The position numbers and the translations under genes were made by a program. Below are positions 1-64,000 of a stretch of DNA of 64,000 nucleotides, piece by piece (the stretch's first letter is position 1; the number at the start of each line of letters is the position of its first letter). Origin of the DNA: an uncultured virus (IMG/VR IMGVR_UViG_2061766007_000995) (Duplodnaviria; Heunggongvirae; Uroviricota; Caudoviricetes); the IMG/VR virus record IMGVR_UViG_2061766007_000995. The stretch is one strand, 5' to 3'. The notes under the pieces were generated by a model. That model did not search any database and had not been told where the DNA came from. It was given only the letters and a program-made list of their open reading frames with translations.

Positions 1-446
1 TCCTTTGACAGCTCTTCTCTGGCCTGAACAATTGAAACAGCATTGTACTTGCCGAAAACGTCCTTTGAAACGGAAAGAAGCTGAGGAAGAATCAGCTTTT
101 CATCATAGGACATTCCAGCGTTAGTATAGATGCTTTCAACGCTTGCAGGATTCAAATGAAAATTGAGAGAAATCTTGACTTCTGCGCCCTGAATGTCTTT
201 TGAATAAACTGCCGTAGGAATTGTCCATTTTATTGTGCGGACAATCATCTTCTTTACGGTGTCAACAAAGGGAATCTTGAAATGCAAACCAGAATCCTCA
301 ACTTCAACGACCTTTCCGAAACGGAGAAGGACACCCCTCTCTCCCTGCTCGATAGTGTAGAATGAACCAGCAATCAAGCCAATGGCCAGCAGACCTCCAC
401 AGAGTTTCAGTCCAGTCTTCAATGGATTCAGTCTAATTTCCTTCAT
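1..446 (-). CDS. SPFH/band 7/prohibitin family membrane protein (3' end runs off window)
   Basis: Manual translation MKEIRLNPLKTGLKLCGGLLAIGLIAGSFYTIEQGERGVLLRFGKVVEVEDSGLHFKIPFVDTV...; N-terminal hydrophobic helix plus the SPFH-typical GERGV..RFG / GLHFKIPF motif; AGGAGG RBS at 451-457; absent from the ORF track. Confidence 0.85.
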   Translation of the reverse strand, partial: MKEIRLNPLKTGLKLCGGLLAIGLIAGSFYTIEQGERGVLLRFGKVVEVEDSGLHFKIPFVDTVKKMIVRTIKWTIPTAVYSKDIQGAEVKISLNFHLNPASVESIYTNAGMSYDEKLILPQLLSVSKDVFGKYNAVSIVQAREELSK

Positions 447-495
447 TGCATCCTCCTTTAAAAATGAGCGAACAGACTTTCCGCTCCTGCCAGCA

Positions 496-524
496 AGTCT
501 AGTCTATGTGGAGAAATCTGTCAA
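496..524 (-). promoter_or_regulatory. sigma70-type promoter TTGACA-N17-TAGACT for the SPFH gene
   Basis: Consensus -35, 17-bp spacer, TANNNT -10 on the minus strand. Confidence 0.65.
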
Positions 525-543
525 GAAAAATTTTTCGCAACAT

Positions 544-549
544 TAAATA
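544..549 (+). promoter_or_regulatory. putative gp55-type late promoter (TAAATA)
   Basis: Same hexamer precedes virion genes throughout the window; here it precedes a structured non-coding segment. Confidence 0.45.
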
Positions 550-554
550 TATGC

Positions 555-651
555 TGCCCTAGGGTTGAGAGCCTCCCGAGGTCCCACCTCCTGCCTCGGG
601 AGGCATTCCTCCTCTCCTAGACGGGAAGGACTTGTTCCTTCCCGTTCTCTT
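555..651 (+). ncRNA. candidate small RNA with anti-Shine-Dalgarno loop
   Basis: Outer stem 559-563/616-620; 11-bp perfect stem 571-581/594-604 with loop TCCCACCTCCTG; terminator-like hairpin 621-630/636-645 followed by a pyrimidine run; no ORF. Confidence 0.45.
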
Positions 652-676
652 ATTCATTTTAAAATGGAGCTTCCTG

Positions 677-682
677 TAAATA
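677..682 (+). promoter_or_regulatory. putative late promoter (TAAATA)
   Basis: GTAAATAT about 32 nt upstream of ATG 715. Confidence 0.5.
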
Positions 683-714
683 TTTCAGTATCTTTCCCTA
701 GCTAGGATATTAAC

Positions 715-1740
715 ATGTCAGAATACTACAACAAAAGACTCTGTGGCAAATACCAAGTTATCATGGAATTTCCCCAGTCACTTAGGGAACTGCTCTGGAG
801 AGTCGCGTACTTCAGACGCAATCAACGTACTTGGGATGTGCTCATAAAATCATTTAAGCCATCAACTACTCATTATGATCTTGATGAAACAATCAAGAAC
901 AATACAAAAAAGGTTCTTGAAGAACTGCTAGCTTTCTATGAATCTGCTTCAACTCTTGATCCAATTCTATGGAAATCTACAGTAGGACCAAAATTCTTTC
1001 TTCAAAAGCCTTCATACTGGCCAGCGGCAAATGTTGCACTTAATTCAAATTCAGCAAACAAGCATCCAGTATATGATACGAATTTGAGAATTGAAAGTGG
1101 TCTTCAAACTCCTTTAGATGCATCGGCCATTAAAAATGGCGTATCAACAACTAAAAAGAATGCATTAAGGATGCAGGCAGGCAATCCATTTGACTTTACA
1201 AGCGATGAAACAAAGAATGGAGTTCCAGCCGCTGAAAATCTAACGCAAGACATTCAAATGATGATTGAATCAGCAAAAATGATTCTTACATCATATGGTT
1301 CTCCATATACTACAGAACGTGGTGAAGAATGTTCAAGATGGCTTTTCAATTCAAGAAATACGGCAATGAAAGCCATTGCTCTTATTGTACAGGAATGTCC
1401 ATGGATCATTCAAGCCATAAACAGCTTTAACTTTTTCACTGCTGATATCATCAACAACATTGGAAGTTTAAAACCAGCTGGAGACTACACGCAAATCTAT
1501 GGACATTTTGAATCTTCTGATGATTCAAAGGTAGACAGTCCAAGACATCTCCTTACTCCTCTCTGGTCAACTAAAGCCAATATCAATTCTTCCCAGTTGT
1601 CTTCTCTTGAAACTCAGGGAACATTCCAAATTAGATATTTCAATTCTGAAGGAAATCCAGGCGAACCTCAGGATCTTTTGAGTATCTACTGCAATGATAC
1701 ATACGAAGCAAACTCTTTTGCAACGAATAAAACCTACTAG
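715..1740 (+). CDS. hypothetical protein, probably late/virion
   Basis: 341-aa ORF between a TAAATA box and a terminator; no recognisable motif. Confidence 0.75.
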   Translation: MSEYYNKRLCGKYQVIMEFPQSLRELLWRVAYFRRNQRTWDVLIKSFKPSTTHYDLDETIKNNTKKVLEELLAFYESASTLDPILWKSTVGPKFFLQKPSYWPAANVALNSNSANKHPVYDTNLRIESGLQTPLDASAIKNGVSTTKKNALRMQAGNPFDFTSDETKNGVPAAENLTQDIQMMIESAKMILTSYGSPYTTERGEECSRWLFNSRNTAMKAIALIVQECPWIIQAINSFNFFTADIINNIGSLKPAGDYTQIYGHFESSDDSKVDSPRHLLTPLWSTKANINSSQLSSLETQGTFQIRYFNSEGNPGEPQDLLSIYCNDTYEANSFATNKTY

Positions 1741-1765
1741 CTTGCAAAATTATTCATAACATAAT

Positions 1766-1793
1766 GAAAAGGCTGGCAATTTGCCAGCCTTTC
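1766..1793. terminator. bidirectional intrinsic terminator
   Basis: AAAGGCTGGCA/TGCCAGCCTTT hairpin between convergent genes. Confidence 0.7.
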
Positions 1794-1813
1794 TGCTATT
1801 ATGCGTCAAACTT

Positions 1814-2353
1814 TTATGGATTGGGATTGTTTATCACATTGTCTGCAAGTTGATCATTGTCAAGCACTTCGAGAATTATTCTTCCACCAATCCATGTTGC
1901 CAGAACATAGAGATGCATATTTGGATCTCCCCATTGTGGACTGATCACGTCATTGGCCCATTCTGCATTCTGAATGTTCAAGGTTATTTCCGTATCGCTT
2001 GAATTTTCCAAGTAGATTCTCTTTTGAATGAAATAGTGCTTGTCTATTTCTCCATCTTTCCATACCTTTTCAAAATTCAGCGTAATGTTTCCTTCCGCAT
2101 ATATATAGACAACTTGTTCCGAAAGCGGAGAGATTGGAATAATTCCATCATCAAAGTCTGAACTATACAACGGTTCCAGATGAAAGGAATCCATCACATA
2201 TGGCAGAGAATTCCAGCTTGTGCTTCCATCACCAACTTTGACTCTTCCATATTCATCAACGCCAAATTCTCCTTCCAAAAGCACTGGATTGAGACTTCTC
2301 CATCTTGCTGTCGTGTCATATCTGTTTTTTATTCTTGTAAGTAACTTGCTCAT
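1814..2353 (-). CDS. virion fibre/decoration protein with Mtd_N (hyaluronidase N-terminal-like) domain
   Basis: WRSLNPVLLEGEFGVD...RVKVGDGSTSWNSLPY motif; C-terminal module shared with 6492 and 42636. Confidence 0.7.
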   Translation of the reverse strand: MSKLLTRIKNRYDTTARWRSLNPVLLEGEFGVDEYGRVKVGDGSTSWNSLPYVMDSFHLEPLYSSDFDDGIIPISPLSEQVVYIYAEGNITLNFEKVWKDGEIDKHYFIQKRIYLENSSDTEITLNIQNAEWANDVISPQWGDPNMHLYVLATWIGGRIILEVLDNDQLADNVINNPNP

Positions 2354-2370
2354 ATGGCTCTCCTAGCATT

Positions 2371-2715
2371 TTATCTAGCCTTCTTTACAAAGAGATGTTC
2401 AGCTACGCTTTTTGCAACCATTTCTCCAGCATCCTTCCATAAAGACTTGTACCTTCTTATATGCTTGGAGAGAAAATCCTGCGCCTCTTTATTACGCTTT
2501 AACGCTTCATCATCAATTGGACTTCTTCTTGCCAGAGTTCCTAGTGGAAGTACAACTCCTCCAATATCAGATGTAGTGACAGAAGCCACACCTATGCCGC
2601 TGGAAGACATGTCTTCCAGCACATCTTCTATATATACAGCTTCTTCTACAATGGATTCAAGCGTACTTAACAGATTAATGTATTCTGCAAAACTTGGCAG
2701 ACTCATTTCACACAT
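2371..2715 (-). CDS. hypothetical protein
   Basis: 114-aa ORF behind a TAAATA box, co-oriented with 1814. Confidence 0.6.
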   Translation of the reverse strand: MCEMSLPSFAEYINLLSTLESIVEEAVYIEDVLEDMSSSGIGVASVTTSDIGGVVLPLGTLARRSPIDDEALKRNKEAQDFLSKHIRRYKSLWKDAGEMVAKSVAEHLFVKKAR

Positions 2716-2729
2716 AAACGCTGTCTAGA

Positions 2730-2735
2730 TATTTA
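2730..2735 (-). promoter_or_regulatory. putative late promoter (TAAATA)
   Basis: TAAATA on minus strand 14 nt upstream of ATG 2715. Confidence 0.5.
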
Positions 2736-2771
2736 TCGTCTTATCTACAGATAAACTTTATTAAAATTTAC

Positions 2772-2927
2772 TGGCCATGGCTGAACGAAGTGAAGCCATG
2801 GCCATCGAGAATGCGTCAGCATTCTCGATTAATAAGAACTTGAAGATTTTTTCTTCATTCCTTCAATTTTCTCCATTGATGCCGCTGACGCGGCATTGCT
2901 GGCGCTTCACTGCGTTTCGCGCCAGCA
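2772..2927. repeat. four hairpins arranged as two inverted double-hairpin units
   Basis: HP1 2772-2782/2794-2804 loop GAACGAAGTGA; HP2 2804-2814/2819-2829 loop GTCA; HP3 2879-2885/2890-2896 loop TGAC; HP4 2897-2905/2919-2927 loop TTCACTGCGTTTC. Confidence 0.85.
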
Positions 2928-2967
2928 TCTCCTTTCTGCTCTATAAAAAATTTTTTCTCTCCTCTCT

Positions 2968-3077
2968 ATTAAGATCAATTAGAGCTGCTTTTTCCGGAAA
3001 GTGGCAAATAGATATGTGTCCTGGTGGCATCATGCGTCTTTATCTCCATTAAGATCAATTAGGCATGCTTTTTTCGG
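2968..3077. repeat. two 30-bp direct repeats 80 bp apart (iteron-like)
   Basis: ATTAAGATCAATTAGagcTGCTTTTTcCGG (2968-2997) vs ATTAAGATCAATTAGgcaTGCTTTTTtCGG (3048-3077), 26/30 identical. Confidence 0.8.
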
Positions 3078-3133
3078 CAACCCGATTGACAAATTTCCAG
3101 CCGTATGAGAAACTTGCTTGAGGAGGATGACTC

Positions 3134-3367
3134 ATGCCAAGGGAAAGACGTTCAGCGATGGAGAAGCTTCCTTTCAAGCCATCGCCTATGGAATTGGAGC
3201 ATGAAACCGCTTGTGATTTCGAGTGGCTTGGATGGAAAGATGCTCCTTCAAGATACTGGCCAATTGAGTCGGCGGCTTCATTTGATTTGGAACCGAATTG
3301 TCCAGCTAACTTTAAAAAGATAAGTCAACTGGAAACTGCAATGCAAAAGCTTATGTCATTGACTTAG
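3134..3367 (+). CDS. small hypothetical protein upstream of the TV-Pol-like gene
   Basis: GAGGAGG RBS at ~3120-3126; stop 9 nt before the next ATG; TTGACA at 3086. Confidence 0.65.
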   Translation: MPRERRSAMEKLPFKPSPMELEHETACDFEWLGWKDAPSRYWPIESAASFDLEPNCPANFKKISQLETAMQKLMSLT

Positions 3368-3376
3368 GAGAATGTC

Positions 3377-5587
3377 ATGAGTAGTTTTAGCAGTCCATTT
3401 GCCACGGATGAAAACTTTAGGCTAGATGGAGAATGGACGCTGGAACGTTTTTCCAGCGAAGTTTTCATCTCTTCAAAAGAGAGCGATGAAATGGAATCTA
3501 ATCTTTCGGATGAAGAAATTGCTCTTTCAACTAAAATGTGGCGCGATGAAATTCCATCCGAGTTTTATCCGAAGTCTCTTTTCAATCCATTGCTGGATGG
3601 TGATATCTATGAATATGGATGCACAAAGATAGTTGTTTGTCCAGAAATCTTCATGGAACTTGGATGTCTTAAAGAGGATGCCGCCAGACTTCTTGATGGC
3701 CATGGATATACAAAATTCTGGCAGCAGTGGAAAATAAGAAATGCCATTGTATCTGCTGCCATGGTTTCAAGCGTTGCATTGGCTCTTGCCTATGCCAGTC
3801 CAAATGCAGTTGAAAAGTCATTTTCATTGGGAAACTGTCTTCCAAGAAGCATTCTGTATCCATTTACAGGAAGAGAGGGCAAGGGATGCAGGCATCTTAT
3901 CAAAGATCCACCTATTCTAAAGGAAGAGTACAATGTCAGCATGTTCAATACCTTGGCTTTTATTGAACGTTCTGAAAAAATGTCTTCCGAGGAACGTTGG
4001 GCCAATGGAAATTTTTCTGGAAGCTATTTGAATGTTCAGAAGAGAATATGCAACATAACTAAAACAGATACAGCATTCGATTCTTCAAATCATACCTGGA
4101 AAAATGAAAAGCGATGGATTGGACGCCAAAATCTCTATTGTGCCACATCTGCAATGAAGCGTCTAGTCCATTTAGCTCGACTCGGTAGACTTCATTTTGT
4201 TGAGTTTGACTGCAAAAAACTCAAGCAATGGTTTATTGACAAATACGTTGATTCTGCATCAGGAAAGCTTAAAAAGGGAGCAAAAATCAATGCTAGAAAA
4301 GACTTTCCAGAAATATGGAAGAAATGGACTGGGTTGAGGCCTGCAGGCAAGGTCAACGCGAATGTTGAACAATTTTCAAGCATATCATATGCCATGAAAA
4401 AACATGCATTGGACATTCTTTCAGGAAATCTTGTATGGACAACTCATCTTGAAAAAATTGTCAGAGGTCTGTTTATTGGTTCCAATTGCGGAGCTACAAT
4501 GTATGAATTTGTTAAAAAGCCATCATTGTCTGCATTTTCAAGACCTCTTATTCTAGTCAATGAACGTCCTAGACCATGTTTCATTTCTTCAAATGAAATT
4601 GAAGTAAATGTAGAATTTAATAGAAGAGAAGTTGAAAATGCGTTAAACAGCCACTCTACTGAACTTGAGCGTGGTGCGATTGGACAGCTTCAGGCCATGC
4701 TGGCTGATGGAAAAAGGGATGGAGAAAAATGCTGGATGAGGTTTCATTTTAGAAGAAGAAGACATGGAAGATTTTATGGACATGGAAATTCCATACAGAT
4801 GCTTCCAAAATGGTTGAGAAAAAAGATATTTTCTTCCTATGCATCTCTTGATCTTAACTGCGCCATATTTTCCATATTGAAAAATCAGCTTGTAGACTAT
4901 AGATATGAGGGTTCAACAAATGAAATAGATGAAATGGTTCGAGACAAGGAAGGCTATAGACAGTCTCTTGTGGACAGCTCTCTTGCTATTTCTGTTGAAG
5001 ATGTCAAGCATCTATTGACAATGATTGGATATGGATGTACAATGAACGTCAAGAGAATTGTTGATGCGGCCGAATGGAATTGGCTTGTTGAAATCTATGG
5101 CATTGAACCTACTCTATATGAAACATATAGATATTCTCCTGGTTCGGCTCTAGCTAAAGGCGTTAATGATCCAGAACGTCTAATGCAGATTGCCGAATGG
5201 GCTTCAAATCCCAAGGTATTGAAGCTATGGAATGAAATGCAGGAAGGTGGAAGCTTTCTGTTCAAGAAAATGAAGCATGTATCTGGAGGACGTCCAGTTC
5301 TTTCCAATGCCTGGGGTGAAGAAATGGATGTTAAATCTAAACGTGTTACCTTTGGACAGAAACTCGCTCATATCTATCAGGGAGCAGAATCAATGCTTCT
5401 TTGGAAAATAATGGATGGATTTGATGCTGGAAGTGGTCCAGTTAAAAATTCGCTGTATGGCTTTGGCATTCCAATGCATGATGGATTTGGACTGCATAAG
5501 AGCATAGCTGATTATAATTCATCATTAGCCATAGAGAAATATGTTCATGAAAACGTCGGATGGAATTTAAAGTATGAGTGTGAATAG
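3377..5587 (+). CDS. family A DNA polymerase/T7 RNA polymerase superfamily protein (TV-Pol-like)
   Basis: Ordered palm/fingers motifs: HGRFYG..SIQMLPKWLRKKIF; motif A YASLDLNCA; motif B VKHLLTMIGYG; LAHIYQGAES; motif C IPMHDGF. The ~450-aa N-terminus is unrecognised. Confidence 0.65.
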   Translation: MSSFSSPFATDENFRLDGEWTLERFSSEVFISSKESDEMESNLSDEEIALSTKMWRDEIPSEFYPKSLFNPLLDGDIYEYGCTKIVVCPEIFMELGCLKEDAARLLDGHGYTKFWQQWKIRNAIVSAAMVSSVALALAYASPNAVEKSFSLGNCLPRSILYPFTGREGKGCRHLIKDPPILKEEYNVSMFNTLAFIERSEKMSSEERWANGNFSGSYLNVQKRICNITKTDTAFDSSNHTWKNEKRWIGRQNLYCATSAMKRLVHLARLGRLHFVEFDCKKLKQWFIDKYVDSASGKLKKGAKINARKDFPEIWKKWTGLRPAGKVNANVEQFSSISYAMKKHALDILSGNLVWTTHLEKIVRGLFIGSNCGATMYEFVKKPSLSAFSRPLILVNERPRPCFISSNEIEVNVEFNRREVENALNSHSTELERGAIGQLQAMLADGKRDGEKCWMRFHFRRRRHGRFYGHGNSIQMLPKWLRKKIFSSYASLDLNCAIFSILKNQLVDYRYEGSTNEIDEMVRDKEGYRQSLVDSSLAISVEDVKHLLTMIGYGCTMNVKRIVDAAEWNWLVEIYGIEPTLYETYRYSPGSALAKGVNDPERLMQIAEWASNPKVLKLWNEMQEGGSFLFKKMKHVSGGRPVLSNAWGEEMDVKSKRVTFGQKLAHIYQGAESMLLWKIMDGFDAGSGPVKNSLYGFGIPMHDGFGLHKSIADYNSSLAIEKYVHENVGWNLKYECE

Positions 5588-5595
5588 GAGGGTTA

Positions 5596-6078
5596 ATGAA
5601 AACGAATTTTGAAACAGAAGATGCAAAGCTTGAATGCTGCATTATTGAAGGGCGAAAAGGGAAATTTCCACTCAAGGCGCATCCTGATGATGCTGGATTT
5701 GACTTTTTTGCTCCTCTTGACATGGAAGAAGTGGAATTAAAACCTGGAGAAGACTATGTTGTACAGACTGGCGTAAGAGTTGGAGTTCCAAAGGGATGGG
5801 CCCTGCTTGGAGTAAACAAGTCTGGAGTCGCTACTAAAAAGAAGCTTACGCTTGGAGCAAAATTGATAGATGCTGGTTATACCGGAGAGCTTGGCATTCA
5901 TCTTGTCAACATTGGAACAAAAATTGCTAAAATAAGTCCTGGAGACAAGATTGCCCAGTTTGTCATGATTCCAATTGGAATCTCTACAGTTGAAGAATTA
6001 ACAGAAGAAGAATATTGGAGGAGAAACAGTGACACCGAAAGAGGCTGCGGAGGCTTTGGATCTACTGGAGAAAAATAG
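5596..6078 (+). CDS. dut: dUTPase (trimeric)
   Basis: DAGFDF, NKSG, IDAGYTGE, GDKIAQF, RGCGGFGSTG motifs. Confidence 0.95.
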   Translation: MKTNFETEDAKLECCIIEGRKGKFPLKAHPDDAGFDFFAPLDMEEVELKPGEDYVVQTGVRVGVPKGWALLGVNKSGVATKKKLTLGAKLIDAGYTGELGIHLVNIGTKIAKISPGDKIAQFVMIPIGISTVEELTEEEYWRRNSDTERGCGGFGSTGEK

Positions 6079-6433
6079 ATCCGTCTGGGAAAGTGGTGGA
6101 TGTTCCAATTCGAAGGAAAGTGAAGAAGGCACAATACCAGAAGAATATTCAGACTGCAAAGTATATCATATAGACATTTTATGCTGGTTTGGAAACGATC
6201 CATATCAGTTTAAAATTACAACTCTGCTTACTGATGCTGAAGCGTATGCCGCTTCAAACAAGATGGCTGGAGTTATGTATGAACTTGTGAAGACTGGACA
6301 GTCTTCATTTTCAATCAAACTAAGAGGAATGAATGGAAGCGTTGTTTCAAGAGTGTTTACAAACGTAGTATATATTGAGCATGACATTCCAGCATTCAAG
6401 GAAGTTGCTGAAGATGAATCTGTAGAGGAATAG
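6029..6433 (+). CDS. hypothetical protein (start uncertain)
   Basis: 134-aa ORF overlapping the dut 3' end. Confidence 0.55.
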   Translation: MTPKEAAEALDLLEKNRSVWESGGCSNSKESEEGTIPEEYSDCKVYHIDILCWFGNDPYQFKITTLLTDAEAYAASNKMAGVMYELVKTGQSSFSIKLRGMNGSVVSRVFTNVVYIEHDIPAFKEVAEDESVEE

Positions 6434-6461
6434 CACAAATAATGGTTCCAGCAGACAAAAA

Positions 6462-6467
6462 TAAATA
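6462..6467 (+). promoter_or_regulatory. putative late promoter (TAAATA)
   Basis: ATAAATAT 24 nt upstream of ATG 6492. Confidence 0.55.
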
Positions 6468-6491
6468 TTTCAGCAGTTAGATGCAAGCAGA

Positions 6492-7637
6492 ATGAATGAA
6501 CAAACAACAGCATTAATAGAAAATCAGCTAGACAGCTATCGTCTGCTGGAACCAATCAAAATAAGCGATACAGTCCATTCCTGGCTGAATATGCTCAATC
6601 GTATTGTTGACATATGCAGTATTGTTGGACATCCAGAAGAAGACAAGACTCTTAGACGATATTCCAACGTCTTTGGATTTATGACTTCTGAAGACAAACT
6701 CTATCTCGATGGAGTGAAATGGGGTCTTTATCCAAAAGTTAAGGATGAAGATGACAATCCAATTCAGGCCGTTGACATTGAAGCTAGAAAATTCAATATT
6801 CTTCATTCTTCTTCTAAAACTGCGAAAGTTTTTACGTCGGATGCGTCAATAAGCACTAGCAGTGGAAGAATTCCAGTTAATCAGGATTCAGTTGATGTTC
6901 AATGCATTAATGCCAGATCTGACGTATTGATGGAATTGACAGCTAATCCAGATTCCAACTGGTATTCCGAGAAGTTGATTTCAATTAAGGCTCTTGAAGA
7001 AGTGCGGATACAGTATTCAGGCAATGATTTTAGTTTTGTCAACAATTCGATATATCCTAATGTTGAGTGGTCTGAAAATGGAGTTCCACAAAGCACTCTT
7101 CTGCTGAAAGGAACTTTCATTGTATACAGGGCTACATTCATTCATTCAAGAATTCTGCTTGAAATTGTTGAAAATACTCAAATTATTGACAATTATAAGG
7201 CCGCTTCTGCCAAGCATGACAATTTAAGCTTTAATGGAGACATTGCTTTTGATGCTGATGCAAAAGTTTTAGATACATTGACAAAGATGGCCAACGGAGA
7301 AGCGGAAAGCAAAACTTTCTATCTCCATCATGATGGAGTTGTTTCTTCTGTTGCAGACATGCAAAGATGTGCGGCTACATTTGAAATGAATTATGTGATG
7401 GGAGAAAACGCTCAGTGGGATTCTGTTACATTAAGGTGCAGACCTGCCGATTCCAATGCATTCCTTGAATCTGATTTGATGGAACTTCAAAATGGTCGTC
7501 ATTTGGTTCAGATGTGGACAAAAGATAGAACTATGGTAGTCAAAGTTGACTATGCAGTGAATATGATGGCCAGAACAATTTCCATTCTTGGATTTAGCGT
7601 TATTGCAATGAATAGTGGTCGAACTTATGATGAATGA
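6492..7637 (+). CDS. putative virion fibre/structural protein
   Basis: N-terminal DTVHSWLNMLNRIVD resembles TIFRVWLEEINGIID of 42636; central module shared with 1814 and 42636; TAAATA box upstream. Confidence 0.55.
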   Translation: MNEQTTALIENQLDSYRLLEPIKISDTVHSWLNMLNRIVDICSIVGHPEEDKTLRRYSNVFGFMTSEDKLYLDGVKWGLYPKVKDEDDNPIQAVDIEARKFNILHSSSKTAKVFTSDASISTSSGRIPVNQDSVDVQCINARSDVLMELTANPDSNWYSEKLISIKALEEVRIQYSGNDFSFVNNSIYPNVEWSENGVPQSTLLLKGTFIVYRATFIHSRILLEIVENTQIIDNYKAASAKHDNLSFNGDIAFDADAKVLDTLTKMANGEAESKTFYLHHDGVVSSVADMQRCAATFEMNYVMGENAQWDSVTLRCRPADSNAFLESDLMELQNGRHLVQMWTKDRTMVVKVDYAVNMMARTISILGFSVIAMNSGRTYDE

Positions 7638-8121
7638 TATTCTTCTTAATGAAGTCTATGACTTTGAATTTAAGAACAGATGGAAGTCTGGAACCAGATT
7701 TATTCTTAATTCGGCCTGGCAGGGAAAGCTTGATACTGTTCAAAATCAAGCTAATACGAAATATCTCAGAAGAAAGATGATAGATGAATTAAGTCTTGAA
7801 GTTCTATCTATAACTGGAAAATATCTTGAATCTCTTGATCCAGTGGAATGCATGGTGTCATTTCCTCCAGATCATATAGACAATGAAATGATAAGACGAT
7901 TTTTCTACTACTATGGACGAAAATTTCAGCAAAATGCCATTATCTTTGTAGATGAAAGAGACATAATATGGACTCTTCCAACAAGACCATCTTCAACTTT
8001 TGGACCCATTGGACGCCTTATCAAAGGTTCAAAATTCATGATTCAGAATTTTTCTAATCTTGTTTCAAAGTTTATGCAACTTACTTATGAAATAGATCGG
8101 GTTAAGATTCCAACAAACTAA
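7615..8121 (+). CDS. hypothetical protein
   Basis: 168-aa ORF coupled to the upstream gene. Confidence 0.6.
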   Translation: MVELMMNDILLNEVYDFEFKNRWKSGTRFILNSAWQGKLDTVQNQANTKYLRRKMIDELSLEVLSITGKYLESLDPVECMVSFPPDHIDNEMIRRFFYYYGRKFQQNAIIFVDERDIIWTLPTRPSSTFGPIGRLIKGSKFMIQNFSNLVSKFMQLTYEIDRVKIPTN

Positions 8122-8180
8122 TTTTTTGCTTGCATTTTTCTGCGACATGATATATTTTCTTTACATGGAGGAAAGCTGAA

Positions 8181-8783
8181 ATGGCAGGAAAACGTGTGTC
8201 GCATAATTATGTCAATAATAAGGAATTTTATGAAGAGCTTGTAAAATGGCGCAATTCTGGCCAGGAAAAAATTCCAGACAAGATTGCACTTGCAATTATG
8301 CGTATCTGTGAAAATCTGGCTAGATCTGGGCGATTTGCAGGCTATACTTGGCGTCAGGAAATGATTTCGGATGCAATATTGGCCTGCATCCAGTTTTGTC
8401 GCAATTTTAACCCGGAGAAATCACAAAATCCATTTGCATTCTATACGCAGATTGCGTACAATGCTTTTGTGGCTAGAATTAAGACGGAAAAGGAGAAGCT
8501 TAATACCCATCTTGAATATCGAAGACAGCTTGAAATTCTTTATGACATTCCAACTGAAACTGATGATGAAGAAAATTCCAAGTACAATGCAATTAATGCA
8601 AGAAACAAGTCCTATATGGATACAATAGCGAAAGGACCAAAAAAGCAGCCCTTCTATAGGAAGGGATATTCAAAAGCTCAAAGAGAAAAGCTTGAGGCGG
8701 CTAGAAAAAACAAGCCAAAAACTATTGAAGATTTTCTTTCTGATGATGGAGAAGAAAATGGACAGATGGAAACGAACGTCTAA
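8181..8783 (+). CDS. 55: T4-like late-transcription sigma factor gp55
   Basis: NYVNNKEFYEEL..W; I..AIM.I.ENL....F.GYTW..EMI.DAI; FNPEKSQNPFAFYTQIAYNAF..RI..EK. Confidence 0.92.
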   Translation: MAGKRVSHNYVNNKEFYEELVKWRNSGQEKIPDKIALAIMRICENLARSGRFAGYTWRQEMISDAILACIQFCRNFNPEKSQNPFAFYTQIAYNAFVARIKTEKEKLNTHLEYRRQLEILYDIPTETDDEENSKYNAINARNKSYMDTIAKGPKKQPFYRKGYSKAQREKLEAARKNKPKTIEDFLSDDGEENGQMETNV

Positions 8784-8985
8784 TTCCGTCATTGTCAATG
8801 ATGACTCTACCGGATATGCAAATGCAAAACAGCGTGTTGCTTCGAGAATGAAAAGAAAGGAGCAGATGGATTTAGCGTTTGAACGCATTGATGCTCTTGA
8901 ACGAAAAGTCCATGGAATGGAAATGACTATGGCTGAGGTGATAAGTCTATGTCGTTCGCTTGCTGAATCCATTAAGTCCATGTAG
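8758..8985 (+). CDS. small coiled-coil hypothetical protein
   Basis: GGAG RBS; MDRWKRTSNSVIVNDDSTGY...; overlaps the gp55 end. Confidence 0.55.
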   Translation: MDRWKRTSNSVIVNDDSTGYANAKQRVASRMKRKEQMDLAFERIDALERKVHGMEMTMAEVISLCRSLAESIKSM

Positions 8986-9002
8986 ATTTTCCAGGAGGTG
9001 AA

Positions 9003-9884
9003 ATGATACTTGTAGACTACTCTGGTTCAATGTTTAGTGCAATTCATGTTGAACTGGCCAGAAATCCAGGCGCAAAGTGTGACATAAAGTTTCTTCGGCA
9101 TTGTCTTTTGAATCAGCTTCGTTCCTATTACAAAAAGTTCAAGGAAGACTATGGAGAAATGGTCATATGTCTTGAAGGTGGTTCATGCTGGAGAAAGGAA
9201 ATATTTCCAAACTACAAGGCTGGAAGAGTCAAGGCCAGAATTGATTCTGGAATAGACTGGGAAGAAGTCTTCAAAAACATGAATCAGATTACAGATGAAC
9301 TTAGGGAAGTTACTCCATGGAAGTTCATGCAGATTAGAGGACTTGAAGCTGATGACGTTATTGCCATTCTGGCCAGAAACATGGAAAAGATTGGCCATGT
9401 AAATCTTTTTGAAGACGTTGAAAAGACGATTATTGTATCCAATGATAAGGACTATGCCCAGCTTCAGAAGCTTCCATGGATTTCGCAGTATCTTCCACGC
9501 AAGGGAACAACCTCAAAGGAAATGGATCCTGAACATGCCTTGATAGACTTGATAGTGCATGGAGACAAGGCTGATGGCATTCCAAACATCAATTCAAATA
9601 TAAATTCCTTTGTTGATGGAGCTAGACAGAAGCCAGTGTCTAGAGACCTTATGAGTGGCATATTTTCTTCTGGAACTGCATTTCTTACAGAAAGTCAGAA
9701 GACTAGATATAAGGAGAACGAAACGCTTATTTCCTTTGACTGCATTCCAGAAGAATATGTTGAGAAAGTTCTAGATGTATGGAAGGAAAGCAGACCAAAG
9801 GGTGGCGGAATGAAGCTGTTCACATATCTGGCCAAAAATGGGCTAAAAGAGCAGCTGTCGCGAATTGATGACTTTAAATTGTAA
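9003..9884 (+). CDS. rnh: T4-like RNase H (5'-3' exonuclease/FEN family)
   Basis: MILVD, WRKEIFPNYKAGR, LEADDVIA, IVSNDKDYAQL, GDKADGIPNI motifs. Confidence 0.93.
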   Translation: MILVDYSGSMFSAIHVELARNPGAKCDIKFLRHCLLNQLRSYYKKFKEDYGEMVICLEGGSCWRKEIFPNYKAGRVKARIDSGIDWEEVFKNMNQITDELREVTPWKFMQIRGLEADDVIAILARNMEKIGHVNLFEDVEKTIIVSNDKDYAQLQKLPWISQYLPRKGTTSKEMDPEHALIDLIVHGDKADGIPNINSNINSFVDGARQKPVSRDLMSGIFSSGTAFLTESQKTRYKENETLISFDCIPEEYVEKVLDVWKESRPKGGGMKLFTYLAKNGLKEQLSRIDDFKL

Positions 9885-9911
9885 TGCAGGCCTTAAACGG
9901 CTGGTTAGGAG

Positions 9912-10894
9912 ATGAGGAATATGGAAAAGGATGAAATAAAGTACAGCCTTCTGGAAATTATGGAAGGTCCAAAACGCATCAACAGCATTTCGCATACGCT
10001 GGTGTTTGACTATCTAATGGAAGCCACACAGGAGCAGGATAGATTTGAGGCCTTCATGCGCGTTCTGCTTAGAAATGCCTGGTGGGCCTACTATGGCATT
10101 TGCATTATGGCTTCAGATATTATTCCTTCAGATGATTTGCTTGCTGAAGAGAAAAACAATCTGAAAGATTTGAAATATCGTCATGGTTCAATCAATGAAT
10201 TGACCATTCTCAACATGTTCATGTCGTACTTTGACCGTGGACTGTTTGCCGAGAAAAAACATCGTGAATATTTTGTAAGGTATATGGCCGAGACGCTTTC
10301 AGCAGATGAATATGAATTTGTTGTAAACTGCGTATTCAAGAAGTATGCCAAGGAAATTCTTCCGTGTCTAAAGAAGATGTATGAAAATGGACATCTGGCC
10401 AGGGAAGTTCATTCTCTGTTTTCCTTTGCAATGAATCACAAGCATGACAAGGTTCTCAAGTTCACCAAGACCTGTCTCCCAGTAAAAAAGCTTAAAATGT
10501 ACTGGAAGATAGGAAATATTATTTTTGACAAGAAAAAAATGCTTGACAAAAAGAAGGCCGGTGTTATATTGGATTTTATAAAGAAGACTAGTCAACCATC
10601 GCTGAATTTTGCTGGCATCGACTATCCTCAGATTTGCGAAATCTGGGTTGAAGATGAGCTTCCAATAATGGTTGTGACTGTGGAGAGAGCCTTCATTCTA
10701 AAGCGTCCTGAATTGTTTGATGACAAGAGGTTCATAGAGCTTTTCAATGCAGGCTACAAGAATTTCCTATGCGTCCATGGTTCAAGAGTCNNNNNNNNNN
10801 TGCTCTTGCTCCAACGGATGCAGTTATTGCTCCAGAAACCGAAGTGAAGCTGGCAGAGTTCAATGGAACGTATTATGTCTTCAAAAATGACTAG
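9912..10894 (+). CDS. hypothetical protein (gap at 10791-10800)
   Basis: ORF continues after the gap as ALAPTDAVIAPETEVKLAEFNGTYYVFKND* to TAG 10894. Confidence 0.6.
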
Positions 10895-10911
10895 ATTTAA
10901 GGAGAATTGAT

Positions 10912-11887
10912 ATGACACAGAAAATGATTTTTGATGATGTAGCTGAGTATGAACGCTTCAATAAAATGTACAACGACTATATTCAGAATGGTATTGAAGC
11001 TAGCAAGGCTCTGGCCATGACAAAGGAAGCATTTTGGCCTTCTAAAAACTTGAGCGAGAAAGGTAGAAAGCTGTATGATGACTATATTTTCAAATATGGT
11101 CTTTCTCCTNNNNNNNNNNATTTCCTACATATGCGAAGAGAATGGCTTTCTCAAGTTTCACAAGTTCAAGGTCGCCAAGGCAAAGCATGTCAAGATGCCT
11201 CTGCTTATTCTTGGAATGAGCGTGAATGTTGTGATACTGGAAGATGCAAAGGGAAAAGAGATTACNNNNNNNNNNGTTGAAGCCAGTAAGGCTCTAGCCA
11301 TGACAAAGGAAGCATTTTGGCCTTCTAAAAGCTTGAGTGAGGAAGGTAGAAAGCTGTATGATGACTATATTTTCAAATATGGTCTTTCTCCTGAAGATGC
11401 CTATATTTTAGCTTCCCGCAAGGGTGAAACAAAGGAAAAAGCAGACAAGATTGTTGAAAAGAAAAAAGCTGAATCTAATGAGACGGCAGTTCAGAAATGG
11501 CTGAATGACTGGACAATTCCAGCAGACAGGTGGCTTGATACGTTAAAGCCATTCAATAAATTTTTTGATGATTCTTTCTTCAAGGAATTTGGAATGCCAT
11601 GCTGGCTTGACTGGAATGGACGTCATAGAAATGGTCAAAATAAGGAAAAGAAGGGATCATGCAAATGTGGCTGTGAAGAATCCAAGCCTGCTCTCAAGGG
11701 AGAAGACATTGTAAATGATGAGATTAAAAAGGTGCTTGGAGACATTCCCAAGGAAGAAGTAAATGAGAAGAACACTAAAGTCAAAATTGTCAAGAATGAT
11801 CCTAATGACTACGAATACAAAGTTGATCACACTTCTCCTGATGGGAAGTCTAATTTCTACTGCCACAAAATCTTTAAAAAGTTTTAA
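10912..11887 (+). CDS. hypothetical protein (gap-interrupted, internal allelic duplicate)
   Basis: AGGAG RBS; EASKALAMTKEAFWPSK...YIFKYGLSP appears on both sides of N gaps. Confidence 0.6.
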
Positions 11888-11920
11888 TAGGTTTCAATCA
11901 CATTAAAAGGAGGAAACATT

Positions 11921-12373
11921 ATGGAAGAAGTCAAAGAAATGAATCCTGGAGTTGAAGGGAATGCGTTTACTGAACCAGCGGCCGCTCCGCAAGCCCAGCA
12001 AACCGAAGAAACCGAAGAAACCCAAAAATCCAGTGAAGCCGGTGAAGCCAGCGAAGTAGTTGAAACACAGTCTGGTCTGGAAACTCCAGAGGAAAGAAAT
12101 CCATTTCTTGAATACATGAGAAACGCCTTTGCCAAAGAGCATATTGACGCTTTCATGTCTACGTTGAATGATGATCAGAAAAGCTTTATCTACGTTTTCT
12201 GCTCTGGCTTCGAAACTGCAATTGGTCGTCATATTGTAGGCGTATATGACAGTTCCTACATTGAAGGCTATCACTTCACAAAGGAAGTTCTAGACTCGCT
12301 TAGAATCGTTATCAAGCCAGTTGACGTAAAGGATTCCGATCTGAAGTTTACAATTGTAGCCCAGCTTGTGTAA
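11921..12373 (+). CDS. hypothetical protein with acidic low-complexity N-terminus
   Basis: AGGAGG RBS; followed by a terminator. Confidence 0.75.
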   Translation: MEEVKEMNPGVEGNAFTEPAAAPQAQQTEETEETQKSSEAGEASEVVETQSGLETPEERNPFLEYMRNAFAKEHIDAFMSTLNDDQKSFIYVFCSGFETAIGRHIVGVYDSSYIEGYHFTKEVLDSLRIVIKPVDVKDSDLKFTIVAQLV

Positions 12374-12402
12374 CTAGTTAATTTTATTGAAAGTTTAATT
12401 TT

Positions 12403-12427
12403 AAGAGGGGACCACTGGTCCCCTCTT
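12403..12427 (+). terminator. intrinsic terminator
   Basis: AAGAGGGGACC/GGTCCCCTCTT hairpin followed by CTT. Confidence 0.65.
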
Positions 12428-12428
12428 C

Positions 12429-12457
12429 TTGACAGCAGGGAGAAAAACTGCTATCAA
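12429..12457 (+). promoter_or_regulatory. sigma70-type promoter TTGACA-N17-TATCAA with extended TG
   Basis: Consensus -35 and spacing. Confidence 0.55.
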
Positions 12458-12466
12458 TAGGTCAGC

Positions 12467-12673
12467 ATGGAGGAAGAAGCAATGGAAGCTGTATGGGGAT
12501 TTTTAATTATGTGCCTGCAGGCTGCATTCAAGGCTTTTATTGCTATGATCTGCGTATTCCTGTTGACAATAGTTTTCCTACTGCTAATAAGATTTCTTGA
12601 AATGCTCTTTGAAATGTCCGAAGACGGCAAAAATTTTATTATGCATTGGATTAAAAAGAAATGTCAGCGTTAG
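12467..12673 (+). CDS. small membrane protein
   Basis: Long hydrophobic stretch. Confidence 0.55.
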   Translation: MEEEAMEAVWGFLIMCLQAAFKAFIAMICVFLLTIVFLLLIRFLEMLFEMSEDGKNFIMHWIKKKCQR

Positions 12674-12798
12674 CCATTATCACGCTGTTTGTGCTGTCTA
12701 TTGCTGGAACAATCTGTGGATTGATTCTTTCCATCATAATGATTATGATATCCGTAATTGGATATGTGATTATGCTTGCAATAAATCGGTGCAGGTAG
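12661..12798 (+). CDS. small membrane protein (45 aa, not in ORF track)
   Basis: MSALAIITLFVLSIAGTICGLILSIIMIMISVIGYVIMLAINRCR*; tiles between 12467 and 12805. Confidence 0.5.
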   Translation: MSALAIITLFVLSIAGTICGLILSIIMIMISVIGYVIMLAINRCR

Positions 12799-12804
12799 GA
12801 TTTT

Positions 12805-13008
12805 ATGCTTTATTCCATAGTCTCCTTTTTTCTAATAATGTTGACCGTTTCTTCATTTCTAGTGTCGGCAATGCACTATGGAATGACTATATGGTATAGA
12901 AAAAATCTAGAATCTAGAAAATATCATCAAAGACATGCAAAAATTGTCTTTCGTGCAGGTCTTGCATTGCTTGCGGCCGTGACTTTTTTAAACTTGTTTT
13001 TAGCGTAG
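12805..13008 (+). CDS. small two-TM membrane protein
   Basis: Two hydrophobic segments; AGGA RBS. Confidence 0.55.
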   Translation: MLYSIVSFFLIMLTVSSFLVSAMHYGMTIWYRKNLESRKYHQRHAKIVFRAGLALLAAVTFLNLFLA

Positions 13009-13013
13009 GAGAA

Positions 13014-13310
13014 ATGATGAATAAAGATTCAATGTTCAAAATTTCAATGCGGATTGATTCATTTGAAGGAAAATATGGATTAACGTTTGAAGAAGACATT
13101 TCGGCCGAAAGATTGGCCAAAATATGCAGAAAGGACATGAAGCTTGGTGGTGGCTGTCCTCTTGGAAATGTTCTAAGCTGTCCTTTTCTTTATGAACCCT
13201 ATAGAAAAAGGCATATCGGAGAGCGTCCAATTAGCTGTGACGTTGTAACCGCGAATGATTGGATAGAACTGTATAAAATTATTAATGAAGAGCAGGAGAA
13301 GACAAATTGA
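13014..13310 (+). CDS. Cys-rich hypothetical protein, paralogue of 13307
   Basis: LAKIC...CPLG...CPF...CDVVT..W. Confidence 0.65.
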   Translation: MMNKDSMFKISMRIDSFEGKYGLTFEEDISAERLAKICRKDMKLGGGCPLGNVLSCPFLYEPYRKRHIGERPISCDVVTANDWIELYKIINEEQEKTN

Positions 13311-13558
13311 GCGAAGGCATTGAAATGAGGCTGTCATTTTGGCCATCTGGAATTATTGGAGCGAAGGCCAGAGTTTTTGACATGCTTGTGGAGCCTGCTG
13401 AACTGGCCGGTCTATGCACTGATCCTAAGGCGCACTGTCCTGTTGGATGCTTTTCATGTCCCTTTGGCGAGGAAAAGAAATGTGCAGAAGTAACTGTTGA
13501 AGAATGGAATCAGTTCTTTTTTGACAAGGAAGAAGTTAAGGAAGAATCTTCAACTTGA
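13307..13558 (+). CDS. Cys-rich hypothetical protein, paralogue of 13014
   Basis: LAGLC...CPVG..CPF...CAEVT..W; TTG start with AGGAG RBS. Confidence 0.6.
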   Translation: MSEGIEMRLSFWPSGIIGAKARVFDMLVEPAELAGLCTDPKAHCPVGCFSCPFGEEKKCAEVTVEEWNQFFFDKEEVKEESST

Positions 13559-13606
13559 AGGACCTTTTTCAATAGACTGGCTGGAAAACTGAAGCAGGGA
13601 TGAGAC

Positions 13607-13936
13607 ATGCCAGCCTATATTGTAGTCAATAGAGATGCATTGATGAAACAGATTGCCGCAACTGGCGTTTTCAATCCACTTCTTCTGAAGCAGGCCTTTG
13701 ATGAAGAAAAGCCTTTTTCCATTGATGAAGAGATTGACATTGAAGGAAGAAAGGGAACAGTCCGACACGTTTTGTACCGAGATGGAGAAGTTCTGCTTGA
13801 AGCCAAAATGGATGGTTTGTTTTCTGCATCAATCAGACTCAATGGGAGCAGTCTTTTCATCAATGATTTCAAAGAGTTGGCTGATGCTTTGGGTGCGTCT
13901 TGCCGACTCGCGAAAAGCATTGAAGATTTCTCTTGA
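13607..13936 (+). CDS. hypothetical protein
   Basis: 109-aa ORF in a co-oriented run. Confidence 0.6.
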   Translation: MPAYIVVNRDALMKQIAATGVFNPLLLKQAFDEEKPFSIDEEIDIEGRKGTVRHVLYRDGEVLLEAKMDGLFSASIRLNGSSLFINDFKELADALGASCRLAKSIEDFS

Positions 13937-13961
13937 CACCTTTGGCGTCCTATGCTAGAAA
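13933..13961 (+). promoter_or_regulatory. sigma70-type promoter TTGACA-N17-TAGAAA with extended TG
   Basis: Consensus -35 and spacing. Confidence 0.55.
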
Positions 13962-14012
13962 TGGACCTGTCAAGAGAAACTGGCATCCAACATTAAATCA
14001 AGGAGCAATTCC

Positions 14013-14523
14013 ATGAAGATTGATCACAAGAACCACACTAATTCTCAAAACAAGGCTTTTATCCGCGACATTCTTCACAATGGTCCGGCAAAGGTTGTCT
14101 TTACCAAGAAGGATGGCACCATTCGTGAAATGATTTGCACTCTTNNNNNNNNNNCCGCTTCTTTGATGGATATGAACCTGTTGAGTGGTGGATCAAGAAG
14201 AATCATCTGCTTGAGCGTATTTCCGATGGAAATGANNNNNNNNNNGCTACACCCGTTGTCAAATTAAGGACTTCATTCGCGACATTCTTCGCAATGGTCC
14301 GGCAAAGGTTGTCTTTACCAAGAAGGATGGCACCATTCGCGAAATGGTCTGTACTCTTAAACGTGCGATTCTTGAGGAAAAGCAGATTGAACTGGTCAAT
14401 TCTAATTCTGATCGTCGTGCCAATGATGAGGTTCTGAACGTGTATGACCTTGAAAAGGATGACTGGCGCGCCTTTCGCATTGACAACGTACATACCATTG
14501 AAGCATGCGTCTTTGATGGCTAG
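14013..14523 (+). CDS. WYL_2/DUF2693-like SH3-fold protein (gap-interrupted)
   Basis: KVVFTKKDGTIREMxCTL...VYDLEKDDWRAFRIDNV; stop TAG 14523. Confidence 0.75.
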
Positions 14524-14547
14524 GGAACTGCATTAAATGCAGAATGT

Positions 14548-14624
14548 GGGGATGTAGCCAAGCTGGTTAAGGCAACGGACTTTGACTCCGTCACTCGGCT
14601 GTTCAAGTCAGCCCATCCCTGCCA
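14548..14624 (+). tRNA. tRNA-Gln(TTG)
   Basis: Acceptor GGGGATG/CATCCCT, anticodon arm ACGGA-CTTTGAC-TCCGT, T arm GGCTG-TTCAAGT-CAGCC, encoded CCA. Confidence 0.93.
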
Positions 14625-14644
14625 GACATTTTTAGGAGAAGGCA

Positions 14645-14839
14645 ATGGACAAAGACAAGTATCAGGTTGATGGAACTGTGATAACGCCTGCAAAAAGCCA
14701 GAGGCCTGTTGATCTTGCTAATTTTGATTCTGCCGATGATCTCGTTGACTTCATGCAGGCCATGTGCAATGACGTATCGGAAGAAGATGAAGCAATTCTG
14801 CGGGCACTCTACAAGAAAATAAAGGAGGCGGGCAAGTAA
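14645..14839 (+). CDS. hypothetical protein
   Basis: AGGAG RBS; TAATG coupling to rIIB. Confidence 0.65.
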   Translation: MDKDKYQVDGTVITPAKSQRPVDLANFDSADDLVDFMQAMCNDVSEEDEAILRALYKKIKEAGK

Positions 14840-16386
14840 TGGAAGAATATACCTACATGTCTACTGGTAGCATGCTGTTTGTGTGTGGAGAAGGAAGAAC
14901 TTGGCTTATTGGCGATTCTGATTCCGAAAAGCGTGAAAAAATTCTTGAACTTATCAAGAAAAAGGCTCCTTGGAAGGACTTGAAGGAAGTCCTTAACGTG
15001 AAGAATAATGAAGAAATTCGCGAGTGGTGCGAAAAGGCCAATATTGAAGGTTCTGGCATCAGCTTCGGAAGCGACACCATCTATATTGACGGAGAACCGA
15101 TATATGGCTCTCTCTGCAGGCAGATACAGTCCATGCATGATGAAGGACTGCCTCTTGATCCAATGGTGAATTTCGTGCGGAAGATGAGGGAAAATCCTTC
15201 CTATCGCATCAGGAATCAGCTTTGGGCTTTCATTGAAGCGTGTCAGGAAGAAGGTGGATTCACAATCGCCGAAGATGGCGACATCATGGCCTACAAGGTA
15301 GTTTCTGGCAATTTCAAGGACAAGCATAGTGGCAAGTTTGACAATTCCATTGGAGCCATAGTGGAAATGCCACGCAATGAAGTTGATGATGATCCTAACA
15401 ATACTTGCTCTTCTGGACTTCACTTCTGCGCCTATTCCTATGTCAAGTCTTTTTCTGGTCTAGGCGACAGGCTTGTTCTGGTCAAGATCAATCCAGCTGA
15501 CGTTGTTTCCATTCCGAATGACTATGGCAATGCGAAGGCTAGATGCTGCCGCTACAAGGTCGTTTCGGAAATCAATGCTCCTCTGGAGAGAACCGTCTGG
15601 AAGGATGAAGAATTTACTCCTGAAATTGGCGTTGGAGACTTGATTAAAGCCAATCTTGAGGAATATGACTTTGAAAATTCGGATGAAGAGAATGTCATTG
15701 GTCGCGTGATTGCAGTTGATTCCAATGATGAAATTGGATATCCATACAAGATTCGCTTCTTTGATGGGTATGAACCCGTTGAATGGTGGATCAAGAAGAA
15801 TCATCTGCTTGAGCGTATTTCCGATGGAAATGAGCCTGAAAGGAAATTTGAATCTGGAGAGTATGCGGAACTCTACAACGGAAACGTTGTTCAGGTGATG
15901 GCTTTTGACTACGGTTCCAATGTCTATGTCGTGAAGTATCTCGATGAAGATGGAGACGTTTGTCAGACTGAAGTGTTTGGATTCGATCTTTCTCCAACCA
16001 GCAGGAAAATCAACTGGAATACCGAAAAGACTAGTGAACCTGCCGAAAAAGACAGTGTAGAAGAACTGGATGATTTTGTGAGAGAGTTCTTCAAGGTCAT
16101 TGGAAAGGGAATAAACGATGAAGATGAAGATGAAGCCAAGACATTTGTAAGAAACTGGTTCGCTTCGTCCACTCCCAACACGATAATGGCCTTTCTTGAA
16201 AAGCAGTATAGGGACATTGTTGATGCCGATGTCCGCATGATGTTCATGAACAGGAACTTTGACGTGAAGAACATCATGAAAAGAATTGAGGAATGGTACA
16301 TTATGGAATATGAAGGGCGAATTAGCGAAAAGCGGATATGGGAAAAGGTCAAGACAGTCATTGACATATGGATGAACAAGGACTAA
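14839..16386 (+). CDS. rIIB: rIIB-like protein with C-terminal extension
   Basis: ENPS..IRNQLW.F; DGDIMAYKVV; FDNSIG..VEMPRNEVDDDPNNTCSSGLHFC; VKINPADVVSIPNDY..AKARCCRYKV. Confidence 0.88.
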   Translation: MEEYTYMSTGSMLFVCGEGRTWLIGDSDSEKREKILELIKKKAPWKDLKEVLNVKNNEEIREWCEKANIEGSGISFGSDTIYIDGEPIYGSLCRQIQSMHDEGLPLDPMVNFVRKMRENPSYRIRNQLWAFIEACQEEGGFTIAEDGDIMAYKVVSGNFKDKHSGKFDNSIGAIVEMPRNEVDDDPNNTCSSGLHFCAYSYVKSFSGLGDRLVLVKINPADVVSIPNDYGNAKARCCRYKVVSEINAPLERTVWKDEEFTPEIGVGDLIKANLEEYDFENSDEENVIGRVIAVDSNDEIGYPYKIRFFDGYEPVEWWIKKNHLLERISDGNEPERKFESGEYAELYNGNVVQVMAFDYGSNVYVVKYLDEDGDVCQTEVFGFDLSPTSRKINWNTEKTSEPAEKDSVEELDDFVREFFKVIGKGINDEDEDEAKTFVRNWFASSTPNTIMAFLEKQYRDIVDADVRMMFMNRNFDVKNIMKRIEEWYIMEYEGRISEKRIWEKVKTVIDIWMNKD

Positions 16387-16444
16387 ATTAGTCTAGAGGT
16401 TGAAGGAGGAGCTATTGCTCCTCCTCTTCTTTTATGGAGGCCAT

Positions 16445-17020
16445 ATGGTGTATGGAGGAATAGATTATTCAATCAACTGTCCAGCCTTGTGCATCTATGA
16501 TGACGATGATGGTCCATTTGAACACAAGACATGCAGATACTGGTTCAACCAGAACAACGTTTCAAAAAAGGAAGAACTGCTGAGAAAGGAATGGGACGTT
16601 CCCAACGTATTTCCTCAAACGCAGTTTAATATTGAATGTCCAGAAGAACGCTATTTTGTTCTGGCCGACTGGTTTATTTCCATCATGGTGCTTGAGGACG
16701 TTAAGATAGTTGCAATGGAAGACTATGCCCTTGGAGCGTCTGGTCTGGTTTTCAACATAGCAGAATGCACTGGAGTTTTAAAAACTTTAATGCATTCCAT
16801 AGGCATAGAGTTTCACAAGTATCCTCCAACAACCGTAAAGAAGACATTCACCGGAAAGGGAAATGCGGACAAGGATGCAATGGTTAAGACTTATAGAGAG
16901 AAGTATGACATTGACATGATGAATCTGCTTCATAGAAAGAATACTTCAAGTCCAGTTTCCGATGTTGTTGATTCTCATGCGATGCTCTATCATCATTTTA
17001 AAGTAAATAATTTGATCTAA
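16445..17020 (+). CDS. RuvC-like Holliday junction resolvase
   Basis: GIDYSINCP, AMEDYA, IAE..GVLK, PTTVKK..TGKGNADKDAM, SDVVDS. Confidence 0.85.
   Translation: MVYGGIDYSINCPALCIYDDDDGPFEHKTCRYWFNQNNVSKKEELLRKEWDVPNVFPQTQFNIECPEERYFVLADWFISIMVLEDVKIVAMEDYALGASGLVFNIAECTGVLKTLMHSIGIEFHKYPPTTVKKTFTGKGNADKDAMVKTYREKYDIDMMNLLHRKNTSSPVSDVVDSHAMLYHHFKVNNLI
17004..17009 (+). promoter_or_regulatory. putative late promoter (TAAATA)
   Basis: GTAAATA 20 nt upstream of ATG 17030. Confidence 0.55.
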
Positions 17021-17029
17021 AGACTGAAA

Positions 17030-17851
17030 ATGAAATCATTTAAAGATTGGCTTATTGAAGCCATTATGGATCCAAAAACAGCGTTGAAGATTTTTGGTCT
17101 TTCCGAATTTCCAAAGACTGCAACTGAATTAAGAAACTTGCATAAGAAGCTTGCCTTGACAAACCATCCTGATCGTGGTGGAAGTCTTGAAAAGATGAAG
17201 GACATCAATGCGGCAAACGACGTATTGAAGCAGTGGATTGGCAAGTCCGTCAAGAGCATCGCTAGAAGTGGAACAAGAGCGGGCGCATCTCAAACATATA
17301 GGCAGGCTGGAGAGACGTTTAAAACCTCAAGAGCCAGAGCCAATGCAAATCGTGACGAATTTGAGAAGGACATTCTCAAGACGCATGGACCAATATATAG
17401 AGCGATTGCGGCTTTTCTTGAAAAACTTCCTACTTTTGTATTCGCAAAGCACTTTTCAGACGTATTGGGTATAAAATTTGAACATACGCTTACAAAAATA
17501 TCCACTGTTGAAGAAATCGTTAAAATGAAGGATCATGCCAAGGAGCCTTGGATTCGCTATGTCTTTACAGACAAGTCTGGAATGGAAGTTTTTGGCATTG
17601 AATTAACTGGCGATACAGATCATATGGCCTGGCGCATGCGTAATACTTCCAATGGATTTGAAAATTCAAAGAATTTTGACTTTGAATGGGCAATCGCTGT
17701 TGATTTCTATAAAGGCAGGGCTTCAAACAAGAAAGTTGTTTTAAGAAAGAAAAAGTATAGAAATGCAGATCTTTCCATTTTAAAGGATCCAAAAAAGCTG
17801 CTTTCTCCATCAAAGATAAAGACAGCATATTACGGTGTTCCAATGAAGTAG
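17030..17851 (+). CDS. J-domain protein with T4-type capsid-targeting N-terminus (copy 1)
   Basis: MKSFKDWLIE then ALKIFGL...LHKKLALTNHPDRGGSLEKMKDINAA..VL (HPD motif). Confidence 0.8.
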   Translation: MKSFKDWLIEAIMDPKTALKIFGLSEFPKTATELRNLHKKLALTNHPDRGGSLEKMKDINAANDVLKQWIGKSVKSIARSGTRAGASQTYRQAGETFKTSRARANANRDEFEKDILKTHGPIYRAIAAFLEKLPTFVFAKHFSDVLGIKFEHTLTKISTVEEIVKMKDHAKEPWIRYVFTDKSGMEVFGIELTGDTDHMAWRMRNTSNGFENSKNFDFEWAIAVDFYKGRASNKKVVLRKKKYRNADLSILKDPKKLLSPSKIKTAYYGVPMK

Positions 17852-17862
17852 TTGGATTGCAT

Positions 17863-18306
17863 ATGAAAGATTTTAGACAATGGATCAACGAGACAAAGGC
17901 AGAAATTCCAGCAGATGTTGACTATTTCCGTCTATTCAGCAAATGGCAGTGTCGTGAAGAAAGAAAGGGCGAATGGTATTTTCCCTTTACCAAGTCCAAT
18001 GCAGGAAATCCAATCTGTCTTCGCATAAACGTAAAAGGCTCTCCTGGAAGACGAGAATATCATATTGGAAGCCATTTTTATGAATGTTCCTACATTAATG
18101 GACGCTTTGGAGCAGACATTGCAGATAATGCTGTCATAAATGCAAGCGTTCTTCGGCAGGGAGAGGACAGCTACAAATTTTTTGAACAAATTTTTCCATT
18201 TGCTCGAAAGAATGGAAAGAATGGAGACTTTAAAAAAATTGCCAAAGCTATTGCTGATGGTTCTTTGAAGGCTTCCGTTTCGTGGCATAATAAAAAAGAC
18301 AGGTAG
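17863..18306 (+). CDS. putative internal head protein
   Basis: N-terminus MKDFRQWINE resembles the capsid-targeting sequence. Confidence 0.6.
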   Translation: MKDFRQWINETKAEIPADVDYFRLFSKWQCREERKGEWYFPFTKSNAGNPICLRINVKGSPGRREYHIGSHFYECSYINGRFGADIADNAVINASVLRQGEDSYKFFEQIFPFARKNGKNGDFKKIAKAIADGSLKASVSWHNKKDR

Positions 18307-18312
18307 AGAGAT

Positions 18313-19131
18313 ATGAAATCATTCAAAGATTGGCTTATTGAAGCTATTATGGATCCAAAAAGCGCGCTGCAGATTTTTGGGCTTTCCGAGTTTCCAAAGA
18401 CTGCGACAGAATTGAGAAATCTTCATAAAAAGCTTGCATTGAACAATCATCCAGACCGTGGTGGCTCTCTGGAAAAGATGAAAGATATCAATGCGGCAAA
18501 CGACGTGCTGAAGAAATGGATTGGAAAGTCTGTTAAAAGTGTAGTGGGAGCATCTGCTGGCTCAGGAAGAGGAAATGCTCAAGCTTATAGACAGGCTGGA
18601 GAGACATTTAAAAAGTCGAGGGAATGGTCTCAAAATATGCAGGCTGCTGCGGCCGCCGACACCTTGAAGAAATATGGACCAATATATGAAGCTATTTTGA
18701 AATGCTTTAAGGGTGGTTCTAATGGTTTTAATTTTTTTGGATGCGTAGAACATTTGACTAATATTTTTGGAGAGCCGTTTAGTCATATTGAAAAGGCGTC
18801 AACTGTACAGGAAATTCTTAAAATGAAGGATCGCACTAAGCAAAGCTGGGTGTCGCATCTTTTTGTAAACCAGTCGAAAACTATAGTGTTTGAGATTGAA
18901 TTGATTGGAGACAGTGATCATATGGCTTGGCTTATGCGTCATAAGCCTGATGGATTTGACAATTCAAAGAAATTCGACTTTGAATGGACATTCGCACTCA
19001 ATGTTTGGAGAGGCAATCCACCAAATAAAAAGGTCATTACCCGCCGGGTGAAGTATAGACGCTCGGATCTTTCTTTATTGAGAAATCCATCCAAAATGCT
19101 TCCAGCAGCAAAGTTAAAAAAAGTGATCTAA
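18313..19131 (+). CDS. J-domain protein with capsid-targeting N-terminus (copy 2)
   Basis: First ~75 aa nearly identical to 17030, C-terminal domain diverged; contiguous sequence, no gap. Confidence 0.8.
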   Translation: MKSFKDWLIEAIMDPKSALQIFGLSEFPKTATELRNLHKKLALNNHPDRGGSLEKMKDINAANDVLKKWIGKSVKSVVGASAGSGRGNAQAYRQAGETFKKSREWSQNMQAAAAADTLKKYGPIYEAILKCFKGGSNGFNFFGCVEHLTNIFGEPFSHIEKASTVQEILKMKDRTKQSWVSHLFVNQSKTIVFEIELIGDSDHMAWLMRHKPDGFDNSKKFDFEWTFALNVWRGNPPNKKVITRRVKYRRSDLSLLRNPSKMLPAAKLKKVI

Positions 19132-19148
19132 GTCTTAGAAAGACACGC

Positions 19149-19181
19149 TTGACAAGCCTAGCATTTTCTGCTAGGCTTTTT
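19149..19181 (+). promoter_or_regulatory. overlapping terminator and sigma70-type promoter
   Basis: TTGACA-N17-TAGGCT whose spacer and -10 form hairpin AGCCTAGCA/TGCTAGGCT followed by a T run. Confidence 0.6.
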
Positions 19182-19209
19182 CATCTTGTGAGATGGGAGA
19201 TACCAGATT

Positions 19210-19746
19210 ATGATGGATCCATACACCTACTACAGTTCCGAGGATTTTGCTCCAAAAAGTTTTGTAATGGTACGCAATTCTCCTAACGAACCTTGGCAGT
19301 TAAGCATATTCGCCTATTCCGTTGACGTTGAAGATGAAGGCAGAAAATACGTCTGTCTTAATGGAGAGGTATGGAATGAATGCATAAGCTACATATATGG
19401 TCAACAGAAAAATCTTCTGGGAACGGTTGAAGCGGTAGAAGATCTTGAAAGGAAACTGAAGCCCGGTCAGCCAGTTGCCGTAAGAAACGATCAAAATGAA
19501 GCGTGGAAGGTAAGGAGATGGCTGTACAGTACAGATATTGTCTTTCGTGCTGGATCAATTCGAGAGGGCGATTTAAGGCATGTATGCTCCAAGACGTATC
19601 CACTGGTTGATACAATTCTGTCTGCCTGCATCAACTGCTTCTGTAAAAGAGACTATAGGACTGAAGAGTGGAAATACTGTCTTCCGTTGAACTTGGCGTT
19701 CAATTCATATAATGAACTGGCTAAAGCGATATTTTATGAACAGTAG
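19210..19746 (+). CDS. hypothetical protein, VRNS..E.W paralogue family
   Basis: Two copies of the V.VRN...E.W module; W.ECI.Y....NLLGT. Confidence 0.7.
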   Translation: MMDPYTYYSSEDFAPKSFVMVRNSPNEPWQLSIFAYSVDVEDEGRKYVCLNGEVWNECISYIYGQQKNLLGTVEAVEDLERKLKPGQPVAVRNDQNEAWKVRRWLYSTDIVFRAGSIREGDLRHVCSKTYPLVDTILSACINCFCKRDYRTEEWKYCLPLNLAFNSYNELAKAIFYEQ

Positions 19747-19754
19747 GAGAAGAA

Positions 19755-20135
19755 ATGGAAATACTGCTTTGTTCCATATCTGCGGCTGTAGGAGCCTGCG
19801 CCGCCGCAGTCTTTTTTGTTGCTGGTGTAAAAACTCTTCGGAAAGACATAGATCATGTTGAACTGGAAGCAAAAAGTCTGTATGCAAGTGCCAATAATTC
19901 CATTCATAATATTGAAGAAAAATTAAGAGAATCTGCCATCCAGAAGAGGTCTAAATTTTTAAAACTGGATGAGAAGATTGACGCTTTGAAAGAGGAAACC
20001 GTTCTGAACAGGGAACGCTGGGCGGCCACGACGGAGCGTCTGGACGCACAGGGTGCTCGTGTCCTTGAGCTTGAGCATAGGCTTCAGGTCAGCCTCCCAA
20101 AACTCTGCGAGGAGCAGGAGGAGCAGAGGGGTTGA
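19755..20135 (+). CDS. membrane-anchored coiled-coil protein
   Basis: N-terminal hydrophobic helix then heptad-rich region; AGGAG RBS. Confidence 0.65.
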   Translation: MEILLCSISAAVGACAAAVFFVAGVKTLRKDIDHVELEAKSLYASANNSIHNIEEKLRESAIQKRSKFLKLDEKIDALKEETVLNRERWAATTERLDAQGARVLELEHRLQVSLPKLCEEQEEQRG

Positions 20136-20191
20136 CATTTTCCGCTGGGTATGGCATAACTGCCATATCGCCTTGAGGGAAGGAGGTTTAA

Positions 20192-20707
20192 ATGAGTTCA
20201 ATCGACATTAAAACGAATGAAGTTATTCTTGTGAGGAATTCCAGAAATGAACAATGGAAGACGGTTGTCTTTAAAACGTTCGACACTTCCTGGGTGAATC
20301 AAATTAAATGCGTAGACGCCATGGGAAACGAGTGGAATGAATGGGTTTCTCTCAAATGGCACGAAAATCTTCAAGACACTTCGCTTCCAGCCGATGGCTG
20401 GAAGAAAGGCGACATGTGCTGCTATAGAGATCTTGATGGCTTGAAGAAGATTGGATTCTACTATGGCACGACAGATGATGGAAGCATAGAGATATGCACA
20501 ATTCCTCCAAGTTTCATAGAGCGTGAGGAAGAGAGAAAGCACGTCTTTCTGATTCCGGAAGCCGATATTTCCAGACCAGAAAGCGAATGGTCCTGGTGGA
20601 CTCCAAAATTCTATACAGAACCAGAAAATCCCAATCCGTACAATTCAAGGGTTGTTCCGTGCGCCGCAACTGGATTTTCCTGTTCAATGAAGGAGGATAT
20701 GGAATAA
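20192..20707 (+). CDS. hypothetical protein, VRNS..E.W paralogue family
   Basis: VILVRNSRNEQWK; AGGAGG RBS. Confidence 0.7.
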   Translation: MSSIDIKTNEVILVRNSRNEQWKTVVFKTFDTSWVNQIKCVDAMGNEWNEWVSLKWHENLQDTSLPADGWKKGDMCCYRDLDGLKKIGFYYGTTDDGSIEICTIPPSFIEREEERKHVFLIPEADISRPESEWSWWTPKFYTEPENPNPYNSRVVPCAATGFSCSMKEDME

Positions 20708-21138
20708 TGCAGACTGGAGATCTTGTTCTCGTTAGAGACCACAGCAATTCTACTTGGGATCTTACCATTTTCGGATATGAAGATGACAATGAACCCACAA
20801 GTCCGTTCAAGTGCATTAATGGCATAAGCTGGAAATACTGCATTCCGTACAATGGAAATGAAGCTCTTCTTGGTACTAGAGGCATTGAGGCTAAATTCAA
20901 GCCTGGACAGCCTGTATTTGTGAGAAATTCAGAAAACGAAGAGTGGAAGATTCGATACTGGCTTCACAGTACCGAAGGAATTAGGCACTGCACTACAAAA
21001 AGGCTTGTTTCAGCCGAGAAGATTGCTTCAGAGCCAGAAAGTCTTAATTCCTACGAAAGGGAAATCTGGAGCGAATGTCAGCCGATTGAAAACGTTCTCG
21101 GAAAGCCATTTCTTGACACTTACAAAAAATATGCCTAG
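20707..21138 (+). CDS. hypothetical protein, VRNS..E.W paralogue family
   Basis: LVLVRD...W...WKYCIPYNGNEALLGT...KPGQPVFVRNSENEEWK. Confidence 0.7.
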   Translation: MQTGDLVLVRDHSNSTWDLTIFGYEDDNEPTSPFKCINGISWKYCIPYNGNEALLGTRGIEAKFKPGQPVFVRNSENEEWKIRYWLHSTEGIRHCTTKRLVSAEKIASEPESLNSYEREIWSECQPIENVLGKPFLDTYKKYA

Positions 21139-21143
21139 CGGGG

Positions 21144-21172
21144 TTGACAGCCCTTTCGGAATAGGCTAAAGT
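21144..21172 (+). promoter_or_regulatory. sigma70-type promoter TTGACA-N17-TAAAGT
   Basis: Consensus -35 and spacing. Confidence 0.6.
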
Positions 21173-21205
21173 GCTCTTATCAATTCTCGTTCAAGGAGGA
21201 ACAGC

Positions 21206-23716
21206 ATGATGAATACCTTCGCCCAGAATTTTGCCGAAGAGGCCACCAAGACCTTCACCGAAAACGGTGCGGTCTGTCTTAATACAACCATGGACGCAAA
21301 TCTCGACTTCTTCTCCATGGCTGGTGGCATGCGGGGAGATCCTCGTATCGAGGAGCTGTATGCCAAGGCTCTCAATGAAGACCTTCCTCTTGCAGTCAAG
21401 AATCTCTTCTTCCTGCGTGACGTGCGGAACGGCATGGGCGAACGCTCTTCCTTCGTGAGGTGCTTCAAGCTTCTTCTGAACAAGATTGATGATGAGGAAG
21501 TGGTCGAGTCCCTCTTCAAGGAGATTGGAGAGTATGGCCGCTGGTCCGATCTCTTTTCCATCATGCATGACGCAAAGCCTGAATGGTTTGACGTGGCCTG
21601 CAGGGTGGTCAAGAATCAGATCAAGGAAGACTGGGATCTCATGGAAGAGGGGAAGAGCATTTCCCTGCTTGCAAAGTGGTTTCCTCTGGCCAACAACAGG
21701 CACAATCCAGAGGCTATCCGCCATGCCAGACGCATTTCGGAAGCCTGCTGTGGTTCCGATAGGAATGCTCGCAAGCTGATCGTTCCTCTCCGCAAGTATA
21801 TCAATGTTGTGGAGCAGAAGATCTCCGAAGGCAAGTGGGATGAAGTGGAATACTCCAAGCTTCCCTCTGGTGCNNNNNNNNNNTCAAGAACCTCTTCTTC
21901 CTGCGTGACGTGCGGAACGGCATGGGCGAACGTTCTTCCTTTGTGAGGTGCTTCAAGCTTCTTCTGAATGAGATTGATGATGAGGAAGTAGTCGAGTCCC
22001 TCTTCAAGGAGATTGGAGAGTATGGCCGCTGGTCCGACCTCTTTTCCATCATGCATGACGCAAAGCCTGAATGGTTTGACGTGGCTTGCAAGGTGGTCAA
22101 GAATCAGATCAAGGAAGACTGGGACCTCATGGAAGAGGGAAAGAGCATTTCCCTGCTTGCAAAGTGGTTTCCTCTGGCCAACAACAGGCACAATCCAGAG
22201 GCCATCCGTCATGCAAGACGCATTTCGGAAGCCTGCTGTGGTTCCGACCGCAATGCCAGAAAGCTGATTGTCCCTCTCCGCAGATACATCAACGTTGTTG
22301 AGCAGAAGATTTCCGAAGGCAAGTGGGATGAAGTGGAATACTCCAAGCTTCCCTCTGGTGCTGGTCTCAAGTATCGTCAGGCCTTCTGGAAGCATGACGG
22401 CGAGAGGTATGGAGCATTCATTGAGAATGTCTCCAAGGGAAAGGAGAAGATCAACTCTGGTACTCTGATGCCTTATGATCTTGTCCGCAAGGAATGCAAC
22501 GCGAATGGAAGAGATTCTGTCATTGAAGAGATGTGGAAGGCTCTTCCCGACTGGACCAATGACACTTCCTCTCTTGTGGTTGCAGACGTGTCTGGCTCCA
22601 TGTATGGCACTTATTGTAGCACCATGGCTAACGACTCTTCCAAGCCTGTACCCATCTTTGTCTCCACGTCTCTTGCAATGTACTTTGCGGAGAAGGCCAA
22701 GGGTCCATTCAAGAACTGCGTGATTACATTCTCTCAGCATCCAGAATGTCTCAAGCTGGATCCTGAAGATTCNNNNNNNNNNCACTCTAATGCCATACGA
22801 TCTTGTCCGCAAGGAATGCAATGTAAATGCAAGGGATTCTGTCGTTGAAGAGATGTGGAAGGCTCTTCCCGACTGGACAAATGACACTTCCTCTCTCGTG
22901 GTTGCAGACGTGTCTGGCTCCATGTATGGCACCTATTGCACAACCATGACTAACAACTCTTCCAAGCCTGTACCCATCTTTGTTTCCACGTCTCTTGCAA
23001 TGTACTTTGCGGAGAAGGCCAAGGGACCTTTCAAGAACTGCGTAATTACATTCTCTCAGCATCCAGAATGTCTCAAGCTGGATCCTGAAGATTCGCTCTT
23101 CGACCGTTTCATGAAGATGGAAAGGCATGGTGGTCTTAACACCGACATCGAGAAGATGTTCAAGCTCTACATTTCTCTGGCGCAGGACTCCAAGCCTGAA
23201 GACTGTCCAAAGAATCTTGTCATCNNNNNNNNNNACAGCCGTTTCTTGAAGATGGAAAGGCATGGTGGTCTTAACACCGATATCGAGAAGATGTTCAAGC
23301 TCTACATTTCTCTGGCGCAGGACTCCAATCCAGAGGACTGTCCGAAGAATCTGGTCATCATCTCCGACATGGAGTTTGACGAGATAGAGAATCCAGAGGA
23401 GTGGTGGTATTCCAATACTCAGGAAGAGGCCAAGAAGAAGCTGGATGCAAGAAAGAAGACTCTCTTCCACAAGATTGATCTTCTGTTCAAGAAGACCAAG
23501 GTTGAGCGTCCTACGCTGGTGTTCTGGAACGTCAATTCCAGACAGGCCAATGTTCCTGTGTCCAGAGATGAATATGGTACCATTCTTGTGTCTGGATTCA
23601 GTCCGACTCTCTTCCAGTACATCGTTGGTGGCGACATCAATCCGATGAAGTTTATGCTCAAGACGCTTTCCAACTATGACTGCATTCTTGAACGTGCTGG
23701 AATTGGAAATGCCTAG
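21206..23716 (+). CDS. DUF2828-family helical + vWA domain protein (one gene, inflated by allelic duplicates across gaps)
   Basis: TENGA....T...LDFF; LRDVRNGMGER; YGRWSDL; LLAKW.P; MIDAS-like DVSGSM; ISDMEFD; LVFWNV; LVSGFSP. Confidence 0.8.
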
Positions 23717-23951
23717 TCAAGAGGATGTTGATGGATTCCTTGGCGAGGTGAAAAAACATCTTGCCAAGGCCATTGAAGTCCATCCACGCTTCAAAGGCCT
23801 TGAATGCATTGCCGCCGAGTTTGCTGACGTTGTGAAGGCAATGGAAGAAGGAAATCAAAAGGAGGTTCAGCGGCAATGCATTCATCTGGCCGTAGTTGCT
23901 CTAAGGCAGTATCTTGCTTCGCAAAAGGAGGTCGGGATGAAACCTACCTAG
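23709..23951 (+). CDS. small hypothetical protein (possible MazG-like helices)
   Basis: IAAEFADVVKA...EVQRQCIHLAVVALR. Confidence 0.55.
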   Translation: MPSQEDVDGFLGEVKKHLAKAIEVHPRFKGLECIAAEFADVVKAMEEGNQKEVQRQCIHLAVVALRQYLASQKEVGMKPT

Positions 23952-23969
23952 TACAAGATTTTTCACTCA

Positions 23970-23975
23970 TAAATA
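23970..23975 (+). promoter_or_regulatory. putative late promoter (TAAATA)
   Basis: ATAAATA about 76 nt upstream of the OMP gene. Confidence 0.4.
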
Positions 23976-24051
23976 CCTTTGCTTGATTGAAGTGCAATAT
24001 CTTTAACCGAGCAGGACAATGAACAACATATCATTATAGGAGATTTGCACA

Positions 24052-24696
24052 ATGAAACGCATTTTTACTGTTCTGGCCATCGTGGCCACTCTTGTTTTCA
24101 CTTCCGTGGCCGCTCAGGCCGAGAACTACTGCTGGGAAAAGAATGCTCAGCCTGCCGCAGTTTCTGCTGAACCTGCTTCCAATGTCTGGGGCTTCTACAT
24201 TGCACCAAAAGTTGGCGTGACTTTCCAGATGCAGGATGACGTGCGTGGCGCTCTCACTCAGTCTTGGCGTCACGGCTACACCAATCAGTGGAACACTGGT
24301 CTCTCTGTAGGCTACAATTTCCGTCCGAAGTATGACCTTCCCTTCCGTCTGGAAGTTGAATATCTCTACACTGGCAACACCAAGATCAATCTTGATCGCA
24401 CTTCCGTTGACTTTGACAGCCACACTGTCTTCTTCAACGCCGCATATGACTTTGACACTGTTCCCTATGTGAAGCCATACATCACCGCTGGCCTTGGCGC
24501 CAACTGGTTCTCTGGCACTCACAGCGCCACGACCTTCGCATGGAATGCTGGTGGCGGCTTCTATGTTCCCGTTACTGAAAACTTCGGCATTGACCTGTCT
24601 GCCCGCTACGTTGACCTTGGCCGCATTGAAAAGCGCCACACCAAGGCCGAGATTCGCGGCATTGACACTCAGCTTGCCTTCCGCTTCACTTTCTAG
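24052..24696 (+). CDS. outer-membrane 8-stranded beta-barrel protein (Ail/Lom/OmpA-TM-like)
   Basis: Signal peptide ending AQA; GFYIAPKVG, FRLEVEY, FFNAAYDF, PYITAGLG, FAWNAGGG, IDLSARYVDLG; C-terminal Phe. Confidence 0.9.
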   Translation: MKRIFTVLAIVATLVFTSVAAQAENYCWEKNAQPAAVSAEPASNVWGFYIAPKVGVTFQMQDDVRGALTQSWRHGYTNQWNTGLSVGYNFRPKYDLPFRLEVEYLYTGNTKINLDRTSVDFDSHTVFFNAAYDFDTVPYVKPYITAGLGANWFSGTHSATTFAWNAGGGFYVPVTENFGIDLSARYVDLGRIEKRHTKAEIRGIDTQLAFRFTF

Positions 24697-24727
24697 TCTG
24701 AACGTCAGCAGATAGAAAGACGCGACT

Positions 24728-24762
24728 GAAAGGCCCCCAACGGGAAGGGGGCCTTTCTTTTT
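24728..24762 (+). terminator. intrinsic terminator
   Basis: GAAAGGCCCCC/GGGGGCCTTTC hairpin followed by a T run. Confidence 0.8.
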
Positions 24763-24777
24763 GACCAAGGAGAGCAA

Positions 24778-25707
24778 ATGAAATTGACTATTGGAAGTCT
24801 GCATCCTGGAAGCCACACTACAGATGATGCATTGCTTGATCAGCTGCAGGAATTAAGTCAAAAACTGGATGAAGAAACTGATCAACTGCTTGATTCCATT
24901 TCAGCCGATGTTGAAGACAAAGAAGAGAAAGAGGAATCTAATGAACCAGGAAAGCATTTTGGCGTAGTTTATGCAAGAGATTTAGACACAGGCAGAGCGA
25001 TTGGATACTTGAAGTATATTCCTTCAGAAAGCGTATTTCGCATTGAGGAACTGTATGTGGACAAAAATTTCAGGCGCAAATGCATTGGATACAGTTTGAT
25101 GAAGGAGTTCTATAAAATCTGCCGCGAAAGGAATGCATTGAAAATCAATCTTGGATGCGTGGCTGCAAACAGCGAAGGAATGGCCTTCTACGCTAGCGAA
25201 GGCTACAAGATTTCGGATGCAACTTACATTCTTGCAGGCAATGAAAAGAATGTGAAGCGTCTGCCCATTCGATGCAGGGAGTTTGATGAAGCCAGCTGGA
25301 ATCGCATCTGGAATGAAATGACTCTCTATCTGGACAAAAGCGTCAATCTTCCAGAAGAGATTGAAATGGTCCGCGAATGGTATGACAACAGAAAGATGTT
25401 CAGGCCATTTTCAATCTGTTCCTTTGAAAAGTTTGAATGCGTTGTCTTTGCTCATTGCAGGGATTCGGAACTGTACATTCCAGCGTTCAACATGAATCCA
25501 GATGACTTGAACAAGGACATTCTCGATGGGCTGGCTTCAACGCTTCTTCAGTATGCAAAGAAAATGAAGATGCAGCAGGTCTGCATAGCGGACATTCATC
25601 TTCCCGCAAATCTGGACAAGATTAGCGATCAATGGAAAAGAGTTGGATGCACATGCTACAAAATGGCTTCAGACTTGAAGCCACAGGTTTCAAACTTGAA
25701 AATCTAG
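24778..25707 (+). CDS. GNAT-family acetyltransferase
   Basis: IEELYVDKNFRRKCIGYSLM...L.CVAANSEGMAFY...GY. Confidence 0.8.
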   Translation: MKLTIGSLHPGSHTTDDALLDQLQELSQKLDEETDQLLDSISADVEDKEEKEESNEPGKHFGVVYARDLDTGRAIGYLKYIPSESVFRIEELYVDKNFRRKCIGYSLMKEFYKICRERNALKINLGCVAANSEGMAFYASEGYKISDATYILAGNEKNVKRLPIRCREFDEASWNRIWNEMTLYLDKSVNLPEEIEMVREWYDNRKMFRPFSICSFEKFECVVFAHCRDSELYIPAFNMNPDDLNKDILDGLASTLLQYAKKMKMQQVCIADIHLPANLDKISDQWKRVGCTCYKMASDLKPQVSNLKI

Positions 25708-25768
25708 ATTCTGCTTGACAAAAACTCTAGCATGATACATGCTTGACATGCAGTTTGAGGAGGTAGAA

Positions 25769-25990
25769 ATGACAAGCTGGACAGAACATCTTCCTGATGA
25801 AAATGGATACTACTGGATATGGACAGGAAAGCATCTTGAAATTGGATGTCTTGAAGTTCATCCTGAAGGACCAGTGAAGACGTTGACAGCCTGCAGTGGT
25901 GTCAAGGCACCAGTTTTCAACAACAGACTGTTCAATGGATGGCAGATTGGAGATCGCATAGAAAAGCCTATGGAGCCAGAAGCATGCTAG
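25769..25990 (+). CDS. hypothetical protein
   Basis: GAGGAGG RBS; WTEHLPDENGYYW. Confidence 0.6.
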   Translation: MTSWTEHLPDENGYYWIWTGKHLEIGCLEVHPEGPVKTLTACSGVKAPVFNNRLFNGWQIGDRIEKPMEPEAC

Positions 25991-26343
25991 GCCTTGAAAT
26001 ATTCATTTCTCCCAGAAAGCATGAATATTCCGAAATAGCGGACATATATCTCAAGGAGATAATGGACACTACAAATCAGATTGACTGGAGCGGATACAGA
26101 GGATGGATACTCTGCAAGGAGCATTTTGGCGTTCACTGGAAATGGGAACGCTACTGGAGAATATGGGGTGGCAACTATCCCGATGGATGGTTGAGCGAGA
26201 TTGCATATATGGACTGGGGCATTCTCACTCATGCAAACTTTGATGACGTTCCTTGGATAACAGTAGCAAAACGACAGATGCCCAGCAGAAAACTGTCATG
26301 GGACTTCTGGTGGTGGCTTAAAAAGTGCAGGGTGTTTACATAA
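25984..26343 (+). CDS. Trp-rich hypothetical protein
   Basis: GGAG RBS; fills the run before the glycosyltransferase. Confidence 0.55.
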   Translation: MLGLEIFISPRKHEYSEIADIYLKEIMDTTNQIDWSGYRGWILCKEHFGVHWKWERYWRIWGGNYPDGWLSEIAYMDWGILTHANFDDVPWITVAKRQMPSRKLSWDFWWWLKKCRVFT

Positions 26344-26350
26344 GTAAGCG

Positions 26351-27436
26351 ATGGAGCTAAGACAATCAATGGACTGCAAGGACTTCATCATTTTAATACT
26401 TTCTCATGAACGTCCAGAATTTTTAAAGAGTCATACATGGCATATTCTGGACAAGGTCAAGTCAAAGGCTAGAAGAGTTGTTGTTCTGTCTGATGATGAC
26501 AAAACCATTCCTGAATATGAAACAATGTATGGAAAGGAGAATATAGCAGTTTTCAATAAAGTTGAAATTGAAAGAAAGTATGACATAGACACTATAGACT
26601 GCTATTGGGGAAGACTGCTTTCCAGGAAGTCTCCTCTCTGGGCCAGAAACGCTCAGTTTGACATTGCAAGGCGACTAGGCTATAGATGGTTTATTGTACT
26701 GGATGACGACTACAGGGAAATGGTCATGCGGAAGAAGATGATCCGCAATGATGACAAGACCGAGTTTTTCCCTACGTTCAAGGAACTTATTTTCGCTCCT
26801 TCCGATGAACATGGGTCAATATTTGACAAGTGCTGCGTCAAGTATTTCAACGTTCTCAATTCAGCACCATGGATGCATGTGACGGCCATGGCGCAGTGTG
26901 GAGACTTCATTGGTGGCATAACTTCCATTTTTACTAGAATACCATATAGATGGAAGGCCATGAACGTCTTTTTCTGTGATACGGAAAAGGAGTATCGGTA
27001 TTATGGAAAATTGAATGATGACGTTAATGGATACATTCTGAATGGAAAACTTGGTCAAATGTCCTTGACCATGATGCAGCTGGTAATAAATCAGGAGCCA
27101 ACGCAGAAATCGACTGGTGGAATAACTGATATCTACAAGACATTTGGAACTTATATCAAGAGTCTGACTTCAGTAATTGCATGTCCATCGTCGGTATCCG
27201 TTTCGTGGATAGGTTCAGTTGTTTCTAGAGTGCATCATCTCATTAAATGGTCCACAACCTGTCCAATGGTTGTGGACGAATCTTTATGTAGAGAAAAACC
27301 TCTTGACTTTCAAACGGAATGCTTGCATGATAGCGTTAAGTTTAAAACTGAAAAAAAGTTCAATATAGCAGATGAAAAATGTGAAGTCATTGAAGATGCG
27401 TCTTTGACATGTCTTTCTGTGGCCGATTTCTGCTAG
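26351..27436 (+). CDS. GT-A fold glycosyltransferase, TET-associated/GREB1-like (copy 1)
   Basis: ILILSHERPE; VVLSDDD..IPEY...YG; WARN..FDIA..LGY..F.VLDDD; Q.GDFIGG; KAMN.FF; G.LNDDV; TQ..TGGITD.Y...GTY.KS. Confidence 0.75.
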   Translation: MELRQSMDCKDFIILILSHERPEFLKSHTWHILDKVKSKARRVVVLSDDDKTIPEYETMYGKENIAVFNKVEIERKYDIDTIDCYWGRLLSRKSPLWARNAQFDIARRLGYRWFIVLDDDYREMVMRKKMIRNDDKTEFFPTFKELIFAPSDEHGSIFDKCCVKYFNVLNSAPWMHVTAMAQCGDFIGGITSIFTRIPYRWKAMNVFFCDTEKEYRYYGKLNDDVNGYILNGKLGQMSLTMMQLVINQEPTQKSTGGITDIYKTFGTYIKSLTSVIACPSSVSVSWIGSVVSRVHHLIKWSTTCPMVVDESLCREKPLDFQTECLHDSVKFKTEKKFNIADEKCEVIEDASLTCLSVADFC

Positions 27437-27446
27437 GGAAGGTAGA

Positions 27447-27863
27447 ATGGAAGAAAAATATAGCAGAAAGTTTGCAATTCCTCCCTTTGAGCCATCGGAT
27501 GCAGACTATTCCCTTAATGACTGCGTTGACGTTGACCGCTACGTTCAGCTTTTGGAATCAATTAATGAATCTTTAAACAAGGGGGAAATTACAAAATCAG
27601 AAGCCAAGTTTCTGAAAATATGCGCTTCAAGATGGATCAAGTTTCATTATGGCAAGACTGCTCAATGGTATGCCACCAAGGCCAGTTCAGTAATGAAGGA
27701 TCTTCTGGAAAAGTCGGCAATGGTTCTTATAGATCTTGACAAGGCTACAGAATATGGCATAATCAAGGGAGCAAACTATATTGACAAGGTTTTAAAAAGA
27801 AACATCTCAGAGCGAAGCATTGAGGAGTGGAATGAAAATGACGTTGACGCCGCAAAGTCCTAA
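27447..27863 (+). CDS. glycosyltransferase partner protein (copy 1)
   Basis: KY..KF.IP.FEP...EAKFLK.CA.RWIKF.Y.K.AQ.YA.KAS...LLEKSAMVLID. Confidence 0.7.
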   Translation: MEEKYSRKFAIPPFEPSDADYSLNDCVDVDRYVQLLESINESLNKGEITKSEAKFLKICASRWIKFHYGKTAQWYATKASSVMKDLLEKSAMVLIDLDKATEYGIIKGANYIDKVLKRNISERSIEEWNENDVDAAKS

Positions 27864-28923
27864 TGATTATGTCATTCTGATTCTTTCCCATGGCAGACCA
27901 GAGTTTTTAAAAAGTCATACATGGAAGCTGCTTGATGATCTTAATTCCCACGCAAGAAAGGTTGTTGTGCTTTCCGATGACGACAAGATGATTCCAGAAT
28001 ACAAAAAAACGTTTGATGAAGATTCCATTGTCATTTTCAGCAAGATAGAAGCCGAAAAGGTGTATGACATTGACTTGATCGACTGCTACTGGGGTCCAAA
28101 TCCTATAAGAAAAGCGCCTCTCTGGGGCAGAATCGTGGCGTTTGACATAGCGAAAAAACTTGGATACAGATGGTTTCTTGTACTGGATGACGACTATGTT
28201 GATGTAGTCATGCGAAAGAAAATGTATAAAAAGGCAACTGGTGAACCATTTTTTCCAAGAATAAGAAAGGAACTGTTCGCTGCGGCAGACATTCATGGAT
28301 CGGCTTTTGATGAATGCTGCTTGAAATATTTCAACGTTCTTGAATCGGCACCATGGCTTTGCATAACGGCCTTCTCTCAAATTGGAGACTTCATTGGTGG
28401 CGTTGGTTCCGTCTTGGCAAGACATGGCTACCGATGGAAGGCAATGAATGCCTTTTTCTGTGACAATGAAAAAGTGTACAGATTCTTTGGTCGCATAAAT
28501 GAGGACGTAAACGCATATGTTCTCAATGGAAAAATTGGAAGAATGGCTCTCACAATGGCCAATCCTTCTCTTGATCAGACGCCAACGCAGCAGGCATCTG
28601 GTGGCATGAAAGAGTTTTATGATCAAGTTGGAACATATATCAAGAGCGTTACATCTGCTGTTGCTTGTCCATCTTCAGTTGCCGTGTCCTGCATGGGATT
28701 TACGACTCCAAGAGTTCATCATTCAGTAAACTGGGCCTTGACATGTCCTGTCGTAGTGAATGATTCATATTGCAAAGATCAACCTTTAGACTTCGATTCG
28801 GAATGCGGAATTGAACCTTTCTTTCTGCTTCCTCCAGAAAGAAAGTTCACTTTTATGGATGCAGACTGCGAAACCATAGAAAATGCAGACTTCAATTCCA
28901 CAGCCATTGACAACTTCTTCTAG
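27838..28923 (+). CDS. GT-A fold glycosyltransferase, TET-associated/GREB1-like (copy 2)
   Basis: Full-length paralogue of 26351 (SHGRPE, VLDDD, GDFIGG, GRINEDV, SGGM.E.Y...GTYIKS). Confidence 0.75.
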   Translation: MTLTPQSPNDYVILILSHGRPEFLKSHTWKLLDDLNSHARKVVVLSDDDKMIPEYKKTFDEDSIVIFSKIEAEKVYDIDLIDCYWGPNPIRKAPLWGRIVAFDIAKKLGYRWFLVLDDDYVDVVMRKKMYKKATGEPFFPRIRKELFAAADIHGSAFDECCLKYFNVLESAPWLCITAFSQIGDFIGGVGSVLARHGYRWKAMNAFFCDNEKVYRFFGRINEDVNAYVLNGKIGRMALTMANPSLDQTPTQQASGGMKEFYDQVGTYIKSVTSAVACPSSVAVSCMGFTTPRVHHSVNWALTCPVVVNDSYCKDQPLDFDSECGIEPFFLLPPERKFTFMDADCETIENADFNSTAIDNFF

Positions 28924-28958
28924 ATGATGCATAATAGCAGATAAGCAGGAGGCAGACT

Positions 28959-29492
28959 ATGGAAGAAAATGTAGCCAAAGGTATAATAAAGGTACCCAAG
29001 TATTATCCAACAGACGAGAGTGTGGATATGGAAGACTGCCTGGACATGACAAAGTATCTTGAACTTGTTCGGGAAATCAATGCGGAACTTGCATCTGGAC
29101 ATATTTCTGAAGAGGAAGCAAAGTTTTTGAAGCTGTGCGCCACTAGATGGATCAAGTTTTACTACGCAAAGGTGGCGCAATACTTTGCCGTAAAGGCTTC
29201 TTCCGCCATGCAGAAGCATCTTCAACGCTCAACTATGGTCTTGATTGACGTGGACAACAAGTTTGAAGAGGCTGTTGTTGATGCAAGAAAGTATTTTGAT
29301 TCAATACTAAGACGCTATGTTACAGAGCATTCTAGAGATCTGTATACTCATATAGACATAGAAAAGTCAAACATGGTTGATGAAGAGGCGCTTGCCAGAC
29401 TTAATTCAAAACCAGTTTCAGAGACGCCTTCACCTGCCTTGAAGAAACATAGTCAGGCAGGCAGAAGGGTTCGGCAGTCGCGAAAAAAATGA
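28959..29492 (+). CDS. glycosyltransferase partner protein (copy 2)
   Basis: Paralogue of 27447 (EAKFLKLCATRWIKFYYAKVAQYFA.KASS). Confidence 0.7.
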   Translation: MEENVAKGIIKVPKYYPTDESVDMEDCLDMTKYLELVREINAELASGHISEEEAKFLKLCATRWIKFYYAKVAQYFAVKASSAMQKHLQRSTMVLIDVDNKFEEAVVDARKYFDSILRRYVTEHSRDLYTHIDIEKSNMVDEEALARLNSKPVSETPSPALKKHSQAGRRVRQSRKK

Positions 29493-29502
29493 GAAAAACC
29501 GC

Positions 29503-29531
29503 TTGACTGTGGCCTGGGTTCCTGATAGTCT
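29503..29531 (+). promoter_or_regulatory. sigma70-type promoter TTGACT-N17-TAGTCT with extended TG
   Basis: Consensus and spacing. Confidence 0.6.
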
Positions 29532-29588
29532 GTATCTGTCAGTTGAGAGAACCACATCCCCTCCGTGAGGAGGAAAGGAGCCAGCCAT

Positions 29589-30386
29589 ATGTTCGGATAC
29601 AACCATCTCGATCCTAAGGCCTTTGACCCCTCCCGCATTCCCGCCATTTTCGGTGCTCCTGAAGCTGGGACTGTGTCTAAGAAGTACAATAATGTTCCCA
29701 CTCATGAAATTGTGCATCTTATGAAGGATCTTGGCTGGAATCCTGTTGCCGCCAGTCAGGTCAAGGCTCGCAAGAGCCGTCCGGACGTTGTTCGTCACGC
29801 CGTTGTCTTTCAGGCAGACAATGCAAAGGAAAATGAAAACGGTGTGACTGGTCAGGTGGTGCTGATCAATTCTCATGATGCAAAGTCGTCCTACAAACTT
29901 TACTACGGTCTTTACAGGTTTGTCTGCGCCAATGGTCTGATGGTTGGCGATGAGTTTGCTCAGACCAAGATCCGTCACATGGGAAGGGATTCTCTTTTTG
30001 AAAACATTACCGAAGCTACTAGGAACTTCGTGGCCCACGGCACTCAGATCAATGATCAGATTGACAAGTGGCGTGACATTCACATGGACTACGCCAGTCA
30101 GATTGGCTTTGCAGAAGAAGCCATGAAGCTGCATTTCAGCGATGCGAGATGTACGCATCTCAAGACTTCCGACTTCCTTGAAGCCAGAAACAATGAAGAC
30201 TACAACAATGACTCGCTCTGGAGCGTCTTCAACAAGGTTCAGGAAAACATCTTCAAGGGTGGCATCGCTGGCAGGGCACCAAAGCGCCGCTTCCACACCA
30301 GAGGCATTGGTTCTGTTGATGAAAGCATCAGCTTCAACCGCGCTATTTGGGATCTGGCCGCTGGCTGGGCAGAGCATCTTGCTTAG
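29589..30386 (+). CDS. DUF932/DUF945-family protein
   Basis: VSKKY..VPT; LINSHD..SSY....GLYRFVCANGL; LWSVFNKVQEN..KGG; FNRAIW. Confidence 0.85.
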   Translation: MFGYNHLDPKAFDPSRIPAIFGAPEAGTVSKKYNNVPTHEIVHLMKDLGWNPVAASQVKARKSRPDVVRHAVVFQADNAKENENGVTGQVVLINSHDAKSSYKLYYGLYRFVCANGLMVGDEFAQTKIRHMGRDSLFENITEATRNFVAHGTQINDQIDKWRDIHMDYASQIGFAEEAMKLHFSDARCTHLKTSDFLEARNNEDYNNDSLWSVFNKVQENIFKGGIAGRAPKRRFHTRGIGSVDESISFNRAIWDLAAGWAEHLA

Positions 30387-30410
30387 AAGATAGTTCAAAA
30401 GAATGTAAGC

Positions 30411-30439
30411 GGGAGGAGAACCTAGGTTCTCCTCCCTTT
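30411..30439 (+). terminator. intrinsic terminator
   Basis: GGGAGGAGAAC/GTTCTCCTCCC hairpin followed by TTT. Confidence 0.7.
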
Positions 30440-30456
30440 GCATATAGGAGGATTAT

Positions 30457-30771
30457 ATGGAAAACGAAATTGAAATGCTGTCTAAAAACTTGACAAAGGA
30501 GTATGCCGCTAATTCAGATTATGAAACAGAAGCTGATCTTCAGAGAAAGGACAGCAGGGTTGTGGCCATTCCAGAGATTGAATGGAAGAACAGCATCCTG
30601 CAGGGATACTTCCTGGCCTATCTTTTCAATCTTGGTCTGGAATTCTTTCCAGAGTATGAGAAAGCCAAGGAAAGCGCACTGAAAGCTTATGAAATGACTT
30701 TCAACATAGCGAATCGTACAAAAGACAAGCTAGAAAAAAAGTCTGAAGAGAAATCCAAGATTATACAGTAA
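30457..30771 (+). CDS. hypothetical protein
   Basis: AGGAGG RBS; 104 aa. Confidence 0.7.
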   Translation: MENEIEMLSKNLTKEYAANSDYETEADLQRKDSRVVAIPEIEWKNSILQGYFLAYLFNLGLEFFPEYEKAKESALKAYEMTFNIANRTKDKLEKKSEEKSKIIQ

Positions 30772-30874
30772 CATATTGATTTTATTGACACGGCTTATTT
30801 TTATAGTCTATAAAAATTACACTCTAATTTGTAAATAGGCCGTTACTAACTTCCAGTTTCTCGGAGGACTGATA

Positions 30875-32788
30875 ATGTACTTTCGCATTTCTTGGGACAC
30901 AGACTTCGACACTTTGATGATGCATCTATGGTCGAAATATGGAAAGGAGCTATTCACGCTTGATGGAATAGGAGAGCAGATGGACTTGAACAAGTTCAGC
31001 AAGAACTTTTTCAACTCCAATGGTCCATCAGCCGACGTGTCTGTTGATGCAAATGCCAATGTCGTGGCAAAGACTGGCATTGAGTACAACTTTGAACTTC
31101 CAAAGCCACTGAAACGTTACAACAGCTACTTTCTGCTATGGAAGGAGCTAAAGAAGGCCTATGGTCTTGAAACAGCAAATGAAATTATTGAATCCCAGTT
31201 GACTGGCGACATTTATATCAACGACTTCACCGACATTGCCAGCCCGTATTGCTTTAACTACAGCACAAACGACATTGCATTCAATGGATTGGACAGCATT
31301 TCTAAACGAATTAGAGTATTTCCACCAAAATCGCTGGACACCTTCCTGCGACAGGTAGAGCAGTTTGTTGTGGTAGCCGCAAACTCCACTCTTGGTGCAA
31401 CTGGATTTGCAGATCTTCTGCTTGTAGCTTCCCGCTATGTAGACCTTCTGCTTGAAAATGGAATGGATGGCCATACAGTGATTGGCAATCCAGAGCAGTA
31501 CATTAAGGAGAGGTTGACTGCATTTGTCTACACGGTAAACTGGGAGTTTAGAGGAAATCAGTCCGCATTCACCAATATCTCCCTCTATGATGACACCTTC
31601 CTTGACTCCCTCTGTCCGGACTACAATGCCAAGAAAGAGACTGTGAAGCTTCTTCAGAAGATATATGTTGAAGTGATGAATGAGGAACTGGCCAGAAGTC
31701 CAATCACTTTTCCAGTGACAACTGCCTGCTTCTGCAAGGAGGAGGATGGCTCCATTAAGGACAAGGAGTTTCTTGACTTCATTGCCAATGCAAATCTTGA
31801 ATACGGCTGGATCAACATATACAACGGAGACACTTCCACCTTGTCTTCCTGCTGTCGTCTGCGTTCAAACAAGGATAATCCATACTTTAACTCCTTTGGT
31901 GCAGGCTCCACCAAGATTGGCTCTCTTGGCGTGGTGACTGCAAATCTTCCTCGAATTGCATACAAGGCCAAGGGAGATGTAGACAAGTTCATGGAAGGTC
32001 TTGAGGAAATCTATGCTGTTGCCGCCAAGATCAATGCCTGCAAGCGTCGTCTTGTACGAAAACGCATAGAGCTTGGTGCCGCTCCTCTCTACACTCAAGG
32101 CTACATGGATCTTAGCAAGCAGTACAGTACATTTGGAGTTGTTGGAATCAATGAAGCCGTTCAATTGCTTGGCAAGGACATTCTCACGGAAGAAGGACAG
32201 AATCTTGTTCTAAGGATTCTCAAGAACATCAACAAATGGATTGATCGTGCCGAGGCGCAATACAAGGCTCCCCACAACGTTGAGCAGGTTCCTGCAGAGA
32301 CTTCTGCAATCAAGCTGGCCAGCAAGGACAAGATGCTTGGCTATGACATTGGCGTTCCATTATACAGCAACCAGTTTATTCCGTTGATTGTCAAGGCCGA
32401 CATGCTCGACAGACTGAAGCTGCAGGGACTCTTTGATCGTCATCTCTCTGGTGGCGCCATTGCCCACATCAATGTTGGCGAAAAAATCAAGGATCCAAAG
32501 GTGATGGTCTCCCTGATGGAGTATGCGGCCAAATGTGGCGTTGTCTACTGGGCCATCAACTATCTGCTTAATTGCTGTGAAGAAAAGCATCTCTGGGTTG
32601 GTGGAGAAACCTGTCCTACTTGCGGAAGGCCTTGCGTCAATCATATGACAAGAGTGGTTGGATTTTTGACAACGGTTGCCAACTGGCATCCTGTTAGAAG
32701 AACCTTTGACTTCCCGCAGAGGCAGTTCTATACTGATGAAGTGGAGCATGAAGCTATTGAATCTGCAAAGGAAAAGGATGTAGCTTAG
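30875..32788 (+). CDS. nrdD: class III (anaerobic) ribonucleotide reductase
   Basis: PYCFNYS, NQSAFTNISLYD, TFPVTT, SSCCRL, GSLGVVT.NLPR, EQVPAE, SGGAI.H, C..H...CPTC, TRVVGF glycyl-radical loop. Confidence 0.95.
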   Translation: MYFRISWDTDFDTLMMHLWSKYGKELFTLDGIGEQMDLNKFSKNFFNSNGPSADVSVDANANVVAKTGIEYNFELPKPLKRYNSYFLLWKELKKAYGLETANEIIESQLTGDIYINDFTDIASPYCFNYSTNDIAFNGLDSISKRIRVFPPKSLDTFLRQVEQFVVVAANSTLGATGFADLLLVASRYVDLLLENGMDGHTVIGNPEQYIKERLTAFVYTVNWEFRGNQSAFTNISLYDDTFLDSLCPDYNAKKETVKLLQKIYVEVMNEELARSPITFPVTTACFCKEEDGSIKDKEFLDFIANANLEYGWINIYNGDTSTLSSCCRLRSNKDNPYFNSFGAGSTKIGSLGVVTANLPRIAYKAKGDVDKFMEGLEEIYAVAAKINACKRRLVRKRIELGAAPLYTQGYMDLSKQYSTFGVVGINEAVQLLGKDILTEEGQNLVLRILKNINKWIDRAEAQYKAPHNVEQVPAETSAIKLASKDKMLGYDIGVPLYSNQFIPLIVKADMLDRLKLQGLFDRHLSGGAIAHINVGEKIKDPKVMVSLMEYAAKCGVVYWAINYLLNCCEEKHLWVGGETCPTCGRPCVNHMTRVVGFLTTVANWHPVRRTFDFPQRQFYTDEVEHEAIESAKEKDVA

Positions 32789-32808
32789 AATATAGAATGA
32801 AATGAAGG

Positions 32809-32839
32809 AAAGGGGAGAAGCATTTCTTCTCCCCTTTTT
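32809..32839 (+). terminator. hairpin/terminator between nrdD and nrdG
   Basis: AAAGGGGAGAAG/CTTCTCCCCTTT followed by TT. Confidence 0.55.
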
Positions 32840-32860
32840 GAGTTTCATATGGAGGCAGGT

Positions 32861-33337
32861 ATGAGAATCGCTGGAACTGAAATAAATCTGGCCTTCAAGG
32901 CCTTTGAAATATACGTTTCTGGATGCAAGGCTCCACACTGCAATGGATGCCACAATGCAGAGCTTTGGACATTTACTATTGGAGACTGCTGGAATGCCGA
33001 GAAGGGAAAGGCTCTGGAAGACAAGGCCTCTGAACTTCATTCAGCAGGACTTGCCGACTATGCATGGATACTGGGTGGAGAGCCGCTTGATCAAAATCTG
33101 GATGATCTTCAGGACTTGATTAGAAGAATGATTCATGCTGGACTAAAGACTGTTCTCTGGACGCACTACTATTCCATTCCAGAAGAGATTGCATCTTTAG
33201 TTGACTTTGTTAAGGTTGGTCCATACATAGAAGGGAAGGAATCATATAACGAGCTAGTGTTTGGAGTGAAGCTGGCCAATCCAGAGCAGAAGATATATTC
33301 TATTGAGGACTACAGAAATGGCGGAAGAAATGGTTAA
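32861..33337 (+). CDS. nrdG: anaerobic RNR activating protein (radical SAM)
   Basis: SGC...HC.GCHN..LW, ILGGEPLDQ, KVGPYIE, LAN..Q. Confidence 0.9.
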   Translation: MRIAGTEINLAFKAFEIYVSGCKAPHCNGCHNAELWTFTIGDCWNAEKGKALEDKASELHSAGLADYAWILGGEPLDQNLDDLQDLIRRMIHAGLKTVLWTHYYSIPEEIASLVDFVKVGPYIEGKESYNELVFGVKLANPEQKIYSIEDYRNGGRNG

Positions 33338-33752
33338 TGAATTGACACGTCTTGCTCCGTATTCCGAGATCAACTGCGGGTATCCATCTCTTCTTGAATT
33401 GAAATGGAAGGAAATGGCCAAGGAAGACCTGCAGAAGGCGCAGAAATCTCTCATTGAATTTGTTGCAAGAGAAACTAAATTCAATAGGGAAATGCATCTG
33501 GCCCAAGCTCTGTATGTTCTGGCCAGTCTGCCATATGAAGAAGGAAAGTTTGGTCTTGAACTGGTTGAAGAAGGATTGAAATCAGACAGCATCTGGTGCA
33601 ATGAATGCGCCCTTGGTGTGCTGGAGCAGTGGGAAAATCTTGAACTGGCCGAGAAGATGCTTGCTGATTTTCATTCTGAAGAAAAATGGCTTCAGGAATA
33701 CAGGGACAAGGTTTTGGAATACATGAGAAAATTACAGATGGAGACTGCATAA
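33318..33752 (+). CDS. hypothetical helical protein
   Basis: GAGG RBS; coupled to both neighbours. Confidence 0.65.
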   Translation: MAEEMVNELTRLAPYSEINCGYPSLLELKWKEMAKEDLQKAQKSLIEFVARETKFNREMHLAQALYVLASLPYEEGKFGLELVEEGLKSDSIWCNECALGVLEQWENLELAEKMLADFHSEEKWLQEYRDKVLEYMRKLQMETA

Positions 33753-34531
33753 TGCAATGCATATTTGAACCAGGTCCGAGTGGAGATGGAATTCATCTTG
33801 AAGATGGATTTCATGAAGTTGAAAAGACGTATGTTGACTTTTCCAGCTATGCCGTTGAAGAAATAGATGAAGCAATTGCCGTTACCAGAGGTGGATCAGC
33901 CATCATTCGCGACTGCGTATTTCAGGGTGCAGAAAAGCTGGCCTTGATCGGTGGTGGAGATGAAGAATGGAGGTCAATGGAGGAAGGAAAGACTGTTGTC
34001 TTTCTAAACTGCATTTTCAGAGATGGTTCAAGGAGAATGCCTGAAGTGCAGTGTGGAATGAAGTGTCTTCTAGTCAACTGCACCATAGAAAACTGGTGCG
34101 AACCTTCAAGGCAGCCAAAGAATCCAGCAAAGGCCAGAGGATTTGGAGCATGGGCGCATGATGGCGGTGAAATAATTGCCGTAAAGTGTACATTCAATCA
34201 GAAGCCATTCTGGAAGGGACTTCCATTGATGATCTTTGACGTTCTGGGACATCTTGGCAATGCCATCAATGAATCAGGAATAAAGGCCATTTTCAACTGG
34301 CGTTCATGGATTCCAGGTATAATGCGTGGATTGACTGCATCTGATGGCGGAAAAACGTATGCCTTCAAATGCGACAAAAACCGCAAATGGATTCGCATTG
34401 AGGGAGAAATGGATAAAGATGCGTTCTGGAAGCTGGAAGATGTTAGAATGATTCTTGAATCCAGTCCGTCAGTGAAAGAATACCTCAACAAAATAGGAAT
34501 AGACGAGATGAGAAATGAAGCTGTTGAATGA
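33752..34531 (+). CDS. right-handed beta-helix, pectate lyase (PL1)-like protein
   Basis: DEAIAVT....IIRDCVF...KLALIGGGD...VVFLNCIF....RRMPEVQCG...LVNCTIENW. Confidence 0.6.
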   Translation: MQCIFEPGPSGDGIHLEDGFHEVEKTYVDFSSYAVEEIDEAIAVTRGGSAIIRDCVFQGAEKLALIGGGDEEWRSMEEGKTVVFLNCIFRDGSRRMPEVQCGMKCLLVNCTIENWCEPSRQPKNPAKARGFGAWAHDGGEIIAVKCTFNQKPFWKGLPLMIFDVLGHLGNAINESGIKAIFNWRSWIPGIMRGLTASDGGKTYAFKCDKNRKWIRIEGEMDKDAFWKLEDVRMILESSPSVKEYLNKIGIDEMRNEAVE

Positions 34532-34751
34532 ATGGATTGCTGAATCTTCCGAAGTGCTTGAGGTTCCTGATGGAGAAAGCGTGACTTCTCTGCCTGTAAA
34601 GCATTTTGTGTCTCTTGTGGACAAGAAGGGAAGAAAGAAGATTGTAAGGGCCTTGACTAATCTTGAAGTGTGGTTCATCAGGAAAAAGCCAGAACTTTCA
34701 GCCTGGGCCAAAGACATGAAGGCGCAGCTGGCCAAGGCGCTTGATGGATAG
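34515..34751 (+). CDS. small protein with capsid-targeting-like N-terminus
   Basis: MKLLNEWIAE. Confidence 0.55.
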   Translation: MKLLNEWIAESSEVLEVPDGESVTSLPVKHFVSLVDKKGRKKIVRALTNLEVWFIRKKPELSAWAKDMKAQLAKALDG

Positions 34752-34754
34752 TGC

Positions 34755-34783
34755 TTGACATCATTCGGATCAAGTGATATTAT
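34755..34783 (+). promoter_or_regulatory. sigma70-type promoter TTGACA-N17-TATTAT with extended TG
   Basis: Near-perfect consensus. Confidence 0.75.
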
Positions 34784-34846
34784 AGCTTTGTTTGGTTGAG
34801 AAGATGGAAACATGTCTGTAAAGCTGAAAGAAAGGAGGAGTTCTAT

Positions 34847-35197
34847 ATGGATTTGAAAACGTTTCTGTTTGGACGTCCTTCCCGTCAGCGTGAAATAGAA
34901 CTTGAGTGGAAGCAGTCTCTGGCTGAGGCCAGAGAGAAATACGGCAGAAAAATATCTTCTGTAGAAAAGCATATCATGAATGAAATTGGATTTCCCTCTG
35001 AAAATGCTCCAAAAAGCATTGATGAAAAGCTTCATCGGCTGGAATCTCTTGATATGCAGATAGGAAGCATGATTGATGATCTAGGAGCTATTGAAGATCA
35101 GCTTTTCTTTGACATGATGGACAAGATAAAGAAAGAACAGATTGAAAGCGCCTCTCTTCCAAGAAAGATATGGCTTTGGATGTACTGGCATGTATAG
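34847..35197 (+). CDS. hypothetical protein
   Basis: AGGAGG RBS. Confidence 0.65.
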   Translation: MDLKTFLFGRPSRQREIELEWKQSLAEAREKYGRKISSVEKHIMNEIGFPSENAPKSIDEKLHRLESLDMQIGSMIDDLGAIEDQLFFDMMDKIKKEQIESASLPRKIWLWMYWHV

Positions 35198-35208
35198 GGA
35201 GATTTCCA

Positions 35209-35577
35209 ATGAAGAGGCCAATTGAAATAATGGAATGGCTTTTTGGCTGTCCATGGAATGAAAAGGCTGAAAAATCAATAAGAGATAGAAAGATTTCAGA
35301 TGAAAATGCAAAATATGGTCAATTGACAAGTCTGGCCTATGAAGAGACGCTAAGGGAAATATCAGATTTTTCCACCAGACATGCTGAAGATGGTTCAATT
35401 GGAAGCATGTCTGTTGAAATGGCTGACGCTCTTATGATAAGACTTGCAGTGCTGGGCATTGATCGGGACAGAGAAATCGCTAAAATTAATGAAGCGTTTG
35501 AATCTAGAAGGAAAGAAATGTCTATCAAGTCGAAATGGTTTATTCCTCGTTTATGGCATGAGTGGAGGAATCAGTAG
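35209..35577 (+). CDS. hypothetical protein
   Basis: GGAG RBS; co-oriented. Confidence 0.6.
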   Translation: MKRPIEIMEWLFGCPWNEKAEKSIRDRKISDENAKYGQLTSLAYEETLREISDFSTRHAEDGSIGSMSVEMADALMIRLAVLGIDRDREIAKINEAFESRRKEMSIKSKWFIPRLWHEWRNQ

Positions 35578-35603
35578 AACGTTCTGAACAGGTTGAATGC
35601 GTT

Positions 35604-35939
35604 ATGAAAAAAATTTCAGAAACTATGTTAAAGAGTCTATTTGCCGCATTGCTTGCAGTCGTTATTGCCGGTGGTTCAGCAGCGATTGTTGATGCGAAAC
35701 GTGGATATTCAAAGTCTGCAAGTCGTTTGATTTCAAAAGGAGGCATGGTCAAGCCTTCAAAAGGCAGTTCGTCATTTTTTGAAATTATTGGTGGTTCTGC
35801 GGCAGGAACTATTGTCGGAGAAGTGGTGCATGATGCATTGAAGTCAGATGAAGAGCATTATGAAAGTCCATTGAATAATCGTCCGCAGATGCAGAAGTTG
35901 AAGAATGACAGCAGGGGATGTGGATGCCAGGGAAACTGA
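35604..35939 (+). CDS. putative exported/membrane protein
   Basis: Signal-like hydrophobic N-terminus; glycine-zipper-like GGSAAGTIVG. Confidence 0.55.
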   Translation: MKKISETMLKSLFAALLAVVIAGGSAAIVDAKRGYSKSASRLISKGGMVKPSKGSSSFFEIIGGSAAGTIVGEVVHDALKSDEEHYESPLNNRPQMQKLKNDSRGCGCQGN

Positions 35940-36469
35940 TTGGTCTTATAGGAGCTCCTGGTTCTGGAAAGACTACATGCGCCGCATGGCTCTTTTCTCA
36001 AATGCGTATCAAGGGAATGAGATGCGAAATGGCTTCCGAATTTGCAAAGGATCTGTTTTGGGATGAATCCAATGCATGGAAGGATCAGCTTTATGTCTTT
36101 GCAAACCAGTGGAGAATGATAGACAGAGTGCTTTGCAGAACGGACTATGTAGTCTGTGACAGTCCTCCCATTCTTTCTCTGTTCTACAATCGTCCACATT
36201 CGGAAGCATTTGTTGATCTTGTTCTGGAAAAGTGCCATCAATTTGACACCATGCTGTTTCTTCTAAAACGCATTGCACCCTATGATCAGGAAGGAAGAAG
36301 AGAAACGGAAGCTGAATCGAACAGGCTTCATGATGAAATGTCTGAATGGCTTGACTTGTATGGAATGCCATATGAACTGGTGGAATCCAGCGTTGATGGA
36401 TGGAACTGCATATTAAGCAAGGTGGTTGACAATGGCAATAGAAATGGATTCAATTTCAGCCAAGCTTGA
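35924..36469 (+). CDS. P-loop kinase/ATPase (AAA_28/NadR-type)
   Basis: GAPGSGKTT, EFAKD..W, DQLYVFANQ, VVCDSP..L, YDQEGR. Confidence 0.8.
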   Translation: MPGKLIGLIGAPGSGKTTCAAWLFSQMRIKGMRCEMASEFAKDLFWDESNAWKDQLYVFANQWRMIDRVLCRTDYVVCDSPPILSLFYNRPHSEAFVDLVLEKCHQFDTMLFLLKRIAPYDQEGRRETEAESNRLHDEMSEWLDLYGMPYELVESSVDGWNCILSKVVDNGNRNGFNFSQA

Positions 36470-37094
36470 CAAGCTGGACAAGCTTGTTGAGGAGCTGGAA
36501 TCAAAAATCAAAAAAAGCGATGTCATTCTTGATCTTCCAAAGGCTGTTGGTGCAATTGCCGACTGTCAGAAGGAAATGCTTGAGATGCTTTCCATCATGA
36601 AAGGAGAAGAAATCGAATGGTGGCTTGATGGTCGAACTCTTCTTGCTTCAGCAAGAACAAAGGAGCTTCTTCCATGGGATTCCATTCTTGAAATAGGAAT
36701 GAGTGAAGAAACTTGGAATGTTTTAGTGGATTCAGACATTCTTTCAAAAAATGATTTCAAGCTTGAAGAAAATGTCATTTCCTACGTTTTTCCTCCAGCA
36801 ATGGGAGCAATGAAGCCACAGATAAGGATTAACGTCTGGGAAAGAAAAAACAATGGAATTCTGCGTAATGACCTTTTTATTTCTTCTGAAGTGCTTTTCC
36901 CTCTAGAAGAACGGAAACTTGGAGGTCTTGATTTTCCTGCACCAGCTAACACGTTGAAATATTTGAANNNNNNNNNNTGATGGAATTCTGCGTAATGACC
37001 TTTTTATTTCTTCTGAAGTGCTTCTCCCTCTAGAAGAACGGAAGCTTGGAGGTCTTGATTTTCCTGCACCAGCTAACACGTTGAAATATTTGAA
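36432..37094 (+). CDS. LicD-like nucleotidyltransferase, degenerate (3' end in gap)
   Basis: WWLDGRTLLASAR...LLPWDSILEIGM and LFPL......GLDFPAPAN...YL match the LicD layout. Confidence 0.6.
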
Positions 37095-37657
37095 NNNNNN
37101 NNNNNNNNNNNNNNNNNNNNNNNNNNNNNNNNNNNNNNNNNNNNNNNNNNNNNNNNNNNNNNNNNNNNNNNNNNNNNNNNNNNNNNNNNNNNNNNNNNNN
37201 NNNNNNNNNNNNNNNNNNNNNNNNNNNNNNNNNNNNNNNNNNNNNNNNNNNNNNNNNNNNNNNNNNNNNNNNNNNNNNNNNNNNNNNNNNNNNNNNNNNN
37301 NNNNNNNNNNNNNNNNNNNNNNNNNNNNNNNNNNNNNNNNNNNNNNNNNNNNNNNNNNNNNNNNNNNNNNNNNNNNNNNNNNNNNNNNNNNNNNNNNNNN
37401 NNNNNNNNNNNNNNNNNNNNNNNNNNNNNNNNNNNNNNNNNNNNNNNNNNNNNNNNNNNNNNNNNNNNNNNNNNNNNNNNNNNNNNNNNNNNNNNNNNNN
37501 NNNNNNNNNNNNNNNNNNNNNNNNNNNNNNNNNNNNNNNNNNNNNNNNNNNNNNNNNNNNNNNNNNNNNNNNNNNNNNNNNNNNNNNNNNNNNNNNNNNN
37601 NNNNNNNNNNNNNNNNNNNNNNNNNNNNNNNNNNNNNNNNNNNNNNNNNNNNNNNNC

Positions 37658-38811
37658 TGAAAGCCAAGTTTTCTGATTTCGTGACGGATGCCCAGAATGC
37701 TGGTCTTGAACTCGGCAGGATCTATGACATAGAAGAATGGAATGCAATTACCGAGGGGATGAAAGGCTGGATGATAGGCGCCTGGAAAAAGTCTCCTGAG
37801 GCCCAGCCTTCCATTCGAAACTGCATTGAAGGCTACATGCTCCGCTACATTGCCAGTGGCAAGGTGACGAAACAGGAAGCCTATGCCGTTCTAGACGCTG
37901 TGGCGCCTGGAGCAACGCCTCCCAAGCTTGAAGATGCTGGATATGAAGTCTACATTCCGGATGCTTCTTCTTCCTTTGTTGAGACTGGACGCAACTGGCG
38001 TCTTGTAGACAAGATTGTGTCGGAGAAGAGATTTTTTCCCGTCTACATCTATGGCATCTCTGGTCTTGGCAAGACTTTTCAGATAGAGCAGGCCTGCGCC
38101 AAGCATAAAAGGCCATTCTTTCGCGTACAGGTGACTAAGGATTCCACTTCGGAAGACCTTGTTGGCTCCTATTCTCTCATAGATGGCAATACTGTTTGGG
38201 TTGATGGTCCCATTCTGAAGGCCTATCGCTCTGGTGGAATACTGCTTCTCGATGAAATTGACCTCAATCCTTCATTGATGGTTCTGCAGGGAGTGCTTGA
38301 AAACAAGCCTCTCTATGTCTTTCAGACTGGAGAGCTTGTGAAGCCTGCGCCTGGATTTCAGGTTTTTGCCACTGGAAACACGAAGGGAGATGGCTCTTCC
38401 TATGAGTATGTCGGCACCACGACCTTGAACAAGGCCTTTCTGGAACGCTTTGACTGGATCATTGAGCAGAAGATTCCTTCAATCAAGACTGAAAGTCGTA
38501 TCATTAAACGCTGGCTGAAGGTGATGAACATCGAAATGCCTGAAGCACTGCTGGAGACTTTCTTCAAGTTCATTGACATCGTCTGGAAGTCCTGGCAGTC
38601 TGGAGATGGTTCCATCTTCCTTTCCACCAGACGCATTCAGTCCATAATCAAGGGATGGACTGTCTGTGAATCCATTGAATACGCAATTGAGCTGGCTCTG
38701 GCACACTATTCGGATGAAGAGGCCAAGGCACTTGTCAACGCCTGGAAGGCCATTGCTCCAGCAGAAAAACCTGTGCCTGATGATGAGCAGACGCTTGACA
38801 AAAACGCCTAG
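37658..38811 (+). CDS. CobS/MoxR-like AAA+ ATPase (5' end in gap)
   Basis: FFPVYIYGISGLGKT, DLVG, VWVDGP, LLLDEID, GFQVFATGNTKG.G, LNKAFLERF, STRR. Confidence 0.88.
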
Positions 38812-38823
38812 ATAGGCTAGTTT
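38795..38823 (+). promoter_or_regulatory. sigma70-type promoter TTGACA-N17-TAGTTT
   Basis: Consensus and spacing. Confidence 0.55.
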
Positions 38824-38860
38824 CTTTCCTGTCTGGCAGGAGCCGGCAAAGGAGCAACCA

Positions 38861-41350
38861 TTGTTTGATGAAGCGAAGCGTTGGGAGACCTACTCCACCA
38901 TTCTGGCCACCAAGGGCATAGAAGTCGTCTATTCTCCAGACGCTCCTACGGCCAGCTACAATCTTGCAACCAGACAGATTGTTCTTCCCATGTGGGACTG
39001 TCTCGATGAAGCAACTACGCAGGCGCTTGCAAGTCATGAAATTGGACATGCCAAGTTCTCAAACTATGACGTGGACAACTTCAAGGAACTGGTTGAACGC
39101 TACAAGGACCTCTTCAATGTAGTTGAAGACGCCCGCATTGAACGTTTAATGAAGAAGGAGTTTCAGGGACTTGAAGCGATATTCAAGGAGGGATACTCCA
39201 ATCTGGCAACGGCGAAAGTCTTTCCTCTGGATGGCATTGAAGATGCAAATCTTGTGGAAAGACTCAACATCTTTGCAAAGTTTGGCTTCATGGTTGAAGT
39301 TCCCTTCAGAAATCAGATGGAGTCGGCCTTTGCATACAGGCTTTTGAACCTTTCCACCAAGGCCGATGTCATTGATCTCTGTGAAGACATTCTGGACTAT
39401 CTCAAGGCCAGAAGTCTTGAAGTCAATCTTCAAATGCAGAAGTCGCAGGCCGAGGATGCTGATGAAGCTAGCGGCGATGAAGCGGAAGAGGATGAAGGCG
39501 AAAATGGTTTTGGCGTGAATGATGAAGCTGATTCNNNNNNNNNNATTGAAGTTCCTTTCAGAAACAACAGGGAGTCGGCCTTTGCATATCGGCTTCTGAA
39601 TCTTTCCACCAAGGCTGATGTCATTAATCTTTGTGAAGATGTTCTGGAATATCTCAAGGAAAGAAGTCTAGAAGTCAATCTTCAAATGCAGAAGACGCTT
39701 GATGAATGTTCTGATGATGATTCTGAATCTGGTGAAGATGAAAGCAGAGATGAAGAGATGTCCGATGATGGGGTCTCTACTGAAGATAATTTCAGTCAAA
39801 GCGGCAGTGAATCTGATGATGCTTCTGGAGAGGGGTCTAGGAGCGGTCAGGATGACGAGGAGGCGTCTGGCTTAGATGACCTAGGGGAAGAGTTGACGGA
39901 CAGCAGGATGCACGTCCTGGAGCGTTCCCTGCGTGAACGCTTCAAGAGAGAGCATGTCATGCCAAATGGCATGGTGATTCAGCCGCTGGTTCTCTTCTCA
40001 AAAGAGATTCTAGACATTTGCTATGAAGACCTCTCTGCTGGTGGTGGTCCGGCCTGGCGCAAGATCAATGGCAAGGACATCAAAGCAAAATCCAGGAAAA
40101 ACAAGGAGATAATAGAAAAGTGCGCTGCTGAAATGGCTTCAATCTTTGATCAGAAGAAGAGCGCCATCGAAAACGCCAGCAGAAAAAGACTGCATAGTGG
40201 TCGTCTTGATACGAAAAAACTGGCTAGGCATAGCGTTTCCGATGCCATATTCAAGATGACTGAACGTCTTGCCGAGGGAAAAAGCCATGGAGTTGTTTTG
40301 CTTCTGGACTGTTCTGAATCCATGACCAGAAACAAAAACGTTCAGACTGCTTCCTGCATTCAGGCTGGAATACTTGGACGCTTCTGTCAGATGGCTGNNN
40401 NNNNNNNCCAGATTGCTTCCTGCATTCAGGCTGGAATACTTGGACGCTTCTGTCAGATGGCTGGAATTCCGTTCAGCATTCTGATATTTGGAGCAAACAC
40501 CTACTATGGATGGAGTTCCTTGACCGAAAAGACCGTATTCAAGGTTGCTGATTCTTCAACCTTTGATTTGGACTTCTTTCTCGCGTTGAGTGAAATCAAC
40601 TCTTCAATGGTTCTGAACGTCAGGAGCGCCAATGGAGAAAGATGCTCCTTAAGGTATGGTGGATGCACTCCAATCATTCAGGCCATGATGGCGGCGAGAA
40701 ATGAAGTGCTGAACATGCGTTCATCTGGCATTGAAAAGGTTTCGGTCATTGTATCCACAGATGGAGCATACACCAAGGAAGTGTATACCCGCTATGGACG
40801 AGTGGACTTCAGAATTGGCATAACCCACATGCTTCTGGATGGAAAGTCCTTTGACGTAAAGGACTTTGCCGACATTAGTCAAAACAGGGCCAAAAGCGTC
40901 CATGACTGGGGATTTGAATTAATTGCTGGATATCTTAAAAAGGAGACTGGTGCATCAATCATATTTTCGTCCATTGCTTCAGAGTACCATCTTTTAAATT
41001 CAAGACGCTACTGGAAGGAAATAGCGGAAAGAAATGCAAATGGGCAGTCCACGCATGACATGCATCGTGGCACCTATTTTGAGCCATACTACTTCAAGCG
41101 GATGTTTCTTCTGAATCAGTCAAATGATACGAATTTTGACCGGCCGTGCATTGCAAGACGGTTGAAGGGAGATGCGCTGATAGACCAGTACATCATGATG
41201 AATTCGGACCTAATGGTTCCTGAAAAGACTGCATCAAAGGACTTCAAGGGTCTTGACAGCGAAGGTCTAGTTCAGAAGGTTGGATCCGTTGGTCGCATTC
41301 TTGCTTCATACAAGGCCTTTGCTAGGGCGTTTGTTGAATTTTTCTCCTAG
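38861..41350 (+). CDS. CobT-like protein: HExxH metallopeptidase domain, acidic linker, vWA domain (gap-interrupted)
   Basis: SHEIGHA, NVVEDARIE, SGRLD..KL, HGVVLLLDCSESM, GCTP, STDG. Confidence 0.8.
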   Translation: MFDEAKRWETYSTILATKGIEVVYSPDAPTASYNLATRQIVLPMWDCLDEATTQALASHEIGHAKFSNYDVDNFKELVERYKDLFNVVEDARIERLMKKEFQGLEAIFKEGYSNLATAKVFPLDGIEDANLVERLNIFAKFGFMVEVPFRNQMESAFAYRLLNLSTKADVIDLCEDILDYLKARSLEVNLQMQKSQAEDADEASGDEAEEDEGENGFGVNDEADXXXXIEVPFRNNRESAFAYRLLNLSTKADVINLCEDVLEYLKERSLEVNLQMQKTLDECSDDDSESGEDESRDEEMSDDGVSTEDNFSQSGSESDDASGEGSRSGQDDEEASGLDDLGEELTDSRMHVLERSLRERFKREHVMPNGMVIQPLVLFSKEILDICYEDLSAGGGPAWRKINGKDIKAKSRKNKEIIEKCAAEMASIFDQKKSAIENASRKRLHSGRLDTKKLARHSVSDAIFKMTERLAEGKSHGVVLLLDCSESMTRNKNVQTASCIQAGILGRFCQMAXXXXQIASCIQAGILGRFCQMAGIPFSILIFGANTYYGWSSLTEKTVFKVADSSTFDLDFFLALSEINSSMVLNVRSANGERCSLRYGGCTPIIQAMMAARNEVLNMRSSGIEKVSVIVSTDGAYTKEVYTRYGRVDFRIGITHMLLDGKSFDVKDFADISQNRAKSVHDWGFELIAGYLKKETGASIIFSSIASEYHLLNSRRYWKEIAERNANGQSTHDMHRGTYFEPYYFKRMFLLNQSNDTNFDRPCIARRLKGDALIDQYIMMNSDLMVPEKTASKDFKGLDSEGLVQKVGSVGRILASYKAFARAFVEFFS

Positions 41351-41356
41351 CAGACG

Positions 41357-41385
41357 TTGACAGAAAAGGACCTTTAGCGTAGAAT
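41357..41385 (+). promoter_or_regulatory. sigma70-type promoter TTGACA-N17-TAGAAT
   Basis: Near-perfect consensus. Confidence 0.7.
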
Positions 41386-41446
41386 AAAACTATAAATTGA
41401 TATTGAGGACACATTGCCTGTGTCCGCATTCAAGGAGGCTGCAAAC

Positions 41447-42151
41447 ATGAAAATTTCTGAAGACACTTTAAAGATGCTTAAATGGATGGCTAGCGTCAAT
41501 GGCGGTATTAAGATTGATCCTGGCAATGAACTTTATTCAAAGGCCGAATCGCAGGCCATGGCCTGCAAATGTGTAATACACGAAACGTTTGAACAGTCAT
41601 TTGTCACTACAAACCTAGCCAAGTTTCTTTCTCTAGTTGATCTGGTTGATGATCCAGATTTTGAATTTCAGGAAGATTCCGTCATCATTACTTCTGGCGA
41701 TGGAAAGAACAAGATTCGCTTCCTGCAGTCCAATCCGGCTCTTGTCAGCCAGTCCAACAAAATTCCGAAAGATCAGCCAGACGTTGCAATTGAATTTACC
41801 CTTGCCGCGGCAGATCTTCAAAAAGTATTCAATTCAGCAAAGGTTCTCTGCGTATCGGACATTACGCTTCATACAAAGAATGGAAGCATTTTCATGACTG
41901 TTTCCAACAAGTCCATGAACAGTTCTTCGGACTATGTGGACATAAAGGTCGGAGACGCCAAAGATCCTGATCTTGAAGTCTCTTTTGCCTTCAAAAAGCA
42001 GAATCTCAAGCTGATGCTTGAATACAACTACAACGTGACGGTATATAACGTAGGCCTGGCCAAGTTTGTTGCAAGCTTTGACAAGTCCAGTGGTGAAAAG
42101 CCTTATGAAGACTTTCAGGTGTTTGTTGTTACCACTCCAGAAACCAACTAG
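41447..42151 (+). CDS. 45: T4-like sliding clamp gp45
   Basis: MKISEDTLKMLK..ASVNGGI....G..L; L.KFLS...L...P.F.F; F.FK..NLKL....YNV. Confidence 0.82.
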   Translation: MKISEDTLKMLKWMASVNGGIKIDPGNELYSKAESQAMACKCVIHETFEQSFVTTNLAKFLSLVDLVDDPDFEFQEDSVIITSGDGKNKIRFLQSNPALVSQSNKIPKDQPDVAIEFTLAAADLQKVFNSAKVLCVSDITLHTKNGSIFMTVSNKSMNSSSDYVDIKVGDAKDPDLEVSFAFKKQNLKLMLEYNYNVTVYNVGLAKFVASFDKSSGEKPYEDFQVFVVTTPETN

Positions 42152-42162
42152 GGAGAATCCTT

Positions 42163-42471
42163 ATGCATAAGCTGGCTTTCATTTCACAGCCTATGAAGGG
42201 AAAAACCAAAGAGAAAATTCGTGAAGAGCGACAGGCTATTGCAGAAAAGCTAATGGAAATGGGATACGAAACTGTTGATTCCGTATTCTCAGATTTTCCT
42301 TCGGTAGAAGATGAATATAAAAGCGTCTCCTTGGCCTATCTGGCCAAGTCATTGAACCTGCTTGCCAAATGCGATGGAGTTGCATTTGCTCCTGGATGGG
42401 CCAATGCAAGGGGATGTAAAATAGAGCATGACTGTGCCGAAGCATATGGCATTCCAGTTCTGTTTGACTAG
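42163..42471 (+). CDS. DUF4406 / nucleoside deoxyribosyltransferase-like protein
   Basis: FISQPMKG...L..CD...F.PGW..ARGC.IEH..A..YG. Confidence 0.75.
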   Translation: MHKLAFISQPMKGKTKEKIREERQAIAEKLMEMGYETVDSVFSDFPSVEDEYKSVSLAYLAKSLNLLAKCDGVAFAPGWANARGCKIEHDCAEAYGIPVLFD

Positions 42472-42604
42472 TGGAGTTGCAAATGAATACTGCTCTTTTT
42501 GACACCTGCGCTGTCTGGTGCGCCCTGTTCTGGCAGTGGTTGGTTCAGTCCGAGCATTGGATTGAAGCAAAAATATTTGAATTTATGAAAAAAATCTAGC
42601 AAAG

Positions 42605-42630
42605 AAAAGGCGGGCATTGCCCGCCTTTTT
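42605..42630. terminator. bidirectional intrinsic terminator
   Basis: AAAAGGCGGGC/GCCCGCCTTTT between convergent genes. Confidence 0.75.
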
Positions 42631-42635
42631 TAATT

Positions 42636-44006
42636 TTATAACAAGTCAACAACAGCCCTGTCCAGTCCAGGAACAATATGCGAATTATGCTTTTGTTCCA
42701 GGAATAGACGATCTCCGAATTGATAGACTTTAATCATCAATGTTTCTCCATCGGCATATCCCCATGATGGAGCTTCTTCTGCGTTCATCCAGACAATATT
42801 GTCTGGCCAGGAAAGCACTGAATTTGAAGTCAATGAAAGAAATAGAATATTCTTTTCGGAATATTCAGAGCGTCCTGAAACCGAAGCATTTCCTGGAATA
42901 AATTCAATTGAAGTTGGACCAGCTATTTCTATGCGTTCAGCCTTTTCGGAAGACATGTTGATTCTGCATACTGAAGAAAGCGTACTTTCCGCCGCACTTT
43001 CCAGCATGGTCTCTCTTGCTGTAATTGTCCAGTTTATAATGCCACTGTTTGAGATTGGATTCTGAACAAATGAAATCGTGTCTCCCTTTCCTAAAATGAC
43101 AGGAAGTGTGGAATTGTTGATTGTGTATCCATCTGGAGCGAGAACTGTCAACAAGTGTTCGGATTCGTTTGATACTGAAATTTTAAAATGTGGCCTGCAG
43201 TTTTGCAGACTTAATGTTGAATTTTCCGAAGCATCTCTGAATACATAGGCACCATACTGAAGCTTTGAAGAATCTACAGCAGTATCTTCACTGAAAAAGC
43301 ACGTTTCAAGTCCAACAAGCTTGTCATCAATTTCTTCGATGGCCTCTTCAACCGAATCCATTCGGTTTTCAAGCTCATTTATTTCTTCATCATTGGCATC
43401 TATTCTTCTGCTTAATGTGTCAAATCTTGTATTGATGTCAAAGCTGTCAACATAGGCCACACTGTCATCATATGCAGACTGTACGGCAGATGGAGTCGCC
43501 GCATATCCATCATCTATGCCGTGCAATGGAGATCTGGTTTCTGAAAGTCTAAGATGTCCATAAAGTATTCCATTGCCTTTTCCATATGTTTCATCCGATG
43601 AAGCATGATAGATCGGAGCCTTTCCTGCAACAGCTTCATTCAGTTCATCTATCTGCTCCTGCATGTCAATTCTAAGATCCTGCAGGCTGGCATAGAAGGC
43701 TTCTTCCAGAGCATCTATTCTGTTTGTAATTGTAGCGAATACGGCATGTATTGCTTTTGGAGTTGCGGCTATGCCCTTTGTAGCATCTAAAGATTCATCA
43801 TCTTCATCGGTCAGCTTCAAATGGCCATACATGAGTGGCGTTCCTACTCCATACATTGTTCCTTCCGTTGCATGGGCAATCGGCGCCTTTGTTTCTAGAA
43901 TGTCATAGATTTCAAGTTCTTCATCTATGATGCCATTGATTTCTTCCAGCCAGACGCGGAAAATGGTGGAATTTGTAAGATGCTGTGGAACGGTCAGTTT
44001 AGACAT
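42636..44006 (-). CDS. tail-fibre-like virion protein
   Basis: Two KAPI.HA....YG.G....YGHL.L......ATP.A repeats, coiled coil, C-terminal module shared with 1814 and 6492; TAAATA at 44026-44031. Confidence 0.7.
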   Translation of the reverse strand: MSKLTVPQHLTNSTIFRVWLEEINGIIDEELEIYDILETKAPIAHATEGTMYGVGTPLMYGHLKLTDEDDESLDATKGIAATPKAIHAVFATITNRIDALEEAFYASLQDLRIDMQEQIDELNEAVAGKAPIYHASSDETYGKGNGILYGHLRLSETRSPLHGIDDGYAATPSAVQSAYDDSVAYVDSFDINTRFDTLSRRIDANDEEINELENRMDSVEEAIEEIDDKLVGLETCFFSEDTAVDSSKLQYGAYVFRDASENSTLSLQNCRPHFKISVSNESEHLLTVLAPDGYTINNSTLPVILGKGDTISFVQNPISNSGIINWTITARETMLESAAESTLSSVCRINMSSEKAERIEIAGPTSIEFIPGNASVSGRSEYSEKNILFLSLTSNSVLSWPDNIVWMNAEEAPSWGYADGETLMIKVYQFGDRLFLEQKHNSHIVPGLDRAVVDLL

Positions 44007-44060
44007 TGGCTATAGGTTGACAAGATATTTACAAACGTGTCGAAAGGGCAGATTTTTCGC

Positions 44061-44089
44061 TTGACAGACGAGAGAACCTTTGATAGGTT
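44061..44089 (+). promoter_or_regulatory. sigma70-type promoter TTGACA-N17-TAGGTT with extended TG
   Basis: Consensus and spacing. Confidence 0.6.
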
Positions 44090-44139
44090 GTTTCTGTCAA
44101 CGGGGGCAGAGGCTTTCTCAACGCTTGAAGGAGCAAGTC

Positions 44140-44641
44140 ATGACTATCAAGGAATTCTATGAAGCTGGTGGTCCCATGGTGAGCGAATCCACCTATGAAC
44201 ATATAGAAGACATCTATACGGCCTACAACAGGTTCAAGGACAAGATTCAGATAGCCAATTTCTGNNNNNNNNNNACCTTCTCAACGCTTGAAGGAGCAAG
44301 TCATGACTATCAAGGAATTCTATGAATCTGGTGGTCCCATGGTGAGCGAATCCACCTATGAACATATAGAAGACATTTATACGGCCTACAACAGGTTCAA
44401 GGACAAGATTCAGATAGCCAATTTCTGCCGTGAACATGGAGCGGAAGGAATTAAGGCCTTAATGGAGCCTCTTGAAGAGTATCGCGCCCTGAAAAGGGAG
44501 GACGAGGACATTCAGGAGGAGATTGCTGAACTTCGCGAAAAGATTCAGAAACTGAAGGAACAGCGGGAAAGCATTCTCATTAAGAAAAACAGGCTTGCAC
44601 TGCGGTGCGATCTTTCCTGCCACTGGATGCAGTGGTCATAG
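44140..44641 (+). CDS. hypothetical coiled-coil protein (allelic duplicate across gap)
   Basis: MTIKEFYE.GG...YEHIEDIY; AGGAG RBS. Confidence 0.65.
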
Positions 44642-44650
44642 GCTTTTCGC

Positions 44651-44679
44651 TTGACAGGTCTTGTCGGTTCTGCTAGTCT
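44651..44679 (+). promoter_or_regulatory. sigma70-type promoter TTGACA-N17-TAGTCT with extended TG
   Basis: Consensus; conserved in the inverted allelic copy. Confidence 0.65.
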
Positions 44680-44731
44680 TGAAGCGTCAAGAGAGCCTCA
44701 TGGCTCTCTGTAGAGGACAAAGGAGGCAGTG

Positions 44732-45445
44732 ATGTCTATGCTGGAAAACAATCGCAAGGTGGCCGCCNNNNNNNNNNCTTGCCGCTAGTCTCATCAAAGT
44801 CAAACCAGACACCCTTGTAGGTACCTGCAAACCATTCATTGCCATCTCTGGCGGCCACCTTGCGATTGTTTTCCAGCATAGACATCACTGCCTCCTTTGC
44901 CCTTTACAGAGAGCCTCATGGCTCTCTTGACGATTAAAGACTAGCAGAACCGACAAGACCTGTCAAGCGAAAAGTCTATGACCACTGCATCCAGTGACAG
45001 GAAAGATCGCACCGAAGTGCAAGCCTGTTTTTCTTAACGAGAATGCTTTCCCGCTGTTCCTTCAGTTCCTGAATCTTTTCCCGAAGTTCAGCAATCTCTT
45101 GCTGAATGTCCTCATCCTTCCTTTTCAGGGCGCGATACTCTTCAAGAGGCTCAATTAAGGCCTTAATTCCTTCCGCTCCATGTTCGCGGCAGAAATTGGC
45201 TATCTGAATCTTGTCCTTGAACCTGTTGTAGGCCGTNNNNNNNNNNGTGGTTTGCAGGTATCTACAAGGGTGTCTGGTTTGACTTTGATGAGACTAGCGG
45301 CAATGTCATTCTCAAGCACAAGGTGGCCAGAGGAAATCGCGAATACATATGTGCAGTCGTTGATGAGGTAGTGCCTATTGAGGACTATGAGGGTCCTCTT
45401 TCCCATGATTCCTACTACGATGATGCAGTTCTCTATGATTTTTAG
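44732..45445 (+). CDS. small hypothetical protein split by a mis-scaffolded inverted allele
   Basis: MSMLENNRKVAA, gap, WFAGIYKGVWFDFDETSGNVILKHKVARGNREY...DF*; bridging sequence is visible in the inverted copy 44778-45236. Confidence 0.55.
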
Positions 45446-45461
45446 CAAAGGAGAAAGAAAT

Positions 45462-45881
45462 ATGGAGTTTCAGAAAGGGCAGGTTGTTCTCGCAATGATT
45501 GACGACGGCGAATGGGTTGTCGGCATATACAATGGTGTTGAGATGGACGTTGAAGGAAGCGCCGTTGTGAATGTGGCCTGCGGCACCAGAAACATTAAGG
45601 CCAAAAAGGTGAAGCCTGTTCAGGAGGCCTATCCCAAAGCCAATCTTGGTGGCTCAATTCAGCCCCGCTATCCGATTGGGACGAATGTCTGGTACGTCAA
45701 CACCAATGGAAAGCTTCACAAGGCCTATGTGACGGCTGTTGAGCCTACAGCATACATCTATCGTCTTCTGGATGACAAGGAAGTGGTCGATTCCATGTCT
45801 GAAATGCAGCTTGTCATTGCAGTTGATCAGGCCATGAATGACTACGCAGAAGAGATAGAGAAACGAGAAAACGGAAAATAG
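45462..45881 (+). CDS. hypothetical protein (two SH3/Tudor-like modules)
   Basis: AGGAG RBS; FQKGQVV...W..G and YPIGTNVWY. Confidence 0.65.
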   Translation: MEFQKGQVVLAMIDDGEWVVGIYNGVEMDVEGSAVVNVACGTRNIKAKKVKPVQEAYPKANLGGSIQPRYPIGTNVWYVNTNGKLHKAYVTAVEPTAYIYRLLDDKEVVDSMSEMQLVIAVDQAMNDYAEEIEKRENGK

Positions 45882-45887
45882 AAGGCA

Positions 45888-45921
45888 ATGCAAAGGGGAG
45901 ATCTTAGTCTCCCCTTTGCAT
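45888..45921. terminator. bidirectional intrinsic terminator
   Basis: ATGCAAAGGGGAGA/TCTCCCCTTTGCAT. Confidence 0.75.
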
Positions 45922-45927
45922 ATTATT

Positions 45928-48900
45928 TTAGATTTGTGTTTGCTTTGTACAATTAATTTTAGATTCCATTTCAACTAAACGTTCTTCAAGAAGTTTTATC
46001 TTTTTACGAAGATAAAGTGCTTCAAATGCAAGAGCTTCATTATAATTCAAATGCCATTTGTCTACGGCTTCCTGTTGCTGTGAGATAAGATTTCCATTTT
46101 CATCATATTGTGCTGGAATCGTTTCACGAAATTCATGTACTGTAATTCCATATTTTTTTATGTCAATTCCATGTTTTTCATATAACTCATGTAAATCCTG
46201 TACAACAAGTCCAGTGTGTATTTTTGCATCTTCATTTTTTTCAGAAACTTCTTTCTTGAATAAAAACTGAATCCAATGAACATTTCCCCAAATATCAATT
46301 ATATCATCTGATACATCTTTAAAATTCTGTTTTAATCTTCTATCACTCTCAGGTGATGTAGTAGCTGCAGATATAACAGCACGCCATTGTCCATCACCAG
46401 CTAAATACCAGTCCCAATAATTCCTGCCGTTAGGTGCTGGAACAAGACCATTAGTAGTGTTATTAAACACACCATATGATGGTGTGTTTGCACTTGGATT
46501 ATTCACCCATTTTGCCGTTCCATCGGCNNNNNNNNNNCGTTGAGCCTACAGCATACACCTATCGTCTTCTGGATGACAAGGAAGTGGTTGATTCCATGTC
46601 TGAAATGCAGCTTGTCATTGCAGTTGATCAGGCCATGAANNNNNNNNNNNNNNNNNNNNNNNNNNNNNNNNNNNNNNNNNNNNNNNNNNNNNNNNNNTGT
46701 TGTCCTGCTGTGTGAATGTACCTGTAGTTCCATCAAGACATGTGTAGGTGAATGTAGTTCCATTTCTGGTAATTCCCTTGATGGCTTTGCTTTGATCTAT
46801 ATTGACTACATTGCTTATTCCTAGAACGCTTTTTGCGTTTGCTACGGATGCATATCCACCTTTACCCCAGGAATCCGTTATCACAAGAAAATGCTGGGCG
46901 CTTGTACCAACGTTTTCGTTCGTTAGATTTTTCAATGCGCCGAGTCGAGATGTGGCGCCAGTGCCACCATTGGCAATTGCAACAGTTCCAGTGACATTAG
47001 CAGACGTTCCAGAGCAGTTTCCTGTGACATTGCCAGTAAGTGATCCATTGAATGTAGTGGCTGTNNNNNNNNNNTCCTGTGACATTTCCTGTGACATTGC
47101 CAGTAATGCTGGCCTTAATTGTTCCAGGAAGCTTCAATGTAGCGTTTCCAGCTCCATTGATAGACACTGCCGCACCAGTATTGGTTCCATCGGAATCAGA
47201 AATGTATATGTTTCTTGCAGTTCCCCAACTGGAAGTTGTAATGTTCCCGGAACCATCAAAGCTTGTCCCATTGATTGTTACTGAATTTTTAAGCTTTGAA
47301 GCTGTATCCGCATTTCCCTTGCAGGGACCATAAAATGTTCCAGTAACGTCTCCGTTCAANNNNNNNNNNAGTTAGATTTTTCAATGCGGCGAGTCGAGTT
47401 GTTGCACTAGTGCCACCATTGGCGATTGCAACAGTTCCAGTAACATTAGCAGACGTTCCAGAACAGTTTCCTGTGACATTGCCAGTAAGTGATCCATTGA
47501 ATGTAGTGGCTGTTACAACCTTTCCTGTAGTAATGGTAACATTGTTTATGCTCAATGTGCCACTGGCCGATTCAATTATTCTGGAAGTATAATCTGCTGT
47601 GCTTTGATTATAGTGGAAGTCCAGATAGCCACCATTGTTTGATGTAGTTGCTACTGGCTTGAACTCAATTGATGGTGTTCCTGAAATAGTTCCAGTTATT
47701 GCGGCCGAACCATCAAAGTTGTTTCCCCACAAACTTCTTGCAGTTTCCAGTTTAGTTGCTGTAGATGCATTGCCAGTAATGCTGGCCTTAATTGTTCCTG
47801 GAAGCTTCAATGTAGCGTTTCCGGCTCCATTGACAGACACTGCCGCACCAGTATTGGTTCCATCTGAATCAGAGATATAGATGTTTCTTGCTGTTCCCCA
47901 ACTGGAAGTTGTAATGTTGTCAGAACCATCAAAGCTTGTCCCATTGATTGTTACTGAATTTTTAAGTTTCGATGCTGTATCTGCATTTCCCTTGCAGGGA
48001 CCATAAAATGTTCCAGTAACGTCTCCGTTCAAGTTTCCTGTCAGATTTCCAACAAATTCCGTTGCAGTGACTTTTGAAAGACCAGACATTTCGCCGGCGC
48101 TGTTCAATGTGACTGTCTTGGCATTGGACCATGTATTTCCATTTGGCTTGAAATAGATGTTTCCATCCGAAACTAGATAGAGGTTTTCGCCTGCATTTCC
48201 TGCCAGTTCATTCAATTGGGCCGTGCAGGACTCTCCAGCGCCAAGAACAGTGTTTCCAGAGCCGCCAACGCCAAGATTGATGCCATATCCAGCGTTGTCT
48301 GAATTGGCATGAAGAACCTGCGCCGTTCTTGTCGTTGTTGAATCTGTATCTTTTACAGTCATGTCCAGTCCAACCTGATTGAGAACTGGCTTTGCTGAAA
48401 ATGTCTTTGCTCCAGTGATATTCTGTGCTGTAGCTAGGGTGACGTATGTTGCAGTGATTGTGTTGCCTGCTCCATCCTTTCCGGCCTGAATGTTGGCTAT
48501 TGTTGTCTGACCTGTACCACCATTGGCCACTGGAAGAACCCCAAGCTTGCTGAATCCATCTGCATTCATGCTTTGAAAGCTAATTCTTAGCTTTCCATCT
48601 GTAACGTCTGCAATAATTCCTCCACCACTGTCGCATAGAGGAACAATGTCTGATGGCTGCAGCTTGGAAAAGTCGACATCTATCTTTCCACTTGTGGGAT
48701 CTATGGAAATGGCGCTGTTTGGTTCAACAATTGCACCTGCAATTTCCTTTACCTTGCTGTTTGGAATGTTGGAAAAATTAACATATCCTTTTTTTGTTGC
48801 ATCATTCCATCCAAGACCACCTTCGCTGGAAGTAAAGGCATTCTGAAGTTTATTGTCTGATCTTATTTCAGCTTCTTCTATTGCATTTGCAATTGCGTAG

Positions 48901-49028
48901 TTTGCTACTGGCTGCACCGAAGATCTAGTTATCCAGTCTACTTCCTGATCACATAGAATTTCTGGATACACTTCCATGAGATTTCCATAACGATCTCTGG
49001 AAATAAGTTTTCCACATTTGACTTCCAT
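45928..49028 (-). CDS. long tail fibre with C-terminal S74-type intramolecular chaperone (fragmented by gaps)
   Basis: V.VANGGTG, ITGAKTF, GNA.TA.KL...R.I.G..FDGS..I repeats, YLDFHYN....DYTSRI; C-terminal SDRRLKQN...coiled coil. Confidence 0.8.
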
Positions 49029-49030
49029 TG

Positions 49031-50852
49031 CTAGTTTCCTCCTCCATTCTGAGGATCATTCGAATTTTGTGGTTCAGTCGGACTTGATTGATTTTCTAAA
49101 TCGCGTTGAACCCAGTCAAATTCTAGATCAGGATTTTCTCCTTCAAACGGGAATATTGTTTGGAGCTTTGTCATTAACGCATTCTTGAAAGATTCTATGG
49201 AGTCATTGACAAATTTTGTTGTTGCAATCATGGAAGAAGCGTCTCCAAGGATTGGAGTTGGAGCAAACGTTTTAGCTTTTCCAAGAGAATCAACCGATAT
49301 TCCCATTGACGTTGATATGGTTTCCATTTGTGGTCCAGCACCATAAACCTGCATAACTATTGAAGATTCTCCAGAAGATTCGACTCTATGCTTAATTGAA
49401 GCCATTCCAGTTCCGAATCTGTCATTAATTGAAATTCCCGATTCCACTCTTCCAGCTGGAGGAATGCCCTTCTCAATACGATCCTCAATCAACTGAAGAT
49501 TTGGTTCTGCATTTGAAATTGACAAATCAGCAAGAAAAGTCTTTTGTCCATCAACGCTCTGATCTTCATGAAGAGATACAGTAGTTCCCTTCACAAATTC
49601 AGTTGAAGCGACAGTTCCATCATTTGCTTCCGGATCTTGAGTTGGAACCAGTGGAGAAACAAGAAATGTCTTTAATCCAGTAACATCTTCATCTTCATCA
49701 ACCGACATTGCAACCTGTCTTACAAATTCAGTGGTTGCAATCCGATTTGAGGAATCTTCCGCTGGTGGAGTTGCCGCATAGGCAGCACCATATATTCTTG
49801 TGGAACCATCTTGAAGAAATTCAGCCGCTTTTATGAAGTTTGAACCGCCATTCTCGCATCCAACATAAAAGGAAATCTTCGTGTCGGAAGACACAATTAC
49901 AGATTCATCGTTGGCAAAGTCTATTCCAGAATAGTTGAACGCTCGTGGAAGCTCAAGAAATGATTCGCCAGAACCAATCCAGGTGCATCCAGTATTTGAA
50001 CCAATCATTAATGCTCCACTATAGGGAGTATCTGTTTCCGAGCCAGCAACTACATTGACTGGTCTAAGAGAATATGTCATTCCATTGGCCTGAAATGACA
50101 GATTCATTACAGGCAAAACCTGATTTTCTGAAAGATTTGTCTCAGTCAGATTGATATTGACTGGAGTTTTGAATGTCTTTTCACCAAGAACGTCTTCTGG
50201 TCCTTCAACGTGAAGAAATCCCTGAACTTCATCCTGAATTATGTTCTCTATTGTTGAACGCTGAAGCAGAAGTTTTCCCTCTTGATCCAGCTCTAGAATT
50301 GATGATGGTTTTTCACTCAATGCCAGTTCTGGAGACACAACGCTTGAAACNNNNNNNNNNCTTTCCTTCCTGATCCAGCTCTAGAATGGATGATGGTTTT
50401 TCACTCAATGCCAGTTCTGGAGACACAACGCTTGAAACGTTTATGTTTCTTCCAAAGGAAAACTGCTTTGGATAGACAACAACTCCAAGAATTGAACCAG
50501 CTTCAATGCTTGTTAAAAACTTGATTTGATTTGAGATTTCGCCAGCTTCACCAATTTCTTCATAGTCTATTCCTGGATACATGATGTATCCTGATACCGT
50601 CACGCGAAGCTGTCCCGTTCCAACTCCATAAGAAAGTGGAAGAGTATATATAGTTTCTGGATCAATTTCAGTCTGAAGCGTCTTGACTTCAATAGCAGGA
50701 TTCGCACTGTATTCCTGCTCATAGTCATGAACGTTTGTATTTGAGGATATTACGAGGCTTACCAGCTTTCGCAGTATCAGCTTTGTGTAGAGTTCCAGAC
50801 CGTCTTCATTAAGGTATGGAACTGCAAGATACACTTCATTTTCATCTGGCAT
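49031..50852 (-). CDS. tail-fibre-like virion protein (gap at 50351-50360)
   Basis: Repeated V.G.KTF and APT....S..IATT.FV motifs; VSPELALSEKPSSILELDQEGK on both sides of the gap; TAAATA at 50874-50879. Confidence 0.7.
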
Positions 50853-50895
50853 TGCTGACAAAACCAATCTTGATATTTACGTTGAATAAAAGAAA

Positions 50896-50921
50896 AGGAG
50901 TCTGAATATATTCAGACTCCT
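50896..50921 (-). terminator. intrinsic terminator
   Basis: AGGAGTCTGAAT/ATTCAGACTCCT with TTTTCTTTT on the minus strand. Confidence 0.7.
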
Positions 50922-50945
50922 ATACAAATCTATTTTAAAATGTGA

Positions 50946-52457
50946 CTATGGCTGAGGATTAATGGCTGGAGCTTCTGCATCTCCACATTCAAACACAAGA
51001 ACTTCACTGTTGAGGAAGCCATTTTCTTCCGAAGTTGAATTGGAAAGCACCTCATTGAGAGTCATTGCACTTGTGGAAGCGTCAAGAGCATCAATCTGCT
51101 GCTGCAGAGCCACAAGGGAAGCTTCATGGGCGGCATCGGCCTGCTCGGATTCCTGCTTCAGGGCTACAATGCTTGAAGCAATTTCATTTTCAAGTTCAGC
51201 ATGTTTTTCTTCAGCTTCACTCTTGAAGTTGCTGATTTCGTTTTGAAGAACAGCAAGTGCCGCATCATGTGCGCGATCTGCATCTGCACGAGCTTGAGCC
51301 TCATCTTGAAGAGCAGATTCAAGGGTTTCTGTACGGGTAATGAGACCGATCTTTGCCGGATCAGCATTTTCATCGCCATAAACTTCCTTTTCAAGAGCGA
51401 GGCCGCGGCTGCCAGCGAAAGCTGTAGAAGACGTTTCTCCGAGGGCAAGATCGGAAGCAACTACAACGAATTGACTGCCAGACCAGCGATAGGTCTTGTT
51501 TGTCATTACGTCTACATAAATTGTAGACGTGTTTGGAGCAATCCACTGTTCTGCTGGCTTTTGCGGGAACTTGTAGGTGATGTTGTTTTCAGTATGAGGA
51601 AGGCTGCCAAGATCTTCATCCGCTGATGGCTTCTGGGCGGCCACAAACTTCATTTGACGTTCTGCATTGACTTCAGGATCAAAAGAAGCAAAGAAGCCAA
51701 CAACGCTGTCGCCACTGTGAGTTAATCTATATGTTGTTTCATTGCTGTCGGTTCCAAGACAGACAATACCTTCAACAACATCATCAACGAAAGAAGGAAG
51801 AGCGGAAGCGGTAATCTTGCCGAGTCCGCTATCATAGATTTCGCTTGGAAGTGCGGACGTCTTTATTTTTGTGGAATCTGTTTCATTCAGAATTGCATCA
51901 AGATCCGCGCGGTTTGTTCCAATGTGTTCTGCATTTTCAGACACATCGCTTCTAATTTGATCAAGTTCCGCAGAAAAGTCGCCAGAAAGAGCATTTTGGA
52001 GTGCAATAAGCGCAGCATCATGTGCGGCATCCTTTGCGTCAACGTCATTCTTGAGGGCTACAAGGGCTGCATCCTTTGCATCCATCTCGTTCTTGAGGGC
52101 TACAAGGGCTGCATTCAGACTTGCAATGTCTTCTGCGTTGGTAAGATCCGTCCACTTCTTTCCATTCTGTTCATCTGGAACAAGACAGTAGAGCTTTTCG
52201 CCAGCAATTGCAAGATTGCCAACTTCTCCATCGGCGGCTGCAGGAAGTTCAGTAACTTCCTGGATTTTGGCTCCAACTCCATCAACAGCGAATGGAAGTT
52301 CATTCCAAGACTTGTCTCCGGTACCAATTTTAATACGGTTAAGTTCGTCAATTGCAAGCTCGCCCTTGAGAAGTTTCAGTTCGGAACGTTCCCAATTTTC
52401 AACGAGATCCCATTTTTGAGCAATTCTAGTTCTAAGTTTCTTGTCAAGGTTTGCCAT
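50946..52457 (-). CDS. fibrous virion protein: Mtd_N-like head plus coiled coil
   Basis: W.....KLLKGELAID...IKIGTG...WNELPF; LPSFVDDV; IYVD..TNKTYRWSGS; ALGETSSTAF.G.RG. Confidence 0.7.
   Translation of the reverse strand: MANLDKKLRTRIAQKWDLVENWERSELKLLKGELAIDELNRIKIGTGDKSWNELPFAVDGVGAKIQEVTELPAAADGEVGNLAIAGEKLYCLVPDEQNGKKWTDLTNAEDIASLNAALVALKNEMDAKDAALVALKNDVDAKDAAHDAALIALQNALSGDFSAELDQIRSDVSENAEHIGTNRADLDAILNETDSTKIKTSALPSEIYDSGLGKITASALPSFVDDVVEGIVCLGTDSNETTYRLTHSGDSVVGFFASFDPEVNAERQMKFVAAQKPSADEDLGSLPHTENNITYKFPQKPAEQWIAPNTSTIYVDVMTNKTYRWSGSQFVVVASDLALGETSSTAFAGSRGLALEKEVYGDENADPAKIGLITRTETLESALQDEAQARADADRAHDAALAVLQNEISNFKSEAEEKHAELENEIASSIVALKQESEQADAAHEASLVALQQQIDALDASTSAMTLNEVLSNSTSEENGFLNSEVLVFECGDAEAPAINPQP
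52027..52110. repeat. in-frame 42-bp tandem duplication
   Basis: Encodes AALVALKNEMDAKD / AALVALKNDVDAKD (two heptads per unit). Confidence 0.8.
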
Positions 52458-52495
52458 TTTAACACCTTCTAATAAATGGATTTTTTATAGCGCCA

Positions 52496-53194
52496 CTACC
52501 CGTGGCAGTGGCAGTTGCAGTTGCAGTTGCATCCAGATGACTGTTGTTCGGGTTGCGTCTGCGGAATTGAATAATCTGAAGCTCCACCACAATCTATGAA
52601 ATCGTATGGAGTTTCGAATCTAGCATAAGAGTCTCCAGTCCACCTGAAGCATTCATTTGTAGACGTATCTATGTACAGATTCTTTGCATTTCCAATGACT
52701 GGAAAGCAAAGATAGCTGTCAAATGGAAGTATTTCAGGAACAATTTCTCTTGTTAGGACTTCATATCCAGTATTGATGTCTCCTATCCACCAGAATCCAT
52801 CCTGCACTCGTGGAGTTTCTCCATCTCTTCCAATGGCTGAAACTCCTGTATCTTCTCCATTGATAAACCAGTGATAGGTTTCGTTGTCTATGTATGGAGT
52901 ATATCCGTCATTTCCAGGAATGCCTTGAAGTCCTGTAGCCAGAACTCCAGTGCTTTCTCCATCAATGCACCAGTATCCTTCAGCATTGATATATGGAGTA
53001 TGACCTGGAAGTCCAAGAGCCTGAACTCCAGTGTCTATGACTCCAAGCATCCAGTGTCCATTTTCTGGATTGATTGTTGGAGTAATTCCATCTTTTCCTG
53101 GAGGTCCTTGAATGCCTTCCCTGTTGACAATCTTTACAACTCTATGCTTTACGCAGTGAGTTGAAGAATTTTTTGTAATGTCTATGTAGTTCAT
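52496..53194 (-). CDS. collagen-like repeat virion protein
   Basis: Four G..G.TP.I...G.W...G.DTG..A.G repeats; C-terminal GCNCNCNCHCHG. Confidence 0.7.
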   Translation of the reverse strand: MNYIDITKNSSTHCVKHRVVKIVNREGIQGPPGKDGITPTINPENGHWMLGVIDTGVQALGLPGHTPYINAEGYWCIDGESTGVLATGLQGIPGNDGYTPYIDNETYHWFINGEDTGVSAIGRDGETPRVQDGFWWIGDINTGYEVLTREIVPEILPFDSYLCFPVIGNAKNLYIDTSTNECFRWTGDSYARFETPYDFIDCGGASDYSIPQTQPEQQSSGCNCNCNCHCHG

Positions 53195-53197
53195 GAA

Positions 53198-53698
53198 TTA
53201 ATGGCTCCTGCATCCAGCCGAGGAAGCAACGTCAATGACTCCTTCCAGAATGCGATAGACTTCATTTCCTGGAGAGACAAGGTCAAGCTGGTAGGAATAC
53301 CGCTCAACGCATCCAAGTTCATTGCTGGACGTCCATATTTTACTTGTTTCGTATGGAGACATATGAATTTTCATCATTCCTTCTCTACAGCAGGAAATTG
53401 AAACGTTCAGCGTAAAAGTTTGTCCGGTTGAGCATTCTGCCTTCATTCTTGCGGAATATCCAGTCAAGTTCATTGGAACCCTGTCACAGTCCTTGTATTC
53501 CAGATCAAGGTCTAATGTTGCTCCCTTGTTGATGGAAAAGTCATATCTTGCCGCCTGGGATGAATCTTGATACAGGACGTCCATGTCTCTGCAGCAATCA
53601 TATTTGTATCTCATTGCAACACCTTTGTTGATGTTCAGTATGTTCGTCGTTTTGGGAAGATAGCCCTGCCCAGTTACGACCACTCTTGAAGCGTTCAT
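53198..53698 (-). CDS. putative virion structural protein
   Basis: I.KGAT......P.NLTGYSARM...Y.YQL.L......RILEG.I.V. Confidence 0.6.
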   Translation of the reverse strand: MNASRVVVTGQGYLPKTTNILNINKGVAMRYKYDCCRDMDVLYQDSSQAARYDFSINKGATLDLDLEYKDCDRVPMNLTGYSARMKAECSTGQTFTLNVSISCCREGMMKIHMSPYETSKIWTSSNELGCVERYSYQLDLVSPGNEVYRILEGVIDVASSAGCRSH

Positions 53699-54474
53699 GA
53701 CAGCTCCGTTTCCGATGTTTCGAATCCATGAATCCTTCCATGAAGTCCTTCTGAATCAATGCTTCTATTCACGGCAACTCCTGGTCTTCCAAGATTGACT
53801 TCAATTGTATCCATAATGGCATCCTGCACTACAGACATTTCAGCAGTCTTTGGAGGAAGAACGTTTGCATATACAGTAAACGACAAGTCCCAGTTTATAA
53901 TGCGATTTTCAAGCATTGTCTGGTAGCTGTCGCCTTTTGACACCGAACCAAGAACTATTTTTACGTCATTTATCAAATTAATCTTGAAAGATTCCTTCAT
54001 TTTAATGGAAATTTCTGGAGCAAACATAGGAAGAATCTGATCCAGAATCTGTATTGAGTCATCCATGTTCTTGGCCCACAGCGTAAGAGTGAATTCAAAA
54101 CTGTAGGCCACAGGACTTTTTGACTTGACAACAGTTCCACTAGAAGATATTGTTCTTCCATATACAGGAAGATTGACGTTCATTCCACGTTCTGGACTTG
54201 CTTGAAGACTTGTCATTTCAAATGACAATCTAGGAAGCTTGACATTGACCTCAGATGCGGCATCTGGCGCCCGCATGCTTTCATCTATCCACAGGGAGTA
54301 GGCCTCTTTTGCTGAATAGGCGATTGGAACAAGCGTGGAAGAGCTTTCATCAATGCTTCCATCTTTTTTGTACTTTCGTACATGAAGATTGGAAAACACT
54401 GATCCAAAGACAACAGATACGTTCCGAATCGCGGAACGGGAGTATATGTCTTTTGAGGTCAGCCTTCCTGCCAT
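53695..54474 (-). CDS. 15: T4-like tail sheath stabiliser/completion protein gp15
   Basis: IR....FG..F.NL; VPIAY..KE; LPRLSFEM; PV.Y...F.L.......D..QI.DQILP.F; TAAATA at 54495-54500. Confidence 0.88.
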   Translation of the reverse strand: MAGRLTSKDIYSRSAIRNVSVVFGSVFSNLHVRKYKKDGSIDESSSTLVPIAYSAKEAYSLWIDESMRAPDAASEVNVKLPRLSFEMTSLQASPERGMNVNLPVYGRTISSSGTVVKSKSPVAYSFEFTLTLWAKNMDDSIQILDQILPMFAPEISIKMKESFKINLINDVKIVLGSVSKGDSYQTMLENRIINWDLSFTVYANVLPPKTAEMSVVQDAIMDTIEVNLGRPGVAVNRSIDSEGLHGRIHGFETSETELS

Positions 54475-54503
54475 GCCACACCGAAGTCTTTTCATATTTA
54501 AGC

Positions 54504-54532
54504 TTGACGTTCGCTTGGAAATGCAGTATAAA
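54504..54532 (+). promoter_or_regulatory. sigma70-type promoter TTGACG-N17-TATAAA
   Basis: Upstream of the DNA polymerase gene. Confidence 0.55.
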
Positions 54533-54561
54533 CATTTTTGCCTGAATAGTAGGGAGGCATC

Positions 54562-56365
54562 ATGGGTAGACAGTATGTAAACGTAGACCGTCTTGGCGGA
54601 TACATTGTTGCCAGAGAGCTTGTGGATGGAAAGGAATGTCTAAAAAAAGAGAAAATTCATCCAGTTGTCTATAAAACCACTTCTAGAAAAACAGAATGGT
54701 TAAGCTTTAGAGGAGACTGTCATGTTGATGAACACTGGTTTGACTCCACTGGAGACTTGAATCGTTTTTTAGAAGAGAACAAGGAATGGGAAGATGAGAT
54801 ATATGGATGCAACGATCTAGTCATTCAGTACATCTGGAATGAGAACTATGATGAAAAGGATACATCAAAACTAAAGATTTCCTTTCTTGACATTGAGGTA
54901 TGCACTCGTCAAAAAGTTGGAGACGAATGGGTTGATGGTGGCTTTCCTGAAGCGAAGGATGCAAGATTTCCAATAAATGCCATATGCGACTACAGGTCTG
55001 ACGACAAGACATACCATGTCTTCACAACGGCTTCTGGATGGACAAAGAAAGATTCCCAATTGAAGTATGCCGAAGAGGTAGAATACGTCTATTGCAAAAA
55101 TGAAGTTGAACTTCTAAGAAAATGGCTNNNNNNNNNNCGAAGCGAAGGATGCAAGATTTCCAATAAATGCCATATGTGACTATAGGTCTGACGACAAGAC
55201 ATACCATGTCTTCACAACGGCTCCTGGATGGACAAAGAAAGATTCCCAATTGAAGTATGCCGAAGAAGTAGAATACGTCTATTGCAAAAATGAAGTTGAA
55301 CTTCTAAGAAAATGGCTTAGTTTTTGGATGGCCAATTATCCACATATTGTCACTGGCTGGAACGTCAAGCTGTTTGACATTCCATACATTGTCAATAGAC
55401 TAAACAATCTGTTTGGCGAGAAGGCGGCAAAGAATGCCCTGTCTCCATGGAAGGCCATCAACGCAAGAGTCGAAAAGACTACATTTGGCGGAAGCATCGG
55501 CTATTATGACATAGTTGGAATATCAATTCTTGACTATCTGGATCTTTACAAGAAATACAGGTTTGTTCCAAGAGAAAAATATACGCTGGACTACATCTCC
55601 AGATGCGAAAATCCAGAAGACGTGAAGCTTCGCTTTGAAGGAACGCACGGCTCTCTCTATTATGATGATCCAAAGTTCTTTGTAGACTACAACATTCAGG
55701 ACGTCCGATGCGTGGTATGCTTTGAAAGGGACCTGCAGTTCATTTCCCTTGCCGCGTATCTGTCCTATTTCTCTGGAATCAACTTTGAAGATTCCTTTTC
55801 TCCAGTGAAAGTGTGGGAAACTTTAATTTACAGGCATGGAATGGAAAACCACAAGGTTGTTCCCTGGAAGTTCAAGGACAGAGAAATACACAAGGAGCAT
55901 TATGAAGGAGCCTATGTTCATTCTCCAGTTCCTGGACTGAAGAAATGCATTGCTTCGTTTGACTTTACTTCCCTGTATCCCTCAATAATGCGTCTCTGGA
56001 ATACTGGAGATGACGTCCACAAGAAGGGAGAGGAAAGAACCAAACTGAAAAGTGAATTGATGGAAATTCTTCAAACTTCATCGGAATGCAGGCCGATGTT
56101 TGAAGAAATATCCAAAACTGGCATATTCAATGAGTTCTATATCAACAATGACATGCCAGAAACTGTAGTCAAGTGGCTGAAGAAAAAGGGAGTTTCGCTT
56201 TCAACCAACTGCGAATTCTTTGACGTGACTAGAAAGTCCATCATTATAGAACTAATTTCAACGCTGTTCAAGGAAAGAAAGGCCGACAAGAAGGAAGCCT
56301 TCAAGTACAAGCATCTGGCGCAGGATGCAAAGGATGAACTGGCCAAAAGGGGAATCATGATATGA
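54562..56365 (+). CDS. 43: family B DNA polymerase, N-terminal part (gp43A-like; gap at 55128-55137)
   Basis: Exo motifs FLDIEV, TGWNVKLFDIPYI, DYNIQDV; YEGAYV; motif A SFDFTSLYPSIM; stops after FKERKADKK without motif B or C. Confidence 0.88.
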
Positions 56366-57340
56366 AGATATTGATTCTTGGAGATCTCCATATTGGAGTG
56401 AGAAACTCCAATCCAGTCCTGTTCAAAATGATGAAGGACTTCTTTTTCAATATGCTTTTTCCCTACATAAAGGAAAATGGAATAAAACATGTTCTTCAGC
56501 TTGGGGATGTTCACGACAGAAGAAAGTCAATTGACTTCATGGTTGCCGACTGGATAACGAACCANNNNNNNNNNAATGTTTGAAGAAATATCCAAAACTG
56601 GCATATTCAATGAGTTCTATATTAANNNNNNNNNNNNNNNNNNNNNNNNNNNNNNNNNNNNNNNNNNNNNNNNNNNNNNNNNNNNNNNNNNNNNNNNNNN
56701 NNNNNNNNNNNNNNNNNNNNNNNNNNNNNNNNNNNNNNNNNNNNNNNNNNNNNNNNNNNNNNNNNNNNNNNNNNNNNNNNNNNNNNNNNNNNNNCGATAT
56801 GAAGATACTGATCCTTGGAGATCTTCACATAGGAGTGAGAAACTCCAATCCAGTCCTTTTTAGGATGATGAAGGACTTCTTTTTCAATATGCTTTTTCCC
56901 TACATAAAGGAAAATGGAATAAGGCATGTTCTCCAGCTTGGGGACGTCCATGACAGAAGAAAGTCAATTGACTTCATGGTTGCCGACTGGATAACGAACC
57001 ACTTTTTCAAATGGTTTGAAGAGAATGAAGTGGACTTCATATCGCTTGTTGGCAATCATGACTCCTACTACAAGAACACAATATCCATTGACGGAATGTC
57101 TCAATTGTCCGACAGGCTGAAACATGTTCAGATAGTCAAGGAACCAACTTCATTTGATTTTGATGAACAGAAGTTTTTAATGATTCCCTGGGTATGTGAT
57201 GAGAACAGGGAAGCCTGCGCCAAGGCCGTTGCCGAGAATGCAGATTCAGAGACGTTCCTGCTTGGACATTTTGAACTTTCTGGCTTTGAGATGGTGAGAG
57301 GGTTCAAGTCCGAAACAGACTGCATTAACAGGGAAGACGT
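56362..57340 (+). CDS. 47: gp47 recombination nuclease (Mre11/SbcD-like), duplicated across a gap, 3' end in gap
   Basis: GDLHIG, QLGDVHDRRK, VGNHDSYYKNT, IPWV, GHFELSGF. Confidence 0.9.
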
Positions 57341-57541
57341 NNNNNNNNNNNNNNNNNNNNNNNNNNNNNNNNNNNNNNNNNNNNNNNNNNNNNNNNNNNN
57401 NNNNNNNNNNNNNNNNNNNNNNNNNNNNNNNNNNNNNNNNNNNNNNNNNNNNNNNNNNNNNNNNNNNNNNNNNNNNNNNNNNNNNNNNNNNNNNNNNNNN
57501 NNNNNNNNNNNNNNNNNNNNNNNNNNNNNNNNNNNNNNNNN

Positions 57542-59239
57542 TTCATGCAAGGTTGTAAGAGGAGCAAAGCCTGGCCTGTTTGAAATATGGGTAAATGGAA
57601 AATTGAAGGAGCAAAGTGCCTCCGTCAAAGACTATCAGACCTATCTTTCCAAGCATCTGCTCAAGATGGATGAAAAGACTTTCAGACAGATTGTGGTCAT
57701 TGGCTCCAGTTCCTACGTTCCATTCATGTCTCTTTCTGCTGGAGACAGAAGGACCGTAGTTGAACAGCTGCTTTCGCTGGACATGTTTGAGGCGCTGAAT
57801 GATGTGGCCAAGCAGGAAATGCGAGTTATAGATGACCGAATGTATCGTCTGGAAGCCAAGAAGTCTGAAGTTGAAGTCAAGATTTCAATGCAGAAAAAGC
57901 ACAATGAAGACAGCGTTCAGCGAATGCTCCAGCAAGTAAAGGACTACGAACGGAATATTGAGGAACTAAGACAGAAAAGAAGTGGAATAGAGCAGTCGTT
58001 AAAGAAGGCCATGTCCAGTCTCGACAAAAGGAAATATGAGGAAGCAAGAGAGAAGCTGTCAAAATTGGATGAAGCCATCAGAAAAAGTTCTGAATGGAAG
58101 GCCAAAAAGATGGTAAAGGACAACGAACGGAGAAAAATGCTCAAGTTTTTCAACGAAAACTGCACATGTCCTACATGCTTTCAGGAATTAAACAAGTCCT
58201 TTGTTGATGGAAAGATCGCTGAACTGAATGAAGCAAACAGCATTTTTCAAAAAGACATGGAGACTTTTGAGAAGAATCTTGCTGGAATAAAGGAGCAAAG
58301 AGACTCCCTTGCCTCCTGGGTTTCTGACGTGGCTAGAAAATCTTCGGAAATCAACAGACTGGCTTCAGAAAAGGATGCCGTCTCCAGCAATATTTCTTTT
58401 GTTGAGAGGCAGAAATTCAACGTAGAGCAGAGCATTGATGAAGAAAAGAAGCTGGCGGCTGGAGANNNNNNNNNNTTCCTGGGTTTCCGATGTGGCCAAA
58501 AAATCTTCGGAAATCAACAGACTGGCTTCAGAAAAGGATGCCGTCTCCAGCAACATCTCCTTTGTTGAGAGGCAGAAGTTCAACGTAGAGCAGAGCATTG
58601 ATGAAGAAAAGAAGCTGGCGGCTGGAGACACGATAGAACTTGAAACGGAAATGGAGGAAGTGCAGAAGGAAATCACGTCTCTCAAGGATGAAATGGAGAT
58701 ACTGGAGTTCTTTTTGATGGAGTTCAAGGACACTGGCGTCAAGGCCAGAGTTGTTTCAAGCCATCTTGCATTAATCAATCAGCTTGTTGGCAAGTATCTC
58801 AAGATTGTTGGATTTGAAATAGGCTTTCAGTTTGATGAAATGTTCAATGAATCCATCTCTACTAAGGGAATGGAATCGTTTGAATACTCCAACTATTCCG
58901 AAGGCGAGAAGCTTCGGATCAACTGCGCTATTCTGTTCAGCTTCAGAGAGCTGGCCAAGATACGCTCCTGCGTTTCAACCAACATTCTTGTTCTGGACGA
59001 ATTTGATCAGGGAACCTTGGATGAAGATGGCTTTACGTCCGTAGTAAACATATTGAAGTCCTGCGANNNNNNNNNNGCTGGATGAAGATGGCTTTACGTC
59101 CGTAGTAAACATATTGAAGTCCTGCGAAAATCAGAACATCTTCATCATATCCCATTCCACGTCTGAATTTGACCAGATTTCAGACAGAAGTCTTGTGGCA
59201 AGAAAGGTGAATGGGTTCTCGGAAATTTTTGAAAACTAG
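57542..59239 (+). CDS. 46: gp46 recombination ATPase (Rad50/SbcC-like), 5' end in gap
   Basis: FRQIVVIGSSSYVPFM.L...RR..VE.LL; CPTC zinc hook; YSEGEK.RI; NILVLDE; IISH. Confidence 0.92.
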
Positions 59240-59247
59240 GAGGAAGC

Positions 59248-60105
59248 ATGGGATTTTTCAGTGAAATTAAGGAGATGGCAAAAGCAGTCAATGAGGCTCT
59301 GCGGCCAAGGACCATCGTTGACCATGTGCATGAACGCATTAAGGCATTGGATGAAGAGATGCAGTCTGGAAGAAGGTTCATTTCCATAAAAAGAATATGG
59401 GACTGGATGAAGGAAAATGAGAGGATGCGTCTCTGCAACTACGACCGTCTCAATGAACGCCTGCAGGAAGAATTGAAGAATATGGACGAGAAAAAGAAAG
59501 ATGAGGACAACTATGATGTCCTTGGAAGGAAGTTTCCTTCCAAGGAGATGCTGGAAGAGGCAGACAAGGCTATTGAAGATGCATCAAAGACTATTAAGGA
59601 ATGCCATGAATCCATTGCAGATAGACTGGCACTGAATAAGCAGGAAATAAAGAAGGATCAGCACTACTTTGGAGAAGCGTATCTCTTGAAGCACTGGACT
59701 ACAACTCCTCAAGTCAATGACATAGTGGTGGTAAAAAGAAAGGACAATGGTTTATGGATCGCATCTACTGTTCAAGCCGTCGAAGGAAGTGCAGTATGGT
59801 GTGATGAAGACTGGCACGAGGAGCATTTTCCATACCGTTTCAATGAAGAGCTGGTTGGAACCACAAAAACGCCAAAGAATCCAATGACTCTTAGATGGGG
59901 AGACAAGGTATGGGTGGCTGATGATCTGAAGGATGAACCAGAGCTTTCAATCTTCATTGGCTTCAATCCAGATGGAGAAAGTGATTTAAGATGGTTGACT
60001 CTTTCATCTGCGGAAAACTGTCTGGAATCCTTTTTAAACCAGAAAAAGTGGCCTCCATTTGGACACTGGAAGTACATGTGGATGGCTGAGGACAATACAG
60101 AATGA
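59248..60105 (+). CDS. hypothetical protein, paralogue family (NEELVGT...LRWGDKV)
   Basis: AGGAGG RBS; module shared with 19210, 20707 and 60949. Confidence 0.65.
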   Translation: MGFFSEIKEMAKAVNEALRPRTIVDHVHERIKALDEEMQSGRRFISIKRIWDWMKENERMRLCNYDRLNERLQEELKNMDEKKKDEDNYDVLGRKFPSKEMLEEADKAIEDASKTIKECHESIADRLALNKQEIKKDQHYFGEAYLLKHWTTTPQVNDIVVVKRKDNGLWIASTVQAVEGSAVWCDEDWHEEHFPYRFNEELVGTTKTPKNPMTLRWGDKVWVADDLKDEPELSIFIGFNPDGESDLRWLTLSSAENCLESFLNQKKWPPFGHWKYMWMAEDNTE

Positions 60106-60738
60106 TATGGACGTCCTGCTATGGCCACTGGAGATGGTTTCCTGAAGGATGCATAAGAGCTGCAGTCTCCCTGCAGGTTCCAAAGGAAAGCTCCTTTGAC
60201 ATCCATATCAAGCCGTTTGCTCCAACGTGGGAACTTGTTCAGCTTGGCAAGTCAAAAGAAGACAAGATTAGATGGACAAGGGAGTATCTTGCACTGCTTG
60301 ATTCTCGGGAATCAGCTTCTATTGCCGCCCAGAAACTGAAGGAAATGTCATTGAAAGGAAAAAAGATTGTGCTTCTATGCTGGGAAGCAGATCATCTTGA
60401 CTGCCACAGACGACTTCTAGCCAAATGGATTGAAGTTGGATGGGGAATGGAGATACCTGAACTTCAAAANNNNNNNNNNCCAGCTTGGCAAGTCAAAGGA
60501 AGACAGACCAAGATGGACAAGAGAATATCTTGCATTGCTTGACTCAAGGGAATCAGCCTTCGCGGCCGCTCAAAAGCTGAAGGAAATGTCACTAAAGGGA
60601 AAGAAGATTGTGTTGCTGTGCTGGGAAGCCGACCATCTTGACTGTCATAGACGACTTCTGGCCAAATGGATTGAAGTTGGATGGGGAATGGAGATACCTG
60701 AACTTCAAAAGAATGAAACCATAATGGAGGAAGAATAG
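60102..60738 (+). CDS. DUF488-family protein (allelic duplicate across gap)
   Basis: IWTS.Y; APTWEL; Y...L; IVLLCWE....CHRRLLA.W. Confidence 0.8.
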
Positions 60739-60932
60739 TGTTCAAGCAAAATGATCTGGTTGAGATACGCATGTTCAACGCAGAAGGGTATGAATACTGG
60801 AAACAGGCCAGCTATGAATGCAAGCTGAACATTGATGATGAGCCAGTTCTTCTGCATTCCGTCATTCTTAATGATGATTCTAGAAGACGCATTCTGGTCT
60901 ATACAGAAAACATCAGAAAGGTGGCCTGCTAG
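60738..60932 (+). CDS. small hypothetical protein
   Basis: GTG start with GGAGG RBS; second allele at ~61526-61655. Confidence 0.55.
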   Translation: MFKQNDLVEIRMFNAEGYEYWKQASYECKLNIDDEPVLLHSVILNDDSRRRILVYTENIRKVAC

Positions 60933-60948
60933 CAGGGAGAAGATAGAA

Positions 60949-61515
60949 ATGACATTTGAAGAAAATGAACTTGTTCTAGTCCGTCGTCCAGAAACAAAAA
61001 CAACAGACTTGAAATGGAAGGCCGCATCTTTTGAACGCACTTATGAGTCCAATGGAAAGAAGAAGCATCTCTGCACTGGAACCTGGTGGCTTGACTGCAT
61101 TCCATATCATTTGAATGAAGAGCTGCTTGGAACAACAGACGAACCAAAGGACATTGAATCCCTTCGCTGGGGAGACCGCGTTCTAGTCTGGCACTGCACT
61201 GATGGATGGAAAGAAGGCATATTCAATAGGCTTGATCATGACCTGCTTTATCCATGGAGCGTTATTCTAAGACCAAAGCCTGGATCAGGATCAAGCATAG
61301 AAGTTTATAGTGGNNNNNNNNNNACTGCTCGGAACGACAGACGAACCAAAGGACATTGAATCCCTGCGATGGGGAGATCGCGTTCTAGTCTGGCACTGCA
61401 CTGACGGATGGGTTGATGGAGTATTCAACAGACTTGATCATGATACGATCTATCCATGGAGCGTCATTCTAAGACCAAAGCCTGGATCAGGATCAAGCAT
61501 AGAAGTTTATAGTGG
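60949..61515 (+). CDS. hypothetical protein, paralogue family (gapped, incomplete)
   Basis: ELVLVRR...W...W.DCIPY..NEELLGT...LRWGDRV. Confidence 0.6.
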
Positions 61516-61860
61516 NNNNNNNNNNGCAGGCCACCTATGAATGCAGGCTGAACATTGATGATGAGCCAGTTCTTCTGCATTCCGTCATTCTCAATGATGA
61601 TTCCAAGAGACGCATCCTAGTCTATACTGAAAACATTCGTAAGGCAGTCTGCTAGAAGGAGGACATACAGATGACATTTGATGAAAACGAACTTGTTCTG
61701 GTCCGTCGTCCAGAAACAAAAACAACAGACTTGAAATGGAAGGCCGCATCNNNNNNNNNNAAGAATGCTGAAAATTGTTTCTAAAACATAGTGTCGTAAA
61801 AAATTGAAATATTAATCAAATATTAGTAAATGGGTCATCTGTTATGGATGGCCTTTTTTA

Positions 61861-62439
61861 ATGGCCATTATGGATAGAATGTTTGGCACAATTGCAGTCG
61901 GCATTCCTCTTAGCCTCTATCCTCAATGGACAGAGATGCTTGAGAGGCACCGAAAGCACAATCTATTCAAAAAAGATGGCGCCATTGTCGCTCTTGGAGG
62001 CCTGACATGGGAGAAATTCAGGAATGAGACAAAGGACAAGCCATTGATGGAGAAGATTGAAGCAGTCAACAATCTATGGAACAGGAGGCCATGGAAAGAT
62101 GACATGAGAAACTGGGGCATGGAAGACAAATGGGCTACTCCTCTTGAATTCTGCTATAAAAGCGGAGACTGCGAAGACTATGCCATCGCAAAGATGCTGA
62201 CTTTGAAGGAACTCGGAGTTGACTGTCCTATGCGTCTTGTTATCGGAATCAAAGATGGAGTTGGACACGCAATTCTTGCAATTGAAGTTGAGAATATGCT
62301 ATATATTCTTGACAATAATTCCAACGTAGTAATTCCATACTACTTCTACAAGAATTTCGAACCACAGGATTCTTTGACCGAAAGCCAGGCCTGGACGCAT
62401 TTAAAGCATCTGTCATCTAAAGATGTAGTGCACAGCTAG
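61861..62439 (+). CDS. transglutaminase-like cysteine protease (BTLCP/LapG family)
   Basis: VN..WN..PW.DD..NWG.ED.WATP.EF....GDCEDYAIAK..TL..LG...MRLV...HAIL......YILDN (Cys-His-Asp triad). Confidence 0.9.
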   Translation: MAIMDRMFGTIAVGIPLSLYPQWTEMLERHRKHNLFKKDGAIVALGGLTWEKFRNETKDKPLMEKIEAVNNLWNRRPWKDDMRNWGMEDKWATPLEFCYKSGDCEDYAIAKMLTLKELGVDCPMRLVIGIKDGVGHAILAIEVENMLYILDNNSNVVIPYYFYKNFEPQDSLTESQAWTHLKHLSSKDVVHS

Positions 62440-62449
62440 CTGTGCAAAA

Positions 62450-62484
62450 ATGAAAATGGGAGCTTTAAAAGCTCCCATTTTCAT
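62450..62484. terminator. intrinsic terminator hairpin
   Basis: ATGAAAATGGGAGCTTT/AAAGCTCCCATTTTCAT. Confidence 0.7.
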
Positions 62485-62523
62485 AAAGACTTTCAAATAA
62501 TAGCATTACCACTTTCAAAAATT

Positions 62524-63218
62524 ATGAAAACATTTTCAAAATATATTCAGAAAAAAATATTAGATGAAGAGAAGCTGGAAGGACTTCATAGTCCAGCAAT
62601 AATGCCACATTCTGGTCCTGCTGGAGGTCTTGGTATAGGATTTGGTCCAGAAATGCCAAGAGCAATGCATGAACCATACTCTTCAACAGATTCCACAGCT
62701 GGTCTGTCGCGTTTAAAGCCGCATGATGCGGAGTTATGGGAAACTCTAGTCTGGTCCACATATGCAGAAAGATGGCCAAACGACCGATATAGAAATCTTA
62801 TTAACAGAAATTTGACATTTGCAGATTTGGCGCTTTCGCTTGACTNNNNNNNNNNGCAGATTCCACAGCTGGTCTGTCGCGTTTAAAACCACATGATGCG
62901 GAGTTATGGGAAACTCTAGTCTGGTCCGCATATGCAGAAAGATGGCCAAAAGACCGATATGGAAGTCTTATTAACAGAAATTTGACATTTGCAGATTTGG
63001 CGCTTTCGCTTGACTTGTTCATTAGTCCATTTGACGTTATTGGAACAGACAATCCAGAAGTGGTGAAGAAAATTCTTCAAATTTTGGCCGAAATTTTAGG
63101 ACTATCATATAAAGAAATCAACAGATATAGACCACAGTCCAATCTTTTCTCGGACTATGACAATCAAATTGATGAATTAAGCCAAAGAATCGGAGTTTTT
63201 CTAGCACCTAAGCATTAA
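62524..63218 (+). CDS. hypothetical protein with capsid-targeting-like N-terminus (gapped)
   Basis: MKTFSKYIQKKILDE; reading frame continues across the allelic duplicate to TAA 63218. Confidence 0.55.
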
Positions 63219-63239
63219 AGAGCAATGCTTGCATCAGTG

Positions 63240-63245
63240 TAAATA
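63240..63245 (+). promoter_or_regulatory. putative late promoter (TAAATA)
   Basis: GTAAATAT 24 nt upstream of gp13. Confidence 0.6.
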
Positions 63246-63269
63246 TTCAATTGGCTTTGACAGAATAAT

Positions 63270-64000
63270 ATGGCTAGAAAAGCATCAGAAAAAAAGTACA
63301 AGCACTACAACAGAATAACCTGCTATGAAGACTTCGTAGACTACTGTCTTAGAAGACTTGGTGCTCCTGTAATCAACATTGAAGTTACGCCAGAACAGAT
63401 ACAGGACAGAGTTTCTGATGGAATTCAGTACATGCTTGAATACGATCTAGAATCGGTCTGCAATCAGTGGTGGATCCATCAATGCACTAAGGANNNNNNN
63501 NNNTTTCAAGTTTTTAATTCTTACAGAAAATGAACTCTGCAAGAGAGACAAAAAATGATAAGCTATTCCGTTCATTTAAAGCATATGATGAATGCGGCTT
63601 CCCANNNNNNNNNNAGACGTGCAGAATGGCTATCTTACAATTCCGATGGATGTTTTGGACGTGATGGAAGTGCTTGTCAATGGAACTGGTTCCGCTTTTC
63701 AGTCTGACGGCGATGGAAAAGTCTATTCTTCAAGTCTTGTCAACTTTGGCTACATGGACAATCCTCAGTGGCAGTGGTTCAACAACTACTGGTATTACGG
63801 CAACATGTTCTCTGGTGGGCAGACAATGTTCTATTATGAAGTATCCATGCAGTACATCCAGATGCTTCAGACGTTGATGACTGCAAAAGTTGAGTATGCC
63901 TATAGAAGAAGACAGAGAAAGCTATGGTTTTTAAGCCGTCCATATCATGAAGGAGAGTTTGTCGCCCTGTATGGAACAAAAATGCTCGATCCAGAGAAGG
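63270..64000 (+). CDS. 13: T4-like neck protein gp13 (gapped, runs off window)
   Basis: DYCLRRLGAPVINIEVT.EQI.DR....IQY; later YLTIP.DV..V. Confidence 0.88.

What the first reader, a model, noticed from the sequence alone, without database searches (positions are those of the whole stretch)
544..651. Candidate late small RNA displaying the 16S anti-Shine-Dalgarno sequence in a hairpin loop
Seen: a TAAATA box, then a ~100-nt ORF-free GC-rich unit with an 11-bp stem whose 12-nt loop is UCCCACCUCCUG, then a terminator-like hairpin. The downstream gene has its own TAAATA at 677. CACCUCCU (585-592) is identical to the 16S rRNA 3' anti-SD. CACCUCCUG is a perfect 9-nt complement of the rnh RBS CAGGAGGUG (8992-9000), although SD-like matches are expected by chance. 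Established: C-rich loop sRNAs such as S. aureus RNAIII and RsaE repress translation by pairing with SD sequences. Inference: a phage RNA that masks SD-led host or early mRNAs late in infection.
Basis: partly seen in the sequence, partly recalled or inferred. Interest (0 to 1): 0.75.

Follow-up and report, generated by a model that had tools for sequence, protein, structure and literature searches.

The report
Conserved phage small RNA with anti-Shine-Dalgarno loop
A giant T4-like phage carries a conserved, roughly 100-base RNA gene whose exposed loop copies the ribosome's mRNA-docking sequence, so it may block ribosome-binding sites late in infection, though no transcript has been seen.

Summary
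Window 544-660 holds a TAAATA box, a long hairpin (11-bp stem 571-581/594-604, loop UCCCACCUCCUG) and a terminator hairpin (621-645). It lies between divergent genes and has no conserved ORF.

Two relatives carry the same unit: a 352-kb phage contig and a 1.6-kb metagenome contig. The neighbouring gene is only 59-65% identical in DNA. In the unit, six base pairs change on both sides (four in the hairpin, two in the terminator), while the loop, the outer stem and the CU-rich linker stay fixed apart from one deleted C. This is a real structured RNA with a sequence-constrained anti-SD loop.

TAAATA is a genuine promoter-like box here. In the relative, 75% of boxes lie within 80 nt upstream of ORF starts, including head, tail and lysis genes, and the window encodes a gp55-like late sigma factor.

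Against: there are only three sequences and no RNA data. The box flanks are atypical (rank 86/88). The rnh complement is not conserved.

Best reading (about 0.4): a late trans-acting RNA that masks SD sites. It is a new variant of the C-rich-loop sRNAs.

The parts
534..553 (+). Conserved promoter-like block TTCGCAACATTAAATATATG; the TAAATA core is at 544-549
   Evidence: Identical in window, L001 and L016. In L016 the sequence further upstream is unrelated. TAAATA lies upstream of ORF starts genome-wide. The flanks are atypical for the late-box profile, rank 86/88.
555..556 (+). Predicted transcription start (inferred)
   Evidence: In T4 the late box lies at -13 to -6 relative to the start (passage read in PMC1524935). 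Applied to box end 549, this puts +1 near 555, three nt before the outer stem.
559..620 (+). Long hairpin: outer stem P1 (559-564 with 614, 616-620; 567-569 with 609-611) enclosing hairpin 1
   Evidence: MFE and centroid are the same in all three homologues. The 9 outer pairs are invariant.
571..604 (+). Hairpin 1: 11-bp stem (571-581/594-604) and 12-nt apical loop (582-593)
   Evidence: 4 of 11 pairs change on both sides in L016, with 1 A.C mismatch; 32 of 33 cells are paired.
585..592 (+). CACCUCCU, the same as the 16S rRNA 3' tail (anti-SD), inside the apical loop
   Evidence: The loop is invariant in the three sequences except for one C deleted in L016. P(unpaired) 0.89-0.90.
608..617 (+). 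Second CU-rich tract CCUCCUCUCC (linker and 3' strand of P1), partly paired
   Evidence: Invariant in the three sequences. Mean P(unpaired) 0.43-0.46.
621..660 (+). Intrinsic-terminator-like hairpin (621-630/636-645) with a U-rich tail
   Evidence: Second-best terminator-like site in window 1-20000. 2 of 10 pairs change on both sides and 30/30 cells are paired. There is a tail on the + strand only. The tail is weak in L016, where the scan does not flag it.
677..1740 (+). Downstream late unit: TGTAAATAT box (677-682), conserved leader with palindrome CCTAGCTAGG (697-706), and a 341-aa gene of unknown function (715-1740)
   Evidence: Syntenic with the RNA in 3 of 3 relatives. No Pfam or PHROG family. 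AF2 pLDDT 36.
3..524 (-). Divergent SPFH/Band_7 gene (3-446, runs off the window) with SD AAGGAGGA and a sigma-70-like promoter TTGACA-17-TAGACT (524..496)
   Evidence: L016 has TTGACA-17-TATGCT at the same relative place. The - strand mRNA therefore starts downstream of the RNA unit and does not contain it.
8181..8783 (+). gp55-like late sigma factor
   Evidence: phrog_234 'late sigma transcription factor', E 9.7e-42. The same family is found in the relative.
8992..9000 (+). rnh ribosome-binding site CAGGAGGUG, a perfect 9-nt complement of the loop
   Evidence: It is the only complement of 8 nt or more in the window outside the element itself. It is not conserved in the relative.

Best explanation
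Window 544-660 is a free-standing gene for a small RNA of about 100 nt in an uncultured giant T4-like phage. It is most likely transcribed on the + strand from the conserved TAAATA box, which is the core of this phage's gp55-type late promoter. The predicted start is near 555 and the end is at the hairpin-plus-U terminator (621-660). The RNA folds into one long hairpin whose 12-nt apical loop displays CCACCUCCUG, the sequence of the 16S rRNA 3' tail.

Inferred mechanism: the loop, and perhaps the second CCUCCUCUCC tract, pairs with Shine-Dalgarno sequences and hinders 30S binding. The C-rich loops of RsaE-type sRNAs work this way. In this phage the late (box-driven) mRNAs have short leaders without SDs, while about half of the other genes have GGAG/GAGG before the start. 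Such an RNA would therefore disfavour SD-led (early phage and host) messages and spare the late ones. That would be an RNA counterpart of what RegB does to early SDs in T4.

Shown here: the structure, its conservation with covariation, the constrained loop, the behaviour of the box, and the SD dichotomy. Inferred: transcription, timing, trans action and targets.
For: 1. Structure. MFE -51.3 kcal/mol, z -5.74. The same fold is predicted for all three homologues, with loop P(unpaired) 0.89-0.90.

2. Conservation against a diverged background. The adjacent CDS is 58.7% (L016) and 65.2% (L001) identical in DNA, and third codon positions match in 26/65 and 32/65. Within the RNA, window against L016: outer stem 0/18 differences, loop 1/12 (an indel), other unpaired positions 1/19, hairpin-1 stem 9/22, terminator stem 4/20, terminator loop 5/6.

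3. Covariation. 89/90 cells are paired and 6 pairs change on both sides. Sliding the partners gives 0-1 such pairs and 49-60% paired.

4. Strand.
- The conserved block with the box lies 9 nt before the outer stem. It is conserved even where the upstream DNA differs.
- The U-rich tail is on the + strand only.
- The - strand sigma-70-like promoter of the neighbour lies downstream of the unit in both the window and L016.

5. The box is real. In G001 there are 88 TAAATA, and 66 (75%) lie within 80 nt upstream of an ORF start on the same strand, against 2-15% for 14 permuted hexamers. In the window the figures are 7/12 against 5-20%. 56/88 have an in-ORF ATG 0-45 nt downstream, peaking at 19-27 nt. 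Of 64 box genes scanned, 25 have a named PHROG function, and 18 of those are virion or lysis proteins: major head, portal, protease, sheath, tube, baseplate, fibres, adaptor, head closure, endolysin. gp55-like sigma is found. The T4 late consensus TATAAATA comes from a passage read in PMC1524935.

6. SD dichotomy. By the first-ATG rule in G001, GGAG/GAGG occurs in the last 20 nt in 4/53 box genes against 152/289 others, Fisher p 1e-10. Loop-TIR duplex energy has median -5.45 (box genes, n=64) against -9.25 kcal/mol (others, n=270), p 9e-13. The real loop is second-best of 21 when compared with 20 shuffles of itself.

7. The element is single-copy and is the only hairpin with CCTCC in its loop among 94 perfect hairpins.

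8. It is not coding.

9. Precedent. An unpaired UCCC motif of RsaE binds mRNAs and prevents initiation-complex formation (abstract of PMC2790875). RegB cuts GGAG in the translation initiation regions of T4 early mRNAs, and late transcripts are resistant (passages of PMC3014915).
Against: - There are only three independent sequences, and window and L001 are identical in hairpin 1. All four hairpin-1 covariations therefore come from one lineage split. The tool itself warns that its shuffle counts are not probabilities.
- No RNA evidence of any kind.
- The flanks of this box fit the late-box profile badly: rank 86 of 88, score -7.3 against a median of +4.5 for boxes followed by an ATG, with T rather than G at -1. 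Part of the penalty comes from the G+C-rich transcribed part. The same CATTAAATAT form precedes two ORF leaders with 5' hairpins in G001.
- In L016 the terminator tail is weak and the scan does not flag it.
- The one unpaired cell (A.C in L016) would be a G.U pair on the - strand.
- The - strand folds about as well (-51.8 kcal/mol, z -4.7).
- The only long complement in the window (rnh RBS) is not conserved, and no conserved specific target was found.
- The SD core is short. Shuffled C-rich loops also give substantial duplex energies, with medians of -6.6 to -9.6.
- A global mask would need the RNA in large excess over SD sites. That is unknown.
Confidence: 0.4

Rival explanations
1. An ordinary trans-acting sRNA with one or a few specific targets in the host or phage. 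The anti-SD likeness is just the usual C-rich seed that lands on ribosome-binding sites. There is no class-wide switch between SD-led and SD-less messages.
For: Known C-rich-loop sRNAs act on defined target sets (abstract of PMC2790875). The invariant outer stem and linker (0/18 and 1/19 differences) suggest sequence-specific contacts beyond the SD core. The loop carries extra fixed bases (UCC..UG) around CCUCC.
Against: No conserved extended complement was found in 64 kb plus 352 kb of phage DNA. The host genome is unknown, so host targets could not be searched. The strong SD-less versus SD-rich split of gene classes would then be a coincidence.
Confidence: 0.2
2. A protein-binding mimic of the 16S rRNA 3' tail. 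The RNA would titrate or recruit a factor that recognises the anti-SD region, such as bS21, S1, IF3 or a nuclease, rather than pairing with mRNAs.
For: The OLE RNA P6 region carries CCUCCU paired to an SD-like strand and binds bS21 (passages of PMC12054373). Giant phages that encode bS21 and express it late are reported (search listing and start of abstract of PMC9723584). Here a second CCUCCU tract (608-613) pairs with GAG (567-569) in the invariant outer stem.
Against: The apical anti-SD is unpaired, not in an SD/ASD-like duplex. The second tract forms only 3 pairs with the purine strand. No bS21 gene (PF01165) was found in the 352-kb relative. No Rfam match to OLE or any other family.
Confidence: 0.1
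3. A cis-acting 5' leader or attenuator of the downstream 341-aa late gene. Transcripts from the 544 box either stop at the hairpin or read through into the gene.
For: The unit lies directly upstream of the homologous gene in 3 of 3 relatives. In L016 the terminator tail is weak. The motif CCCTAG occurs on the + strand only at 557 and 696, that is, in the RNA 5' end and in the gene's leader.
Against: The gene has its own conserved consensus-like box (TGTAAATAT) 32 nt before its ATG in all three relatives. In L001 about 250 nt of unrelated DNA separates the terminator from that box. The terminator stem is kept by compensatory changes.
Confidence: 0.1
4. The functional strand is the - strand, or the DNA itself. 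The hairpin would then display CAGGAGGUGGGA, an SD-like loop that could decoy 30S subunits. Alternatively the palindromes are protein-binding DNA sites.
For: The - strand folds as well (-51.8 kcal/mol, z -4.7). The single A.C mismatch in L016 becomes G.U on the - strand. All other pairs are Watson-Crick and do not tell the strands apart. CCCTAGGG is a palindrome.
Against: There is no conserved promoter-like sequence to the right of the unit, where the three relatives differ completely. No U-tract follows the structure on the - strand. The neighbour's - strand promoter lies downstream of the unit. The conserved TAAATA block is oriented for the + strand.
Confidence: 0.07
5. Only a strong terminator or insulator pair between divergent transcription units, and the anti-SD loop is a chance sequence.
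For: CACCTCCT is no more frequent than chance. Similar G+C-rich terminators (GGGAGGG..CCCTCCC) end ordinary genes in the relative.
Against: The flanking genes diverge, so there is nothing to terminate except a transcript that starts in the spacer. The loop, outer stem and linker are nearly invariant while the stems and the terminator loop vary. A mere terminator does not require that.
Confidence: 0.05

Closest known systems
C-rich (UCCC-motif) sRNAs of Bacillota such as RsaE/RoxS
   Same: A short stable RNA with its own terminator. An unpaired C-rich motif in a hairpin loop is complementary to SD sequences. In RsaE it binds mRNAs and prevents formation of the initiation complex (abstract of PMC2790875). 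The window's loop begins with UCCC.
   Different: No sequence or Rfam relationship. It is encoded by a lytic giant phage and apparently tied to a late promoter. The loop is a full 8-nt copy of the 16S tail rather than a short C-run. The possible action is class-wide rather than on a metabolic regulon. Expression and targets are untested.
T4 RegB endoribonuclease (functional analogue, not a relative)
   Same: A T4-type phage device aimed at the SD (GGAG) of early messages. RegB cuts GGAG/U in the translation initiation regions of early genes, and late transcripts are resistant (passages of PMC3014915; start of abstract of PMC1702504 in the listing).
   Different: RegB is a protein nuclease made early. 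Here the agent would be an RNA made late that masks rather than cuts. No RegB-annotated PHROG was hit among the 138 ORFs of 110-260 aa scanned in the relative; the other ORFs were not scanned.
OLE RNA P6 SD/ASD mimic bound by bS21
   Same: A non-ribosomal RNA carrying an exact CCUCCU copy of the 16S tail (passages of PMC12054373).
   Different: In OLE the copy is paired with an SD-like strand inside a 600-nt RNA and serves protein binding. Here the main copy is in an open loop of a 100-nt RNA. There is no Rfam OLE match.
T4 small RNAs C and D, and the late non-coding or antisense RNAs of giant phage AR9
   Same: Phage-encoded small or non-coding transcripts of unknown role. AR9 antisense RNAs are mostly late (passage of PMC5312081). 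[quoted passage not shown]
   Different: No sequence relation was tested or known, and none is described as an anti-SD mimic in the passages read.

Membership tests
SD-masking C-rich-loop sRNAs (RsaE/RoxS type) | Unpaired C-rich motif in a hairpin loop, complementary to SD | tested here: met
   Loop UCCCACCUCCUG; P(unpaired) 0.89-0.90 in 3 of 3 homologues.
SD-masking C-rich-loop sRNAs (RsaE/RoxS type) | Sequence and structure homology to the described families | tested here: not met
   No Rfam family at gathering score. The best sub-threshold hit is RAGATH-23, 27.7 bits against a cut-off of 92.6.
SD-masking C-rich-loop sRNAs (RsaE/RoxS type) | Discrete transcript with its own promoter and terminator | tested here: inconclusive
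   A conserved box and a covarying terminator are present. No RNA run was available.
SD-masking C-rich-loop sRNAs (RsaE/RoxS type) | Pairs with the SD region and blocks 30S initiation-complex formation | not testable with these tools
   Only duplex energies were computed.
T4-type (gp55-dependent) late transcription unit | Phage encodes a gp55-family late sigma factor | tested here: met
   Window 8181-8783, phrog_234, E 9.7e-42. Also found in G001, together with a clamp (phrog_223).
T4-type (gp55-dependent) late transcription unit | TATAAATA-like box used genome-wide upstream of virion genes | tested here: met
   75% of 88 boxes in G001 lie within 80 nt upstream of ORF starts. 18 of 25 box genes with a named function are virion or lysis genes.
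T4-type (gp55-dependent) late transcription unit | This particular box matches the phage's late-box consensus (ATTG-TAAATA-TTTT) | tested here: inconclusive
   The core is exact and conserved in 3 of 3, but the flanks rank 86 of 88. The same CATTAAATAT form heads two ORF leaders in G001.
Intrinsic (factor-independent) terminator | G+C-rich hairpin directly followed by a U-rich tract | tested here: met
   Window 620-646 has 11 pairs and is flagged. L001 has a UUUUCU tail. L016's tail has only 4 T in 8 and is not flagged.
OLE-P6-like bS21-binding SD/ASD duplex mimic | CCUCCU paired with an SD-like strand in a helix | tested here: not met
   The apical CCUCCU is unpaired. The second tract forms 3 pairs only.
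Small protein gene | ORF conserved in relatives | tested here: not met
   The + frame is shifted by the 1-nt indel in L016. L001 has no - strand ORF of 20 aa or more.

The most novel reading that the evidence does not exclude
The RNA is one half of a phage-encoded translational class switch. Late in infection a gp55-driven RNA copy of the 16S anti-SD tail coats SD sequences of host and early phage messages. The phage's late mRNAs have short SD-less leaders and so escape, taking over the ribosomes. This would be an RNA-based counterpart of T4 RegB.
Probability: 0.3. Interest if true: 0.85.

Novelty: new variant of a known kind. Interest (0 to 1): 0.68.

Why it matters
[quoted passage not shown] My text searches found no described phage RNA that mimics the anti-SD: whose listings I read, not the papers. 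A conserved late RNA that displays the ribosome's mRNA-docking sequence would suggest a simple way for a virus to sort messages by how they recruit ribosomes. This is especially so in a phage whose late genes have dropped the SD while its other genes keep it. The idea is directly testable with SD-led and SD-less reporters. The SD-less late gene class matters in its own right for gene calling and for understanding translation in giant phages.

Tried and rejected
- No RNA holder was listed for window 1-5000. The two runs of unknown kind hold the element unchanged as short contigs, 439-688 and 545-703. That adds no covariation and says nothing about expression.
- More family members were sought without success:
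  - exact and gapped DNA patterns in viral contigs. Of the 41 loci, only the known contig matched the model. Of the 5 loci, only the known contig did.
  - Genome contigs (0 matches).
  - Band_7-anchored loci in viral contigs (11 other loci) and in genome contigs (8 loci), none with the element.
  - one metagenome scan, which gave L016, L015 (no upstream DNA) and the known contig again.
- blastn of window 1-6000 against the phage records found no match.
- Paralogues: the covariance model finds one copy in the window and one in the 352-kb contig. The 21-bit second hit is an ordinary gene-end terminator.
- The neighbouring 341-aa protein stays unknown: no Pfam or PHROG family, an AF2 model with pLDDT 36 that was too poor to search with, and no usable Atlas hit.
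- The host could not be inferred. The nearest Band_7 homologues are 44-53% identical and come from assorted metagenome-assembled bacterial genomes labelled Proteobacteria, Gammaproteobacteria, Pseudomonadales, Cellvibrionaceae and Zoogloeaceae.
- A conserved sigma-70 promoter for the + strand was rejected: the -35 positions differ between window and L016.
- rnh as a specific target was rejected.
- No whole genome is held for the window.

Full report
WHAT IS THERE

The window is part of an uncultured giant phage. It encodes T4 RNase H, anaerobic NrdD, dUTPase, TET-associated glycosyltransferases and tail proteins, and one tRNA-Gln. Its RNase H is closest to those of T4-like cyanophages, at 37-39% identity. 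The window is colinear with positions 217405 to 157719 of a 352,419-bp IMG/VR contig (G001), as a mosaic of 68-98% identity. No genome is held for the window, and blastn of its first 6 kb finds nothing among the phage records.

The finding lies in the 268-nt spacer between two divergent genes. One is an SPFH/Band_7 gene on the - strand (3-446). The other is a 341-aa ORF on the + strand (715-1740).

- TAAATA at 544-549
- an 11-bp stem, 571-581/594-604
- the loop UCCCACCUCCUG, 582-593
- a second hairpin, 621-630/636-645, with a U-rich tail
- a second TAAATA at 677
- CAGGAGGTG at 8992-9000, in front of rnh

The + strand RNA folds to -51.3 kcal/mol (z -5.7). The hairpin sits on an outer stem (559-564 and 567-569 with 609-620), which makes one long stem-loop followed by the terminator.

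IS IT MORE THAN CHANCE?

The octamer alone is not: 2 found against 1.6 expected. The decisive evidence is comparative.

The downstream protein led to the 352-kb contig (L001, 56% amino-acid identity) and to a 1.6-kb metagenome contig (L016, 57% by that search). Both carry the unit directly upstream. The adjacent coding DNA is only 65% and 59% identical, and third codon positions match in 32/65 and 26/65.

I built a covariance model and refitted the three sequences to it. On that alignment 89 of 90 cells pair. Six pairs change on both sides, four in hairpin 1 and two in the terminator. Sliding the partners gives 0-1 such pairs.

The differences between window and L016 fall as follows:

| Region | Differences |
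|---|---|
| Hairpin-1 stem | 9/22 |
| Terminator stem | 4/20 |
| Terminator loop | 5/6 |
| Outer stem | 0/18 |
| Apical loop | 1/12 (one C deleted) |
| Other unpaired positions | 1/19 |

This is the pattern of an RNA whose stems need only to pair, but whose apical loop, outer stem and CU-rich linker need their sequence. The short ORFs across the unit are not conserved.

There are limits. Only three sequences exist, and window and L001 are identical in hairpin 1. No further member was found in any collection. The element is single-copy in both genomes. The 21-bit second hit is a normal gene-end terminator of the same GGGAGGG/CCCTCCC style. No Rfam family matches.

STRAND AND PROMOTER

A 20-nt block, TTCGCAACATTAAATATATG (534-553), is identical in all three sequences. 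In L016 it is the left edge of the conservation.

TAAATA is depleted in the window, 12 against 23 expected. In G001, 66 of 88 copies (75%) lie within 80 nt upstream of an ORF start on the same strand, against 2-15% for the 14 permuted hexamers. In the window the figure is 7 of 12. The ATG follows the box by 19-27 nt in most cases.

Of 64 box-preceded genes scanned in G001, 25 have a named PHROG function. Eighteen of those are virion or lysis proteins: major head, portal, protease, sheath, tube, baseplate, fibres, adaptor, head closure and endolysin. The window encodes a gp55-family late sigma factor at 8181-8783, and G001 has it too, with a sliding clamp.

The T4 late consensus is TATAAATA at -13 to -6 (passage of PMC1524935). 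TAAATA is therefore the core of this phage's late promoter. Applied to the box at 544, it predicts a start near 555, three nt before the outer stem.

The U-rich tail follows the terminator on the + strand only. The Band_7 gene has its own sigma-70-like promoter (TTGACA-17-TAGACT, 524..496), and L016 has TTGACA-17-TATGCT at the same relative place. The - strand mRNA therefore starts downstream of the unit.

Several points weigh against this reading:
- The flanks of this particular box rank 86 of 88 on the profile built from boxes followed by an ATG, with T instead of G at -1. Part of that penalty comes from the G+C-rich transcribed region. The same CATTAAATAT form heads two ORF leaders with 5' hairpins in G001.
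- The L016 terminator tail is weak.
- The - strand folds as well as the + strand.
- The lone A.C mismatch in L016 would be G.U on the - strand.

No RNA run was listed. The two runs that hold the element hold it unchanged as short contigs.

HOW IT MOST LIKELY WORKS

The loop is predicted to be about 90% unpaired in all three homologues. It is the 16S tail sequence: CACCUCCU by my own knowledge of 16S rRNA, and CCUCCU as cited in PMC12054373.

The late, box-driven genes almost never have an SD. Using the first ATG of each ORF in G001, GGAG/GAGG occurs in the last 20 nt of 4/53 box genes against 152/289 others (p 1e-10). In the window the figures are 1/7 against 28/63, which is not significant. 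An SD-favouring start-selection rule gives the same direction (p-values).

The loop forms much stronger duplexes with the initiation regions of non-box genes (median -9.25 kcal/mol, 42% at or below -10) than with those of box genes (-5.45, 9%). That result largely restates the SD content, and shuffled C-rich loops also score -6.6 to -9.6.

I therefore read the unit as a late trans-acting small RNA that pairs with SD regions. Its design resembles RsaE-type RNAs, in which an unpaired UCCC motif binds mRNAs and prevents initiation-complex formation (abstract of PMC2790875). In this phage it would discriminate against SD-led early and host messages. T4 attacks early SDs with the RegB nuclease, and late transcripts are resistant (passages of PMC3014915). 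No RegB-annotated family appeared among the 138 mid-sized ORFs scanned in G001.

Transcription, timing, trans action and targets are all inferred.

The specific rnh pairing is not conserved. The rnh protein is 99% identical in G001 but its RBS reads GGGAGGATG. No other conserved long complement was found.

RIVALS

- A specific-target sRNA (0.2).
- A protein-binding mimic of the 16S tail, as in OLE P6 with bS21 (0.1). The apical copy is unpaired, and G001 has no bS21 gene.
- A cis leader of the downstream late gene (0.1). It is syntenic in 3 of 3 relatives. But the gene has its own consensus box, about 250 nt is inserted in L001, and the terminator covaries.
- A - strand or DNA-level element (0.07).
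- A mere terminator pair (0.05).

COMPARISON AND NOVELTY

It works like the C-rich-loop, SD-masking sRNAs, but it is not a member of any described family. My text searches found no described phage-encoded anti-SD mimic RNA (listings only). The T4 review says that no trans-acting regulatory RNA had been functionally characterised from T4.

Earlier notes of this scan describe similar late anti-SD RNAs in other T4-like and AR9-like phages. They are unchecked leads, not support, and I could not compare their sequences with this one.

I rate the finding a new variant of a known kind.

VERDICT

| Claim | Judgement |
|---|---|
| Observation | confirmed |
| Real, conserved, structured non-coding RNA element | about 0.85 |
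| Driven by the late box | about 0.6 |
| SD-masking late RNA as a whole | about 0.4 |
| Interest | 0.68 |

Noticed in passing
G001 whole contig; window boxes at 677, 2735(-), 6462, 17004, 44031(-), 50879(-), 54500(-), 63240: Genes behind the TAAATA late box have short leaders (ATG 19-27 nt after the box) almost without SD: 4/53 against 152/289 for other genes in G001. This is a class-wide split in how messages recruit ribosomes.
   Followed up: yes
window 8181-8783 (+): gp55-family late sigma factor (phrog_234, E 1e-41), lying between an S-AdoMet-lyase-like gene and rnh.
   Followed up: yes
window 19652-23716, also 44276, 45247, 55138 and others: The window is a scaffold with runs of 10 N. Blocks on either side of several gaps overlap in the relative's coordinates. 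The DUF2828/DUF7788 gene that appears split over three overlapping ORFs (21206-23716) is therefore probably assembly redundancy, not a frameshift.
   Followed up: partly
window 557-564 and 697-706: The palindromes CCCTAGGG and CCTAGCTAGG lie just downstream of the two adjacent late boxes and are conserved in L001 and L016. CCCTAG occurs on the + strand only at these two places in 64 kb. They could be a shared protein site or an RNA-leader pairing.
   Followed up: partly
L001 2705-2950: The relative has about 250 nt of unrelated DNA, with a 62-aa ORF, inserted between the RNA's terminator and the late box of the downstream gene.
   Followed up: no
G001 326551, 329745, 350920 (+): Three paralogous genes (phrog_23051, two also with an HNH hit) share a leader: a late box, then a hairpin 8-9 nt after it, then TAAACACCAAATCAT, then an SD. 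This is a conserved structured 5' leader family.
   Followed up: no
G001 338296 (-): A TAAATA box followed by about 120 nt without an ORF start and with strong predicted structure (-41.6 kcal/mol). It may be another late non-coding RNA.
   Followed up: no
window 30875-32788 vs G001 185494-188493: NrdD is 637 aa in the window but 999 aa in the relative, with about 1.1 kb extra at the point matching window 31250. It could be an intein or another insertion.
   Followed up: no
window 496-524 (-); L016 161-189 (-): A near-consensus sigma-70-type promoter (TTGACA-17-TAGACT in the window, TATGCT in L016) drives the divergent upstream gene. The host RNA polymerase therefore probably reads classical -35/-10 promoters, and the early gene has a strong SD (AAGGAGGA).
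   Followed up: partly
window 1767-1793 (-): The strongest terminator-like hairpin of the first 20 kb (12 pairs) lies between the convergent 341-aa gene and the tail-fibre-like gene at 1814-2353.
   Followed up: no
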